Below, piece after piece: positions 1 through 64,000 of a stretch of 64,000 nucleotides of DNA. This DNA is from Cystobasidiomycetes sp. EMM_F5 (Eukaryota). Numbering within the stretch: the stretch's first letter is position 1; each line of letters starts with the position of its first letter. The stretch lies in the NCBI GenBank assembly GCA_051047955.1, contig JBPGPT010000005.1, positions 434,001 through 498,000 of the forward strand, given 5' to 3'. A model generated the notes under the pieces. That model was not told the DNA's origin. It saw nothing but the letters and a program-made list of their open reading frames with translations, and ran no database searches. The position numbers and the translations under genes are program-made.

Positions 1-140
1 GTCTGCGTCGCGTTGTTCGCCTGGTTGCCGCGCCGTTCGAATGTTGCTGTACGTCGATCCACCAACCCTTTTATTTCAAGCTGCGGTCCTGTAGACCGGA
101 CTCTCCAATTGTCTGAAAAGTTTGCCCTTCCATCAGACAT
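1..140 (-). CDS. 5' part of a hypothetical gene running off the window start
   Basis: Open frame from ATG at 140 reading MSDGRANFSDNWRVRSTGPQLEIKG... to the window edge; no family recognised. Confidence 0.35.
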   Translation of the reverse strand, partial: MSDGRANFSDNWRVRSTGPQLEIKGLVDRRTATFERRGNQANNATQ

Positions 141-522
141 TGCCAGATGTGAGATTTTGCTAACGCTACGACTGCTGGTCAGTGGAAGTCAGAGAGGCAG
201 CTCATTCGTTTGGCAGCCGAAAAATGTCTCTCGTCAACGAGCGCGTTCAACAACGGCCGTGCGACAAGCATTCGGCCGACAATGGTCACAAATGCTAGTG
301 CATGCGGCACCCTGTCAGCCAGCATCCGTGAAAGCAGGACATGTCACAGATCTCCGAGCAACGCATAGCTGACATTGAGAAAGCAAGTCCTCCCGATGTT
401 GGTGGAGTTGCAAGCACACTAGCGAAAGCAAAAGATTGCTGAAGAAATAGAGTTCTATATGTACGCTGCGCCTAGCCGACGACGTTGACGTAGTATCACA
501 AAGATGCAACAACAGCACTCGC

Positions 523-1430
523 TTATAGTGCTGCCATGCTTCCGAACTTTTCAGTGTAACCTGGTACCGTCCACTTGCCATTCTTGACCATTGCTTCGGT
601 AGTCGAGATGAGCTGTGGGCGGGCACGAGCAACATCGGCAGTCGTGAGGTCCTCCACTGGTCGGGCGGACTCGATGTCCTTCAGGGTTGCATTGAGGGCG
701 GACAACTGTTGGTCGACCTTCTGGGCGGCTTTCTTTGCGCCGTCGACCTGCCGGATGCGGGACGAGCGTGTATTTTCACATACGGAGTGCGATGGAGCGT
801 AGAGATCCATGCAGGTCGAGGAGTGGAACAGCGGAGATGGGCCATGTAAGGGCGATCGAGAATGAACGACGACGAGAACGAATTGTTAGAAGAGTCCGCT
901 TAGGCTACAGGCAGCTTGCACGTACAGCACGTTCTTGGAATTGACCGATAGCCTTGATCTGAGCTTGTACATCGTAGTCGACCGGCTTGAACGAGGTGAA
1001 TGTCTTTTCGAGCTCGGAAACGACAGATTGATTCTTGAGGACCTGCTTGTAGTGAGCAAAGTCGACCTGGTGGAAGCGAAAGAGCAATTGAGATATCCGA
1101 GTCAGTAGGTGCACCTCGAGTGGAAGCAAGGCCTGCTCACATCCGCCTTGAGCTCCTTGACCTGCTGGTTGGCCATGGCGGCATCGGCGTGCCTCTTCCT
1201 GAAAGCATTGAGCGCAGCGAGGGTCTCTGCAGAACATTGAAGCATGTTCAGACAGCTGTAGAATCGTTGACATTTACAGCTCTGCTTCTCGTACCCTTTT
1301 GCAACCCGAGGTTTGAGGTAACTCTGCCCCAGTCCAGAGCGCTGGGCATTACCAAAATGTAAGCAGGCGTCCGGGAGACACTGGTGCACCAGTGCAGAAG
1401 CTGTTGAACTCACGCTGTCCTGGCTGCCAT
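523..1430 (-). CDS. ATP7: Mitochondrial ATP synthase subunit d (spliced)
   Basis: Spliced reading MAARTAALDWGRVTSNLGLQKETLAALNAFRKRH...VDFAHYKQVLKNQSVV...IESARPVEDLT...GKWTVPGYTEKFGSMAAL; GT-AG introns join the ORF pieces. Confidence 0.95.
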
Positions 1431-1792
1431 GGTTGCACGCATTTTGTCTGGGTTTGGCGGACTCCAAGCGCTGCCGCTGCGCTGGTGGATGTGGGCAATC
1501 GGAAATTCAAGGAGCAGTAGAGATGGGTGCAATCAATGAACGGCAGGCAAGGCAGACATGTGTCAAGTCACACAGACTGATCACCATTATGCTTTTAATA
1601 TTAAGCTAGTCTCGACGCCATTATTGAAGCATGATGGTGCTCGTTCTCCACCCTTCTAATGTGATTAAACGGTCATTATCGAAGCTTTTGCTAATGAACT
1701 ACCCTGGCATCCTCTTCTCTTCCACTTCTTCTTCGCCTTCAACTCCTTTTCTACCATTACCGGGAGAACAGCCCTACGCCTTTGAGCACCAT

Positions 1793-3522
1793 TTAATGGC
1801 TGAACAGATACGATGCTCGTCTTTGCAGCGATCTTCCCCTGGTTCCGCTTGCAGGTGACTTGCTTGCAACAGGCACTGATAGTTGTTGAAAGTTAGGGGG
1901 AGGCTGCATATCGACATGCATGGCCAACTTGTCGTCTTGACTGATCTGCCTTGTCCCGGTGAGCGTGATGTGGATTTCAGGAATATTGGACATGTCCAGC
2001 GGTGCAAACATGACTGCAGAGAGACGCGCTGGACGACGAGGTGCAGCGCGACTTCCAAGCTGAACCGACGAGCTCGTAGCGGAAGCTTGACGAAGACTTC
2101 TAAACCATCCAGAAGGAGTAGCTATGCTCATCCGCGACTTCTTCGACTTGACTTCCTTTGCAGCCGCAAACACGTCACTGGACGATACTGGTGGTGGAGA
2201 TTCTGCAAGCGAAACTGAATAGGCTTTCACGTGACGATTCTTCTTGATGAGCGTACTGCCCGCCGAAGACGATTTCTGATGTGAGAACCCCTGTATCAAT
2301 GACAGTCTCGACGCAGCGCCAATCGATCCACGACCGCTTGTCGGCGAGAAAATATCATTACGAGGAGACTGTGCGGGTGTCAGCTCATGATAAGGCGTAA
2401 GTTGATATGTGAATCCCCGGGACTCACCACTTCTTGTTGGTCGCGGCTACGCTCAGTCACTTTGACCGGCGTAGTCGTAACGCTCACGGCAGCAGTGGCA
2501 ACCTTTTCACTGACAGACACAGTGGCGTGAGCAGGCTGAGTAACCCTTCTGCCCAAATCGTCAACTTGAAGTATCTTGTCATCAGCTGTCGATGCTAAGA
2601 CAGATTCTACGCTGCGGTGTTCTGCAGACAACCGGTGTGGGAACAGTTGCTTCAGCGAAGCGACTTGATTGGAGACTTGCATGACGCGGACTGCCGACTG
2701 AATCGTAGCGGATGCTACATCCTCAATCGAATGCATGGTGCGAATTGAGATAGATGCAGAAACCGCCAATCCTCCTTTCACGGTATCTTCCCCACGCAGA
2801 AGGTCGTCCTGCTCCTCGTCGGAGAAGTTCGTCACATGAAGCGGACCCAGAGAACCTGTCGAATTGGCCAAATCTATGTCGTCAAGGGAATCATTGCTAT
2901 ACATGTCGACGGGATCCGACTGCAGTGTCTGGGTTTGCATTGGCGTGTTCAACGATTCCGTTGGAGTCATCGTATTACCCTTCTCGGGGTGGTGGCCCTG
3001 ATTGGACCGCAATGCGAGATCTGCGCCTTGTTCAGGAGCCATCGCGAGCTTGTCCAGCCGATAAAAATCTGCAGCCGATATAGCGTACGCACGAGATCTT
3101 GCCAAAGATCCCCGATCGTAATGCGGACGGGTCTGTACACCAGGGTTCGACACGACAGACGAATCACAATTGCTGTCTAGGCGGAAAGCCTGCCAGGATT
3201 GTCTACCGTCGGACTTGTCGTAGGGAATGAATGAGTGCACCATGCCTGTGCTTGGTGATAGTGCGGCTGCATAAGTACCAGCGAAGCTCGAAAAGAAGGC
3301 TTGCTGGTCAGGAGTGAGCGGGGAACATGGAGGACTTGGAGAGAGTGACCCTCCCTCGGAGCCGTGTTGCGGCTCGTTCTGCTCGAAAGCTGTCTGACAT
3401 GAGATGGCCGTCTCATATTCAGAGACCGAGTCGAACGAAATGTCCGTATCTTCTAGGATGGTAGACAGACTGAGTGCTTGCGCCTGACTGTGAGCCGGGT
3501 AGATTGGCGGTCGACGCGGCAT
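1793..3522 (-). CDS. Hypothetical Ser/Thr-rich, low-complexity protein (2+ exons)
   Basis: ORF 2380-3522 joins ORF 1793-2299 in frame through a GTGAGT...CAG intron near 2370-2428. A possible upstream exon or uORF starts at 3773. Confidence 0.65.
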
Positions 3523-4208
3523 GTCTGCAGACTACGCAGGTCTTCTCGCACAGTCTTCGTGACGAGCTTGGCTGGCAAGAGACAGCGTTATGGCCCGCCG
3601 CGAGGCTGGTGTTCCAGGCGGTCATTTTCGATGTGCCAGCCATTTCTACTGACGTCGCATGGCTGGTCGCGTAGAATGGTTGAATCATTCTTTTCATGCA
3701 GTTCGCTAGCTAACAGCGGCTTTGCATCACTGTTGATACGCATCTCTCTAGTCAGCTCGTCAATGTATGCCATTAGTAGTATTCGATTCTTGGTAAGAGC
3801 GGGGTCAGACTCGGTCAGGATTTCAGCTACACGGTCGATTTAGCTACGTGTTTCCACGCACAGTCAGTTAGTAATCATATTCTATTTGTAATTAGCGCAC
3901 ATTGTCACGAAATGTCGTAGCCATACTTTTTGTGGTGGCTCAGGCCAGCGAAGGGCGGCCACCTCTGCGCCGACAGGACTTTTGCCAGGTCGAGGCAGTG
4001 ACGCCAGCGCGGACGACCACCCAGAATTGCCTGTTCAGCTGGAAACAACGCAGGATACTCACCAGGTCTGTCGGTCAAAGCGAGTGAACCCGCATCGCGC
4101 CCTAGTCAGGTCCGCCCACGCACACAGGACGAAAAACAAACGCGAAATTGACGATATTACACGGAATACTGGGCAACCTAGTACAACTCAACGTCAGAGT
4201 TGTACGGC

Positions 4209-6558
4209 ATGGACGCAGCTAGCCAGCTGTCCAGCCAGTTTAGCGGCCTGACTGTTGCTGGGGATCCTGGAGCCCAGCGGCTCAGGAGTGTAAGCGTGCA
4301 GTTCTCACGTATCTGAGCAGGCTGACGTGTTCGATTTGACATCATAGAAGCGTTCGCAACGCTTTACTGTGCCAGTGCAGGCGCCGAGCGCGCCGGCCTT
4401 GCCTGCATCAAATCAATACAACAATGGGCCAAACGGAAGCACAACTGGAACGAGTTCTACAGGATCCAGCAGCGAAACGCACTCCCACGCTCATACACAC
4501 GACAGCGGATTCGCTTCCAACAATACACTGGGCGGTGCCGACCTTGCAGCCGGCTCGTCCTTCACTGGAACACTCGGTCAAATGCCCCAGCCTTTCCCTT
4601 CCAACTTTGCACAGACTGGTCGGTCCTTTCTGCAACAGGATCCTTTTGCGGGCGCGGGCGGCATAGCTGGAAATCTAGCCGCAGCGCGCTTCCGCACACT
4701 AAGCACTGGCAATTCGCCTTTACAATACCAAACGGCACAAAATAACGCTTCGCCATGGTTAGATGGATTGAATCAAGGCGCGTCCACGCTTCCTAATCCA
4801 TCTCTGCCGCTCTACCAGCCTGCCTTCGATGCCTTTGGCAATCCTTCGGGCGCAGCAGCTCAAAACCTGCTTCACGCACTCCGCATGCCAGGCCTATCCT
4901 TGCCGAATCAGCTTCCACAGATGTCTCAAAATAATTCGCCTGTGGGTATAACTCAAGCGCAGATGCAATCGCCGTTTCAGCAAACAGGTCAGGCCGGCCA
5001 AGCTGTCACCCAAGGCTCGCCCGACGATGTCATCCCGACTGCCATTGTCATCAAGAACATACCCTTCGCCCTTCCATACACCTCATTGCTTGCTATTATT
5101 GACGAGCTTACCCTCTCTGCACCGTATGCGTTCAATTATCATTACGATCAGGGCGTCTTTCGCGGATTGGCTTTCGCCAACTTTCATTCTCCGGAGGAGA
5201 CAGACGCCTGTGTAGCGGCTCTGAATGGCTACGAGATTCAAGGTCGCAAGTTGCGTGTCGAATACAAGAAAGTTCTGCAGGCAGGCGAGAAGGAGCGAAT
5301 AGAGCGAGACAAGGCGATCAAGCGAATGCGAAGTATGCAGCTCGAACGCGAGCGTCTAATCATGAATCAACCGAGTCATATGCATATGCAGCCGCCTCAG
5401 TACTTGAATGCACACTTCCAGCAGCCTCCAGTATCGCAGGACCTGTACAATCTGAACCAGCTTTCCAATGGTGACATTAGAAAGCACAACAATCAACCTA
5501 GTGAAGACTGGGAAGACTATGGAAGGGCGATGCCATCTGGTACTGGTAGTCAGGACCTCAGCTCCTTGAATGGGAATGCCAGAGACGGTGCTTCAGTGAC
5601 CTCTTCAAACGACTTTGGCATGCCAGATAGCTCGAATGGCTCCTCTTCTTCCCGTGCTGGTGTGTCACCCTACGAACTTGATATGAATGATCCGCAAACG
5701 CTCGAAATTTATTCGCGGGTACTACTCTTCAAAGACGATTCCTTACGAGATGAGCTCGCATTTTCCCGAAACTTGACGGCCACTCAACGCCGTATCGTGA
5801 AGCTCGTCGGTCAGAAATTGGGGATGAACCATCGCAGCATTGGTGCTGGCGAGGACAGGCACGTTGTGGTTGTCAAACCAAGCAACAACAGCCTGACACA
5901 GCAAAGAACGCTGAGAACGCGCGCGTCCACACACCATCTGCTATCACCAGATCTTCATTCCGAGTACGCGCATTCTGGAAGTGGTTCGCCGTCACCCAAC
6001 ATGAGAAAGAAGTCTATGCCTGACCTCCGTCATCAGCAACAGTACCCTTACAATAGCCAGATGATCTCGCAAGGCCTCCCCTCTCCTGGCTCCAATCTTC
6101 TGTCAGGTGGTCAGCACGACTCCATCACTCCCCGCCATTCGGCATACGATCTGCGTGCTGCCAATCGCCGTTCTGCGTTGATGAACGGCATAGACCTCTC
6201 ATCTAATCCTATTATTGGACCTGGGCCTCCCGGGTTGCCCAGTTCCGCCTCATCACCAGCCTTACAAAGCGTGGTCGGCTCTTCGGCCCTTGACCTGGTA
6301 GCAAACGTAGGCACACTGCCAGGTAGAAGTAACCTTTCGTTCGCCAGCCCCGCTCAAACTCCCGGAGCTGGTATTCGCGAAGCCCAAGATATACAGCCAC
6401 CATTGTCGAAAGCTGTAGGCAGCCCTGCAAATACGCTGAGGCAGCCACGAGGACCGGATAGCTCGACTAGTTGGGCAAGAGGCAGTCCTTTCGCAAATGC
6501 AGCCAGCCCCGATGTTATGCGTAAGCAGCGTCATTGGCATGAGGTTGAGATGAGTTGA
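4209..6558 (+). CDS. RRM + R3H domain RNA-binding protein (Pin4/Cip2-like)
   Basis: RRM (IPTAIVIKNIPF...RGLAFANF...GRKLRVEYKKVL) followed by R3H-like segment (LTATQRRIVKLVGQKLGMNHRSIG). ATG 4209 precedes an intron. The 3' end may instead splice to a stop at about 6589. Confidence 0.9.
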
Positions 6559-7095
6559 TAACTGAATTATCTTGTCTGCAGAGTCCTAACTGACAATCGC
6601 GATACGAGCGACCCGCCTTCTGACAGCAAGTAACCGCGACCTTACGACCTTGGTCATGCCCGATACTGTCCAATCACTCATATTTCTGGTATTGCTATGC
6701 GGTACCATTCTTGGACTTATTTCTCTCCTCTGGACCCACGCTTATATTCTGCAACAGTTTTGGAAGCAGTTACAACACGATACCCATTCACTTATGATCC
6801 TTTACGACCCCAAATTCCAATCAATACGCCCTCATCATGATTCTGACGCGCTTTTCAGGCTTCAAGTCCCTCACGCTCTTTCAAGACTGATGCACGCTAC
6901 GACCCGTTACGAAGTCATTGCTGTACCCATGTGTTTCGAACTGCTTGATGGGATGTGTTTTAATGAATAGACAATTTTGGAGATTCTTGTCGGCAGCGGC
7001 AGCTTGTAGGGAGGAGGGAAACCACAGCAGACTCGCTAGTAAAGAATGTTTACGGTATCCTATTGCTTTGTGCTATCTTTACGGACACCAATAGC

Positions 7096-8677
7096 ATGGA
7101 ATTGCAAGCTCACGCCTCGACGTCGACTCTGCCTGAGACACCGACACTGTTGCCCTACATTACTGTCCAGCATGACTGCCTTGCTGTCATTCAGGATGTC
7201 ACTGTCAGTACTGAAGATTTGCCACATGTCACACAACGACTCCTAGCTGACGCTGACGATGTTATGCTCGGTCACTGGCATATCAGGATGGCATAGCGTC
7301 CAGCGAAAGCTTCTGGGTATCCGTTTATCGCGGCTCATCAGCTGTGCATGGCAAGGTGCTCGTCACAGCTGGCGAGGATGACGGAGAAATTGGTCTAGAC
7401 GCGCAAGATGGGATTATTCTGGAGCGAATATCATCGGTACGCAGTCTGGTTCACCTTAAAAATCAACTTCAAGGCTGATGAAAGCGAAACAGACGTCTTT
7501 CAAGATAGCGTGTCCAAAATTGTCTGTCGCGCTCACGACCGTGAAATTTCCAAAAAATACACGGCAGGATCTACTGAGTAAGGGCGTGAGTTAGATTGAA
7601 TTTACACTTCCCTCGTCCCCGCTCTCAAATACTGTTCATAGATCGATTGCATGGATGTCTCGCCAGATCAACAGCGCTTTGTTTTCGGAGGACACGATGG
7701 CAAGCTATATGTCAGCAGCACAATCGATACATCTTCCGATCCACCGCTTGCGCTCTCGGGTCACGTCGGGGACGTATTGTCATGTCGCTTTGTGAGGCGT
7801 ATGTGTTCATGGACTCATGACTTCCACTGAAACCCCGCAATTCCAGTTTCCCAGTTCAGAAGTGATACTCTCCACATCGTCAGATCTCGGTATAAGAATC
7901 TTTTCCGCTCTTGATGGTAGCAATCCACGAGTGTTGAAAGGTCATCAAGCAGCGGTAACCGATTCTGCCATACTGGGGCGTGGCAAGCACATACTTACGT
8001 CAAGCAATGACGGCACTGTCAAGCTATGGAACGTTGGACAAGGCGAATGCATTCGAACATGGAGATTAGGCGTCGCAGGGGCGAAAAGAAGAATAACGTG
8101 CATAACATTAGCTTGCCGCAGCAGCTCCGACGAATCAACGGAAGAACTCAGTCGATACTTCTGCATCGCTGCGACCGAAGATGGCACGATATCCATCTTT
8201 GCTGTCGGAGAGCCAGCCTCCCACACCCCTTTACAGAGCATTTCTATACCGTCACCCGGTAAAATCATAAATGCGTTGAGTGGTGTCGAAACAAGCTCCG
8301 ACAGCTTTTTTCTGGCAGCTGGAACAGCTCATGGCACGGTCGAGCTATATCACTTTGACCTCTCTAACTCCGGTCAACCATTCAACACACCTGCGACGCG
8401 CTGTGGCTCTGTGCGGAGAAATACGGCAGACATCACTTCATTAACCTGGGCGAGTCCGGCAAGTCCGGAGCAATCCAATTCGTACCGCCTCATCGCTGCC
8501 ACGTCCGATGGTCTGCCCTTTAGCCTGAATGTCCAGCTCGGTAGCAATAACGCCTCGGTGAACATCAGCGTGGAGGAAGAGCTTGCCGGTTATGACATTG
8601 ATGCATGCAATGCAATCGTATCGCGCGGCAACGCTATTTATGCAGCGGGCAAAGATGGTCATTTGCGAAAGTACTGA
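7096..8677 (+). CDS. RPN14: WD40 proteasomal ATPase-associated factor (PAAF1/Rpn14-like)
   Basis: WD40 repeats (FPSSEVILSTSSDLGIRIFSALDGSNPRVLKGHQAAVTDSAILGRGKHILTSSNDGTVKLWNVG), N-terminal LPYITVQHD and C-terminal AGKDGHLRKY typical of fungal PAAF1. Confidence 0.75.
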
Positions 8678-8797
8678 ATCATGGCAAATATCGAGCTTCA
8701 TAACGTAGGCAGTGCGTCTGAATAACCATGTGATAGTGATACAGCATAGATTTTCAATGGTTTCCAATATATTGTCGTTGTAATCATTGCTTGAAGT

Positions 8798-11519
8798 CTA
8801 CCATTCCATCTTCTTTGGCTTTGTATCCGAGCTGACGGGAATCTTTCCAGAGTAACCGATGCCGTCTAACCACGGGTACCTTTGAGACCTGACCTTCTCA
8901 AAGCTAGCGATGTCTGCTTCGTGGGTAAGAGTGAGGGAAATGTCATCCAAGCCATTAATCAAGCAGTGCCTCCGGAACTCCTCTACTTCGAAAGCGACGG
9001 TTTCACCATTCTTTCTGCGAATGACTTTATCAACAAGGTCGACTTCAGCTTGGGAGCCGTCTCTTGAATCAGCTGCGATGGTGTCGATGTCCTTTTGTGG
9101 TAAGACTATTGGCAACATGCCGTTCTTGAAGCAATTCTAATCATAGGGTCAGTACCTCAGACCACTATCGATGCGACACGGTGCTCACGTTGAAAAAGAT
9201 ATCGGCGAAACTCGTAGCAAGGACACAGCGAATACCAAAGTCGGCTAATGCCCAGGGCGCATGTTCCCGTGATGAGCCACAGCCGAAATTCGGGCCAGTC
9301 ACGCACAGAATTTTGGCTTGCCGGTAAGGCTCTTGATTGAGGATGAATTCTGGCCTCTCTGTCCGCTCGTTGTCAGAGTATCGCATACTATAGAACAGGG
9401 CTGATCCAAGTCCGGTCCTCTTGATTGTCTTTAGGAATCTCGCTGGAATGATGGCATCGGTGTCGACGTTGCTCTTGTCGAGAACCGCGACAACGCCTTT
9501 GAGCTGAGTGAACTTGGGCATACCGGCAGCCTGACTTGCCGCCTTGACTTTTTGGCTTTTTGGCGATGACGGTCTAGCGCTGCCGGAGGTGTTTGATGCG
9601 GCATCGGTGCCTTCCTCGACGGGATTGGTGTCCGAGGTGTCTATTGGCGCAGAGACTGCTTGCTGAGCGAATTTGGCATCTTCCTCGCTAGACACGGCAG
9701 GCATATTACCGCGACCAAGCATGAGTTTGCGCACATCGGCTAATCGACCTTCGATTGCTGCAGCAGCGGCCATAGCAGGGGACATGAGATGTGTCCGACC
9801 GCCAGGACCCTGCCGACCTTCAAAGTTACGATTCGACGTGGACGCACACCTTTCTCCTGGTTTTAGCTGATCGGGATTCATGCCTAGGCACATAGAACAA
9901 CCGGCTTCGCGCCAATCGAATCCAGCATCCTTAAAGACGCGGTCCAGCCCTTCAGACTCTGCTTGGTGTTTGACCAGGCCTGAACCTGGAACGACCATAG
10001 CGTAAACATTGGCAGCGACACGGCGACCTTCCACTACTTTAGCAGCCGCCCTCAGATCCTCGATACGGGAATTCGTGCACGAGCCAATGAAGACCTTGTC
10101 AATCTTGATAGACTCCATCGGAGTGCCGGCGGTGAGGCCCATGTATTCGAGCGATCGCTGCATGGTCTGCTTGCGGGCATCAGACGGTGCATCTGCGGGG
10201 TCTGGAACGACACCGCCAATATGAGTGACATCTTGCGGCGACGTTCCCCATGAAACAGTCGGTTGAATATCCTTGGCGTCAATCTCTACGGAATAGTCAA
10301 AGTAGGCACCCTCATCCGTGTGCAGAGTTCGCCAGTACGACACTGCAGAATCCCATTCTGCACCTTTGGGTGCCAATGGTCTGCCGTTCATGTACGCAAA
10401 AGTCGTTTCATCAGGAGCAATCATGCCAGCACGCGCTCCGGCTTCGATGGACATGTTGCACTGTATGAATGTGACTGTCAAATAGGCACGAGCCTGAAGT
10501 GACCGCATGACTCACGATTGACATGCGGGCTTCCATACTGAGAGCTTCGATAGCTGTACCGCAATATTCGATCGCACAACCTGTGCCTCCTGCGGTACCT
10601 ATTTGACCGATAATGTGCAGAATGATATCCTTGGAGGTCACGCCTGGAGCAAGCTGTCCGTCAACACTGATGCGCATGTTCTTGGCCTTCTTTTGAATAA
10701 TGGTTTGTGTCGCGAGAACGTGCTCTACTTCAGATGTTCCGATACCGAAGGCAAGAGCGCCGAAAGCGCCGTGAGTCGCTGTATGCGAGTCTCCGCACAC
10801 GACGGTCGTTCCGGGAAGTGTAAACCCCTGCTCAGGACCAATGACCTAGAGTTTACACGATCAGCGGGCTAGTGCAGATGTACTTATCATTTGCAAATAG
10901 CTCACATGCACGATACCTTGACGCCTGTCTGTCATTCCAAAATATGTGAGTCCAAACGCTTTGACGTTTTCCTCCAGAGTAACGCATTGCAGGCGCGAGT
11001 CGGCTTCCTTGATGAATGTTTTTGCGCTCGTAAAGCTCTTGCGAGATTCAGTCGGGACGTTGTGGTCCACGGTGACGAGGGTGCAGTCTTTTCGTCGAAC
11101 GTCTCGGTTTGCGAGTGTCAGACCTTCGAACGCTTGCGGTGATGTGACTTCGTGAACGATGTGTCTGTCAGAACGAGCGATGTCAGTCCTGACTACACGA
11201 TTTCAGCGGACAGCATAACCTCACCTATCAATGAAGAGCAGGCATGTTCCGTCCTGTATCCAATGCAGCCAGTGCGGGTTTTACACAAAGAATACGATTT
11301 GCGTATGCAATTTGACGGTGGCGTCGGATCAGCCCAGTTCAGAAAACAAAGCCAGTCTCTGCTCACGTCGCCCGTCTGCTTGACTACGTGGTCCCTCCAG
11401 ACCTTGTCGTAGAGGGTCAGTTTACTCTGCGAGTCCGTCAGCGACACGCCGTCCTTTCGTCAGCGGTGTTGCTGCTGCTGGCTCTACTTTTCTTTGCGGC
11501 TCACCGTCACTCCGGGCAT
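8798..11519 (-). CDS. LEU1: 3-isopropylmalate dehydratase (fused large and small subunits)
   Basis: [85 protein letters not shown]; multiple introns. Confidence 0.98.
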
Positions 11520-11839
11520 GTTTCTAGGTGAGCTGTCCAGGTGAGTAATTAATATTCTTTGTGGAGCAGAGGCAAACTGCAACGACGACTTTGGTTGTTG
11601 GGCAGCCCGGCGGACGAATAGCGACAGCTCTGTATGCTCACTGCCGAGCCAGAACACTCCGCCGACCGGCCGCTCGCAAAATGACCGGACATCCGGGCAA
11701 CGAGCCTGGCTAGACAGCGAGAGCTTACGACGAGAACCGGTACGCGCAAAAATGCTTTTAATATTCAACATTGAGAGACCCGCCATACTCTGGCTTCGTT
11801 CCATTGTCATTTGATTAGCAACTAGCGAGGAAGAATGCG

Positions 11840-14536
11840 TCATGCCGTGGTATCGGAAGACTGCGTCTCCGTACCGTGAGATTCTTCGACTGCAGGCTGT
11901 ATAGCAGCCCGGTCTTCGATTTGTCTCGTCTCCGCTCCGCGAGTCTGTGCTCCCTCCAGCTCGGCTACCCTTGCTCTCAGACTGATGAGCTCCTCCTGCT
12001 GCTTCTCCATCTCCGTCTGGCGGTAACGATCGTCTGCTTGAAGATCGAATATCTGCTTTTCCGCCTCGGCATGCTTTGATGTAAGATCAGCGACTGTACT
12101 GCTAGATTTGTCGCGTTCCGCTTTGAGCAATACCTCGGCGCTCTGCCACGTACGACGTTCTTTGCGTAAACTTTCCAAGCGCACCTGTTGAGCGTCCGAA
12201 TACTTGTTCAAGCGCTCTCTTGAATCTGCAGCGTCCTGTCGTACCTTGGCCAAATCGTCTTCTGTGCTCGCAAGCTTGACCTTCAGGGACCTGACAACAT
12301 GCTTCTGCACTCCCGCAAGTCGAGTCAGTAGGCCGTACGTTGGTAAGTAGCGCAGTAGCCATCACGCACTAAATTTTGCAGCTCAGCTTCTCTGCTGCCG
12401 GCATTGACGCGCTCACGTAGATTTGCCCCAAGACGGTCTTTGAGCTGCTCTTTCTGCAAACACTCGAAGAGAAGCTTGGTCTGTAATAAATGTATAGCTT
12501 CCGTTTCGTTAATGTCCGAAAGAGCCATGCCACTGGCATGCATAGGGACTGTATGGCTTGATGACGGGGACAGGAGACCGACAGGCTCGGCAGCGATGTT
12601 GAGTGGCAGTCTGTACCGAACAATCTCCTCAATGAGCTCCGATGTGACAGTTGTGTGGAACCTTGCATCAGCTCCGAAAAGTTCCTCTATAGGTGTAGCA
12701 ATGGCACCAGGTAGCAGAGTATGCTGTGACAGAAAAGGCTGGAGACACGGACAACCGCCGTCAACGGTTGTTCGATTTGGTGGTGCTCATTTGACAACCC
12801 ACCTCGCACAGTCTACGAAAGTAACGCCAATCCATTCTGGTCAGATCATCAGGTAAACGCGCCGGCCTCCGGCTGTTACGGTTTTCGTCTTCAGATTCAT
12901 CACTCGACGACGCATCCCTTGCATGAGCGAGACCTGAAGCCCGAATATTGCTCGAGTCTGGCCCGTGCATATGCGGAGCAGCGACCGGGACATCGGCTAG
13001 CAAGCGTGCCTCTATGCTTGTGCCGACAATGCTGGACGTGTTAGGACTGGCATCGTTGTCGCTCTCAGTCTCGCTGGGTGATGCTGTATCCGCACGGCTT
13101 TGCAGGCCGGACCGACGACGCTCATGTTCGCGGTGTTTGCTGTTGTCTCTGTGTTGCTTCTTGACCTTGCTGCGCCTGCCCTTACTGTGCGAGCGGGACC
13201 GCGACCGCGGGCGCCCAGCACCAGAAGGGCTTTCGGAGTGGCTGCCGCCTGCTTCAGGCTCAGCCCGTCCGCGAGAGACTGTATGTTCCAGTCCTCGCGA
13301 ATGTGATCCTCCACGTTTCTGGAGACGAGCTCGCCTGCTGTCATACTTTTGCAGCCATTCCAAAGGCTTTGAAAGGAAAGCCAAAGTATTGGAAGGACAC
13401 AAAACGTAGAGGGTTGTAAAATAGTCCAACAATGACGGCACCATCACGCAGCTTTGGCCAATGTCGTGTTGAGTTTGCTCTGCGTCGCTCGTGTTGCCTC
13501 CCATGACGGCTTTCTCTGCCGAAATGGCTTCTTCGGACAGTGCTTGTTTCCGCCTTTCTACTTCGCCCGTAAACAGGAGGACTCGAGCAAAGATGAGCAA
13601 GAGTCGGTCAAGAATTGAAGTAATGACGGTAGCTGCACAGGGCAATACGATGTTGAGAGTGGTCAGGGCTGACGAGATCCAGACAAGCTCGCTTGTACGC
13701 GCTAAAGAGTTTGCGTCTTCTTTCTCCTGTGTTTCATACTTCACATGTTCAAGCAGATCAAGGATGTGCGCAAAGAGCGGGCAGTCAATCATGGCAAAGG
13801 CTGCCGTATGTAAGGTGTTCTGCAGGAACAGATTGAGCAAGTGCAAGGTGGACGCTGACGCGTTGGCCAGCTGCGCGTCGAGTAGAGTGTAAAAGGACTA
13901 AGCAAGGGATCAGCTGCATTCAAGAGTATAGTGCTTCGGCTGTTAGAGATGACCTACCTTGACGTTACTTTTTCCGTATGCAGACAATATCGTACGAATG
14001 TGTTTGGTGTAGGACGAGCCTGGCGGATTGTTCAAGCACAGGTTCAGGAGCAGCTGCTGAAATGCAAGGCTATCGGGCTTCAGGGCTCGGGTAACCATGT
14101 CTTTGGCAGCCTTCTCCGCCCGCCGTCCGACGGGAATCTCGGTATCATTTGCATGAGGTTCTTCCAAGAGGAGCGCATTCTTGAGTAATTTGCCCCACCA
14201 TAGCTCTCTGACATCTTTTTCAGATACGGCGTGTGATTCGGAGCTGGAGAACTTGTCGAGTACGACAATGAATGCCGACTTTGCCGCGGGGGACTGCTGC
14301 ACGATTCCGTCTTCGAAGCAATCCTCGACAAGCGTCTCCCTGAGCTTCTCCCAGTCTCGGTCCGATGTATTCTGGACAATGTCACTGCTCGATAGGTATG
14401 CGTCGATCAAGGTCAGAAGACCCTCTGGCGGTTCATAGTCGTCAAAGCGATGGCGGGCATCTGTATCATCAGCATTACTGGGCCCAAAGGTAGCCTTGAG
14501 CGCCTTGACGAGGTCTCGCCTGGCGTTTGCGGCCAT
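11840..14536 (-). CDS. TSC1: Hamartin / Tsc1
   Basis: Hamartin-type motifs YFTTLYVLCPSNTLAFL and LLQTKLLFECLQKEQ, an N-terminal helical region and a C-terminal coiled coil. Confidence 0.8.
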
Positions 14537-14910
14537 ATTTGTGACCAGGAAGCTGCAGTCGGCTTAGGCACGCCCGAGTTTCGCAGTGTTCTCAACGATG
14601 GCTGGAGTCGCAGAAGCTGCTGTACTTGTGGCCTACAGTGTGCTGTGTGGACATCTAGCTGAGCTTGGCCGTCAGATTGGCCTTGCGTCTTGCAAATGCC
14701 TTGCGCAATTTACACGGGTCAGAGCTGGAGCGACGTCAATGTCGGCAACTAGATTTACGTTTGTTTCGACTTGGACAACGTATTTTGTCAAATCTGATTA
14801 ATGATGCCTACCTGTCTTTAGACCTCATAATGCTTCTGCCATTTCTCATCTCCTTCAAAGATCCGTTCTAATCAGTCGCGTCTTCCGTAATTGACTCTCA
14901 AACAGACGCA

Positions 14911-16646
14911 ATGGCTTCTGTCTTGCGCCGCAAGTATGGGTACATGCCTCCGGACCAGGTCGTTGACCACCTCGTTATTGGCGGAGGAGTCGTCGGAATG
15001 GCTATTGCAAGAGCGCTCAGCTTGGGCTTCCATGACAAAGCGACTTTCTTGGTCGAGAGGTATGGCCAATGGAGCAAGTACGCCGAAGTGAACAAGACGG
15101 CTCACTACTGTAGCGTGTAGGCATTCGATGCCTGGGCAAGAGACCAGGTAAATGTGCGCATGACTTTGGTCTGGAACCGTGACGGCAACGCTGATGTATG
15201 CTTGACTGTATCTTGCAGGAAATATGCGCGAGTGTCAATGATTCAGTCTGATACCACCTTGTCGTACACTACATAAGCGCTCGAAACAGCGGGGTGATAC
15301 ATGCAGGCTGGTAAAATCGTGCAACTCAGCCAAACATTGCAGCTGACATCCGTATGCAGGCATCTACTATCCGCGTGACTCGCTCAAAACACGCTTCTGT
15401 ATACAAGGCAGGCGTCTTCTGTACAAGTATTGCGATCAGCATCGAGTACCATATTCAAAGACTCAGAAGCTCATTGTCGCAACGTCGGCATCACAGAAAC
15501 TGCACCTTTCTCAATTATACGAGCATACGAGCAAGCTTCCAGATCCTCCAGGACCAGTACCCGTTTCGCTGATCTCGGGCGACGAGGCGCGTAGACTAGA
15601 GCCTGACCTGAGTTCAGACGTGCAAGCTGCACTCCTAAGCCCCGAAACAGGTATAGTCGATGCACACGAGCTCATTTCGGCCATGGAGACGGAGTTTGAG
15701 GGATCCGAGGACGGTGCTGCTATATATGGGACTAAAGTTGTGCGGATAGATCGCTCGTCTGACGATGGCAAAGGAGCCAAAGGAAAGCGAGGTGACGCAA
15801 ATACGTCCGGATGGGTCGTTCAGACCGAAAACGAGAGCAAAGAACGCTCGGCTATACTCGCTCGCTGCATTGTCAATTCTGCTGGCCTGAGGTCCGTGCA
15901 CCCTGCAAAAGGCGTTATAGGCGCGTTCACTAAACGTTTGTATTAGCGCACATCACGTCGTCAATCATATACTGCCTGAGTCAGAAAAGACAAAGCTGTA
16001 CTATTGCAAGGGCAGCTACTTCAGCTACCGTGGACCCGGCGTAAGCCAAGTCAAACGGTTGCTGTACCCTTGTCCAGAGCCTGGACTAGCTGGACTGGGG
16101 ACGCATTGTGAGCTGCATTAGCGATAGTCGCAACACATGCTGAAATATCAAGTCTATAGTGACGCTTGACTTGGCGGGCAGTGTGAGGTTCGGGCCGGAT
16201 GTCGAATGGCTCAAAGTACCAGACAATGCGGAGCACGATGACAACGACGATTTCTGGACGTCCATGTTGGAGCCAAACGAACAGCGTCATGGCGAAGTCT
16301 TCGACGCAGTGAAGCGGTATCTTCCAGGCGTCCAGAGAGATGGCTTTGCTCCAGATTGTAAGGACAAATTACAACTCAGATGAGTCATGGCTCAAAAATT
16401 GGCTTGACAGACTCGGGCATACGACCCAAGCTTAAGCCAGACGCAAAAAATCCAGAAGACTTTTCCATTAAGCACATTGCGCCTGGATTCATCAACCTGC
16501 TCGGCATCGAATCACCTGGTCTAACAAGCAGCTTAGCCATTGGAGCATACGTGGAGCAGCTCATCAGAAGGGAGGTTCATGGACTCGGGCTTGGACGAGG
16601 GAGGCATGTTTCCGGAGTGGGCAATGTAGACGAGGACTGGGCATAA
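14911..16646 (+). CDS. L2HGDH: L-2-hydroxyglutarate dehydrogenase-like FAD oxidoreductase
   Basis: VIGGGVVG Rossmann motif; RNSGVIHAG, ALLSPETGIVD, TLDLAGSVRFGPDVEW, GIRPKL, INLLGIESPGLTSSLAI. Confidence 0.92.
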
Positions 16647-16772
16647 TTCGATCAAAGTTGTGACGTGTAGAGAAATGCTACGGCTACTGAGCAATATGAT
16701 GCAGCATACGCAACGCCGTCCATATCGCTAGTCTGTTCCACGCATCGACTATATGGCGGCAGAAAGTCACTG

Positions 16773-19700
16773 TCACTGTACGGGCCGTGCGATTGGCTTG
16801 ATCACAACGCCTGGCTTCGTAAGCACTTTTGGCGCAATCGCGTCTTTGAATGTTGCTCTAGTCGTCCATTCGTTTCCTGTAGGTTGTGCCATCTTCTGCT
16901 CGTACTGAGCAATACTTGTATACGGGTAAGGCAGATCCTTCGTCAGGTACTTCTGCGCCTTCTTGTCCACTCGTTCGGAGATAATAACGTTCTTGTATTT
17001 AGCGTCCTGACGCTTGCTAGCATCGACTCCGGGGATTTGCTTGACGATTTTCCTCGCATTCTTTTGCTTGCGAACGCCCTTTCCTCCCCAGCTACCCCAA
17101 CCGGGTAGAGTCAAATCTTCCTCTCGAGGTGCATCAGCTTCGATCTGAGCTTGTTTCAGTTCTTCAAAGTCTGCGACGACGTTGTCGCCTGCAAAAGCAC
17201 GCGCCACGAGATCCCGCTGCTTGAAAGCTTGCGGACCTTGCTTTCTTGCGACCGATTCCGGCAGGGCGTCCTCGTCATTGTCACTATTGCTGTCTCGATC
17301 GCCATCCGCATAAGCTTTCAGCGTGTCCGTCGCCTCGGCAATGTTACTGCTCTTCAATCCCCGCTTCCGCTTTCTGCTCGTCACTCCTTCTGCGACAACC
17401 GTATGAGGTGTTGCAGGCCCAGTTGCCGGAGTAGGTGTATCGAGCGCAGACGGATTAGCAATCAAGACTTTGTCCACATCAATCTCGATTGTGGCTTCGG
17501 ACTGCGCTGATGTCAGACCACGTTTAGTGCGCAACTTTCTACCAAGCTTGGCAGCTGACTTCTCCAGAGCAGTACCCGCCTGTCCGCCGGACACTTCATT
17601 TGTCTTGCGTGACAAGCGCTGACCATGAGACTCTCCGGGAGCCAGCCACGGATTGATCTCCTTACTCGCGTCTGAGCTTCCTTGTGCGAGTGAGGCCATC
17701 TTCGAAAAGGGGTTGTAATCCAGCAGAGTCGCAGAGGATGCAGCGGACGCAGAAGACGGAGCTTCGATGGCCACAATGCCGCTCGTTTTCGAGGTATGTC
17801 CGTCTTTACGTTTGCGCTTCTTGCCATTTGACCGGCTTGTCGTCACATCCTCCGCAGGAGCCGTCACGCTCGACTCGTTCTGCCCTCTAGTTGGTCCAAA
17901 CACCATCCGACCGGGGTTGCTCTTGACCATACTGCCGCCCGCCATTCTCGCATCAGGGGAAGCGGTGAAATCGTTATCGTCGCCGAGATCCTGCTCCAAG
18001 ACGGCTTTGAAATCGTCCACAGCGTCATGTAAACGTGCATTCTCCCTTGCCATGCCCTTTTGCATGAATTTCATGCCGAGCAAGCCTTTTGGTTTTACCG
18101 AGCTCGCCAATTCACCTTGATTTTCGATGTCGAGCCCGTCAAGCTCCTTCAATGTTGATCGATGTAGATTTTCAGAGTCATCGCTTTCATCTTCGTCATC
18201 GTCCACATCGGAAGGTTGCGAATCGTCCTCATCTTCGTCTTGTCCAAGGATCTTGCGTCTTAGCATTGCCTGAGTACTGTCACGTTTACGGATTGCTTCT
18301 TTGACATTGTCGTCCATCGCTTCTCCCGGACGTAGCGACTTGCTCCACCGCCCGCCTGCGCTTGCTGAGCCGGATGCACTTGCGTGCCGAAGCGTCGCAC
18401 GCTCACGAGCACGAAGTATTTCGAGTCGTTCACGCTCAGCTTGCGCCCGCTCGCCGCCATCGAGGGCATCGAGCTGCTGTAGCTCGTCAAGAGTCAAAGC
18501 ACCATCTTCAGCATCTCCATTCTTCAGTGCATCTCTCTCTCGCGACTTTTTGGCAATCTTACGGAAAGTTCGACTTTTGATTTTCGCTAAACGGGTCGCT
18601 TTCCGTTCTGCACGAAACATCAGGTCTCTCGCTAGTCGAAGTTGTGCGATCCGAGCATGATCGTGCGCTTTTGATGCTTCGCCGGCTTGCGGCAACGCCT
18701 CCATTAACGCAGATGTCTCGGTTGATAGCAAAGCTGATTGTGACATTCCAGTAGACGATATAAGGGAATCGATACGCTTCTCCAGGTCATTGCTTGGCTG
18801 CAACGTGATTAAGCAAAAATACGTCCATTCCGTCTTCCACGCGACTCACTTGATATTTGGCTATGAGCGATGCACCTGTTTCGCCTTTACTGACATTCTC
18901 TGTCTGGTAAGGCAAAACAAGACGCTGCTCAGTCTGATCGGCGCCATCCTTTGCGATGCCTCGCGCTGACCAGGGAAACCGCTGTTAGCCTACAAAACGC
19001 AGGCGCATTCCGAAACAAAATACACGCACTAGCCTTGACCGTATCGTCCCATTTGTGGATCTCGTCGTCCATTCGTTCTCTGGCAGCTTGCCGTTCAATC
19101 TTTGCCTGATGTAAAGGCGCAAGAGGTGCAGGAAGCGCTCCAGACATTTTTAGAGGGTTGCGTAATTTGGCATCCTGCTTTCGCTGTCGCTCTCGCTCCA
19201 ATATTGCCTTTTCTGCTGCCGTCAGTCGGGCGACTTCCTCGCCAAGGACCGTCGTATCCGTCTCCTTCCCGGCACTTGATGCATTGGCCAGAGGTTTCAG
19301 GGTCTTGCGGAGTGACGCGGCTTGTTCGCTTGGCAGGCCGCCGAGCAGCATGTCCAGTGTCAGTTTTGCTGCACAATCCACAAAGTTAGCTTGTGCAGCG
19401 TGCGAGGTACAATGTGGTCGGTGTCACACACCTCCGTTGCTATTCGTCACGGCAAATTGACTTTCGGGTATGATTTCAGTTCTTTCAGGCATATCTACGA
19501 GGCGTCGCTTCTTTCGTGTCGATGCCGATATGTCTGTGTCGAGTGCAGACCCCGCCTGTTTTGCTTGTCCGCCCGACGGCAATGACGATATGATTGCATC
19601 TAGCTTGTCGAGAGCAGCTGGGTCGTCTTCGATATCGCTATCATCAAGTTCGACATCTTCGCTTTCAGCTTCGTCGCTGTCGGAATATTCCTCTTCATCC

Positions 19701-20606
19701 TCCGATGCGGAGTCCTCCGCTTCCGACTCGACCGCATCGTGACCCGGTTTGAAGCCAAGTAGACCAGCATCGTCATTAGAAGGAGCTTGGTTGCCACGTT
19801 CTGAGTTTGTGGTCGATGGGGCAGTACTGCTCACGCCATGCTTATCCCACATATCGCTGAGTAGGACATACTCGCTGTCGGAACCGCCGTCGAGATTCTC
19901 CTCGTCTTCATTGGACGAAGCGCCATTAGACTGCAGACCGTTAAGTCGCCCACCGGCACGGACGTTCTCGTCAAGATCGATTTCAACGTTGTCGTCGTTA
20001 TCGTAAAAGTCGCTGGCAATCTGCAGGATGACGAGTGTCGAATGTAAGTCTAAGAGCCCTGCAACAGAACCTCGCCTTCTTGCGACTCACTTGTCGCTTC
20101 CGTTTGCCGGATTGACTAGGACCGGCTTGTGGCTGTTGACCACGTTTAGGCTTAACGACTGGCATTTCCTCTTCATGATCCGTAGAAGCAAGATCCGAGT
20201 CAATTTCCTCGTCATCAGTATCGTTTCCTGCTTGTTCTCCGTCTTCATCGTCCGAAGCCAACCCCAAGCGGAATTTTACTCTACTCAGGTCTGGCATGCC
20301 ATTGCCGTAGACTCCATCTTCGTCCTCCTCGTCGTCCAGCTGCCTAGCTTTTCCTTTGCCCTTGCCCGTGCTGCCTGCTTCTTCTCGGACAGCCTGCCGA
20401 GCATTTTTCAGTCGAGCTGCAGCTTTGCGAGCCCCGCTTCCCATCCCGGAGGCAGCCCTATCGAAGCTGTACACGTCTGAAGTATTCGCAGGCTCCTCCG
20501 ACTCCTGCTGAGCTCTGCCTTTGCCCTTGCCGCCCTTTCTGCTGGACTTTGTGTTAGCCGACAACAGGGGTTTTGGGGAATGCTTCATTGGGCGAGAGGT
20601 GCGCAT
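16773..20606 (-). CDS. UTP14: U3 snoRNA-associated protein Utp14
   Basis: KIKSRTFRKI, RARERATLRH, LPGWGSWGG, VIISERVDKK, LPYPYTSIAQYE, PTGNEW, TKPGVVIKPI. Confidence 0.96.
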
Positions 20607-20754
20607 GATGGCTTCAAAAGATGGACAGGGGGTAAGTCAGTGGTGCAGTCAGTTGGCAGAGTGCGAATGAAGGGACAGTCTTGGAAATTTGTGCAAGTCG
20701 TCGATCGTCGAAAACGTGAGCAACTTCGGCGTTATGCTTTGTATTGTTGCTCGC

Positions 20755-22144
20755 ATGCTACTCCGCAGAATGGCTCACCAAGCTGCAGTCGCACTCAAAG
20801 GCTGCAGTGGCCCAGCTGAGGCCAAGCTGGCTCAGACTGCTCCAGTCTCGTCGTTGGTCCTCGGCAATGATGTCGGCAGCGCGCCGGTTGCGTCAACATC
20901 AGCAATTCCAGCGACGATAGCTCCAGGGACGGCAGTGGATAGTCCCGCTCAGACCAGTTTACTACAAGAATCCGGAAAAACATCAAGCAAACGGATTAGA
21001 GCTGCTGGAGAGCTCGTCGACCTCACTTTACGCGCGGACAAGCTCGTAAAGCTGGAGGAGAATGTCGCAAACTTGAAGCCGCAACCCAAGCTGGCTTCAA
21101 TATTCACAAAAGCTTCATCGAATACACTGTCAAGTGGGCCAAGCTTGAAAGGCAAGGAGACGGCGGTGGCCCTCGAAGACACTCCATCGAAACGCAAGTT
21201 TTAGTACCATCCCCTTATGGCACGTCTGACGCGTTTCTTGTCCAACAGCAAGGTTTACTTGGCTCAAGAGCGATACCAGTGTCCTCTTGCATGGATTTTT
21301 CGGGAATCCACCACTGAATACGAAATTGGCTTGTTTCGATATCGAGTCAGTACTGAACGTGTCAGCCCGTAACGGGCTGTACGCTGAAGTGTCTCTGTGT
21401 GGAAGTGGTACCCTTATTCAAACGAAGTCTCGTGCAAGGTTTCCAAAAGGCGAAACGGATTGGACCTGGTGGTGTCCGGATGGCAAGGTGGAGAGCAGGC
21501 TGAGGGAGTACCACCAGGCTGGGTAAGGACCGCTAGACCTCGGTATTCTGTATATGTGCTAATATTCACATAAGATACGCTATAATATTCGTATCGAACC
21601 AAAACTACGCTCCTCATACGAAAGCGCATCAGTACTTCAAGGCGAAATTGCCGTTAATCGCAGCTACTGTAAGGCAGCGTTGACGGCGTACATGACTCAA
21701 TCGCTCACATATCTCCACATTCAGCTTGGAGATGTCCCCTTCCGCGTGTTTGCTGCTATCGCAAAAGACAATTACTATCGCAAGCCTGACATCGGCATAT
21801 GGCTCTTGCTGGACGAGATGGCACGTCGAGATGGTCTGGTCCTAGGTGAGGCAGGGCATCTTGAGATGAGAAAGTATCTCTAAGTTGCAGGACAAGCAGA
21901 CAAGTCGGCTTCGTTTTACGTGGGGGACGCCGCTGGCCGGCCTGCGTTTCCGAAATGCGCAAATAAGAAGCCTGGCACGCAGCCGGACCATTCTAGCTGC
22001 GATAGAGATTGGGCAGCAAATGCGGGAATAGCATTCTTCACTCCTGAAGAATTCTTTTGGGAGAGGAGGGATCTTGCTGTGCCTGCTCTACAGACTGTTA
22101 ACGCAAACCACGGAAACGCCGCCCGAATTCCAACCACTGGTTGA
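20755..22144 (+). CDS. DNA 3'-phosphatase (PNK3P HAD domain only, Tpp1-like)
   Basis: Spliced FDIDGTLIQTKS (intact DxD), YRKPDIGIW, FYVGDAAGRP, DHSSCDRDWAANAGIAFFTPEEFF. The stop follows about 25 codons later and no P-loop kinase domain is present. Confidence 0.9.
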
Positions 22145-22899
22145 CAGCGTGTGATTCATTGAGGTACTATATGCTTTACGTGTTGTTGCCATGTATTTCA
22201 AAAGTCACACGTATATATGGGAAAGACTGCCTCATTTGTACCACGGCCAACCCCAACTACGCATTATGTAGCATGCCCAAAATTACGCCCCTGCAGCTGC
22301 CTGCAATGTCTGCGACTGCACGCCGTTGGAGCTGGCTTCACTGTGCCCATCCTTGACCTTGCATGAATGTCTTTCAAGGAGCTGGACTAAAGCTATTCCA
22401 TTCCAACAACCGCAGAGACATTGACAGACTTGGACTATGCAGTCTAACTGTCTGTTAGTTGGGCGCAGCATATGCTAGCAGCCGCTGTTGGCTTCCGCAA
22501 TGGTTTTGTATGCGATATCGTACAGTCTCCACATAGCCCTACCCCTGCAGGAGGTCAAGGTCGCTGGTGCCGGCGCCGGTACCATGGCGACACCAAGGCT
22601 CAGACCAGTTCAGTGGCAGCGTCTGCGCCAACACTTCGCGCAGTTGCTAGACTGTGCATCTGTAGACATTGTCACTTGCGACTTCGCGTACACGGTCGCT
22701 CGCTTGGCAGTCCTTTACGTTGGCTACGCTTACAAGTCCCTAGCACATTCCCCTTACCGTCATCGATGGCACACTCGTCGCTGCGGGATCATCGCTCCCG
22801 ATAATTCAGCCCAGCAGTGAGTCTGTCGCGGCCATTCCGCCGGTAGCTGTAGCCGACTGGATCTGAGCTAACTTGCGCCTTCATACTCAGTATGCGACT

Positions 22900-25800
22900 A
22901 TGCCGGCGATACGTTCGGCGTGTTTAGCGTCTCCCGTCGCGAAAGGTATCGACAAGTCTCCTCATCAGGTGATAGACTTGACGTCCGGGTCACCCAAATC
23001 CACCCAGTCAACCCCATCATCACACCGCAGATCCACAGCGCCTTACGAGTCGCGTCACACGTCAGCACTCGCTCCATTATCTCCATCCAAGGGGGGCAAC
23101 AGGCATTCGCAATCAGCACAGCACAAGCCAAAAGGCGCCAAAAGAGGATCCTCGACTGCAATAGGCAATCTCCAGGGTACAGCAGTCCTATCTTCACAAC
23201 ATCTGTCTCAATCGCCTAAACGTAAGCGCAGTGCTTCGCGACCAAGCGCTACACTTGTCCGACCGGAAAATAAACGCCAGCCGCTCGTCATTGAGCTTGA
23301 TGACTCTGAGTCAGAATGTGACAACGACACTGTATCTCCACCCATCCTCAAACGCGCAGTCAAGCGGGTCAGGCATGAAAAGGCTGTTTGCGGCGACTCT
23401 GAGTCGCCAGTGGTCGGAGAAACCTCGGATTCACGGGTGTTCGGGGCTAGTCCAGGGCCGTACAGCATTACAGAACGGCCGTCTGTCAATGGCACCCAAG
23501 AATCACCGCTTCCAGATGCGTTGAGTGCACCTGATGATGACCTAGCATCCGAAGCTGCAGCAGACGTTGTCGCCCCTCAAATTGCTTCTACAGCCGTGGA
23601 TTCGGGATATGCAAGTGACCGTCCGTACATCATCACTGACGGACACGACTACTCATTTCTCGATATTCAACCCATCCTCCAAACTTATCCGCGCATTGAC
23701 GGACAGTATGGTGGAGATTTTCTAGTATTGGCGAATAATCCCGGCGGTGGGTTCTGCGGCTTCGCTGCAATTGCATTTTGTCTGTTCGGGAGCACGCGCT
23801 ACGCACCGTATATTCGAACGCAAGCATTGGCACAATTACATGCTGGAGACTTGGACGAGCACTGGCAAGACCTCTCGAACATGACTGTGACCACCGATGG
23901 AATCACCCTGCTCGAAATTGATCAGGATGTTAATGAATTCGCATCTGAGATGCTGCGGATGGAAGAGACTCTGCAAGCAGCGCCTGGAGAAATGGACAAC
24001 CTTCGCTACGGCTTCAAGGCCGACATGCGAGTGGAGGCGATGGGATTGATTGCGCGAGCCCTCAACCTGCATCTTCTGATCTTCCAGCCGCCTACCACAC
24101 AGCAAGGTGTGCAGCTCCTGTACAATATCCGTGCCGGTCCAGGAGCTCGACAAGTCTACCTGGAATTGGACATGGTCAATCACCACTATCGTGCACTAGT
24201 TTCGGCAACGGCGGTTCATCCTGCCGCAGCAACCGTAGAGAACGTGTCAGATGCTGAAGACTCTGCCGACATTTTTGGCATCCCTGGTGCAATCATGAAT
24301 GATAGCGACAGCGGATCAGACGACGAATATGAGCAAGACGATGATTTTGTGTGTGACGAGGTGCCTTCATCCAATGGACGCACATACGATGTCACTGGAG
24401 TTGATACCGCTGGAAACGAGAAATGCTCGTGTCCCACGGGTATGCCGACGGCTGAGTCTCTCATATCTGCTCTTGATAAGACCGTAGCCCAATGCTCTAC
24501 CCTACCGGAGTCCATGCCCGAAGATTGGAAGCGTAGTTTCGCATCCCATTTGCGGCAACTACCCGAAGCCTGTAAAGGCTGGTCTGGCTCATCCACATCC
24601 GAGTCCAAAGCGCAGGAAGATGAAGATACGTTCATCAAAGCAGAGCTAGCAAAGATAATCGAGAAGCGTCAACTCGATCCTGCTACAATGCACCGTTTCA
24701 AATCGTACACTGGCTCATGGCATGCACCGACTGGCTTGCACCTCTTCTATCCTCCTATCTACACTCCATCTACAAATACTCATATCCTGCAGGGGGGAAG
24801 CTGGACAATGAATAAATTTTTGGGCGCTGGGGTGACCGAGCAGACATTCGTGACAGACTCTTTTCCTTTCTCTTCGCCCATTCCGTACGGATCTAGCCAA
24901 CCAGCTATCGGGGATTCCAGGTTTACATGGGATTCTACCCTGACACCGGCCGCTACAGAGGACATTTGGTCCCTACTAAAACATCGTGTGTATCGCGTCC
25001 ACCTGGCTCGCCTTCGTCATCCCGGCATAGAGGTCGTTCTCGGGGCCCAGGCCAGAGAAGTCTATGACGCAGCCGCGCGAACACTGACGGATGGCTGGTT
25101 GCGGCACCGTATGATGGTACCGCTTACTATTCCGGCCGTAACATCTTCTGCTGGGCAGCATCCAGAGCAATTCATCACCGTACCCATAGATATTTTTTAC
25201 TGTGCAAAAGAAGGAAGCATGCAATGGGGAAAAATGGTGTGGCAGCATGTGCATCCGTCCAGTCATTCGCGAGGCATAGGCCGTGGCTCCCCAGTGTCAT
25301 TTGCAAACGCGGGGCTGTCGGTGAGTCGATGCCAAGCAAACGAATATATGAAACGGGACTGATGAATCATTCTGACCCCAGGACGCGCTCACTGAACTTC
25401 TGATACGTTTCAGCGCTGTGAACCCCGTCAAAGTACCGTGGTCGTCTACGTTTGCGTGGGAGGCTAGGCCTTCGACCTTCAAGCGTGCGCCGCATTATCA
25501 CCCACCTTTCCTCACAGCAATGCTGACGCGAGAGCGCCTGCGCGGCACGTCGTATACCCGGGACGAGTTGGAGGCGTTGGCACCTGGCCTTCTGGCACAA
25601 CTGGCACGCAGAATGCCTCTGCCCACAGATCTCGGCAAGTCTGTTCTAGAATCTTGCGTAAAGTGGCGGGCTCGCAAAGCTGCAATAACGAAGAAAACGA
25701 CCATGTCAAAAGTTGTCCCCAATCTCACTATCGCTCAAGCGGGAATGCTACAACCGTCTAAAGACGACCCTAACATGAGCGTGGCCCAAGCGATGGCTCG

Positions 25801-26704
25801 GAGAAAAGCCACGACAATGTCGAAAGACTACGAGGGGAAGACGGTGGAGGAGGTTGCCGTCATGAGAAGAGTCGCCAACTTTGCCGCAAAGCGTACGACA
25901 ATGTCGAAGGAATTCCCTCTTCTGACAGAGGCTCAAGTTAAACAGGCCCGTCGGAGCGCTCTCGTCAAGGACAGTGTAGATTGGAATGACGACCGGTTGA
26001 AGCCCTGGCTGGAGAAGACACGAGGACAGAAACCCCATGTTGTAGCCGCAGCAACAGCCCAGGTCGTACGCGCAAAGTTCGATATAGATACTCATGGCTT
26101 AACGACCCGTCTGCATGGCTTACCCACTGAGCTGGCCAACACCGACATGAAGAAGTGGAGTCTGACAGATATGGCGTATCTGGTTCTAGGCGTAGAGAGC
26201 GGACGAATTACTCCGGATTATTCTAAAAGCGGACGAACGGGCAAGACAGCTGCAACAGCTAAGCGACGCGTAACTATGTCGAAGGAGTATCCCCTTTTGA
26301 CCGAAGCGCAACTCAGAGTTATCAATCTATGTCATAAGGGAAACCCCCGGCGGCCTCTGGTGAAGGACCCCGTCGATTGGAACGATGCTCGCTTGAAACC
26401 ATGGCTGAAGCAGGCACAGGAATGTGAGACTTTTCGAAAGCTGTGTACGGCCACAGCGGCTACCATTGCAAGTCACCTACGCGTCACAGCCTACCTTCTC
26501 ATGTCGAAAATGAATGGATTGCCGGCTGAATTGAAGGGCACTACTATGGAGAAGCAATGGACCTTCGTTGACTTGGCATTCGTGGTACTCGGCGTCGTCA
26601 GTGGACGCATTACCCGAAAATCCAATGTCGTACCGCTACAGTCATCGTCCGGAAACGCAAGCAGCGACGAGGAGTCAGATGATGATGGTTCTGCCGACGT
26701 ATGA
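22900..26704 (+). CDS. Orphan multidomain protein of about 1250 aa: OTU-like domain + UDG-like fold + duplicated C-terminal module
   Basis: ORF 22873-25362 joins ORF 25418-26704 in frame via intron 25321-25381 (GTGAGT...CTGAC...CAG). Domain calls rest on motifs (see findings). Confidence 0.8.
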
Positions 26705-28131
26705 GTCAGTCCTTCAAGACCGCGGTACAGAATATTCAAGCTTGTGTGGGAGAGGGAGTTGAAGAGTATGGAAACGAGGAGCGTGGTATGTGCTGCCATG
26801 CGGGCTGGAGGAACCAGTAGTATCAGTGCTATGTAACATCAAAAAGGCTATTCAGCCAGTCAGGATTCAGGAACACAGACTTCATGCTTGTAGCATTAAA
26901 TGGGCTATTCAGCCATTCAGAAAGATTGCAAACATGCAAAATCTGCAGCATCTGCCAAACACGTATGGTCCGCAAAGCAAACGGGCTCGCAGCACTACTA
27001 ATGACTGATCCTGCCCACGTCCACAGCCACATCTTGTAAATACAAAAGCAAGTCTGCAGCAACAGTTGCCAGAGCTAAGGCAGGCATGCAGAAGAATCAG
27101 TCTACTTGCGAGTAGCATCCACGCCTTGGCAGACTTGTAGAGTGCTGACTATGGCAGTTTGCGTGCACGGCCGTACTATCGACAGCTCGTCGGGCTCTTC
27201 GAGGTCGTGACGACGGGCGCGCAACAAGACCCGATGACGACCAAGACGTGTCAGTACGTCAAAATCGTGCTGCAGCATGATTTTAGCAACCGTAGACTAT
27301 CTTGTTGCGTTCCTGTCGGCGTAGACACCGCTTGGACCAACTCGCGGTTATGCCAGTGCAGGCCAGCACGGAAAGGAGAGGAGACGGCCATGTCGACAGA
27401 ACCGAAAAGTGGGTCGAAGTGTGGAAGGGAGGGTGCTATTAGTCGTTTCAATCGTCCATGTCGTTATGTCGTTGTAAAGCGTGATGCGGTATCTGTATGT
27501 AAACAATACAAGCGATGTCGGAATGTCGGTATACGTGCTCATCTCGTAACAGCAGACAGGGAGCGACCCTACATATGTCGCTGCCATGCGATAGGCAGTA
27601 TAGAAGAGTGAAGCCTGCAATCTTGCTGGCTGACGAGGCGACAAGCCAGCCAGCGTCCGGTCTGGCAAACAGTCCACTCGGAGATAGCCTGAACATGACA
27701 GCAGCAAGTCAGCACACTGCTTTAGACAACAAGAGTGATGCAATTTCTACTCACTCCTCAGACCAGGCTGCCCCGACTGACGGAAATTACTCGGCTGTCC
27801 AGAGAGACTGAGAAGATCACTTGTCGCTGTATGGAGTCGTGTCGGCGACAACGGCAACTGATCGGAATGCTACGTGGGTAATGCAAGCCGACTGACGCGT
27901 GCAATGCTCACTGGAATCGCATGATTACATTGCATCTGTTGCAGTAGTGATAGTGCTCACTACCTTATTCAGTCTAATGCTATCAGAGCCAGCGGCAAAG
28001 CCAGCAGGCTTTGCAGACTTGTACTTGTGTTGACAATAAAGACGTCCTCAACTGACGCCCAAAGCAGCCTTCCACTGCCGCGCATGCTACCTGGATCAAC
28101 CTTGACTAGACGGGCGATCAATTGCATTTCA

Positions 28132-29090
28132 TCAACGCTGGAAAGCTCCCTCTTTCTTTACTCGTCCTGCAGCACCGGAGGGTTCTCGAACCTGGTAGCG
28201 ATACTCAGCAGGGACTTCAGGTCGTTGCATGAAGGACGCAAGGTCTAAAATCTGGGCGTTGCGGACGGGTCCATTCTGGCAGGTATCGACAGTGTGGAGA
28301 AAGCCTTTGCATTTTGAGCACACCATCTTCAACAGCAAAGCTCAGCGAATGGATGAGAGACATAGGTCAAGAACGTACTCCGTTGTGATGCAGAACATTG
28401 TATAGTTCCTCCCAGGTAATCCATCCACCGTCCTTAGTGCTGCGGCAGTTTACAGCCCAGTGTTTGTGCCCAAAGCATTTTGCGCAACGAGTCTTGTCGG
28501 CTCCGTTCTGTGAAACAGATGCAAGTCAGAGCATGTATACGTTCAATGTATCAACGCCTTACAAGTAGGAGTTGGCCAGGATACTCGACCACTTCAGCTT
28601 GGTCCAGTGCGTGCTCTCGATAGGGATTGTAAGGTGCTTCTGCGCGAGGGGCGTTGCGGTTGTTGCCAGTAGTTTGATTGAAATGCCTGACGTCTGCATA
28701 CTGAACACTGTGAAATTGCTGACCGGGCATGTCTTGATTCGAGCTCGTTGCCGCAGGCGGGAGGGAAGGCGAGTCAACTTTGACATGATGGACGAGCTCG
28801 ATACGTTCAGAGGGACGCTGGAATGCGGGAGGCTGGTGCAGCATTGTGTTTGCAACCGAAGCTGGCTGATGAGCGGCAGCGAGAATAGTTGCCATAGCCG
28901 AAGCTACAGCCGGCGAAGGAGTAGAGGCGTGGGAGTGCATGTGGTTGTGTGTGTTGTATGGAGTAGGAGGAGGAGGAGGCGCACTACCATACAGGCTACC
29001 ATTATAGGGATGACCACTCGAATGCAAAAGCGCCTGGGCAAATTCAGACAGCCACGGCTGAGCCATGACTAGGTACTGTGAAGGTGGCAT
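28132..29090 (-). CDS. Pro/His-rich protein with two CCHC zinc knuckles (3 exons)
   Basis: Spliced reading gives CAKCFGHKHWAVNC and CSKCKGFLHTVDTC, both CX2CX4HX4C; GT-AG introns keep the frame; TATA-like TATAAA upstream near 29230. Confidence 0.75.
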
Positions 29091-29343
29091 TGCAACGTAT
29101 TAGCTGCTTGTCATATGTAGTGTGGATGGGGAGGTATAGGAGGTACGAGCCGTACCTTTGGTTTTTGCAAGAGACGTTTCCTTGGGAAGGAAGGAAGACA
29201 AGCCGTAAAGAAAAAATGTGTGCGCTTTTATACCTTAGGCAACGCTTTGTCGCCAACCCTGATCGTCTAGTCAGTTTCATTGCAAATTGCCGCACATTGG
29301 AAGAGCCGGCCTGAGCGCCCATAATGTGAGCGGAGCTACGCAG

Positions 29344-29455
29344 GAGCGTCAGAGCGTAGGAGCGTAAGAGCGTAGGAGCGTAGGAGCGTAGGAGCGTAGG
29401 AGCGTCAGAGCGTAGGAGCGTCAGAGCGTAGGAGCGTAGGAGCATCAGAGCGTAG
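29344..29455. repeat. 8-bp tandem repeat (GAGCGTAG with GAGCGTCA/GAGCGTAA variants), 14 copies
   Basis: Units counted directly from the sequence. Confidence 0.97.
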
Positions 29456-30280
29456 GGTACCCGGCTATCTCGCGGGTGCACCTATCGCAGGCGCTGTACT
29501 CGCGAGAGGTGGGTATCAAGGCATGATAGGCTTTTCTGGTAGGCAGAGACTGGTCTACCAGATTCTAGATGTTTTTCTGAAGCGCTTCACGTCTGTCAGG
29601 GGGAATTCAGACTCTCGGAGTGCTGTTCGCCTTGATGGCAAGATTTATGAGTGAGCAAACGCCTAACGCCTGTTCTCGAAAAGCTAACGCACGTGAACGG
29701 GACTGCAGTGGATCGCCGCATTTTCGTCAAGCTATAACGAGTTCATACGAAGAAAAGTACCCGAGTCGTAACGCCGGCAGTACAAGCAGTCATACATTAT
29801 CCTGCACCTTTAATCGTTCTAATTGCGTTGACCGTTGGAGTCAATATTGTGAAAGCAGGCTCGCGTTTGAGGGGGAATCGGAGTGAACGATGGTAACAAT
29901 ATCTAACGTCACGGAACCTGCCTACGACGCACCCGATACAAGCTTTCCGGATGCAAGTTCGAGAGGGTTGCGCTTTTTAGTGGACGTCTATATCCTGCCT
30001 CCGCTATAAATGGCTTCCGTACATAATTACAGATCTCGGGGCCACGCTCGACTTTCGAATTTCGCCACCTTGACGAGGGTGTGAGTACAGCGACATGCGC
30101 AGAACAAGTATGACGACCGTGCGATTGGTCACTACAGCGTAATAATGTTTGACATGACAGCGTGGCTGTTGTTTTCGTCACTTTCGCCAGCAGCACCGCC
30201 TACAGAATCCATTACTAGGTCAGATGTTGGCCGTCTGATGTTGTCTCCCCACTCAATCCGTACACGCATCCCTGTATATC

Positions 30281-30839
30281 ATGGCTTTCGCTCATCCATC
30301 AGTAAATTCGTATTATGTCCCACAGGCTCCACTTCTTCCAACACAAATCGCACCCGTTATGCAGCAAGCACCAGTGTATACTCAACAAGGTTTACATGGT
30401 GCACACAACGTAAACCGTTCTCGCTTGTAAAGGAGACTAGAACGCTTATTGTCCAGTTCAACAGCCGCATATACAGCAAGCCCTATCCGTGAAGGCTCAT
30501 CCTTATGCACAGCCTGTGGTTGCGGGCTCAGTAGCTGCCATACAGCAAGCGCAGAAGATCAGGAAAGGTGCAATCACTCATGCGAAGCTGCTAGGACTGT
30601 GGCGATTGGCTTTGCAGGAAGCTGGCGCGGATGTCAAGAAGTATGGTGATGTGATAGGCCACACGCCATCGAGCTTCCATTTTAACGAAAAGCCAAGAGT
30701 CGAAAATGCCAAGCTCATTTACGCAAAATTGCATCTAGAGGAGACAAGGTCAAGCTCTACAGCAGCAGCAGCTTTCCCGCATACGTCAGCGGGCAATGGC
30801 TCGGCCGTCGCTATCGCTGCAGCCGGTTCAGCTGCTTGA
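30281..30839 (+). CDS. Small hypothetical protein with Gln/Pro-rich N-terminus (3 exons)
   Basis: MAFAHPS|APLLPTQIAPVMQQAPVYTQQ|VQQPHIQQALSVKAHPY... splices in frame into ORF 30489-30839; TATAAAT near 30005. Confidence 0.6.
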
Positions 30840-31260
30840 CGAAGATTGAAGTAGCCTGGACTGGGTTTGAAAGGACTGCGGTCTTGCTGTCCAATCGTAT
30901 GTTATGACCGTCATAGTATCAATGGAGGTAGATAGCGCAAACCTCTGCGCAGCTTACTTTGCTCCCTACCGGACATTATTGTTTGCATGCGCCACCTGCC
31001 TTACACGGAGTGAACAGTCTACCTATACAAAACAATGCGCCCAGTCAACGTGAAGCCTACTTCCCTACTCCCCTTCGCCTGCGTTCGAGTGTCGGCATTG
31101 CTGAGGCATATGAGGCTGTAATACAGCTGAGGATTGAGTTCTGTGCTATGTTACCTGTCAGGTCCATCATTGACCAATGCATTCAAGCAATGCTGACATA
31201 CGTACTGCAGAAGCACTTTTGCGGTGCTGCCTGCTCTCGACGTAGTGGCTACATATCGGT

Positions 31261-32618
31261 CTACGTAATATGCTCAGCCCTCCGTTCTGATAACTGCATC
31301 TGAGAACTCACACTGTCACTGTCAATATCGGTGTCAGTATTGCTGCTAGCAGACCCTCGGCTTCGAGCTAGTGTCGAAGCTGGTGGTTCTACCCGACGAC
31401 TGCTCGACATAGACGGCACGGGAGACGGAAGGTCGTTGACACTGCTGGAGTTAGAAGACTGGGACGAAGTCGTCGAGGAGGATGCACGACTGCTGTTATA
31501 TTGAGAAGAGACGCAGGAACGAGAGTCATCCTCATCATCGCAACTCTGACTGTCGCAGTCAAAGGCGTCCGAGCTATCACTTTCACTGGAATTTGCACTT
31601 TGATTGTCCTGAGATGTGGCTGTTGACAGATTCTCGGTACAGGAGCTGCTTGCATCAGAGGTCGAATCAAAGTCACTGGCGTCACGGCTAGAGTCCGTTT
31701 CTTCACCGTCGCGTGGTCCTTGCGGAAGTATTCTGATGCCCGAGCGTCTCAGTACTACGCCGCTCCGATATTTGAATCTATACGTCATCAGACTCAAATG
31801 GGGCTCGGTATCTTCAAGCGTCTGCAAGTTCACCTGAGCGTGAACCACGGGGCGTCCTTGTCAAAATACATCCAATCGACAACGTGCCGCCGCGGTGCCC
31901 TCTCACTCTGTCCATATTGAACGTAATGTTGGATTTTCTTCGGAATCACATCCGGGGAGATCGACTGATCAGACTGCGAATCAAAATGTTAGCTGGAAGT
32001 TGACAACCCTAATAACATGACAGACCGAAGCATAATTTCCGAGCTGAAGATACTCGTCTTCCATAATGCCGCGGTAGAACTTGAGCACAATGCTGTGTAA
32101 CGCGTCAATCTCTCAGATGTCGACGACAAAAGCATGCTGACCTACGATCCCATCTCATTTGACGCTGTCTTCCTCTTCCGCCTATCCGCAAGTTCGGAGG
32201 TCTGTGCTCTCGCCTAGGCGGACATCAGCAATAGTGAACATCAGCAACAGGAAACAGCATGCATTGTATGATGACACGTAGACACCTTGGCGAACATGTA
32301 CGGCATAATCGATCTGTCAGAATCATAGATCCCTGCACTAATCAGGTTCTCGCCGCGCTGTCTGGTGTTCTTGATGGGGATGCCGTCCACCCGTTGACCG
32401 TCGATGTAAACGTCACAAGCAAGATCTGGCCAGCCGGGATCGCGGGTGCGCCAGTCTCGTATCACGATTCGGAAAAGTGTAGATTCTTCGGATTGTACAT
32501 AACACGTACTGTCCAGACTTGTCGCCTCCGATGGGTATTCGATGCATTCGAACCAGTCTTCCTCAGGCCCTTCGCGCAGTATCTCTATACGAGCACCGAT
32601 AGAATGCATCCGTACCAT
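31261..32618 (-). CDS. Fungal DUF7918-like protein with Ser/Asp-rich tail
   Basis: Spliced motifs CYVQSEESTLFRI, DVYIDGQRV, PYMFAK, GSIVLKFYRG, PWFTLRFKYRS match a fungal domain of unknown function that I recall as DUF7918 (unverified). Confidence 0.65.
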
Positions 32619-33681
32619 TGTAGCTTGGAAATGCTCTTTTTAACGAGTCAGTAGTAATAAACAAAGCAGAGGCGAGAGCGGGAAACCTCTCCTCTCATCC
32701 TGTAGCAAAATGAGCATATGTTGACAGTCTGAGCACGGGTCGTCGAGCGCCTTAGCCACCGCACGAGCCTAGCTGCCAAAGGACTTGATTGGTGGATCAA
32801 GCACAGGCCGCTTAGCAGTTCTCAGACTGCACAGATTTCAGCACGAAGTGTTCCTCTCGATCACAGAAGTGGTCAAAACATCCAGCCAGCCCTGGACTCA
32901 GCCCTGGACTCAGGGAGTAAAATCGTGACCCAGACATGATCTGGATTGATGGGATTCACTGTGCACATGTAATTTTGCTCACCTACAGAGCATAGGTAAA
33001 GTCGGACAAAATGTTGCATATGCTGTGCTTTCGGTATTCTACATACTTAGTACAGCCTGCACGCAAGGCCCCGTCTTGTCTGACGTGGTTTGAACGTCTC
33101 TTTACTACCGTTCAACGTACGCGACATTCGAGATGCCCAGCGCGCCTCATAACACCAACGGGAACATCCGCGCGCTCCGCGACAATTCTCAGTGGGAGAC
33201 GGACGGCGCTGGAGCAGGCGAGGTCGATGAAGTACAGCACACAGAGTTACTCTGCATATGGCGCTATGCTTTGCTGCGTTACGGAGCCGATTACGATCGA
33301 TATGGCGACCGCATTGGCTACGTTCCATCAGCAATTCACTTCATCGAGCAACCGAGGGTAAAATCCGCTGCCAGACTGTTTGATCACATTTGCGATAAGC
33401 GAAGACAGAGACGTAGTCCAGATGTCAGGGAAGCTGTTTGTTAAATTCGACGACGAAGATGAGGGCATGCACAGGGTTGAAGAGGTAAAGGTCAGGGAGA
33501 CTGTATCAGGGAGGAGGGCGGACACGAATATAGGAATAGTTCACAGGTGGTCACGGCTAGTTAGCCAACTAGCAGCATGGTTATCCATGTAGAGTATTTC
33601 CGCCGAGCTCGCTAGTACCCGAAGGTGTTTCCGTATGCCATGCTCAATCCAAATCGTCTGGTCGCACAGGCCGCCTGCACA

Positions 33682-35628
33682 ATGGCAGAGTCCGGCAGGC
33701 TGGATGGCCCTGCTCTCGATGGCTTCAATGCCGACGTATCTTTGACTCGACCAAGCTCATCACCTAGTCGAGGACCCGTCAGAACTCTGAGTGGTCGAAG
33801 TCGGAGTTCACAGCAGAAGCGGCAGCAGACATCCAGCGGTAGGCTTCTAACGTCGGAGCCAGCGGCTGATGTTACTGATAGCGACGGGCTGCCATCAGCT
33901 GTTGGTGGAAAATCATCCCATGGAAGAAGATCTTGCTGATATTTGATGATAGAATCCGATAAACGATGGCACACAGACACCCGCAGAGTCTGAGGCTGAG
34001 CTCATGGCTAAAGCTACGTCGAAAGTCAGCGGTCTACGTATGAGGTGAGTCGGACTTTGTGGCACTCATTGTCCACTCTGTAAACTTATTTCGTGCAGGA
34101 TCATGAGGTTTACCCCGAGTTGGTTCAGTGTGACCATGGGAACAGGTGGGTCTTACTGTGAGACGACTCTCTTTACCGCACTCAGACAGCGCTTTTACAG
34201 GCATCTGCAATACGCTGCTTTTCCTTCTGCCATGGCAATCTACGCATGCAGTATTTCGAGCCATTGGACTGGCTTTCCTCCTCCTCGACATTATCCTCTT
34301 TGCTATCTTCATCTCTATGACGGTCGCCCGATACGTGCTCTATCCCGAAATATTCATGGCCATGCTATCCCACCCCGTGCACAGCTTGTTCTTGGGCACC
34401 CTGCCAATGGGATTTGTAGTATGTTCCAATGTTAGAAGTTTTCTCCTTACCTTGATGCTAACGACATCTTGCTTGCTAGACTATCGTATCCGGAATAGCC
34501 TTCCAGGGTCATGAGTATGGCTTGCGAGGCTCCGTCCAGGCCGCCGCCGGTTTATGGTGGCTTGCGTTAGTGCTGTCGTGCGCAACTGCGTTTATGGTGC
34601 CCTTAGCCATGCAGACGACGCAGAAACATACAAGCGAGTCTCTGACCGCGGCTTGGCTACTTCCCATTGGTGAGTGACATGCCACGTCAAATCTGCTGAA
34701 TTGACAGCTTATTGGCCATGTAGTCCCACCAATTACTGTTGCGGCCTCGGGATCTACCATCTCTGCGTTACTGGTAGAGAGCGATCCAAACTACGCATTG
34801 ACGATCTGGATTGCCTCGTATTGCATGGCCGGTATCGGCACGTTGACAGCTTCCATGGTCCTGGTTTTGTATTTCCAGAGACTTGCATTACACCACATTC
34901 CTGGTCGGGAAGTAGTCGTCTCCACGTTTCTTCCGCTTGGACCCTGCGGGCAAGGTGGATATGCGATTCTCCAGCTTGTAAGCCGTATTGAAATTACGTT
35001 ATAGAGCACAGGCTCACGTGTACGGCAGGGTCGCGTCTCTAGAAGTCTGTTCCCAGTCATATCCTCGATGAATGCCGGCGGAAATGACGGTCTGGCAATT
35101 CTGTCAGAGACTGCCACTCCGCTATACGCAATCGGTATTTTCGTCGGACTGCTCGTCTGGTCTCTTGGTGTGTGGTTCACCTTCTTGGCGGTTGCAACCT
35201 TGATCATCCAGCGCAGAAATGGTACTATTGGTTTTGTGAGTGCTGATCAACCCTAAGTAGCACGGTTTCTAACGATGGCGCTAGTCTATGGGCTTTTGGG
35301 GATTTACCTTTCCTCGTAAGTTCCCTGTGCGGTGCTCTTCCAGCATATTACTGACAATATGATGCTGCCAGTTGGCTCGCTGAACCTCTTGACCTATGCG
35401 CTGGCGCAGACCTTTGATTCCATGTTTTTCAAGGTCGTCGGTACCATTATGACATTCTCGGTGGTGTCATTGTGGGCGGCGGTCTCTGTACCTACTGTGA
35501 TCGGGTTCTACACGGGGTCCCTCTTTCCTGCTCCGTGTCTCATCAAGCTGCCGAATCTTCTGAATGAGGCGGAGGGGGAAAAGGGTCGACAGACTGAGAA
35601 TGGCTCCACACTCAATGTCAGTAAGTAA
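33682..35628 (+). CDS. SSU1: TDT/SLAC1-family channel (sulfite efflux Ssu1 / malate transporter-like)
   Basis: FTPSWFSVTMGTG, HPVHSLFLGTLPMG, LTAAWLLP, STFLPLGPCGQGG, GFWGFTFP; multiple transmembrane helices. Confidence 0.9.
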
Positions 35629-35701
35629 GTAAGCTGAATATGGGAAGCAATGTAGCGAGTAGCCAGCAGCCCGCATGTATAAGCCTGATACCAACTGCAT
35701 A

Positions 35702-36847
35702 TCATTGTGCATTCTCCTTTAGATATTTATACACAACACTGAAATCCTTGCCATTGTAGCGCGAGTCCGCTTCGACTTGTTTATACAGATCGAGGGCTAC
35801 TGTGGACAGCTTGCTCAACCCACCGGTCACGGCATTCGTGCTAGATGCTATTGACTGGTCGGATGTAGAAGCCACTTTTCCCGCCTCCATCTCTGCATCT
35901 AATGCTAATTGCAGATCTTTGCGCATCAAGCCGATCCCAAACCCGCCTTCATAGTCTCTGCTCGCTGGTGCATTTGGGAGTACGCCCGGAACGGGGTTGT
36001 TGGACTCGGACGGCCAGCACTTCCCCGTCGAGGTATTTAGCACTTGTGCCAGGACGTGTGGATCCAGCCCCAGCTTCTGGCCCAGCAGCATGGCATCACA
36101 CGTCGCTAGATTTGTCATTGCTAGAGCGTAATTGTTGGCCAATTTGGCTGCCAGACCTGCACCAGCGTAATTCCCGCATACGACTGTTCGTTTCCCCATG
36201 ACGGACAGTAGTCTTTCGAGAGTTTCTCGCTGGTGATCTGACAGACTGGGAGGATGTGAGACCATAAACGTCAAAGTACCTGCCGTGGCTCCTATCACGC
36301 CTCCAGAAACGGGCGCGTCAACCAGAGTCGCTCCGGCATTGGATATCTCTCTGGCGAGCTCGACTGTAGCAGCTGGCGATATAGTGGAAGAGTCGATGAA
36401 CAGCTTGGAAGTTATAGAAGACGAGGAGGATGGAGATATGAACGGTTTGAAGACGTCTTGGACGTGCGAAGTATTCGGAAGCATTGTTATTATCGTGTCA
36501 GACTTGTCGATGCAGTTTGTAGACGATATGGCGATATCCGCATGCGGGACGTCTTTGCGGAACGCGTCGAGGGCGGGTTGCATCACATCAAATACGGAAA
36601 GAGTATCGGCAGATGAAAGTGACTTTGCCAAGTTGACTGCCATAGGGTATCCCATCCGACCGAGACCTGCTCGCGTCGAGATTTCTCAGCTGAAAGGCAT
36701 ACCGGGGAGGCATAGATGATTTCCAGACACACCTATGAAGCCATACGCTGCTCTCGCTTGCCTGGATATTGATATTCCACGTCGGCCTTGAAGGACCGGT
36801 GCGGCCGCGGTCATTACCCGGCGACCTTCTCGACGAGCTACGGACAT
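35702..36847 (-). CDS. HIBADH: 3-hydroxyisobutyrate dehydrogenase, mitochondrial
   Basis: Presequence-like N-terminus, then GFIGLGRMGYPMA, IDSSTISP, DAPVSGGVIGA, AAKLANN, NNPVPGV, LMRKDL, KDFSVVY. Confidence 0.95.
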
Positions 36848-37087
36848 GGTTCAAATTGGAGGAGGAGGGTGGGATTCCAGAGCAGGACGGGACATGCATG
36901 CATAGACTAGAATATCATTGCAGATGGCTGCAGTTCTAAACTAACGGTGACTTTGCTCGTTGTCAAGGGTCGCCACGCCGTAATTTTGCGAGACCAGCGA
37001 TTGGCCGATCCCGCTGGCCTTACTTTCTCTTTACGCTGGCAGCACTGAACTCAGACTACCACCAATATCAACTTCTGATACTCCGCC

Positions 37088-39325
37088 ATGACTGTCGCGA
37101 TGGCTTCCCTCAGCACCGCCAATCTCGCTGCCTTCAGGTCTTCCTGCCCGTACCTCGCTCGAACTTCGTCGAAATCGCTGCGGTCAATGAGCACCGTCGT
37201 ATCGCTGCACGGCATTTCCAGGCTCAGAGCGACTGCAGAGGCTTGGTGAGTTGCGATAGTATGCTCAGTCTCCGTAGCATACTCACCCTGACCTTGTCTC
37301 CTCCTCTCTGCGAAATTCCATCAGCCCGATCTTGGGTCCTGTCCTCGCAACCAGAGCGCAACAGCTCGGCCTGGCTTCCAAAGGAGCAGCAAGAGGGTAT
37401 GCTGCAGTCGCTGACAGACGCACTATCGACGAGATACATCGCAAGGAGGGCGTGCAGGTGAAGCCTGGTCAAGGTGGGACATGCCCCCACGCCGCCGCCG
37501 GCATTGCTGCAGCAAAGAGGGCACAAGAACTGGCCAAAGAGACGGAAGAGGCGCGCATCTCGTCCAACGTGACTTCCTTCGAGAGCCCTACGACGCTCGA
37601 GAATGCAACTATTCCATCCCATGCCTCCACCTCGACCCAGTCGGCCGGAGCGGCCGCTGCTCTCCGCATGAATCGAGCAAGCTCTTCTTTCGATTATAAT
37701 GGTTTTTACGCTGAAGAGCTGGACAAGAAGCATAGAGACAAGTCATACAGGTTTGTCGTACTTTCTTGCATTGGTCCATCGCTTGGGTCTTTGCAGCCAG
37801 CAACGGCTTCGGACGGCACTTCCCCGGTGCCGTTGCCACCATTGTCTTGACATCTTGCTGACTCCGCGACTTCTCGCACAGATACTTCAACAACATCAAC
37901 CGCATAGCCGATAGATTCCCTATCGCGCATACCGGAGCTGCCAATGAGGTTGTCGTCTGGTGTTCCAATGACTATCTCGGCATGGGCCGGAATCCAGCAG
38001 TACTCGATACCATGAAGCAGACATTGTCTCGCTACGGAGCTGGAGCAGGTGGTACACGTAACATTGCCGGCAACAATGCTCTTCATCTGGCATTGGAGGA
38101 TGAAGTTGCCGACCTCCATCGCAAACCTGCCGGCCTCGTCTTTTCTTCTTGCTACGTCGCCAACGATGCAGTTCTGGCCACTCTTGGCAGTAAGCTGCCC
38201 AATTGCGTCTACCTCAGCGACGCATCCAATCACGCTTCCATGATTGAGGGCATCAAGCACTCTCGGGCACAAAAACTCATCTTCAAGCACAACGACCTGG
38301 TAGATCTCGAAGCTAAACTCGCAGCCCTGCCTCGCTCGCAACCAAAAATCATCGCTTTCGAGTCTGTATACTCCATGTGCGGATCTGTGGCGCCCATCGA
38401 AGCGATCGTTGAGCTCGCTGAAAAGTACGGTGCCATCACCTTTTTGGACGAGGTACACGCCGTTGGTCTGTATGGCAAACGCGGTGGAGGTGTCGCAGAG
38501 CATCTCGACTACGACTGGAACTATGCTGCGGCCAAGAAGACTGGAGCAAAGTCCATCATGGATCGGGTGGACATGATTACCGGAACACTCGGCAAGGCAT
38601 ATGGTTGCGTCGGAGGTTACGTCGCTGGCTCATCTGATCTGATCGACATGATTCGCTCATATGCCCCTGGTAGGTTGAAAGGCATCCATCCATGACTCAA
38701 TTTCGCTAAATATGCTGTTTTGACAGGCTTCATTTTCACTACTTCGTTGCCACCAGCTACTGTAGCAGGCGCAACGACCTCGATTGCTTACCAGAAGAAC
38801 ACGACGAGCGACCGCCGCTTGCAGCAGGTCAACACACTGGCAGTCAAGCAGCAGCTTGCAGATCTTGATATCCCCGTCATCCCTGGACCTTCACACATCG
38901 TTCCTGCCCTTGTCGGAGATGCCGCCGCCGCCAAAGAGGCATCCGATCTTCTTCTCGAGAAGCACGGAATCTATGTCCAGTCTATCAACTATCCTACCGT
39001 AGCGCGCGGCGAGGAACGACTCCGCATTACGCCTACTCCGGGACATACTGTTCAACAACAGCAGCATTTGGCTTCCGCCCTCAATTCCGTCTGGGACGAG
39101 CTCAAGCTGAAGCGCACTTCAGACTGGGCATTGATTGGAGGCCGATGCGGGGTTGGAGCTGCCAATCATGTTCCAGTACCTAGGATCTGGTCAGACGAGC
39201 AGCTCGGACTCCTTGATGGAACCGCACCAGTTGCTCTGAACTCTACCGATGCTGCCACCGAAGCTATCCCAGCCAATGCGCTGTACCAAAGACAAAGCAG
39301 TCAGGCTGTAGCAGCTAGCGCGTAA
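37088..39325 (+). CDS. HEM1: 5-aminolevulinate synthase, mitochondrial
   Basis: CP heme-regulatory motifs (SCPY, CPVL, TCPH); [42 protein letters not shown]. Confidence 0.98.
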
Positions 39326-39569
39326 TGCTTGTCCTCCATTGTCTTTACAAGAAAGTAATATCTGTCGGTCCCAAAAAGCAGGCTGTGCAGTCAAGAGCAG
39401 TCTGCGAAGCAGGTCTAAACATACGTTGTAGCGTTCTATTCGAGGTGCCCTAAATCAAAAGCGTTTTTACGCCTTTTCCGACTCCGTTTTTCTAACATCG
39501 TCATTTTGGCTTGAGCCTGTAATCATTATCCTGATATTGCGGTGATAATTGCTAAACTAGTAACGCTGT

Positions 39570-40382
39570 CTACGCAAACAAGCCATAGTCTACTATCTTG
39601 AAATCCTGTACAGCTTGTTGAAACCATTGTTTTGCTTTCACTTCGAGCTCTTTCACGTTGGCGTCCAGAATGCCTTGAGCTGCCTTTATTTGTGTTGCTC
39701 GACCCAAAGGAACATTGATTGTCACGGTAATATCTGCTCCTCGCGTTATTTGCGGGTTCGCTGGACTTGGCTCATGTAGATCTACTCTTATAACGGCTAG
39801 GAATATCTTGACGAGATCCGCCTCTTCTTCCGACAGATTGAACTTGCTCACTACCTGTGTACCTTCCAGAGTCGCGTATAGGTGCGTAATGGAATCATCA
39901 TCTTCGCCTTGCTTCGCAACAGCAGGAGGTGGTTTATACGGCGAGTGAGAGGATGACGGAAGAGGGAATGGAGATGAGACAGAATCTACTTCGGATGAGA
40001 GGGCTGAATTGTCGTGTGCTAAAGAGGAGAAATGGTACCTATAGAACGATAAGATATGAGCATTAGGATGATGCGGCGCAAATGAGTCTATCTGAATGAG
40101 CACTAGACGCACCTGACTGCTTCACGTAAATCGTTTGCCGCCTGCTCTTCTCGCACTATTTCGAGTATCTCGAAGATGATGGACGAGTCTGAGTCTGGGA
40201 ATAGGAAGACTTCCTGCGTGTCGGGGACTTGTCGCAAATCACTGCAAGTAGTAGACGGGGGCATATAACTTGAGATTACTTGCGTAGTCTCAATATGTGG
40301 CATCGGCCAACCTGGCGTCAATGACATGTTCCGGCAGACTCGTTTGCAGAGCTCCGCCGAAGAGCTGGCGGATGGAGGACAT
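39570..40382 (-). CDS. MOG1: Ran guanine-nucleotide release factor Mog1
   Basis: RQLFGGA, SDLRQVPDTQEVF, IIFEILE, ADITVTINVP, FKIVDYGLF. Confidence 0.93.
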
Positions 40383-40618
40383 GATACGGAAGACTGTCGA
40401 GTGAACGGATAGCAGCCTCGTCTAAACCGTCATGAAGGTAAGCATGTTGAAGTTGCTGCAGAGACGCAATGTCACGTCGCCACCGGCATGACGGCACATA
40501 AGAGCGCCTTCATGTGCAAGACCACGCTTGTCCTAGCATGACATGCTGATGAAGCAGAGTTGTTTTGTTCGAAACAACAGCAACGTCTGGAATTTTGTTA
40601 ATACAATGACAAGGGCTA

Positions 40619-41881
40619 CTACGACATGGGTTGCTCCACAGGAATTTCGCTGTCTGCCGCAGCTGGCGCAGACTCTGCGCCAGTCGCAGGTGCCGCTGCT
40701 GTACTGTCACCTGCGTCATCCGTGGTAGAAGCTGTCTCTATTTTCGCAATGACCGCTTGCAGTTCGTCCTTTTTCAGTATGCGGAACCGAGATGTCGGTG
40801 TCACTATCGCCAATTCCACATTGTTCTCATCCAGCTTTTCCTCCATCACTTGCTTTAGCACTTTGAGCGCGAGGACTTCCGCATCATCTAGCTTCAATGA
40901 CTGAAACGTCGTACGCACGGTGATTAGAGCGTGCGGACGCAATCTATTCAAGTATGCTTACCTTGTGCCATGAATCTTGTAGCTCAGTCTGAGCGCCTTC
41001 TGAGCCTGATCCAATTGCTTTCGCGTCATACCGCATGAAAGTGCCTGACGGATCTGCATGGTATCTGCAGCAAAGACATCAGCGAGGAAGAAAGCGTGCT
41101 TAGATTGGTAGCGTACAACTGTGGCCCGTTCTCATCGACTCCGGCAATCAAGAGCGCGACACCGAACGGCCGTGACTGTGTGTCCACTGTCAGTTCCATC
41201 ACATCTCAGCTTGAATGTGAGTTACCATTTTGGCTTCCTCATCTGCTGTCGACTCTCCGAACCGCATAGCAAGATCGCCGACTGCTTGTGTTACGCTCTC
41301 TACCTTGATAGGTTCGTCATAGGTGAATGTGTGGTTCTGTGCGAGGGCGTTCTCAGCAAACTGCTAACACAATTGCACTTGCTGTTGCTGACCTGCGCTG
41401 TGACTCTTGCATGATCCACCATTGTTCTCGCATCTGCCGTGAGTCCCGACATTGCACATCCAATGTGTGAATCGATTTCCATGATCTTTTCGATACTGCT
41501 GCTTTCCAGCAACGGCGACTGTACACGCTTCTCGACGCCAAGTACCACGCCTTCCGACGTCTGGATACCAATTGTCGTAGAACCCAGCTGTACGCCCAAT
41601 GTATATGCAAGTCAGATTCATGTTTCCAGCTTGCGCGTCAGTACAGTCTAGGTACGGGTGACGGACTTTGATGGCTTCAATGGCATATTCGACTGGGTAT
41701 CATGCAACTCTTAGCTGTGTTATTGCACACGGTAGCGCCCTTTGCTCACTCTGGAATATCCGTCCCTCTGGCGAGAACGATGACACCGACCGGTCTGGAC
41801 ACCCAACTTTAGCCATTAAAGGAGTGCATTACAGGCTCATCATTTCAGAAGCGTACCGTACTCGCTCCTTGACAGAAACAT
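40619..41881 (-). CDS. PUP2: 20S proteasome subunit alpha-5
   Basis: MFLSRSE...[50 protein letters not shown]. Confidence 0.97.
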
Positions 41882-42013
41882 GGTTGGCAATTCTTCGGTT
41901 TGCAGTGTGCCAAAACAGTGACGATGAGCTGAGTGTCGAAATGATGATCGATGTAAAGGCCAGCTTTCAAGTCCAGCTGTTCATACGTTGGCTTGTGCAT
42001 ACACGACATCAAC

Positions 42014-42537
42014 ATGACAGCCGCAGCAGACGCCTTGCTGGATCCTGCGAAAGCTCTGCATCCCGAGAATGTAGCTCATAATGCACGCGCCTTGAATTAT
42101 ATACGCTCCAGTCAGTCTCAGTACTCCGAGAGTAATGAGCTCCACATTGAGGCCTAACATATCCAATTAATCACAGCCATCGCAAGCATAGCGGGAGCCG
42201 TCGCTGGCATTCTCGGAGTTCGTGTCGCCCGCCGATACTCTGAGAGGCAGACTTACAGACTTGGCCTACAGCTCACATCGCTTAGCGGCTTTGGCTTCTA
42301 CCTCCTCACATCCATCATGGCTGCATGCGTAATCTACGTATGCAATGCCGAGCTCAAGCCGGCAAAGTATTTCTATAATGGCTTCCTCGAAACCGCTACT
42401 CAAGGCTTGTTGGGCAACTTGCTCAGCTATACTCTGTGTGAGCAAGCTCGCATGCATTTCATGCAGCAACAGCAATTCTTACACAGATGATAGTCTGGAC
42501 TCTCTTTTATGGGTTGGTGCACGTTTTCGAAGCATAG
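42014..42537 (+). CDS. EMC6: ER membrane protein complex subunit 6 (not visible in the ORF track because it is spliced)
   Basis: Spliced ENVAHNARALNYIRS...SIAGAVAGILG LTSLSGFGFY...GLLGNLLSYTLFWTLFYGLVHVFEA. Confidence 0.9.
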
Positions 42538-42793
42538 AGCAACAACATTACGGCAAAGATGCACTGCAAACTCAGCACGACGGCGATTGACGAGCGTTAT
42601 GAGCACTTGAAATCTCGAAATCTCTTTGTACACTCTACTTCGCCAGGAAATAGAGAATCAAGGATTCTGCCCCGGAGGAATAAAGATATTTAGCGGATCT
42701 TGACCGTATAAAGGTCCATCGGTATTCTGGCCCCCAGGTGAAGACGAATCTGTGTATGCAACATCAGCTCATGGCACAACTCCCGGAAGCACG

Positions 42794-44113
42794 CTACACA
42801 CCGTTATATCCCGGAAATTCTGGTCCGGCGATGCCCAAGGAGAACAACTGCTCGTCCGAATTGCCGTCGCACGGCAGAGCGCGGATCTGGCCAGTATGAT
42901 TCGCGTCTGACCCTGCAGCCCAGCACTGCTTGTTTCCATTACCTGTCGCAAGTCTTACAATTAGGCGCCGCCGTGTTTGTACGTCCCGCTACACTTACCG
43001 TCCACAATGCGGATATTGCACTGGCGGCCATACCTGCAATGCAGGAGATGTCTCTCAGTCACTGAATCTATGTATTTCCGCGATGAATATGACGTACCAC
43101 CATTGATATGGAATCTTACACTTCTTTGCTGTCTTGCGATAAGTGTTGCAATTGACTACAAACCGCTGAGTATAGTTTGTATTGGGCGTGATGTCAGGCA
43201 GCCATTGTGGAGCACCGCCATTGGGCGAATACAGGCCAAGTTCCTTGTTCGTTTGGTTGGATGCAGCAATTCCGATGACAGAACCTCCACCTTCACCACA
43301 TTCATCGCGATTAACATGGCTTACTGGTACTATTCTGAAAGTCTGCAATTTCCCAAACATGTCAACTTATAGCCATATGGAGGTCCGACCGACTCACTTG
43401 GCAATTCCTTGCGTTCTCTGCTGGCATTCCATCCAGAGGCCAAGTGCGGATTGAGGCGCTGTCAGGAGCATCCTTTCAGCTATGTCCGCAACGTGATTTG
43501 GCATACTATCTCGCTAACTTTGCAAAATAGGCCCGGTAGATCGAGGGGTCTGTCCACTAATAAAAGGATACCTCATCAGCCTCTGCTCAGCTAACTGCAG
43601 CTCTTATACTTACATCGTAGTCACCGCCAGCGATGAAGTCCATGCACTGCACGATAAGAGTGCCGGAAGTCAGCTGACGGTACTGAAATGCTCTTGCAAA
43701 AGGGGCCTACATTTGGGATGTCGATGACTATGGGCCGGTTCGTAGCAGATACGTTTTGCAAGGATTTCGTCAAGTAGAATCTGACATAGTCTCGGTCGTT
43801 GGAGGAGCTGAGATTGATTTGGCCATTACCCTTAGCTGAACGCTTCAACTGTTCATTTGCAGCTCGGTCTGCGGTACCACATCGTTCGAGGGCATCTGGC
43901 GAAGCAATGTGAGCTCTCGCCTATCAGAGGAAGCATACCAGCAGAGACGCAGGGTATTCAGCAAGTACTGCCAAGATCTACGATGGTACATGGCTCGCTC
44001 ACTATGTTGATGCTCGCTTGCTTCCCGGAGTCAGCAGATGCCTGCGTTGGCCGGATGATTGCCATCGCAATCAGTAGCAGATAAGTGAGGGTGGGGAGTT
44101 TGGTACCGGCCAT
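42794..44113 (-). CDS. Secreted ricin-B (beta-trefoil) lectin-like protein (multi-exon)
   Basis: Signal peptide MAGTKLPTLTYLLLIAMAIIRPTQA; spliced repeats ending NCQTF, TQRF and CWAAGSDANHTGQIRALPCDGNSDEQLF (QxF variants of QxW). Confidence 0.7.
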
Positions 44114-44482
44114 GTTTATAATTACGTAGTGAACGTCGTGTAGGTAAGAGAGTGTGGGTTTAGTGCTGGCATCAAACGGATGTAGCATCACGCGTTATTG
44201 AGGCAGTCCTGACAACACCGCTCAATCTATTGACCGGACAAAGGTAGTACTCGCCACTCTTCAGAAATAGCGGCAAGATCACAGCTGGACACCGATTAGA
44301 CGAATTGCAGGCATGTCAAGATTCTGCCTCAATATAGAAATATCACCTACACCCAAATTCAGTCTAATAAAATTGTGCGGGCTACCTTTTGCTACAAGCC
44401 TTTTGCTACAATATGGCGCCGACGTGAGATTCATTGAGACTAATGCTACGCAAGCGTCCGTTTGGCCGGCGGATCGTTTCCT

Positions 44483-46399
44483 TTACACGAGCGAGAAGTG
44501 CTGAAGGTCAAACACAATCTCCTTGAATCCGTAGGACATGGTAAAATTCGACGCCGTACCCGTTGGAATCAAGCAAGATCGGAGAATGCTAACCATACTA
44601 CGAACGACATCGTCAGGGATGCGAAGGCCGATGCGCGAATTTGCCCCAGGGATCGCCTGTGCGGCACTCATATTCTGACGAATCTTGTCGCGAAAATTCT
44701 CGATTTGCTGTGTGTTAGCGAGGGTCTCTCCGAACTTATAAATGATCTTGGGACCTCTCGTAGTCTGACCAAGATCGTTATAGAGGAGATCTGCCTCGGT
44801 TTCCTCCAGAGCATAGCCACCTTGGGTTGGCCTCCAATGGTGAGCATCGTAAGTGAAGTAAAAGTATGGCTTGGCCTTGCCTCTTCCTCCGAGGTCAAGT
44901 TGAGCATACACTCGCTTAGGAGTCATTGTGTATACCTTAATGCCGCCCGAGATCGCCTCGCGTGAAGGGGAATCTGTGCCAATAATCAATATCTCAGACC
45001 TCTCCCACAGCCATGTGGTCTTACTGCTTGGAGCACGAGGAGCACTGATCACGACTGCTGAAGGACTGCCACGTGCTGGTGATTCTGAAAGCCGATCGTC
45101 AGTGTAAGCTTACGCCAGGCTGTGAATCTTGTTTACGGCTGCGAGTCAACCTTCTGCCATCCATTGCCAGCATTCCTGTTGCGATCGTAGATAGAGTGCT
45201 CACTGAAGAGACTGCATACCTCACTGCGTGAGGACATCAACTGTGTTGTACTGGTGCATGGGACTTACCGCTGGCAGTGCGAGAACGCGGCTGAGGAGTC
45301 TTACGCATCCCTGTCGTTGTCGGTGCAGGTGAAAGCAGTCAGTGTATTTCACGCTCAGCTTCCTGCTCGAATGTACCGCTTTCATGACCAGGAACACTAT
45401 GTCGGCGGGAGGCCGAAGTCGAAGGCGAACCCCACGGCGATGGAGACGGCGTGGAGTTTTCCGTGTAGCCTTACGGGCGACAAGCGGCACAAAAATCAGC
45501 ATGAGTGATTGACGTCATCGTCTGTTCCCTCTTTTCTTGACAAGGCATAGAAAAGCAATAACTTACTACTGACGGATGTTCCCCTCGAGGAGAGCGGCGC
45601 TAGTATGGTTTTGTACTTAGCCTACTCGAACGGAGAGCAATTTTTATGCCTTACTGTAACCCCGGTCACCAGGTACCCCGGTCAACCTTCGTAACAGAGA
45701 GTCAGTCATATGCGGGCAGAGGCAAAATTGGAGACTTGCATCTCGCCTCTCCAGCCGCTGTCATTCCTGACCAAAGGGATAAACGATTAAGAGGAGTCTG
45801 AGCATACGGAGTTTGGCACAAACTCACACGTTGCTCATAGCGATTCTTGTCGGCCTGTGTCGCTCATTTAAATGCATCGTTATTGACTCCGCCCTCCGTG
45901 ACATAGGCAGAACAACAACCTTGCTGGATGTTGCGTAATGCGAATCGGGCTGTTGCAGAAACGTACGCACACTATCGCTGTCGGTCGGAAAAAGTGCCCT
46001 GTTCTGTACGTACTTGTCTGTTTTCAGACACCATTTGACGTAGTCTTCGAGGCACTTTGATCCGTTGAGAAAGATCGGGTCTTTGATGCTAATGCAGATG
46101 TTGCTATTTGTGGGTCGGGAGTCCCGCCGAAGCCATTTGCGAATACGACGGTCCTCGTTCAGCATAGCCTTCCCGGCATAGCTCTCGTACTGTATGATGA
46201 GATGGACAGAGCCTGATAGGTCGACTGCAGCTTCGCACTTCGTGATCTCAGCGACATATGCTCGGTTTTCTGTGAGCGTATTCTCCAGATTTGGGAGCAC
46301 CTTGCTTGAAGGTCTTAGCCTTTTCATGGCGTTATTCGACCAGTACAGCGAATTGAAAGTAGGCTTTGCAGGAAAAGGAGAAGGTGAACGCTTATTCAT
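44483..46399 (-). CDS. Orphan two-domain protein, tandem paralog copy 1 (about 8 exons)
   Basis: ORF 45824-46399 splices through conserved short exons (NDSGWRGE, LTGVPGDRGY, TPLSSRGTSVS) and a Ser-rich linker into ORF 44483-45052. Confidence 0.75.
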
Positions 46400-46876
46400 T
46401 GCGAAAGTGGAGCTATGACGTGGAGTCCTGTTAATAAAATTCTGTCGATTGCAAAATTCTCGAGTCAGGGGAGTTTAGGAGGACGAGACCGGCAGCGCAA
46501 AACGCTCGCAATGGCTAAAGGTGAGCCAGCTGACAGGATTGCGCAAGTCGGCGGGACGGACAATGAGCACAGCGCAGGTATGTGTCGGCTGTATACAGGC
46601 TGTGCAGACCAGCCAAGATAGCAAACTTGTCTGTGCTCCGATTAGCAGGCGACCAGACCCCATCGCAACATACTGAGCAACCTGTGGTGGTAAGCCTTGG
46701 CCTCGTCAAGCGAGTCACTTTATGATTGTTCTGGGTAGTGGCGTCAGTTCGAGCGGACCGGTCATAATTAGTCTATGCGAGCTGTACATATTGCATCTAA
46801 GAAAGCAAGGCAACGGTAACATGAGACTTCATAGGGATTGAGCTCAGAAATATACGTTCGCCTCTGGTTCAGTTGC

Positions 46877-48805
46877 TCATGCCAGGGCGAAGTGTCGAAG
46901 GTCGAAAACGATCACTTTGAACCCGTAGGTTATGGTAAAGTTCAAGGCCGGACCGCTGCGATTCGAGCAAATTCGGGGGATCGTGACCATATCACGAACG
47001 ACACTATCAGGGATGCGAAGGCCAATACGCGAATCTGTCCCGGGAATTATCTGTGCGGCGTTCATTTTCGAACGAATCTTCTCCCGGAAATTCTCGATCT
47101 GCATTGCGCTAGCAGAGGTTTCTCCGAATTGGTAGATGATTCTGGGACCTCTTGTAGTCTGCCCAAGATCGTTGTACAGGAGATTCTGCTCGGTCCCCTC
47201 CAGTGCATAGCCACCCTGGGTCGGCTTCCAATGGTGAGCAGCGTACCTGAGGTAAAAGTACGGCCTAGGTTTGCCCCTTCCACCCTGATCGACTTGAGCG
47301 TACATTTGAGTGGCCGTCATGGTATATACCTTGAAGCCGGTCGAAATTTGCTCTGGAGAAGGAGGCACTGCGCAAGTATTAGGATATCGACTGCCGTCAT
47401 GCGTACAATTTCTTACAACTTGGGCGTCGAGGACCCGCTGCACCGTTTGTCGAGCGGTTCCTACCGGCCGAAGACTCTGCTTAGTCTGATTTAGCATGGC
47501 CGAAGAGATGCAGGATCTTTTCCCGACTTGTCGAGTACCTACCGCGCTGTCTTGCTCCGGCCTCCATTACCTGCGTCATCGCGACACGCTCTGACGAGGC
47601 TGAAAGCGGTCAGTGGTCAGTGAGGGCGGACGCGGCTTGTCGGTGCATGGCATCTCACCGCTCGCACTGCGAAGACGGGTAAAAGCAGTGACGAAGGATT
47701 CTTCACCATTATTAGATTCACGAGGAACGTAGTCGGCGTAGAATCACGATGAGCGTCATCAGCGAAGGGTCCGGTGTACATGCATGTTGCGGTCAGGACT
47801 TACGGTTATCGTCACTGTCATCAGAACTACTCGTGCTTGGACGGCGAGAGGAGGTGTTACTGTAGCCTAAGCGAAGGCGGCCCGGGTCAGAAACCTTTAG
47901 TCAGCTCTCGCTTGCAATGTGGCGAGAGTTGGCCGAATGGATAGACGAAATGTACGTACTGCTGACTGAAGTGCGGCGGGAGGATAGCGGCGCTGCGACA
48001 GAGATGCAAGCCAGTCAGTCGTTTCTGCCGGACAAAAGCGTTCAACATGCTCACTATGACCCGGGTCAGCGGGTACTCCAGTCAACCTGAGGGATTACGG
48101 TCAGCACAAACAAAGCTGAGGGTAAGGCATGTAGCTCACATTTCCCCTCTCCAGCCACTATCATTACTATGATATAGCCGAATTGACATCAGTGGGTCAT
48201 GGTTGTACAGCCAGCGAATCTTACATTTTACTGAAGCTGATCCGCACTGGCCGCTGCTTTCCGTTTAACTGCATCGCAATTGATTCCAGAGCTTTTGACA
48301 TGGGCAATGCCACAACTACGACAGGTTGTGGTAGAGTGCTTGAGCTGGATGAGGATATGAAGGCTTTAACACTTTGGCTGTCGGTCGCAAGTATCGACCT
48401 CTGCTGAACATGCCGGCCTTCAGACAGGCACCATTTTACATATCGCACGAGCCACTTTGACTCATTGACGAAATTCTTGTCCTCGACTTTGATGCAGACA
48501 TTGTTTGCGGTCGGCCGTTGTTGCCGTCGAATCCATTTGCGGATTTGGCCATCTGCATTGAGCATAGCCTGTCCTGAAAAGCTTCTGTATTGTATAACGA
48601 GATGAACTGAGTCCGATTTGTCGATCGCGGCTTCGCATTTATCTATGGAGCTAACGTATGCTCTCGTAACCGTAACAGCCTTGTCGTACGATGCTAACGG
48701 TTTGCTTGTGACTGACAGCCCCTTCATGCCATCGTTGTTCCAATACATGTCACTGAAGGAGGGTCGACCCTCGAGCGGTGAGCGTGAGCGTGAGCGCTTC
48801 GACAT
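46877..48805 (-). CDS. Orphan two-domain protein, tandem paralog copy 2
   Basis: Homologous to copy 1, with the same short exons (NDSGWRGE, LTGVPADPGH, TPLSSRRTSVS) and the same intron phases. Linker splicing is not fully resolved. Confidence 0.72.
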
Positions 48806-49352
48806 CTTCTGGCTTTCAAGATGTGTGTGGAATGGAACAATATGGTCCGGGCGAAAGCGAGATGAACGATCTGCGTAGTCAGATGACAATTGACGCGGTC
48901 TGCAAGACAGCAAGCCGTCTGCTATTTGACCGTATGCCGATGGCGCGGGTCATACTGAAGACGCACAGCATTGCCGGTGCAGCTATACCCTGGTGTCCAG
49001 GCTGTGCGCACATGCCCGCTTGAGGGTCTCGTTATCGACAGAAGCGGTCATAGAAGCAACCAAGGTAGTATACACGAAGCGCTGGCAACGTACAAGGCCT
49101 GCGAAGCGGCCTGGGTCGCACGCGACCCTGGTCTCGTCACTTCAAGTTAGGTCAGCATCAGTTTCTGGCCGTCTTGCTGGTTGGGTTTCGAACAGTTTTT
49201 GGGTCAGAGGATTCGTGCAGGTTCATCGTCAGTGTTCTGTTAGCATGCTGCGTACGAGTTTAGGGATATAATTCTGTGCCTCGTATTTTGTAACGCTGTT
49301 TGATTTCTTATGACCCGTTAGCGATATTGGCGTTGCTCTGCATAACTGCGAG

Positions 49353-52300
49353 ATGGTGTCCACTACCTCTGCGGCATCATCCACGTCTGCTGCCGCTCTG
49401 GCGCAGCTGTTCCCGCTGACCCATCCGCTGCCGAATCCGATATCGAATCCTGACTTGGTTCCTCTGAACGAGCTGGCTCTCGAGATTGACCTGGTGCGGT
49501 CTGGGGCAACGAATCAGTCAAGATGGACGCATCATTTAGCCAACATCCAGGCTGGCGTGTTGCAAAAGGAGAAAGAAGCTCGAGGTTCGGTTGATGCGAC
49601 GACGGCTGCCCTGCTCGGCCACAAGCTAGCTACTCCAGCAGGACGGAAAGGCCTGCAGAGGCTCACAGACATATACGAGCGTGCTCTGGTTCAGTTTCCG
49701 TCAAGCTACAAGATATGGAAGCAATATCTCGATGCTCGTTCATCATACATTCTGGGAACACCGAAAAAGAAACTGAACCTGAAAGCCCCACGCAAGAAGA
49801 ATAGCGGCGACGACGATGATAGTGGAAGCACCCAAACACTGCTAAAATATCTCAATGAGGGGGCCAAGGATCCCGAAACGGGAGATATTGGCCCAGAATT
49901 GGCAGACAACGAGAGGGATGTCGACGGTGCTTGGGAAGGCGCTCTCGACGGAGTCATTGGCGCAGAGGAATGGCGCTCTCTAGCGGGCGTTTATGAGCGG
50001 GCTTTGACCTGGTTACCAAAGGTGCGCGCATAGTCAGAGATTCTCGCATTGACAGGCATGTTATAGCTGTCTGACTTTTGGGTCTCCATTACAGATGCCG
50101 CGACTCTGGATAAACTACCTAAACATCTTCTTACATCCTTCTTGCCCCCCGTTTCTACTGCACTCCCACGCGCGAAAGACTTTTGATCGCGCGTTGCGGG
50201 TATTGTCAAAAGCACAGCACGAACGCATATGGCGGCTCTACTTGAAGTATGCTCAGGAGATCGCGTTGCCGAACGTTTCCATACGCATTTTCAGACGCTT
50301 CCTGAAGGTCGAGCCCACCTTGACGGAGCACTACGTCAGACTATTATTAGCTGGAAAGCCTGCTGGAACTGCTCGTCCGTTGGAGGCGGCGAAGCTGTTA
50401 TTGAAATTGTCGCGACTAGCTAGCGACGGCAAGTACAAGAGTCCGGCGGGCAAGAGCCCTTACGCACTATTGATCGATTGGATGGAGGTTGTTGAGACAT
50501 ACCCGGAGGACGTGGGCATCTCGGACGAGGAAGCCCAGGAGATCATGGAGCAACGAGTATTACGTGCTGAGCGCGAGGAGGCTGAGCTCGACAAGCGGAA
50601 AAAGGAGGCCGATGACGATGCAGGTGGTGCAGGTCAAGTGACGTCCAATGACACATTGATACGCTTTGCAGGTCCGCCGCAATCAAATCACGTCGGGGAT
50701 GGCCAGGCAAACGCGGATAAGCGTATTGATGGAGAGGAAGAGGCGCGGCGCGAAGCCGAGGAATATATGGATACGACAGATTCCAAGAAGCTTGACGTTG
50801 AGGATGTCGTCCGACGTGATGCACTGGCTGTCTACAAGGATCAAGCGGGACGCATTTGGACTGGACTCGCAACATATTGGATCAAGCGCGGCGAAATTGA
50901 AAAAGCCCGACAAATCTTCGAAGAAGGGATAGCTACTGTCTTGACAGTTCGCGACTTTACGCAAATATTCGACTCATACGCCGAATTTTACGAGAGCAGT
51001 ATCTCAGCACTCATGGACGCAGTCGCGGATGAGGACGAAGGCTCAGCGGAAGCCAAGGAGACTGAAGCCGAGCTGGACATCCAGATGAAGGACTTTGAGG
51101 CCTTGATGGACAGACGGCCCTTTTTGGTAAACGACGTTTTGCTGCGAAGAAACCCGAATGATGTACAGGAATGGGAGAAGCGGGTTGCCCTATGGGGCAC
51201 AAATGATGATGAGGTAGGTTTCTGCAGTTGGGTTTTGTCGGTTTGATACAGCAACTGAAGCGGGTCTCCTCCGCAGATTCAAAAGACATACGAGAACGCC
51301 GTCGCTACCGTTAACCCGCGCAAAGCGCTCGGGGGCTTCCACCGCTTATTCATCAATTACGCCAAATTCTTCGAGGATGGCGGTGCCGCTGTTGACCCGG
51401 AAGAAAGGGCAGAGCGAGACGTTGCTAGCGCTCGAAAGGTGTTTGAAAAGGCCGTCAAAGTCAACTTTAAGAAGGTCGACGATTTGGCCGAGGTGTGGTG
51501 CGAGTGGGCAGAGATGGAAGTCCGCAACGAGTATGTTCCGTCGTGCCAGCAACCGAATATCGGCAGTACTAACTAAAGCTCGATCCGCAGGAATTACGAT
51601 GAGGCTATCCGACTCATGCAACGCGCAACCGCTTCTCCCAGAAAGACCAATACAGTAGATTATCACGACGAGAACCTTGCTTCGCAAGTCCGATTATTCA
51701 AGTCGCTGAAATTGTGGAGCTTTTACGTCGATCTGGAAGAATCCATCGGCAGTGTGGAAACAGCAAAGAAGGTCTATGACCGCATCTTCGAGCTCAAAAT
51801 TGCAAATGCCCAAGTGGTCATCAATTATGCCAACTTTCTCGCGGAGAACGAGTACTTTGAGGAATCGTTCAAGATATACGAACGCGGTATCTCTCTTTTC
51901 GGCTATCCAATCGCTTTCGAGCTATGGAACATCTACCTACCCAAGTTCGTCAAGCGTTATGCAGGCTCAAAAATGGAAAGAACGCGCGATCTGTTTGAGC
52001 AGGCAGTCCAAGAATGCCCCGAAAAGTTTGCAAAGGCAATCTATCTTATGTACGGACAATTTGAGGAAGATTATGGCATGGCGCGACGGGCGATGAATAT
52101 TTACAACCGTGCTACCGAAGCTGTGGACAGTGCAGACCGCTTTGAGGTCGGTTTATAATTCATGAATCGCTTGGCGGGGTTGACTGAAGTTCCTTGACCT
52201 CCCGACAGATGTTTGAAGTGCTCATTAGCAAGACAACCTCCAACTTTGGTCTTCCTGCAGCGAGGGCGGTGTACGAGAAGGCTTTGGAGGCCTTGCCGGA

Positions 52301-52854
52301 CAAGCATGCTGCGGAGATGTGTCTACGCTTCGCGTCATTGGAGCGTAAACTTGGCGAGATTGATCGTGCCCGCGCCGTATACGCGTACGGGTCTCAGTTC
52401 TGCGATCCACGCGTCAGTCCCAAATTCTGGGCTGCTTGGAATGCATTCGAGGTCGAGACTGGATCAGAAGACACCTTCAGAGAAATGCTGCGCATCAAGC
52501 GAGCTGTACAGGCTTCGGTAAGCAGGTAGTCGAAGTCGTTGAGAGTTTATCCACTGATCACATGCACACGATATGTAGTTTAACACTACAGCAGGCTATT
52601 TGGCAGCTCGCACCGCAGCGGCACAACAGGGATTGTCAAACGGCCAGGCGGCAGCGGCGATGGCTACACCTGCGACAAACGGAGCACCTGCCAACGCCAT
52701 GGCTGCACTGGAAGCAGCGAACAAGCCGAGCATGTCGTTCGTACCTGCAAAAGAACGCGTCAAGAGTCTGCAAGAACAGGAGCAGGAAACCAGCCAACCG
52801 GCCGAAGCTGCTGCAAACAACGACGAGATTGCCATTGATGAGGATGAAGAATGA
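49353..52854 (+). CDS. SYF1: Pre-mRNA splicing factor Syf1/XAB2 (HAT repeats)
   Basis: YERALVQFPSSYKIW, MPRLW, VLTVRDFTQIFD, VLLRRNPNDVQEW, LFKSLKLWSFYVDLEES, LGEIDRARA, EMLRIKR. Confidence 0.98.
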
Positions 52855-53011
52855 GTAGTGCAGACTCCACATGTTGTAAGGTAAAGGCGCAATCTGTCCA
52901 ACTTGAGGACACTTGGAACGTGTTTATTGCGGAGTTTGAGGGGGACAAGTCGTGCCTGCCCAAAAATTGTCGAGCTTCTTGGCCAGAGATAGATTGAGCC
53001 CAGGGGACGCG

Positions 53012-55055
53012 ATGAGCCTGAAAGGCCGTCGCAGTTCGACGATGACTGCCGTACAGCATCGAATGGACACGCCGTCCACGCGTGGTACGCTGTCGCTGTC
53101 GGCTGGGCCATCACCGAGTCTCGACAGTCGGCGCGGCGGAAATGGCACCAGTGGACCCAGCAAAAAGCGGCTCCCCCAGCTACGGCGGGATGAGATTGCG
53201 TACCTCGTCTCGATGGGACACGTCCTCGTACTTCACCGCCGGAGCGTCTACCACCTCAACAGCTGGCTCGCAAAACATCCTGGCGGTCATTTAGCGATAT
53301 TGCACTTTATTGGGCGCGACGCTGCCAACGAGATTGAGGCATACCACTGCGAACGCACTCTGCAAGGGCTCATGCGAAGCTTCATCATCGCACAGGTCCA
53401 CGTCGACGACTTTGCGGAAGGGCTCGATAGCGAAGGCTGGAAGCCACTGGTACCTCCTGTCCAGGTCATCGGCAAAGAGGGCGCGTTTAGCCAGATCTCC
53501 GACTATGCGAGCGTCAGTCGAAAGACGTGGAAGCAGGACCTGCAGTCTATACATCACCACGACCGAGCGACGGAAGCGAAAAGATTGCTCGAGGTGGAAG
53601 CACTTGAACCCCCCAGTCCGCCAGCCGGCGTCAATCCGAAGGAGCAGTATCGGATATCCAGAGCGTGGGAGACGCTGCATACGAAATTACAGGCGGAAGG
53701 GTTCTATGAAGCTCGTCCGGGGTGGAATTATCGGACAGACATTGTCAGATACCTCGTGCTATTTTCGGCCTTTCTTTATGTGTTTGTCAACGCCAGCACG
53801 ACCTGGCACTACTATGCGGCGGCCGTCCTTCTTGGCGTCTTCTGGCACCAAGTCACCTTTCTCGTACACGACGCAGGTCACACCGAAGTGTTTGGAGACT
53901 ACCACGCAGACAGAATCTTTGGCACGCTCATCGCCAGCTGGTTTGGCGGACTTAGCGTGGACTGGTGGTGCGATGTGGGTACTGCTGACATAGACACATC
54001 GAGTTACACGCGAACTGACTCGTCGCCAATTGCAAACAGAATCATAACATTCATCATTGTACGGCAATCACCATCAACAGTACAATCGAGTGCTAGCTAA
54101 TTTATTCTCAATTCAGTGGTCACAAATCATCCGGAACATGACCCGGACATCCAACATATTCCTTTTTTTGCGGTTTCGACTCGCTTCTTCAACGACATCT
54201 ACTCATCGTATTACCGCCGGACGTTGTTTTTCGACGGGTTCTCCAAATTCTTCGTAAAGCTACAGTAAGCTGTAGTTGCATATAGACAAGGATATGCTCG
54301 CATGCTAAGTACATGATTCGCAGAGATAAGCTCTACTATGTAGTGATGGCATTGGGGCGATTCAATCTGTTTTTACGATCATACGAATATATCCTCTTGA
54401 AGGCCAAGCCCGGCCTCTATCGCAACCTCGAGATGCTAGGAATTGTCTTCTTTTGGGCATGGTTTGGATTAGGCATCCTGCGCAATATACCCGATTTCTG
54501 GACCCGTCTCGGCTTCGTAGTCGTGTCATTCATCGTGACGAGTCCTCTCCATGTTCAGGTGAGACTCATATACCTCCCCTCTGGCTGGTAGGCCGCATTG
54601 ACTATAGGAATGGGTGCTCACTCACATTCACAGATTGTTTTGTCACACTGGGGTCAATCCACAGACGACATGGGTTTGTACGAATCATTCCCGAGCCGAC
54701 AATTGAGGACGACGATGGATGTCGACTGCGCCGAGTGGATAGAATTCATTCACGGAGGTCTGCATATGCAAGTGACGCATCATGTAAGCATGCATTCGAG
54801 CGTGATCTATGCAGTCGTCTGACAAGGGACGATTTCACAACACAGTTATTCCCGCGCATTCCGCGTCACCATCTTCGAAAAGCATCTCCACTCATTCGAG
54901 CATTTGCGCAAGAAAATAATCTCCCCTACCAGAAGTTCCAGTTTGTCGAAGGCAATCGCCATGTCTTGGGCGTTCTGCGCCAAGTTGCAGACCAAGTCTC
55001 CGTTTTGGGTAAGGTCGCCAGCGCACAAGCACGAGGGGAGCTTGACCACCACTAG
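53012..55055 (+). CDS. SLD1: Delta-8 sphingolipid desaturase (cytochrome b5 fusion)
   Basis: HPGG heme motif; His boxes HDAGH, HNIHH, QVTHH-LFP; TNHPEHDPDIQH. Confidence 0.95.
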
Positions 55056-55625
55056 GTCATCGTCGTCTGCTCAACGGGGCATCGAGTCAGGCAACAGAGG
55101 GAGAGAGAGACACACACCGCAATAAGCTAGCAAGCCATGCAACTGCAACCTTGTCGTTACATCATCGTCATAACACCCTTCACGATCTCTTACGATAGAA
55201 TGGGACGGGAATGACCCGCATGCCCAACTCAAAATATAGATGGTCTCGTACCACATGCTAGAATACCAAATGCAAATCATCATTTTTACTCACGATTGCA
55301 GAAGAGACGTGGTCTTTGGCATTGATATTGCGGAGATTCCAGGCAGCGGCGAAAACTAGTCGCGTAGAGAGCTGGAGGTATGTGCGTCTACATCGGCTGC
55401 AGCAGGCAGCGCAGGAGCAAGTGCATACATCTTTTATGGCTTGTTTGAGTGCACAGTATCGGCCTTGACACGTTATTCTGCGACCAGACTTATCACCCTT
55501 TCTGCCTTTGTCGAGCGTCATCTATTTCAAGATCGCCCAAGCCCCGTCGGGTGTGACGCCGCACGGATCCTGCGTGTGTAGACTATGGCTGCAGGCTGTT
55601 GTGTATGTTGCATTGCGTCCCAAAC

Positions 55626-57166
55626 ATGATGCTCGTTCTGCCATTACTGCTGCTTGGCTGGCTTGCTCGGTGTGCCATTGCCCGTCAATGCGCTGCCTTT
55701 GACGTCGCTGGAAACGCCTATGTCTTTGGGACTCCCAGCGGCGATTTCCGTCTGGGGACGCTGAATGCCACGACGGGCACATCCACATCCATCACCAATG
55801 TCAATGGTCGACCTCCGTTTGATGGGAATGGTACCCAGTGCTTTGTGGTGTGCTCAAGTCTTGACGTAGTTTTGGCCACCAGGCTGAAATTTGGTCGGCG
55901 ATGTATACAGGGACAATACACAAACGCACTGTATGTGCTTGGTGGAAGCAGTACCAATCCTGCCAATGCGTACATATTCGATTTCGCAAAACAGTCGTGG
56001 TCGACGCAAAAGACCTCTGGCGGCAAAGATGCCAACTCCTATACAGCAATTTTGGTACGTGCATCGCTTCACGGAAAGGCGATACGGCAAGGCTCATGAT
56101 GTTTCTTGCTCAGGATCACGAGTCAGTCACGAAGGCGCCCTCGCATCGGCGCTCTTGCCAGGCTGACACGATGAACTCCTCTAGTACCCTAACTCTATAC
56201 GCCTACTCCAACGGGAGCATCGATGCGCTTGTTTTCCCAGATTCGTCACCGGCTGGTAGCGGAGACACCATAGCCTGGATGAATGGCGCAGCCAACAACA
56301 ATCCTGCCTTCTCCGCAACCGATTACCAACCAGTTCTTGGGGTATGTCGCAAGTCCATAGCATTGTGGCTTGCCTGACGTTCGACACAGGCTGCAAACAA
56401 TCACATCCACTTCTTGAACACACCTAATGCCAAACCTGGAGACGTATAGTACGTATATAAGCACAACACGTTGAAATAAGGCTAACGCTCGGACCCTCTC
56501 CACAGCATATTTGTGTCAGTCTCATCGCCATCGACCTACATGAAGATGTATATGCTCACATCTTTCTCCTTTGCAGAATCCACTTTGCATATAACCAGCC
56601 TGAAGTGCAGTCTTTGGGCAATTTCCCTACAGTCCACGGTCAAACTGTCTCCTTATTGAGCAATACTAGCTCGTCACCGCCCACCTTTGCCTTCTTCCCT
56701 GACGGCGGATCAAACTCCTACCTCGTCAACGTTGTGGCGAGTAGTATTGTCACCAAGTCGAATTGCACGTACAGCAGCTGATGACAAAATACAGTCCAAC
56801 ACGACGCTCGCATATCCTGCTCCGCCCACTACGGATGCGAGTGCAAGATATGGAGCTTCGCAGAATCGACTCTTACAAGTCACGGTCGACGGTCAAGCTT
56901 CATACCTTGATCTATCTAACCCAGCCGGAGGGTGGAGAAACGTTACGATTCCTACGACTTCCAATAATTCGTCGAGCAGCTCGGCCAGCAACAGTACAGC
57001 AAGTATTAAATCTGAGAAGGGTAGCACTTCAGGTATAGCGGGCGCTGCGGCGACTCTTTCTCCCGCGGGTAACGGCAAGAACGCAGCAATTCACAACGTC
57101 CCCCTCGAAACTATATGGATTGCGGTTGCAGGCGCTTGCGCTCTATACATCCACTCTGTCATTTGA
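55626..57166 (+). CDS. Secreted/GPI-type beta-propeller-like (Kelch-like) fungal protein
   Basis: Signal peptide, LYVLGG...YIFDFAKQSWSTQ, AILDHDT, NHIHFL, IFVIHFAYNQP, Ser/Thr-rich stalk and hydrophobic C-terminus. Confidence 0.75.
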
Positions 57167-57372
57167 ATTGCATCGTCCATAATCTCAAATTCGCACGAGC
57201 CGTCTTTAGTGGACTACGTTTTCCAGCATGCAGTCACGGACACTTTTCAGTTTAGCATTTCGCTCGGGTTGAATACTCTAATGTAGCATAGTATACATAA
57301 TTTCTGTCTATTAATGAAGGATGCTGCGTGGATGTCAAAGAATTACAGCGTTACACAAGCGAAGCAAGAATG

Positions 57373-58185
57373 TTACATGACGACGCAAGCCACTTCGGGA
57401 TCTTCGGCCCTCAGACTCGCCATATCCATGACGATAGTGCCTTGCGTGATCTGCGGGCAAGCGACCATCGTACATTAGCGTTCCTACGGTTATTTGTTGA
57501 TATGCGGACATTTCGTGGGTACCTTTCCATGCTGAATAACAAATATTCCCATTCCTGGCACACGTATTGTATCTTCGTGGTGATGAGTATCCACAACATA
57601 CTCCATGTTGATGCCGATGCAGGCATCCTGCATCGACTGCCTCTGCAACGTGTCAATGCGACTATGTAGAAGGCGCATGCGAGATTTGCGAATCACGAGC
57701 TGAGACGATGTGAAAAGCGTCAGCTAGTCTCCAGCACCCTCGCTGAAGTTATCGTTACTGACTTCTCTTGCGCTCGCCATTCGTTTGAACCAACCTGTGG
57801 GAACACACTCAGCGCATGTATATCACGTGGATCTCGCAAGACTTGCTGTCGATACTGTCAAAGACTGTGATGTTGTGACGGTGCACGTAGTTTTGCGCAA
57901 AAAAGCGCGGGATGTGGTGAGTCTTGAGGTCATCCAGCGTCACATCGTCACGTCTGTTTCGACACACATTAGTACCGGTAATGTACGGAACTTAGGACAA
58001 GCGCACTTTGGATTCCATGTCATTATTGGGGTGTACGCTTGTTCAATGAACTCCACCGGGTCTGACGGTATCGCTATAGCCTTGAGCTTTTCTACCGCGG
58101 CATTGCGTTTGGCTTCGTCGTTTGAATTGGCGGAATCGCTCGTTGATGCCCGTTTATCCTTGCCCAGCACCCTGCTGAACGGCAT
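57373..58185 (-). CDS. NTF2/SnoaL-like small protein ending in a CaaX box (CVVM)
   Basis: Spliced MPFSRVLGK...RFFAQNYVHRHN...IRVPGMGIFVIQHGK|ITQGTIVMDMASLRAEDPEVACVVM-stop. Confidence 0.65.
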
Positions 58186-58294
58186 GATGTTACTTCTTGC
58201 TGTGCATTTACATATACAAATTTGGCTAAAATCAAGGTTATTTGAGCGAAAGCAACCAGCATTTATTACTGTTGAGTGCTCTCCAACTCGATGC

Positions 58295-60749
58295 ATGTCG
58301 CGGGCCGACGAGCAAGACTCACGACGGCGACAAGATGGCCAGCAGAGCAGTACACAACTAGAAAGAGGGCGGTACGAGGGCAGACGGCGCCTGAATGAGC
58401 ACCCAGGACTAGACAGACCGCTCGAGGAAGATTACGACGGCAAAGGTCAAGAGCGCAGAATATCTAAGCCTCAGGAATATCACAGACGTGGAGATTCAGA
58501 CAGGCATTACGACTATGGCTCGTCGTATCCTGTGCCTCCACGAGGCGGGCCGGAATACGTAGATTATCGAAATGATTCAGGTCGAGGGAGCTACACAGGA
58601 GCCGGGAGCCACGCAGGTGCGTTCCAATGACAGTACTAGTAATCAGGCTGATTGGGAATTGCAGATCGCGATTATCGAAGCTCCACGTCGGCACACTTAT
58701 ATTCTTCGTTTTCAGGCTCGAGAAGTGAAATCCCGACTGGACCACGTCAGGACCGCAGACATTATGACCGAGACGACCGTTCAGGGTCTCCTGGTCCGAG
58801 TAGCGTAGGCAGAAGGCGGTCCAGGTCACCATCGTCTGGTTCTAGCGGACGGCGCCCAAATCCTCTGCTCAATGACAGAGTCGCCGGAAAGCAGAGCACG
58901 GGAAGTCGAACGGATAGTCTAGAGCCTGGTGAGGAGACGGAACGGCCGTCAGTGGCACCACCGAAAGCTTCCAGCGTTACCATACGTGGCATGTCAAGTA
59001 GAGTGGCCGATCAAGCGGGTACAAGTACATCTACCGACGTTGCGGCGGAGCGGCCACTGCCTACAGGACCGAAAAAAGGTTATTATGAGCGGTCCACTCA
59101 GCCTTCGTCCTCGAGGAGTGTGACTATCCGACAACAACACTCGACATCACCTCCTCCAGCAGCACCTCGGAAACCAGCAATCTATACCGGACGTCAACAA
59201 CCGTCAGAGCCACAGCCACAGACTTCTCCACAACCGAAAGCATCGTATGAGCGACCTTCTGAGCGGAAAGTCATCGGCCCACCAGCAGGGCCGAGTGTTC
59301 GTGATGCCAAAGAGGTCGCCAGGGAACATGCGGCTCAGCACCAACTTGCCAAAGCGCAGAGGGCTCAAAATCAGAATCAGCAAGCAATACACGTCGTGCC
59401 GAGCATTGATCTACGAAAGAAAGCGCCAGATGCGTCGAAAGAGCAGGCCAAGTCGCTGGATGCGGCGGAGCCGGGCAAGCCAGTCACGACAAGAGATATT
59501 GAGCGGAATGACCCGCCAAAATATTCCGACAGTAAGGTGGAAGCCAAAGCGTCAGTACCTGAGTCAAGGGCAGCCGAAAAGGTGGTCGACTCTTCCCACC
59601 GGCACACGAAGGACCGTACAGAGAACCGCAGTGCTTCGCCCAGACCAGCCGGTAGCGCGATACATCGACCGGCTCACAAAACTGCGCCGCCGGCTGGCAT
59701 CGATGATTGGGGCGATGACCCGACTGCAAAGGTAAAGGCTCCGACTCGTGATGCAGACCACAGGCAAAGCGACTTGGTCATGCAAGGTCCGGATGTACCG
59801 ATGGAAAACGACGATTGGGGTAATACTGCCGTTACTGCATCGGCCTCACAAAACGCGAGCGTGCAAATGGCCAAGTCGACAAGCCAGACCGGCTCAGATG
59901 GGTGGGGATCGACTTTCCAAAAATCCAGCGCTCGTTATACTAGCGGCCCTACTGGACATCATAGGAACGGACCAAGTGCAACAACATCCGACCACAAAAA
60001 TCGTCAGTCACCCAATTCTAGCCCGACCGTTACATCTCCATATCACTCGACAAACAGAGCGGCACGAAGTGGAGATTGGCCTGATACTGTAATGGTTGAG
60101 ACTGCCAGAAGCAATGTCGCGTCGCCTCTGTCAACTTATGGAAGCAGTCCTGCAGTAACATCCTCAGTTGCGCATACGGGGTCTGCGGTAAAACAAGACA
60201 GCAAGACGGATGATGTTTTGCAGACTTCACCTGCTGGGCCTCGTGCATCCATGTACAGTAAAGAGTCCGCGTGGGAGACCGTCACTCCGAAAGGTCCTGC
60301 TGCACAGCGAAGACCTTTCGCGCATCACCAATCTGCCACACGTCCCAGCGGTCCGACCCTGCCTATCCCTGCGAATCTGGCTGGCCGCGGTCGCCCCGGC
60401 GAGACTTCGTCGCGACCTCTTAATCCGCTTTTGCAACCCCCATCGCAGCCGGTTGTGTCAGAATCAAAACAGCCTTTATCGCTCGTTTTGCAAGGTGAAA
60501 AGGAGGTATGTCTGCATTGACGTATCTATTGAGTGACTATGCTCCGATTGACGATGCAATTACCAGGTTGCGGAGATACGTCGGAACCGGCTGGGGCCGC
60601 TCGATCAGGCGTACATCAAGGTTCACTTAGAAACACGCAAGGCTCTTCAGACGTTAGCTTTCTTGGAAGATGAAGCAAAAATAGCAACGCTAAACAGGAT
60701 GCATCGTACCTTTCATCTCAACAAGTACAAGGACAACTACACGATGTAA
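58295..60749 (+). CDS. Hypothetical disordered Arg/Ser/Pro-rich protein with helical C-terminus
   Basis: Long ORFs joined by introns near 58617-58664 and 60506-60566; repeated PTGP/PKGP/PAGP motifs. Confidence 0.75.
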
Positions 60750-60917
60750 TACAGTCAGCGTGAGGTGAAGCGTCAGTATACAGCGTGATTCAAGCAGAGT
60801 GAAGTTTGGTCATAGGCAAGGTAATCCATTAGGGCCATTGTAGCTATAGAAGTCTAGCTCTGAATTTCGCGGCAAAACCTGTCTCAACAACAGAGTATAC
60901 GTAAACACTCTGCCGAC

Positions 60918-62807
60918 TTAGCGCGGCGGTCGTCGCTGACCGCAACCACCACAGATGCCAGCATCTTCGTGGTTCTGTGAAATCACATTTCAGCTTACGC
61001 CCTAACCTGCAGCAATAATGGACTTGCCGCAAAAGCTCCGCCTGCGCAGAACTTGGACGTGCATTTCCAGCTGGCGGTCCTATCTGTGTCCAATACACAT
61101 GAACAGACCATACACAAGATGTTCTCCACTCCGTTGGCCGTTGTACAAGCCGGACAAGCGATTTCGTCTGCACCCAAAGTAGCACCGAGGGCGGGAGGCA
61201 ATGGTAGACCGCTATGGCCATCCAAGTCTTCTGCCTTTGACGGCATCAACGTAGGGCTGCGCCTTGCAGATGTGCTTGGGCGAGGAGCAGCAATGCGCGC
61301 AGGCACATCTCCGTCCGATTCTTCCTCTGTATCGCCAGTGCTTCCGCCAGCAGCCGTATAGCCGTTCGTGCACTGCACTTCGTTTACACGTTCTTGCGAA
61401 GAAGGCGGCGGAGGGGTTGGAGCTGTTTCGCTATCGGAATCTCGCTCAGTATCGCTGGAATCCATGATTGCAGGAGCCTTGTTATTGTGCGGGGTTGTAG
61501 CGCGACCAGAAGTACTCGCCTTGGCGCGGCTGGGACTACCGGCTAGCACGAGACCTGCTACTTCGCTCCGGATATCCTTCCAATTCTCCTGTAGATCGTC
61601 GTCGTCTTCGAGTTTAACATACTTGTTTCCACCTCCGAGATCCACAGTACCTTGTTCGTCTTCAGTGGCTGACTCATCGGTTGAAATTTCCTCGTCCTTC
61701 ACCCCGGCTGATACTTGTTCGCGCTTGGCAGATGTTGATGCCTCCGCTTTGCTTGCTTCGAGCCTCCTCAATGCGGCTTCCGCACGTAAATCTCTTCCCC
61801 TCTGGCTCTGAGCGACGCGTGGCTTTACTGCGACAGCCTTCTTCCCCTTGCCCTTGCCTTTCTCCAGCAACATTCGCTTCTCTTGGTCTGCTCCGAGGCT
61901 CTCACCTTCCCCTTTTCCAAAAAGACGCTCCTTCCGTATTTGCTGCCGCTCAGCATACGTTCTCTTCCTTTTTCTGCTCTCGTCTGCTGTTTTTGCCTTT
62001 CTGTAAGCACCACCGCACAAATTTTCCGGAAGTTCCTCGTCGGGGATCTCCCGCTGTTCTGTCAGCCCGGTACTGAGACTCTGACCTCTGCCGTAGAAGC
62101 CATCGCCGGTGTAGCCTCGTGCGGTCAACACTAAGGAAGACAGGCGTAAATTCTCCCCTTCTCCGCTCTTTTTAAGTCTACTTTCGTACCAGCAAGCTCC
62201 TTGTGGTATCCTATTCGCACAGCATGAAAGTATTTCGAGTGATTCATATGTTTGATCTGCCCTATATAAGTCAGTTCCGCGCCTGTTCACTGTCGAGTAT
62301 GCGCACATGTGCCATTTCATGTAGCATGACTTTGCAGACAAAGGAGAAAGGGAGCCACATTCCGGTCATGGGCGACTTTAGGACCAGTTGAATGCACTCT
62401 CCCGCGTTGAAATTACGGCCCTATAAAGCTGCTTAACGATGCCGACAGAGCAAGCTGATTGGTGTATTCACCCAAAATTCCCGGTTCGGCGGAAAGTCCT
62501 CCAAGGTCATTACACCTAGATGATTGTCTCGCATGATTGGCCATACGATTGCGGCAACTCGCTCGAGAATGTCTTGCGCAATATCCTTGTCTGGTTCATC
62601 ACGGACTTTGATGAAGGTGATATTTTGGTTAGGCCGTTGCCGCCTTGACCGTCGAAGCGAAGTAAGCTACTAGCTGGACGGAGTCTTGATTTGACGCTGC
62701 TCACCTTTCATTGAGACCTGCACATGCGAAATAATTTGTTTACATCAACAAAACGCGTACAGCTGCGTCACTGCACAAAATTGCGAACGGGTGAGTCCAA
62801 TAGGCAT
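60918..62807 (-). CDS. WSS1: WLM (Wss1-like) metalloprotease with C-terminal RanBP2-type Zn fingers
   Basis: MPIGLTRLNER, GRNFNAGECIQLVLK, VMLHEMAH (HExxH), RGYTGDGF, CPACTTAN...CMVC and WKC...ICGGCG. Confidence 0.9.
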
Positions 62808-62998
62808 GGCTGTAACGGGTACTGCGACTGTGACAGCAACAGACAGCCAGAGAAATGCTTGAAGACCTTTCGCGCAGCATACTACTGCGTCGGTCTTGTC
62901 ATGACGGCGTTGATCGAAAGAGAGGCAGCTGCAACAGCTTGAAGCTTGGATGTTTGCTTCTGCCTAGCGTGAGGCCGTCTCACGAAAGCCCTAGCAGA

Positions 62999-63545
62999 AT
63001 GTCGGCCTCTTCATCGTCAACAGCAGAACCGCAGAAGGAAGTGTCGAAAGTCCGGACCTTTCTAGCCGCAATTCCACCAAACGCAGCGTCGGTGGAAAGC
63101 GACGTAAGTTTTCAATCAAAGCGGGACAGCTCAGAGGTAAGCTCGCACAGGCAGCTCTTTTCAGTTATACTGTAAGAGACTGAAGCTTTTCCTTGACTGA
63201 TTAGAGCGATCTATGTCGTAAGCTACCTGGCGGTGGCACGACATGCATCAAGGTGAAATGAAGCGATCATCGCTCTCACAAGTGTCACTGACCAACAATC
63301 ACGCACAGGTCTTTCTCTCTTCTACCGCCCTATTCTCCTCGATACAAAAAATGGGCTATCTGTGCATGGCGCCAGTAGACCCTCTTTCGACAGAGATTCG
63401 TACGTAGTCACAGCGATACCTTTCTACGATGACCATTTTTTTGACATGATTCTCACGAACAGAATGTACGCGTATAGCTCATGGGCCAGTGGCTCCGGAG
63501 CTCGATGTGGGGCGAACGAGTAACGCTACTCCGCCAATTGCGTAA
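62999..63545 (+). CDS. Small hypothetical Cys-containing protein (multi-exon)
   Basis: MSASSSSTAEPQKEV...LPGGGTTCIK VFLSSTALFSSIQKMGYLCMAPVDPLSTEIQCTRIA... assembled from short exons. Confidence 0.55.
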
Positions 63546-63840
63546 TGACATATACGAAGTTCTGGTGCCTCCTGACTGCCGACATGCATATGTGCAAATG
63601 CCGCTCTTTCGCCTTTTGTCGCCACCAGAAAGTCAGCTAACGCACTCACTTTAGCTTGACGTGCGATGCTATTCCGGTCAGAAAGGATTCAAAGCTGGCA
63701 CAGGTCAAAACCTTGTATCAACGGGCATGCAGCGCACTGCATCGCCTAACTTAGCGGGGACAATTGACGTGCACTGCAGTCTTCTGAAACCTTTCATCGG
63801 CGTCATAGGATGACATTTGAAAGATTGACACCCGCACACG

Positions 63841-63848
63841 TATATAAG
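63841..63848 (+). promoter_or_regulatory. TATA box upstream of the ATG at 63943
   Basis: TATATAAG followed by a pyrimidine-rich stretch about 100 nt before a signal-peptide ATG. Confidence 0.55.
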
Positions 63849-63942
63849 CTCGCCTTTTCGCTGTTTCTTTCCTGCACTTGCACACTCACTCCAAATCTCA
63901 ACTTAATCCCAAATCTTCCAATTCGTATTTACATTTAGCACT

Positions 63943-64000
63943 ATGATCCGCATTGCTCGTCTACTGCTCTGCGTCGCTGCAATCTCAACCGGAACAACCA
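63943..64000 (+). CDS. 5' end of a probable secreted protein (truncated by window end)
   Basis: MIRIARLLLCVAAISTGTT is signal-peptide-like. Confidence 0.5.
   Translation, partial: MIRIARLLLCVAAISTGTT

Follow-up and report, generated by a model that had tools for sequence, protein, structure and literature searches.

A two-exon gene of a basidiomycete yeast encoding a lineage-restricted protein with a divergent OTU-like domain and an alpha/beta domain of candidate UDG-like fold

OTU domains occur in Helitron/Helentron transposons as well as in large DNA viruses. In proteins of the UDG superfamily, motif A follows strand 1 and has the form G-x-x-P-x, with a catalytic or activating residue (GQDPY, GINPG or GEAPG), while motif B, H-P-[SA], follows the last core strand. 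The VTD (viral tegument-like) deubiquitinases are papain-like DUBs that are sparsely distributed, fungi and transposons being among their carriers, and their Asp-x-His is invariable (PMC9741609). A search of the openly accessible literature for an architecture combining OTU with UDG/glycosylase domains returned nothing relevant.

The locus described here lies in a 64,000-nucleotide stretch of DNA (the window, analysed as a whole) from Cystobasidiomycetes sp. EMM_F5, a little-studied yeast of leaf surfaces. The longest of the 32 window ORFs of at least 200 aa is found on the + strand (22867..25362, 831 codons), as is a second long ORF immediately downstream (25376..26704, 442 codons). A sequence-only reading had proposed that these two ORFs form one gene through an intron at 25321-25381, and this gene model was upheld. 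Exon 1 (22900..25320, + strand) comprises 807 codons from the ATG at 22900 and is identical to residues 1-807 of the protein P0015. The predicted intron (25321..25381, + strand) is 61 nt in length, begins with GTGAGT, contains CTGAC at 25372-25376 and ends with AG at 25380-25381. Exon 2 (25382..26704, + strand) is in frame from 25382 and comprises 440 codons plus a stop. The spliced product is 1247 aa in length with a single terminal stop and is identical to P0015, which is NCBI KAL7008875.1, a "hypothetical protein" of the same organism. Retention of the intron leads to a frame stop at 25360-25362 and gives the 820-aa product P0003.

Evidence for the exon junction comes from P0018, a protein of Cystobasidium minutum. 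This protein aligns with aa 512-924 of the spliced product in one BLASTP segment (E 1e-30) that is ungapped at residues 807/808, and the junction is supported because the homology runs through it in frame without a gap. The GenBank model was made ab initio by funannotate, and a listing of sequencing runs showed none from RNA; the two ORFs could in principle be separate genes, or the locus a pseudogene. We give this only a very small chance: besides the single in-frame segment, the intron has canonical splice signals, the exons join exactly in frame and exon 2 offers no ATG of its own upstream of aa 855 in the numbering of the joined protein. P0016, the product given by the ORF caller, begins with MLTRERL.

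Translation confirmed the domain order that had been proposed, namely a basic N-terminus, a Cys/His domain, an acidic linker, an alpha/beta domain and a repeated basic C-terminus, all encoded on the + strand. The N-terminus (aa 1-240, 22900..23619) is of low complexity and rich in Ser, Pro, Thr and Gly, with the basic, NLS-like clusters PKRKR (aa 106-110, 23215-23229) and KRAVKRVR (aa 151-158, 23350-23373). The acidic linker (aa 468-483, 24301..24348) reads DSDSGSDDEYEQDDDF. At the C-terminus are two basic repeat modules of approximately 115 aa: module 1 (aa 975-1085, 25883..26215) reads TMSKEFPLLTEAQ...DWNDDRLKPWL...LGVESGRIT, and module 2 (aa 1099-1219, 26255..26617) is 50% identical to it over 121 columns. 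The protein closes with an acidic tail, DEESDDDGSADV (aa 1236-1247, 26666..26701). The repeat modules had been described as both tandem and helical; the tandem repeat stands, while for the helical character there is a single-sequence AlphaFold model of exon 2 that is unusable (pLDDT 38). Sequence, profile and language-model look-alike searches detected no relatives of the repeats, and the atlas look-alike search with aa 960-1225 gave no usable match.

The Cys/His domain (aa ~248-457, 23641..24270, + strand) is a divergent OTU-type cysteine peptidase domain of about 210 aa, here called family A. Its putative catalytic Cys is C286 in NNPGGGFCGFAAIA (23755-23757, + strand) and its putative catalytic His is H429 in NHHYRAL (24184-24186, + strand). 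Alignment A2 contains the window's domain and four relatives (five rows). Because PF02338 was absent from the bacteria in which it was sought (0/401 genomes and 0/14 controls), the OTU reference was drawn from viral contigs; it comprised 16 viral Cys-box sequences, ten of which pass Pfam's OTU cut-off. When A2 was compared by hhalign with all 16 sequences, a match was obtained over 135 columns (Prob 96.3, P 1.9e-9), and with the ten Pfam-passing sequences the match covered 118 columns (Prob 86.7, P 4.4e-6). Removal of the window row from A2 left the latter match at P 9.7e-6; the window's domain alone gave a non-significant P of 0.0097 against OTU. On the hhalign path, DGNC falls on G-x-C(286) and the OTU HY falls on H429-Y. 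Controls were null, both for A2 against OTU (reversed, P 0.2; column shuffles, P ≥ 0.45 in 10/10) and across families (the family-B alignment A3, described below, against OTU, P 0.076; A2 against UDG, P 0.48-0.94).

Within family A, C286 is invariant in all five rows and H-[YW]-x-A-[LM] is present in each of the four rows reaching that far (P0014 is truncated). P0014 and P0019 each derive from a contig of 1546 bp, possibly one and the same. No conserved candidate for a third catalytic residue, acidic or amide, was identified three positions before the Cys (G, Q, D, R or L) or two positions after the His (R, D, Q or E). When atlas language-model features were used, 20/30 matches were to OTU clusters, at a score of 0.90 and with 177-178 features shared, and the top PDB profile match, which was also the only one, was OTUD5 with its Cys aligned (E 0.51). 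Hmmscan gave no PF02338 match at E ≤ 1 for the whole protein or at E ≤ 10 for any of the five family-A members. The earlier proposal of an OTU-like protease is thus borne out by the profile-profile match with the catalytic Cys and His aligned, with which the weaker atlas and OTUD5 leads agree. Judged from these alignments, family A is homologous to OTU, and as part of our best, still tentative explanation we regard it as a very divergent, apparently intact OTU-family cysteine isopeptidase (C286/H429).

Both this domain family and the alpha/beta family (family B) are sparse, with 11 non-self matches among 1.84 billion representative proteins. None of the 11 covers both domains, and among these representatives the fusion is found in the window protein alone. 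No family in Pfam, PHROGs or NCBIfam corresponds to any of the domains or their relatives. The single-sequence PDB search returned nothing for exon 1, and the ribosomal protein S8 match that it gave for exon 2 (E 0.0093) was judged to be at chance level. The word-indexed homology search found only self with exon 1 (aa 230-807) and, with exon 2, nothing among proteins of 242-770 aa, the range covered.

Derivation from a mobile element or virus had also been suggested, and the gene could even still belong to one. This would be consistent with the sparseness of both domain families, with the nearest language-model clusters being Nucleocytoviricota OTU proteins and with Helitrons sometimes including OTU domains (PMC9741609). 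Local support was lacking, however. Neither terminal nor long terminal repeats are present, the region 18000-38000 contains no inverted repeats, and the only direct repeats in that region are an 8-nt tandem array plus two short matches of two copies each. A second copy was not found in the window, the GC content is flat over the locus, and neither the protein nor any of the 22 neighbouring ORFs that were scanned gave a Rep, helicase, integrase or transposase match. The neighbours are of a housekeeping kind and include aconitase, Utp14, Syf1, a WD40 protein and PNK3P. We consider a mobile or viral origin very improbable.

The family-B domain (aa 512-924, roughly 410 aa; 24433..25732, + strand) spans the intron; three helices form its N-terminal part and are followed by an alpha/beta core. 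Its motifs, all on the + strand, are RFKSYTGS (24694-24717), LFYPP (24742-24756), TDSFPF (24853-24870), GIEVVLGA (25024-25047) and HVHPSS (25246-25263). The family has 13 members (alignment A3), and its polar residues D653, D678, R704 and H785, the last in the HP[S/C] loop, are invariant or nearly so. A metagenome match, L001, obtained with P0007 as query, was rejected as spurious because the 21-residue match was not found by any other family-B protein. Profile searches of PDB with family B and with the repeats gave only chance-level coiled-coil and odorant-binding matches.

A structure predicted from the 13 sequences had a pLDDT of 60.5 and a pTM of 0.59, and the stretch bearing LFYPP was of low confidence (pLDDT 35-49). 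In a fold comparison with this model, UDG-superfamily chains took ranks 1-3, 5, 7 and 8 among 48,161 representatives and ranks 1-6 in a second list. These matches cover most of each ~190-residue target, and the score of every UDG row was highest when the low-confidence stretches were retained. With Foldseek, neither PDB nor BFVD yielded a match at E ≤ 1e-3, and the weak rows at the top were NTF2- or cystatin-like. At the sequence level, hmmscan found no UDG-superfamily (PF03167) match at E ≤ 10 in the 13 members, and hhalign of A3 was not significant against bacterial family-4 UDG (seven sequences, P 0.087) or 34 bacterial UDG sequences (P 0.28), with a reversed control of 0.52, or against other UDG sets (P 0.26-0.48). 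The non-significant path between A3 and UDG nevertheless keeps topological order, placing LFYPP on GEAPG, RML.AGL on the helix that follows motif A, DLYPF on vYvTN and EVV.G on lV.lG.

Motif A itself, which is present in its G-x-x-P form in the bacterial UDG references, is absent from family B: L-[FW]-[YFW]-P-P is read at that place, and no string like GQDPY, GINPG or GEAPG occurs in the domain. H-P-[S/C] was found in all six rows that reach it intact (window, P0018, P0004, P0005, P0017 and P0007), and lies at the place of motif B, right after model strand E270-280 (aa 773-783; H785), an equivalence by position only. We do not assign family B to the UDG superfamily, and treat a UDG-like fold as a candidate suggested by the predicted model. 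The domain could instead be a new alpha/beta domain, unrelated to UDGs, that binds a protein or small ligand, the whole being a fast-evolving, lineage-specific OTU protease whose targets are unconnected with DNA bases. We find this somewhat unlikely for three reasons. First, UDG-superfamily chains lead both ranked lists. Second, the hhalign path, though non-significant, is in topological register. Third, HP[S/C] occupies the motif-B position.

The sequence-only reading in its full form went further and saw two enzymes in one protein, with family B as a catalytically active DNA glycosylase joined to an OTU deubiquitinase. The fold ranks and the (near-)invariant D653, D678, R704 and H785 would fit such an enzyme, as would the gene next upstream, which lies on the same strand (21230-22144) and codes for a PNK3P-type DNA 3'-phosphatase of strand-break repair. 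Gene adjacency is of little weight in fungi. As the motif-A catalytic or activating position reads [FW]-[YFW]-P-P and family B shows no sequence relation to any UDG family compared, we regard an active glycosylase as improbable. The roles in repair, chromatin or defence that the sequence-only reading raised would be conjectural.

Our best reading, which we hold at a little short of even confidence, is that the locus is one nuclear gene with two exons, from a basidiomycete yeast, and has a lineage-restricted, 1247-aa multidomain product, and that this product is a nuclear, DNA- or chromatin-targeted OTU isopeptidase. Nuclear location, DNA binding, a UDG-like fold and any enzymatic activity are inferred. 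The disordered, NLS-like N-terminus would take the protein into the nucleus, where the family-B domain and the basic repeats may bind DNA or chromatin. A flipped or modified base could possibly be held in a pocket over which the conserved HxHP[S/C] loop closes. Binding of this kind would position the OTU domain to strip neighbouring proteins of ubiquitin or of a ubiquitin-like modifier.

A bolder version, speculative and decidedly improbable, is that family B is a novel branch of the UDG superfamily, confined to eukaryotes and in this yeast fused to an OTU deubiquitinase and DNA-binding repeats, the whole protein sensing base state and editing nearby ubiquitin marks. The strand-2 Asn that specifies uracil would here be replaced by the invariant D653, and the base that family B reads or excises would accordingly be of cytosine type or otherwise modified. 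If true, one polypeptide would link DNA base sensing to ubiquitin editing on chromatin or repair proteins, a coupling that, to our knowledge, has not been described in any organism.

Should the reading as a nuclear, DNA- or chromatin-targeted isopeptidase hold, a very divergent clade missed by family HMMs would be added to the OTU peptidases, an uncharacterised red-yeast domain family may bring the UDG fold into new sequence space, and the natural fusion would suggest that both domains cooperate on DNA or chromatin. Even without a UDG-like family B, the locus would illustrate cleanly how a multidomain gene restricted to one lineage can be labelled only "hypothetical".

In comparison with described systems, the VTD deubiquitinases come close to family A as papain-like DUBs of sparse spread (PMC9741609). 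A VTD-type assignment was rejected because family A lacks a conserved Asp two positions before the His and thus the Asp-x-His of that group, and the PDB sequence search gave OTUD5 rather than VTD entries. Family 4 UDG and UdgX (PDB 1l9g, 4zbx and 6ail) differ from family B, which has no significant sequence relation to them, lacks a GEAPG-type motif A, places D653 at the beta2 Asn on the non-significant hhalign path, and adds approximately 90 aa of N-terminal helices, an inserted beta-meander and a C-terminal extension of approximately 130 aa, the last of which is shared with P0018. That protein (Cystobasidium minutum MCA 4210 P389DRAFT_41940, XP_066824981.1) is truly homologous to aa 512-924, with 26% identity over 413 residues, and the homology extends into the part that exon 2 encodes. 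It is stand-alone, 439 aa in length, without the OTU-like domain or the C-terminal repeats, and uncharacterised like the window protein; natural fusions are a useful functional guide for such stand-alone homologues. OTU itself (PF02338, clan CA; human OTUD5, PDB 3tmo; OTU of large DNA viruses) differs in that family A falls below Pfam HMM detection, has the Cys box NNPGxGxCGxAA versus DGNC[LF][FY]RA, and keeps the Asp three before the Cys in one of five members (P0012). The likeness to OTU consists of a profile match across the whole catalytic core, the Cys-loop G-x-C on DGNC and the H-aromatic pair on the catalytic HY, with the Cys toward the N-terminal end and the His toward the C-terminal end of a domain of ~210 aa.

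Two long open frames on the forward strand, 22867..25362 and 25376..26704, were found in the ORF scan of the window; among its 32 frames that reach 200 aa, the first is the longest. The 61-nt gap between them (25321-25381) starts with GTGAGT, carries CTGAC at 25372-25376 and ends in AG. Exon 1, with its ATG at 22900, is exactly 807 codons in length, exon 2 is in frame from 25382, and the spliced translation is 1247 residues with one stop, which is terminal. By exact look-up, this product is NCBI KAL7008875.1 (P0015), annotated as "hypothetical". Because gene prediction for EMM_F5 was ab initio (funannotate) and drew on Illumina DNA alone (PMC12697161), the NCBI model is not independent RNA evidence; a look-up of RNA runs for this stretch came back empty. 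A rival explanation is that the gene model is wrong. Against residues 512-924, P0018 (an annotated 439-aa protein of Cystobasidium minutum) gives a single BLASTP segment (E 1e-30) that crosses the junction 807/808 unbroken: NAGLS|DALTELL pairs with DALFSDALLQVL. This homology lends the splice independent support, and one gene is counted among what the analysis shows.

Translation and repeat comparison bear out the sequence-only reading on how the parts follow one another: a Ser/Pro/Thr/Gly-rich N-terminus with two basic clusters (aa 106-110 and 151-158), then a Cys/His domain, an acidic linker, an alpha/beta domain and a basic C-terminus. Scans with Pfam, PHROGs and NCBIfam matched no part of the protein or its relatives. 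The domain calls of that reading were largely right: its OTU-like protease is recovered with the family profile, while its UDG-like fold is only a candidate.

The first domain and its relatives (family A, aa ~248-457) have in common NNPGxGxCGxAA and, about 140 residues on, H-[YW]-x-A-[LM]. Three weak leads point to OTU: this motif pattern, which we take to resemble OTU; the language-model neighbours, of which PF02338 clusters hold 20 out of 30 (score 0.90, 177-178 features in common); and the best PDB profile match, OTUD5, with the Cys aligned but an E-value of 0.51. As a reference, 16 diverse sequences were selected from 33 viral loci with an OTU Cys box; 10 of the 16 are above the Pfam OTU cut-off. 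With hhalign, family A matched all 16 viral sequences (Prob 96.3, P 1.9e-9, 135 columns) and the 10 Pfam-verified ones (Prob 86.7, P 4.4e-6, 118 columns), the latter also when the window row was removed (P 9.7e-6). Controls against the 10 verified sequences gave P 0.2 for reversed family A, at least 0.45 for every one of ten column shuffles and 0.076 for the second-domain family, and family A against the UDG sets gave P 0.48-0.94. The OTU claim rests on the family profile because the window domain by itself is not significant against the 10 verified sequences (P 0.0097). In the alignment, C286 pairs with the DGNC Cys and H429-Y with the catalytic HY; no conserved candidate for a third catalytic residue is evident in family A. 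Judging from these comparisons, we conclude that the first domain is a predicted divergent OTU-superfamily peptidase with an intact Cys/His dyad.

The second domain (family B, aa 512-924) has the conserved strings RFKRPTGS, LFYPP, GPDTT.RML.AGL, DLYPFST.IP, F..D.T, PG.EVV.G and FGK.V..H.HP[C/S]; three residues (D678, R704, P745) never vary and D653 hardly does. An AlphaFold model of P0015 residues 504-909, built from an alignment of 13 sequences (pLDDT 60.5, pTM 0.59), is reasonably confident for three N-terminal helices and a core around aa 650-785, and poor for the LFYPP stretch (pLDDT 35-49) and all beyond about aa 790. In order, its elements are a strand, the low-confidence LFYPP loop, two helices, the D653 strand, a long helix, the GIEVVL strand, a helix and a last strand that ends at aa 783 and is followed by H785-P-S. 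As modelled, this order fits a UDG-type core into which a beta-meander is inserted. Motif B of UDGs is HPS, and the HP[S/C] of family B is predicted to lie where motif B would be. A rival explanation is that family B has no relation to UDGs. At E <= 1e-3 Foldseek had no match in PDB or BFVD, the weak rows at the head of its list resembled NTF2 or cystatin, and all UDG rows were best when low-confidence parts of the model were kept in, which counts against the UDG reading; the structural-search picture is mixed. Bacterial UDG alignments assembled as hhalign references gave no significant match (P 0.087 with 7 family-4 sequences and 0.28 with 34; reversed control 0.52), and family B has no canonical UDG motif A. 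The non-significant path is in register, pairing LFYPP with GEAPG, RML.AGL with LD..L..iGl, DLYPF with vYvTN and EVV.G with lV.lG. With element order and HP[S/C] position on one side and Foldseek, hhalign and motif A on the other, the UDG-like fold is kept as a candidate, true homology being about evenly balanced, and family B is not filed as UDG.

Two bacterial reference loci (L085 and L087, genomes G004 and G003) encode proteins of ~490 aa in which a long N-terminal extension precedes a C-terminal family-4 UDG domain. This bacterial UDG fusion has no connection with the yeast protein.

Residues 975-1085 and 1099-1219 are tandem copies (50% identity over 121 columns), TMSK occurs four times in the C-terminus, and aa 925-1225 are basic (50 K+R vs 30 D+E). 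For the repeats no relatives and no Pfam, PDB or atlas match came up; sequence, profile and atlas searches detected no relatives for any residues beyond ~924. Of the proposed tandem helical modules, the tandem copies hold, while "helical" has as its sole basis an unusable single-sequence model (pLDDT 38).

Residues 230-807 served as query in an exhaustive HMMER search of 1.84 billion representative proteins, which returned 12 matches at E <= 1e-3, one being the protein itself. Seven align to the second domain only (P0004-P0007, P0009-P0011) and four to the first only (P0008, P0012-P0014); none of the relatives matched spans both. A profile search added the second-domain relatives P0018-P0022. 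All relatives other than P0018 are from short contigs, and "stand-alone" is firm only for P0018 because the lengths of the others may be cut by introns or contig ends. The family-A fragment P0014 (227 aa) and the family-B fragment P0019 (275 aa) each come from a Logan contig of 1546 bp; should the two contigs be one, a second organism would have both families side by side or fused.

The window is an unremarkable piece of fungal chromosome, with flat GC (about 0.50-0.55) and housekeeping genes around the locus: an R3H/RRM protein (4348-6558), WD40 (7796-8677), aconitase (9165-10511), Utp14 (16773-18845), a 3-hydroxyisobutyrate-dehydrogenase-like protein (35702-36685) and Syf1 (50053-51246). Derivation of the protein from a mobile element would be a rival explanation, but there are no inverted repeats within 18000-38000 and no second copy of any gene part within the 64-kb window. 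Direct repeats within 18000-38000 are limited to an 8-nt tandem array of GAGCGTAG/GAGCGTCA (29320-29463, about 18 units) and two short matches present in two copies each. Nothing at the locus points to a mobile element.

The next gene upstream, about 750 bp away on the same strand at 21230-22144, encodes a Tpp1/PNKP-type DNA 3'-phosphatase: its three successive exon-like frames hit Pfam PNK3P, polynucleotide kinase 3'-phosphatase (E 6e-4, 3e-5 and 2e-14), and span positions 9-161 of the profile. Downstream, the 9 kb from 26705 to 35700 contain no frame of at least 200 aa, and include a SLAC1-type anion-channel exon (34134-34514) and a Ser/Asp-rich frame (31261-31860, reverse strand) with no Pfam match. 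Genes in this stretch are probably intron-rich or low-complexity.

The analysis places one predicted OTU-superfamily domain with its dyad intact inside a multidomain protein, and a second conserved family that also occurs alone in another Cystobasidiomycete, the fusion being seen only here. The basic clusters would direct the protein to the nucleus, where family B, perhaps by way of a UDG-like pocket that binds bases and is closed by its HxHP[S/C] loop, and the basic repeats may anchor it on DNA or chromatin. The OTU domain could then strip ubiquitin or a ubiquitin-like protein off nearby targets. A true bifunctional enzyme, with family B acting as a glycosylase, is less likely, since family B has a hydrophobic residue or proline at the catalytic position of motif A.

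Searches of an open-access literature collection returned nothing relevant on this OTU plus UDG-type architecture, and the fusion of families A and B appears so far unique. Family A was also considered as a VTD-class DUB and rejected: PMC9741609 defines VTD DUBs by an invariable Asp-x-His, which family A lacks. The fusion joins a divergent clade of OTU peptidases to a family that is uncharacterised and may be UDG-like.
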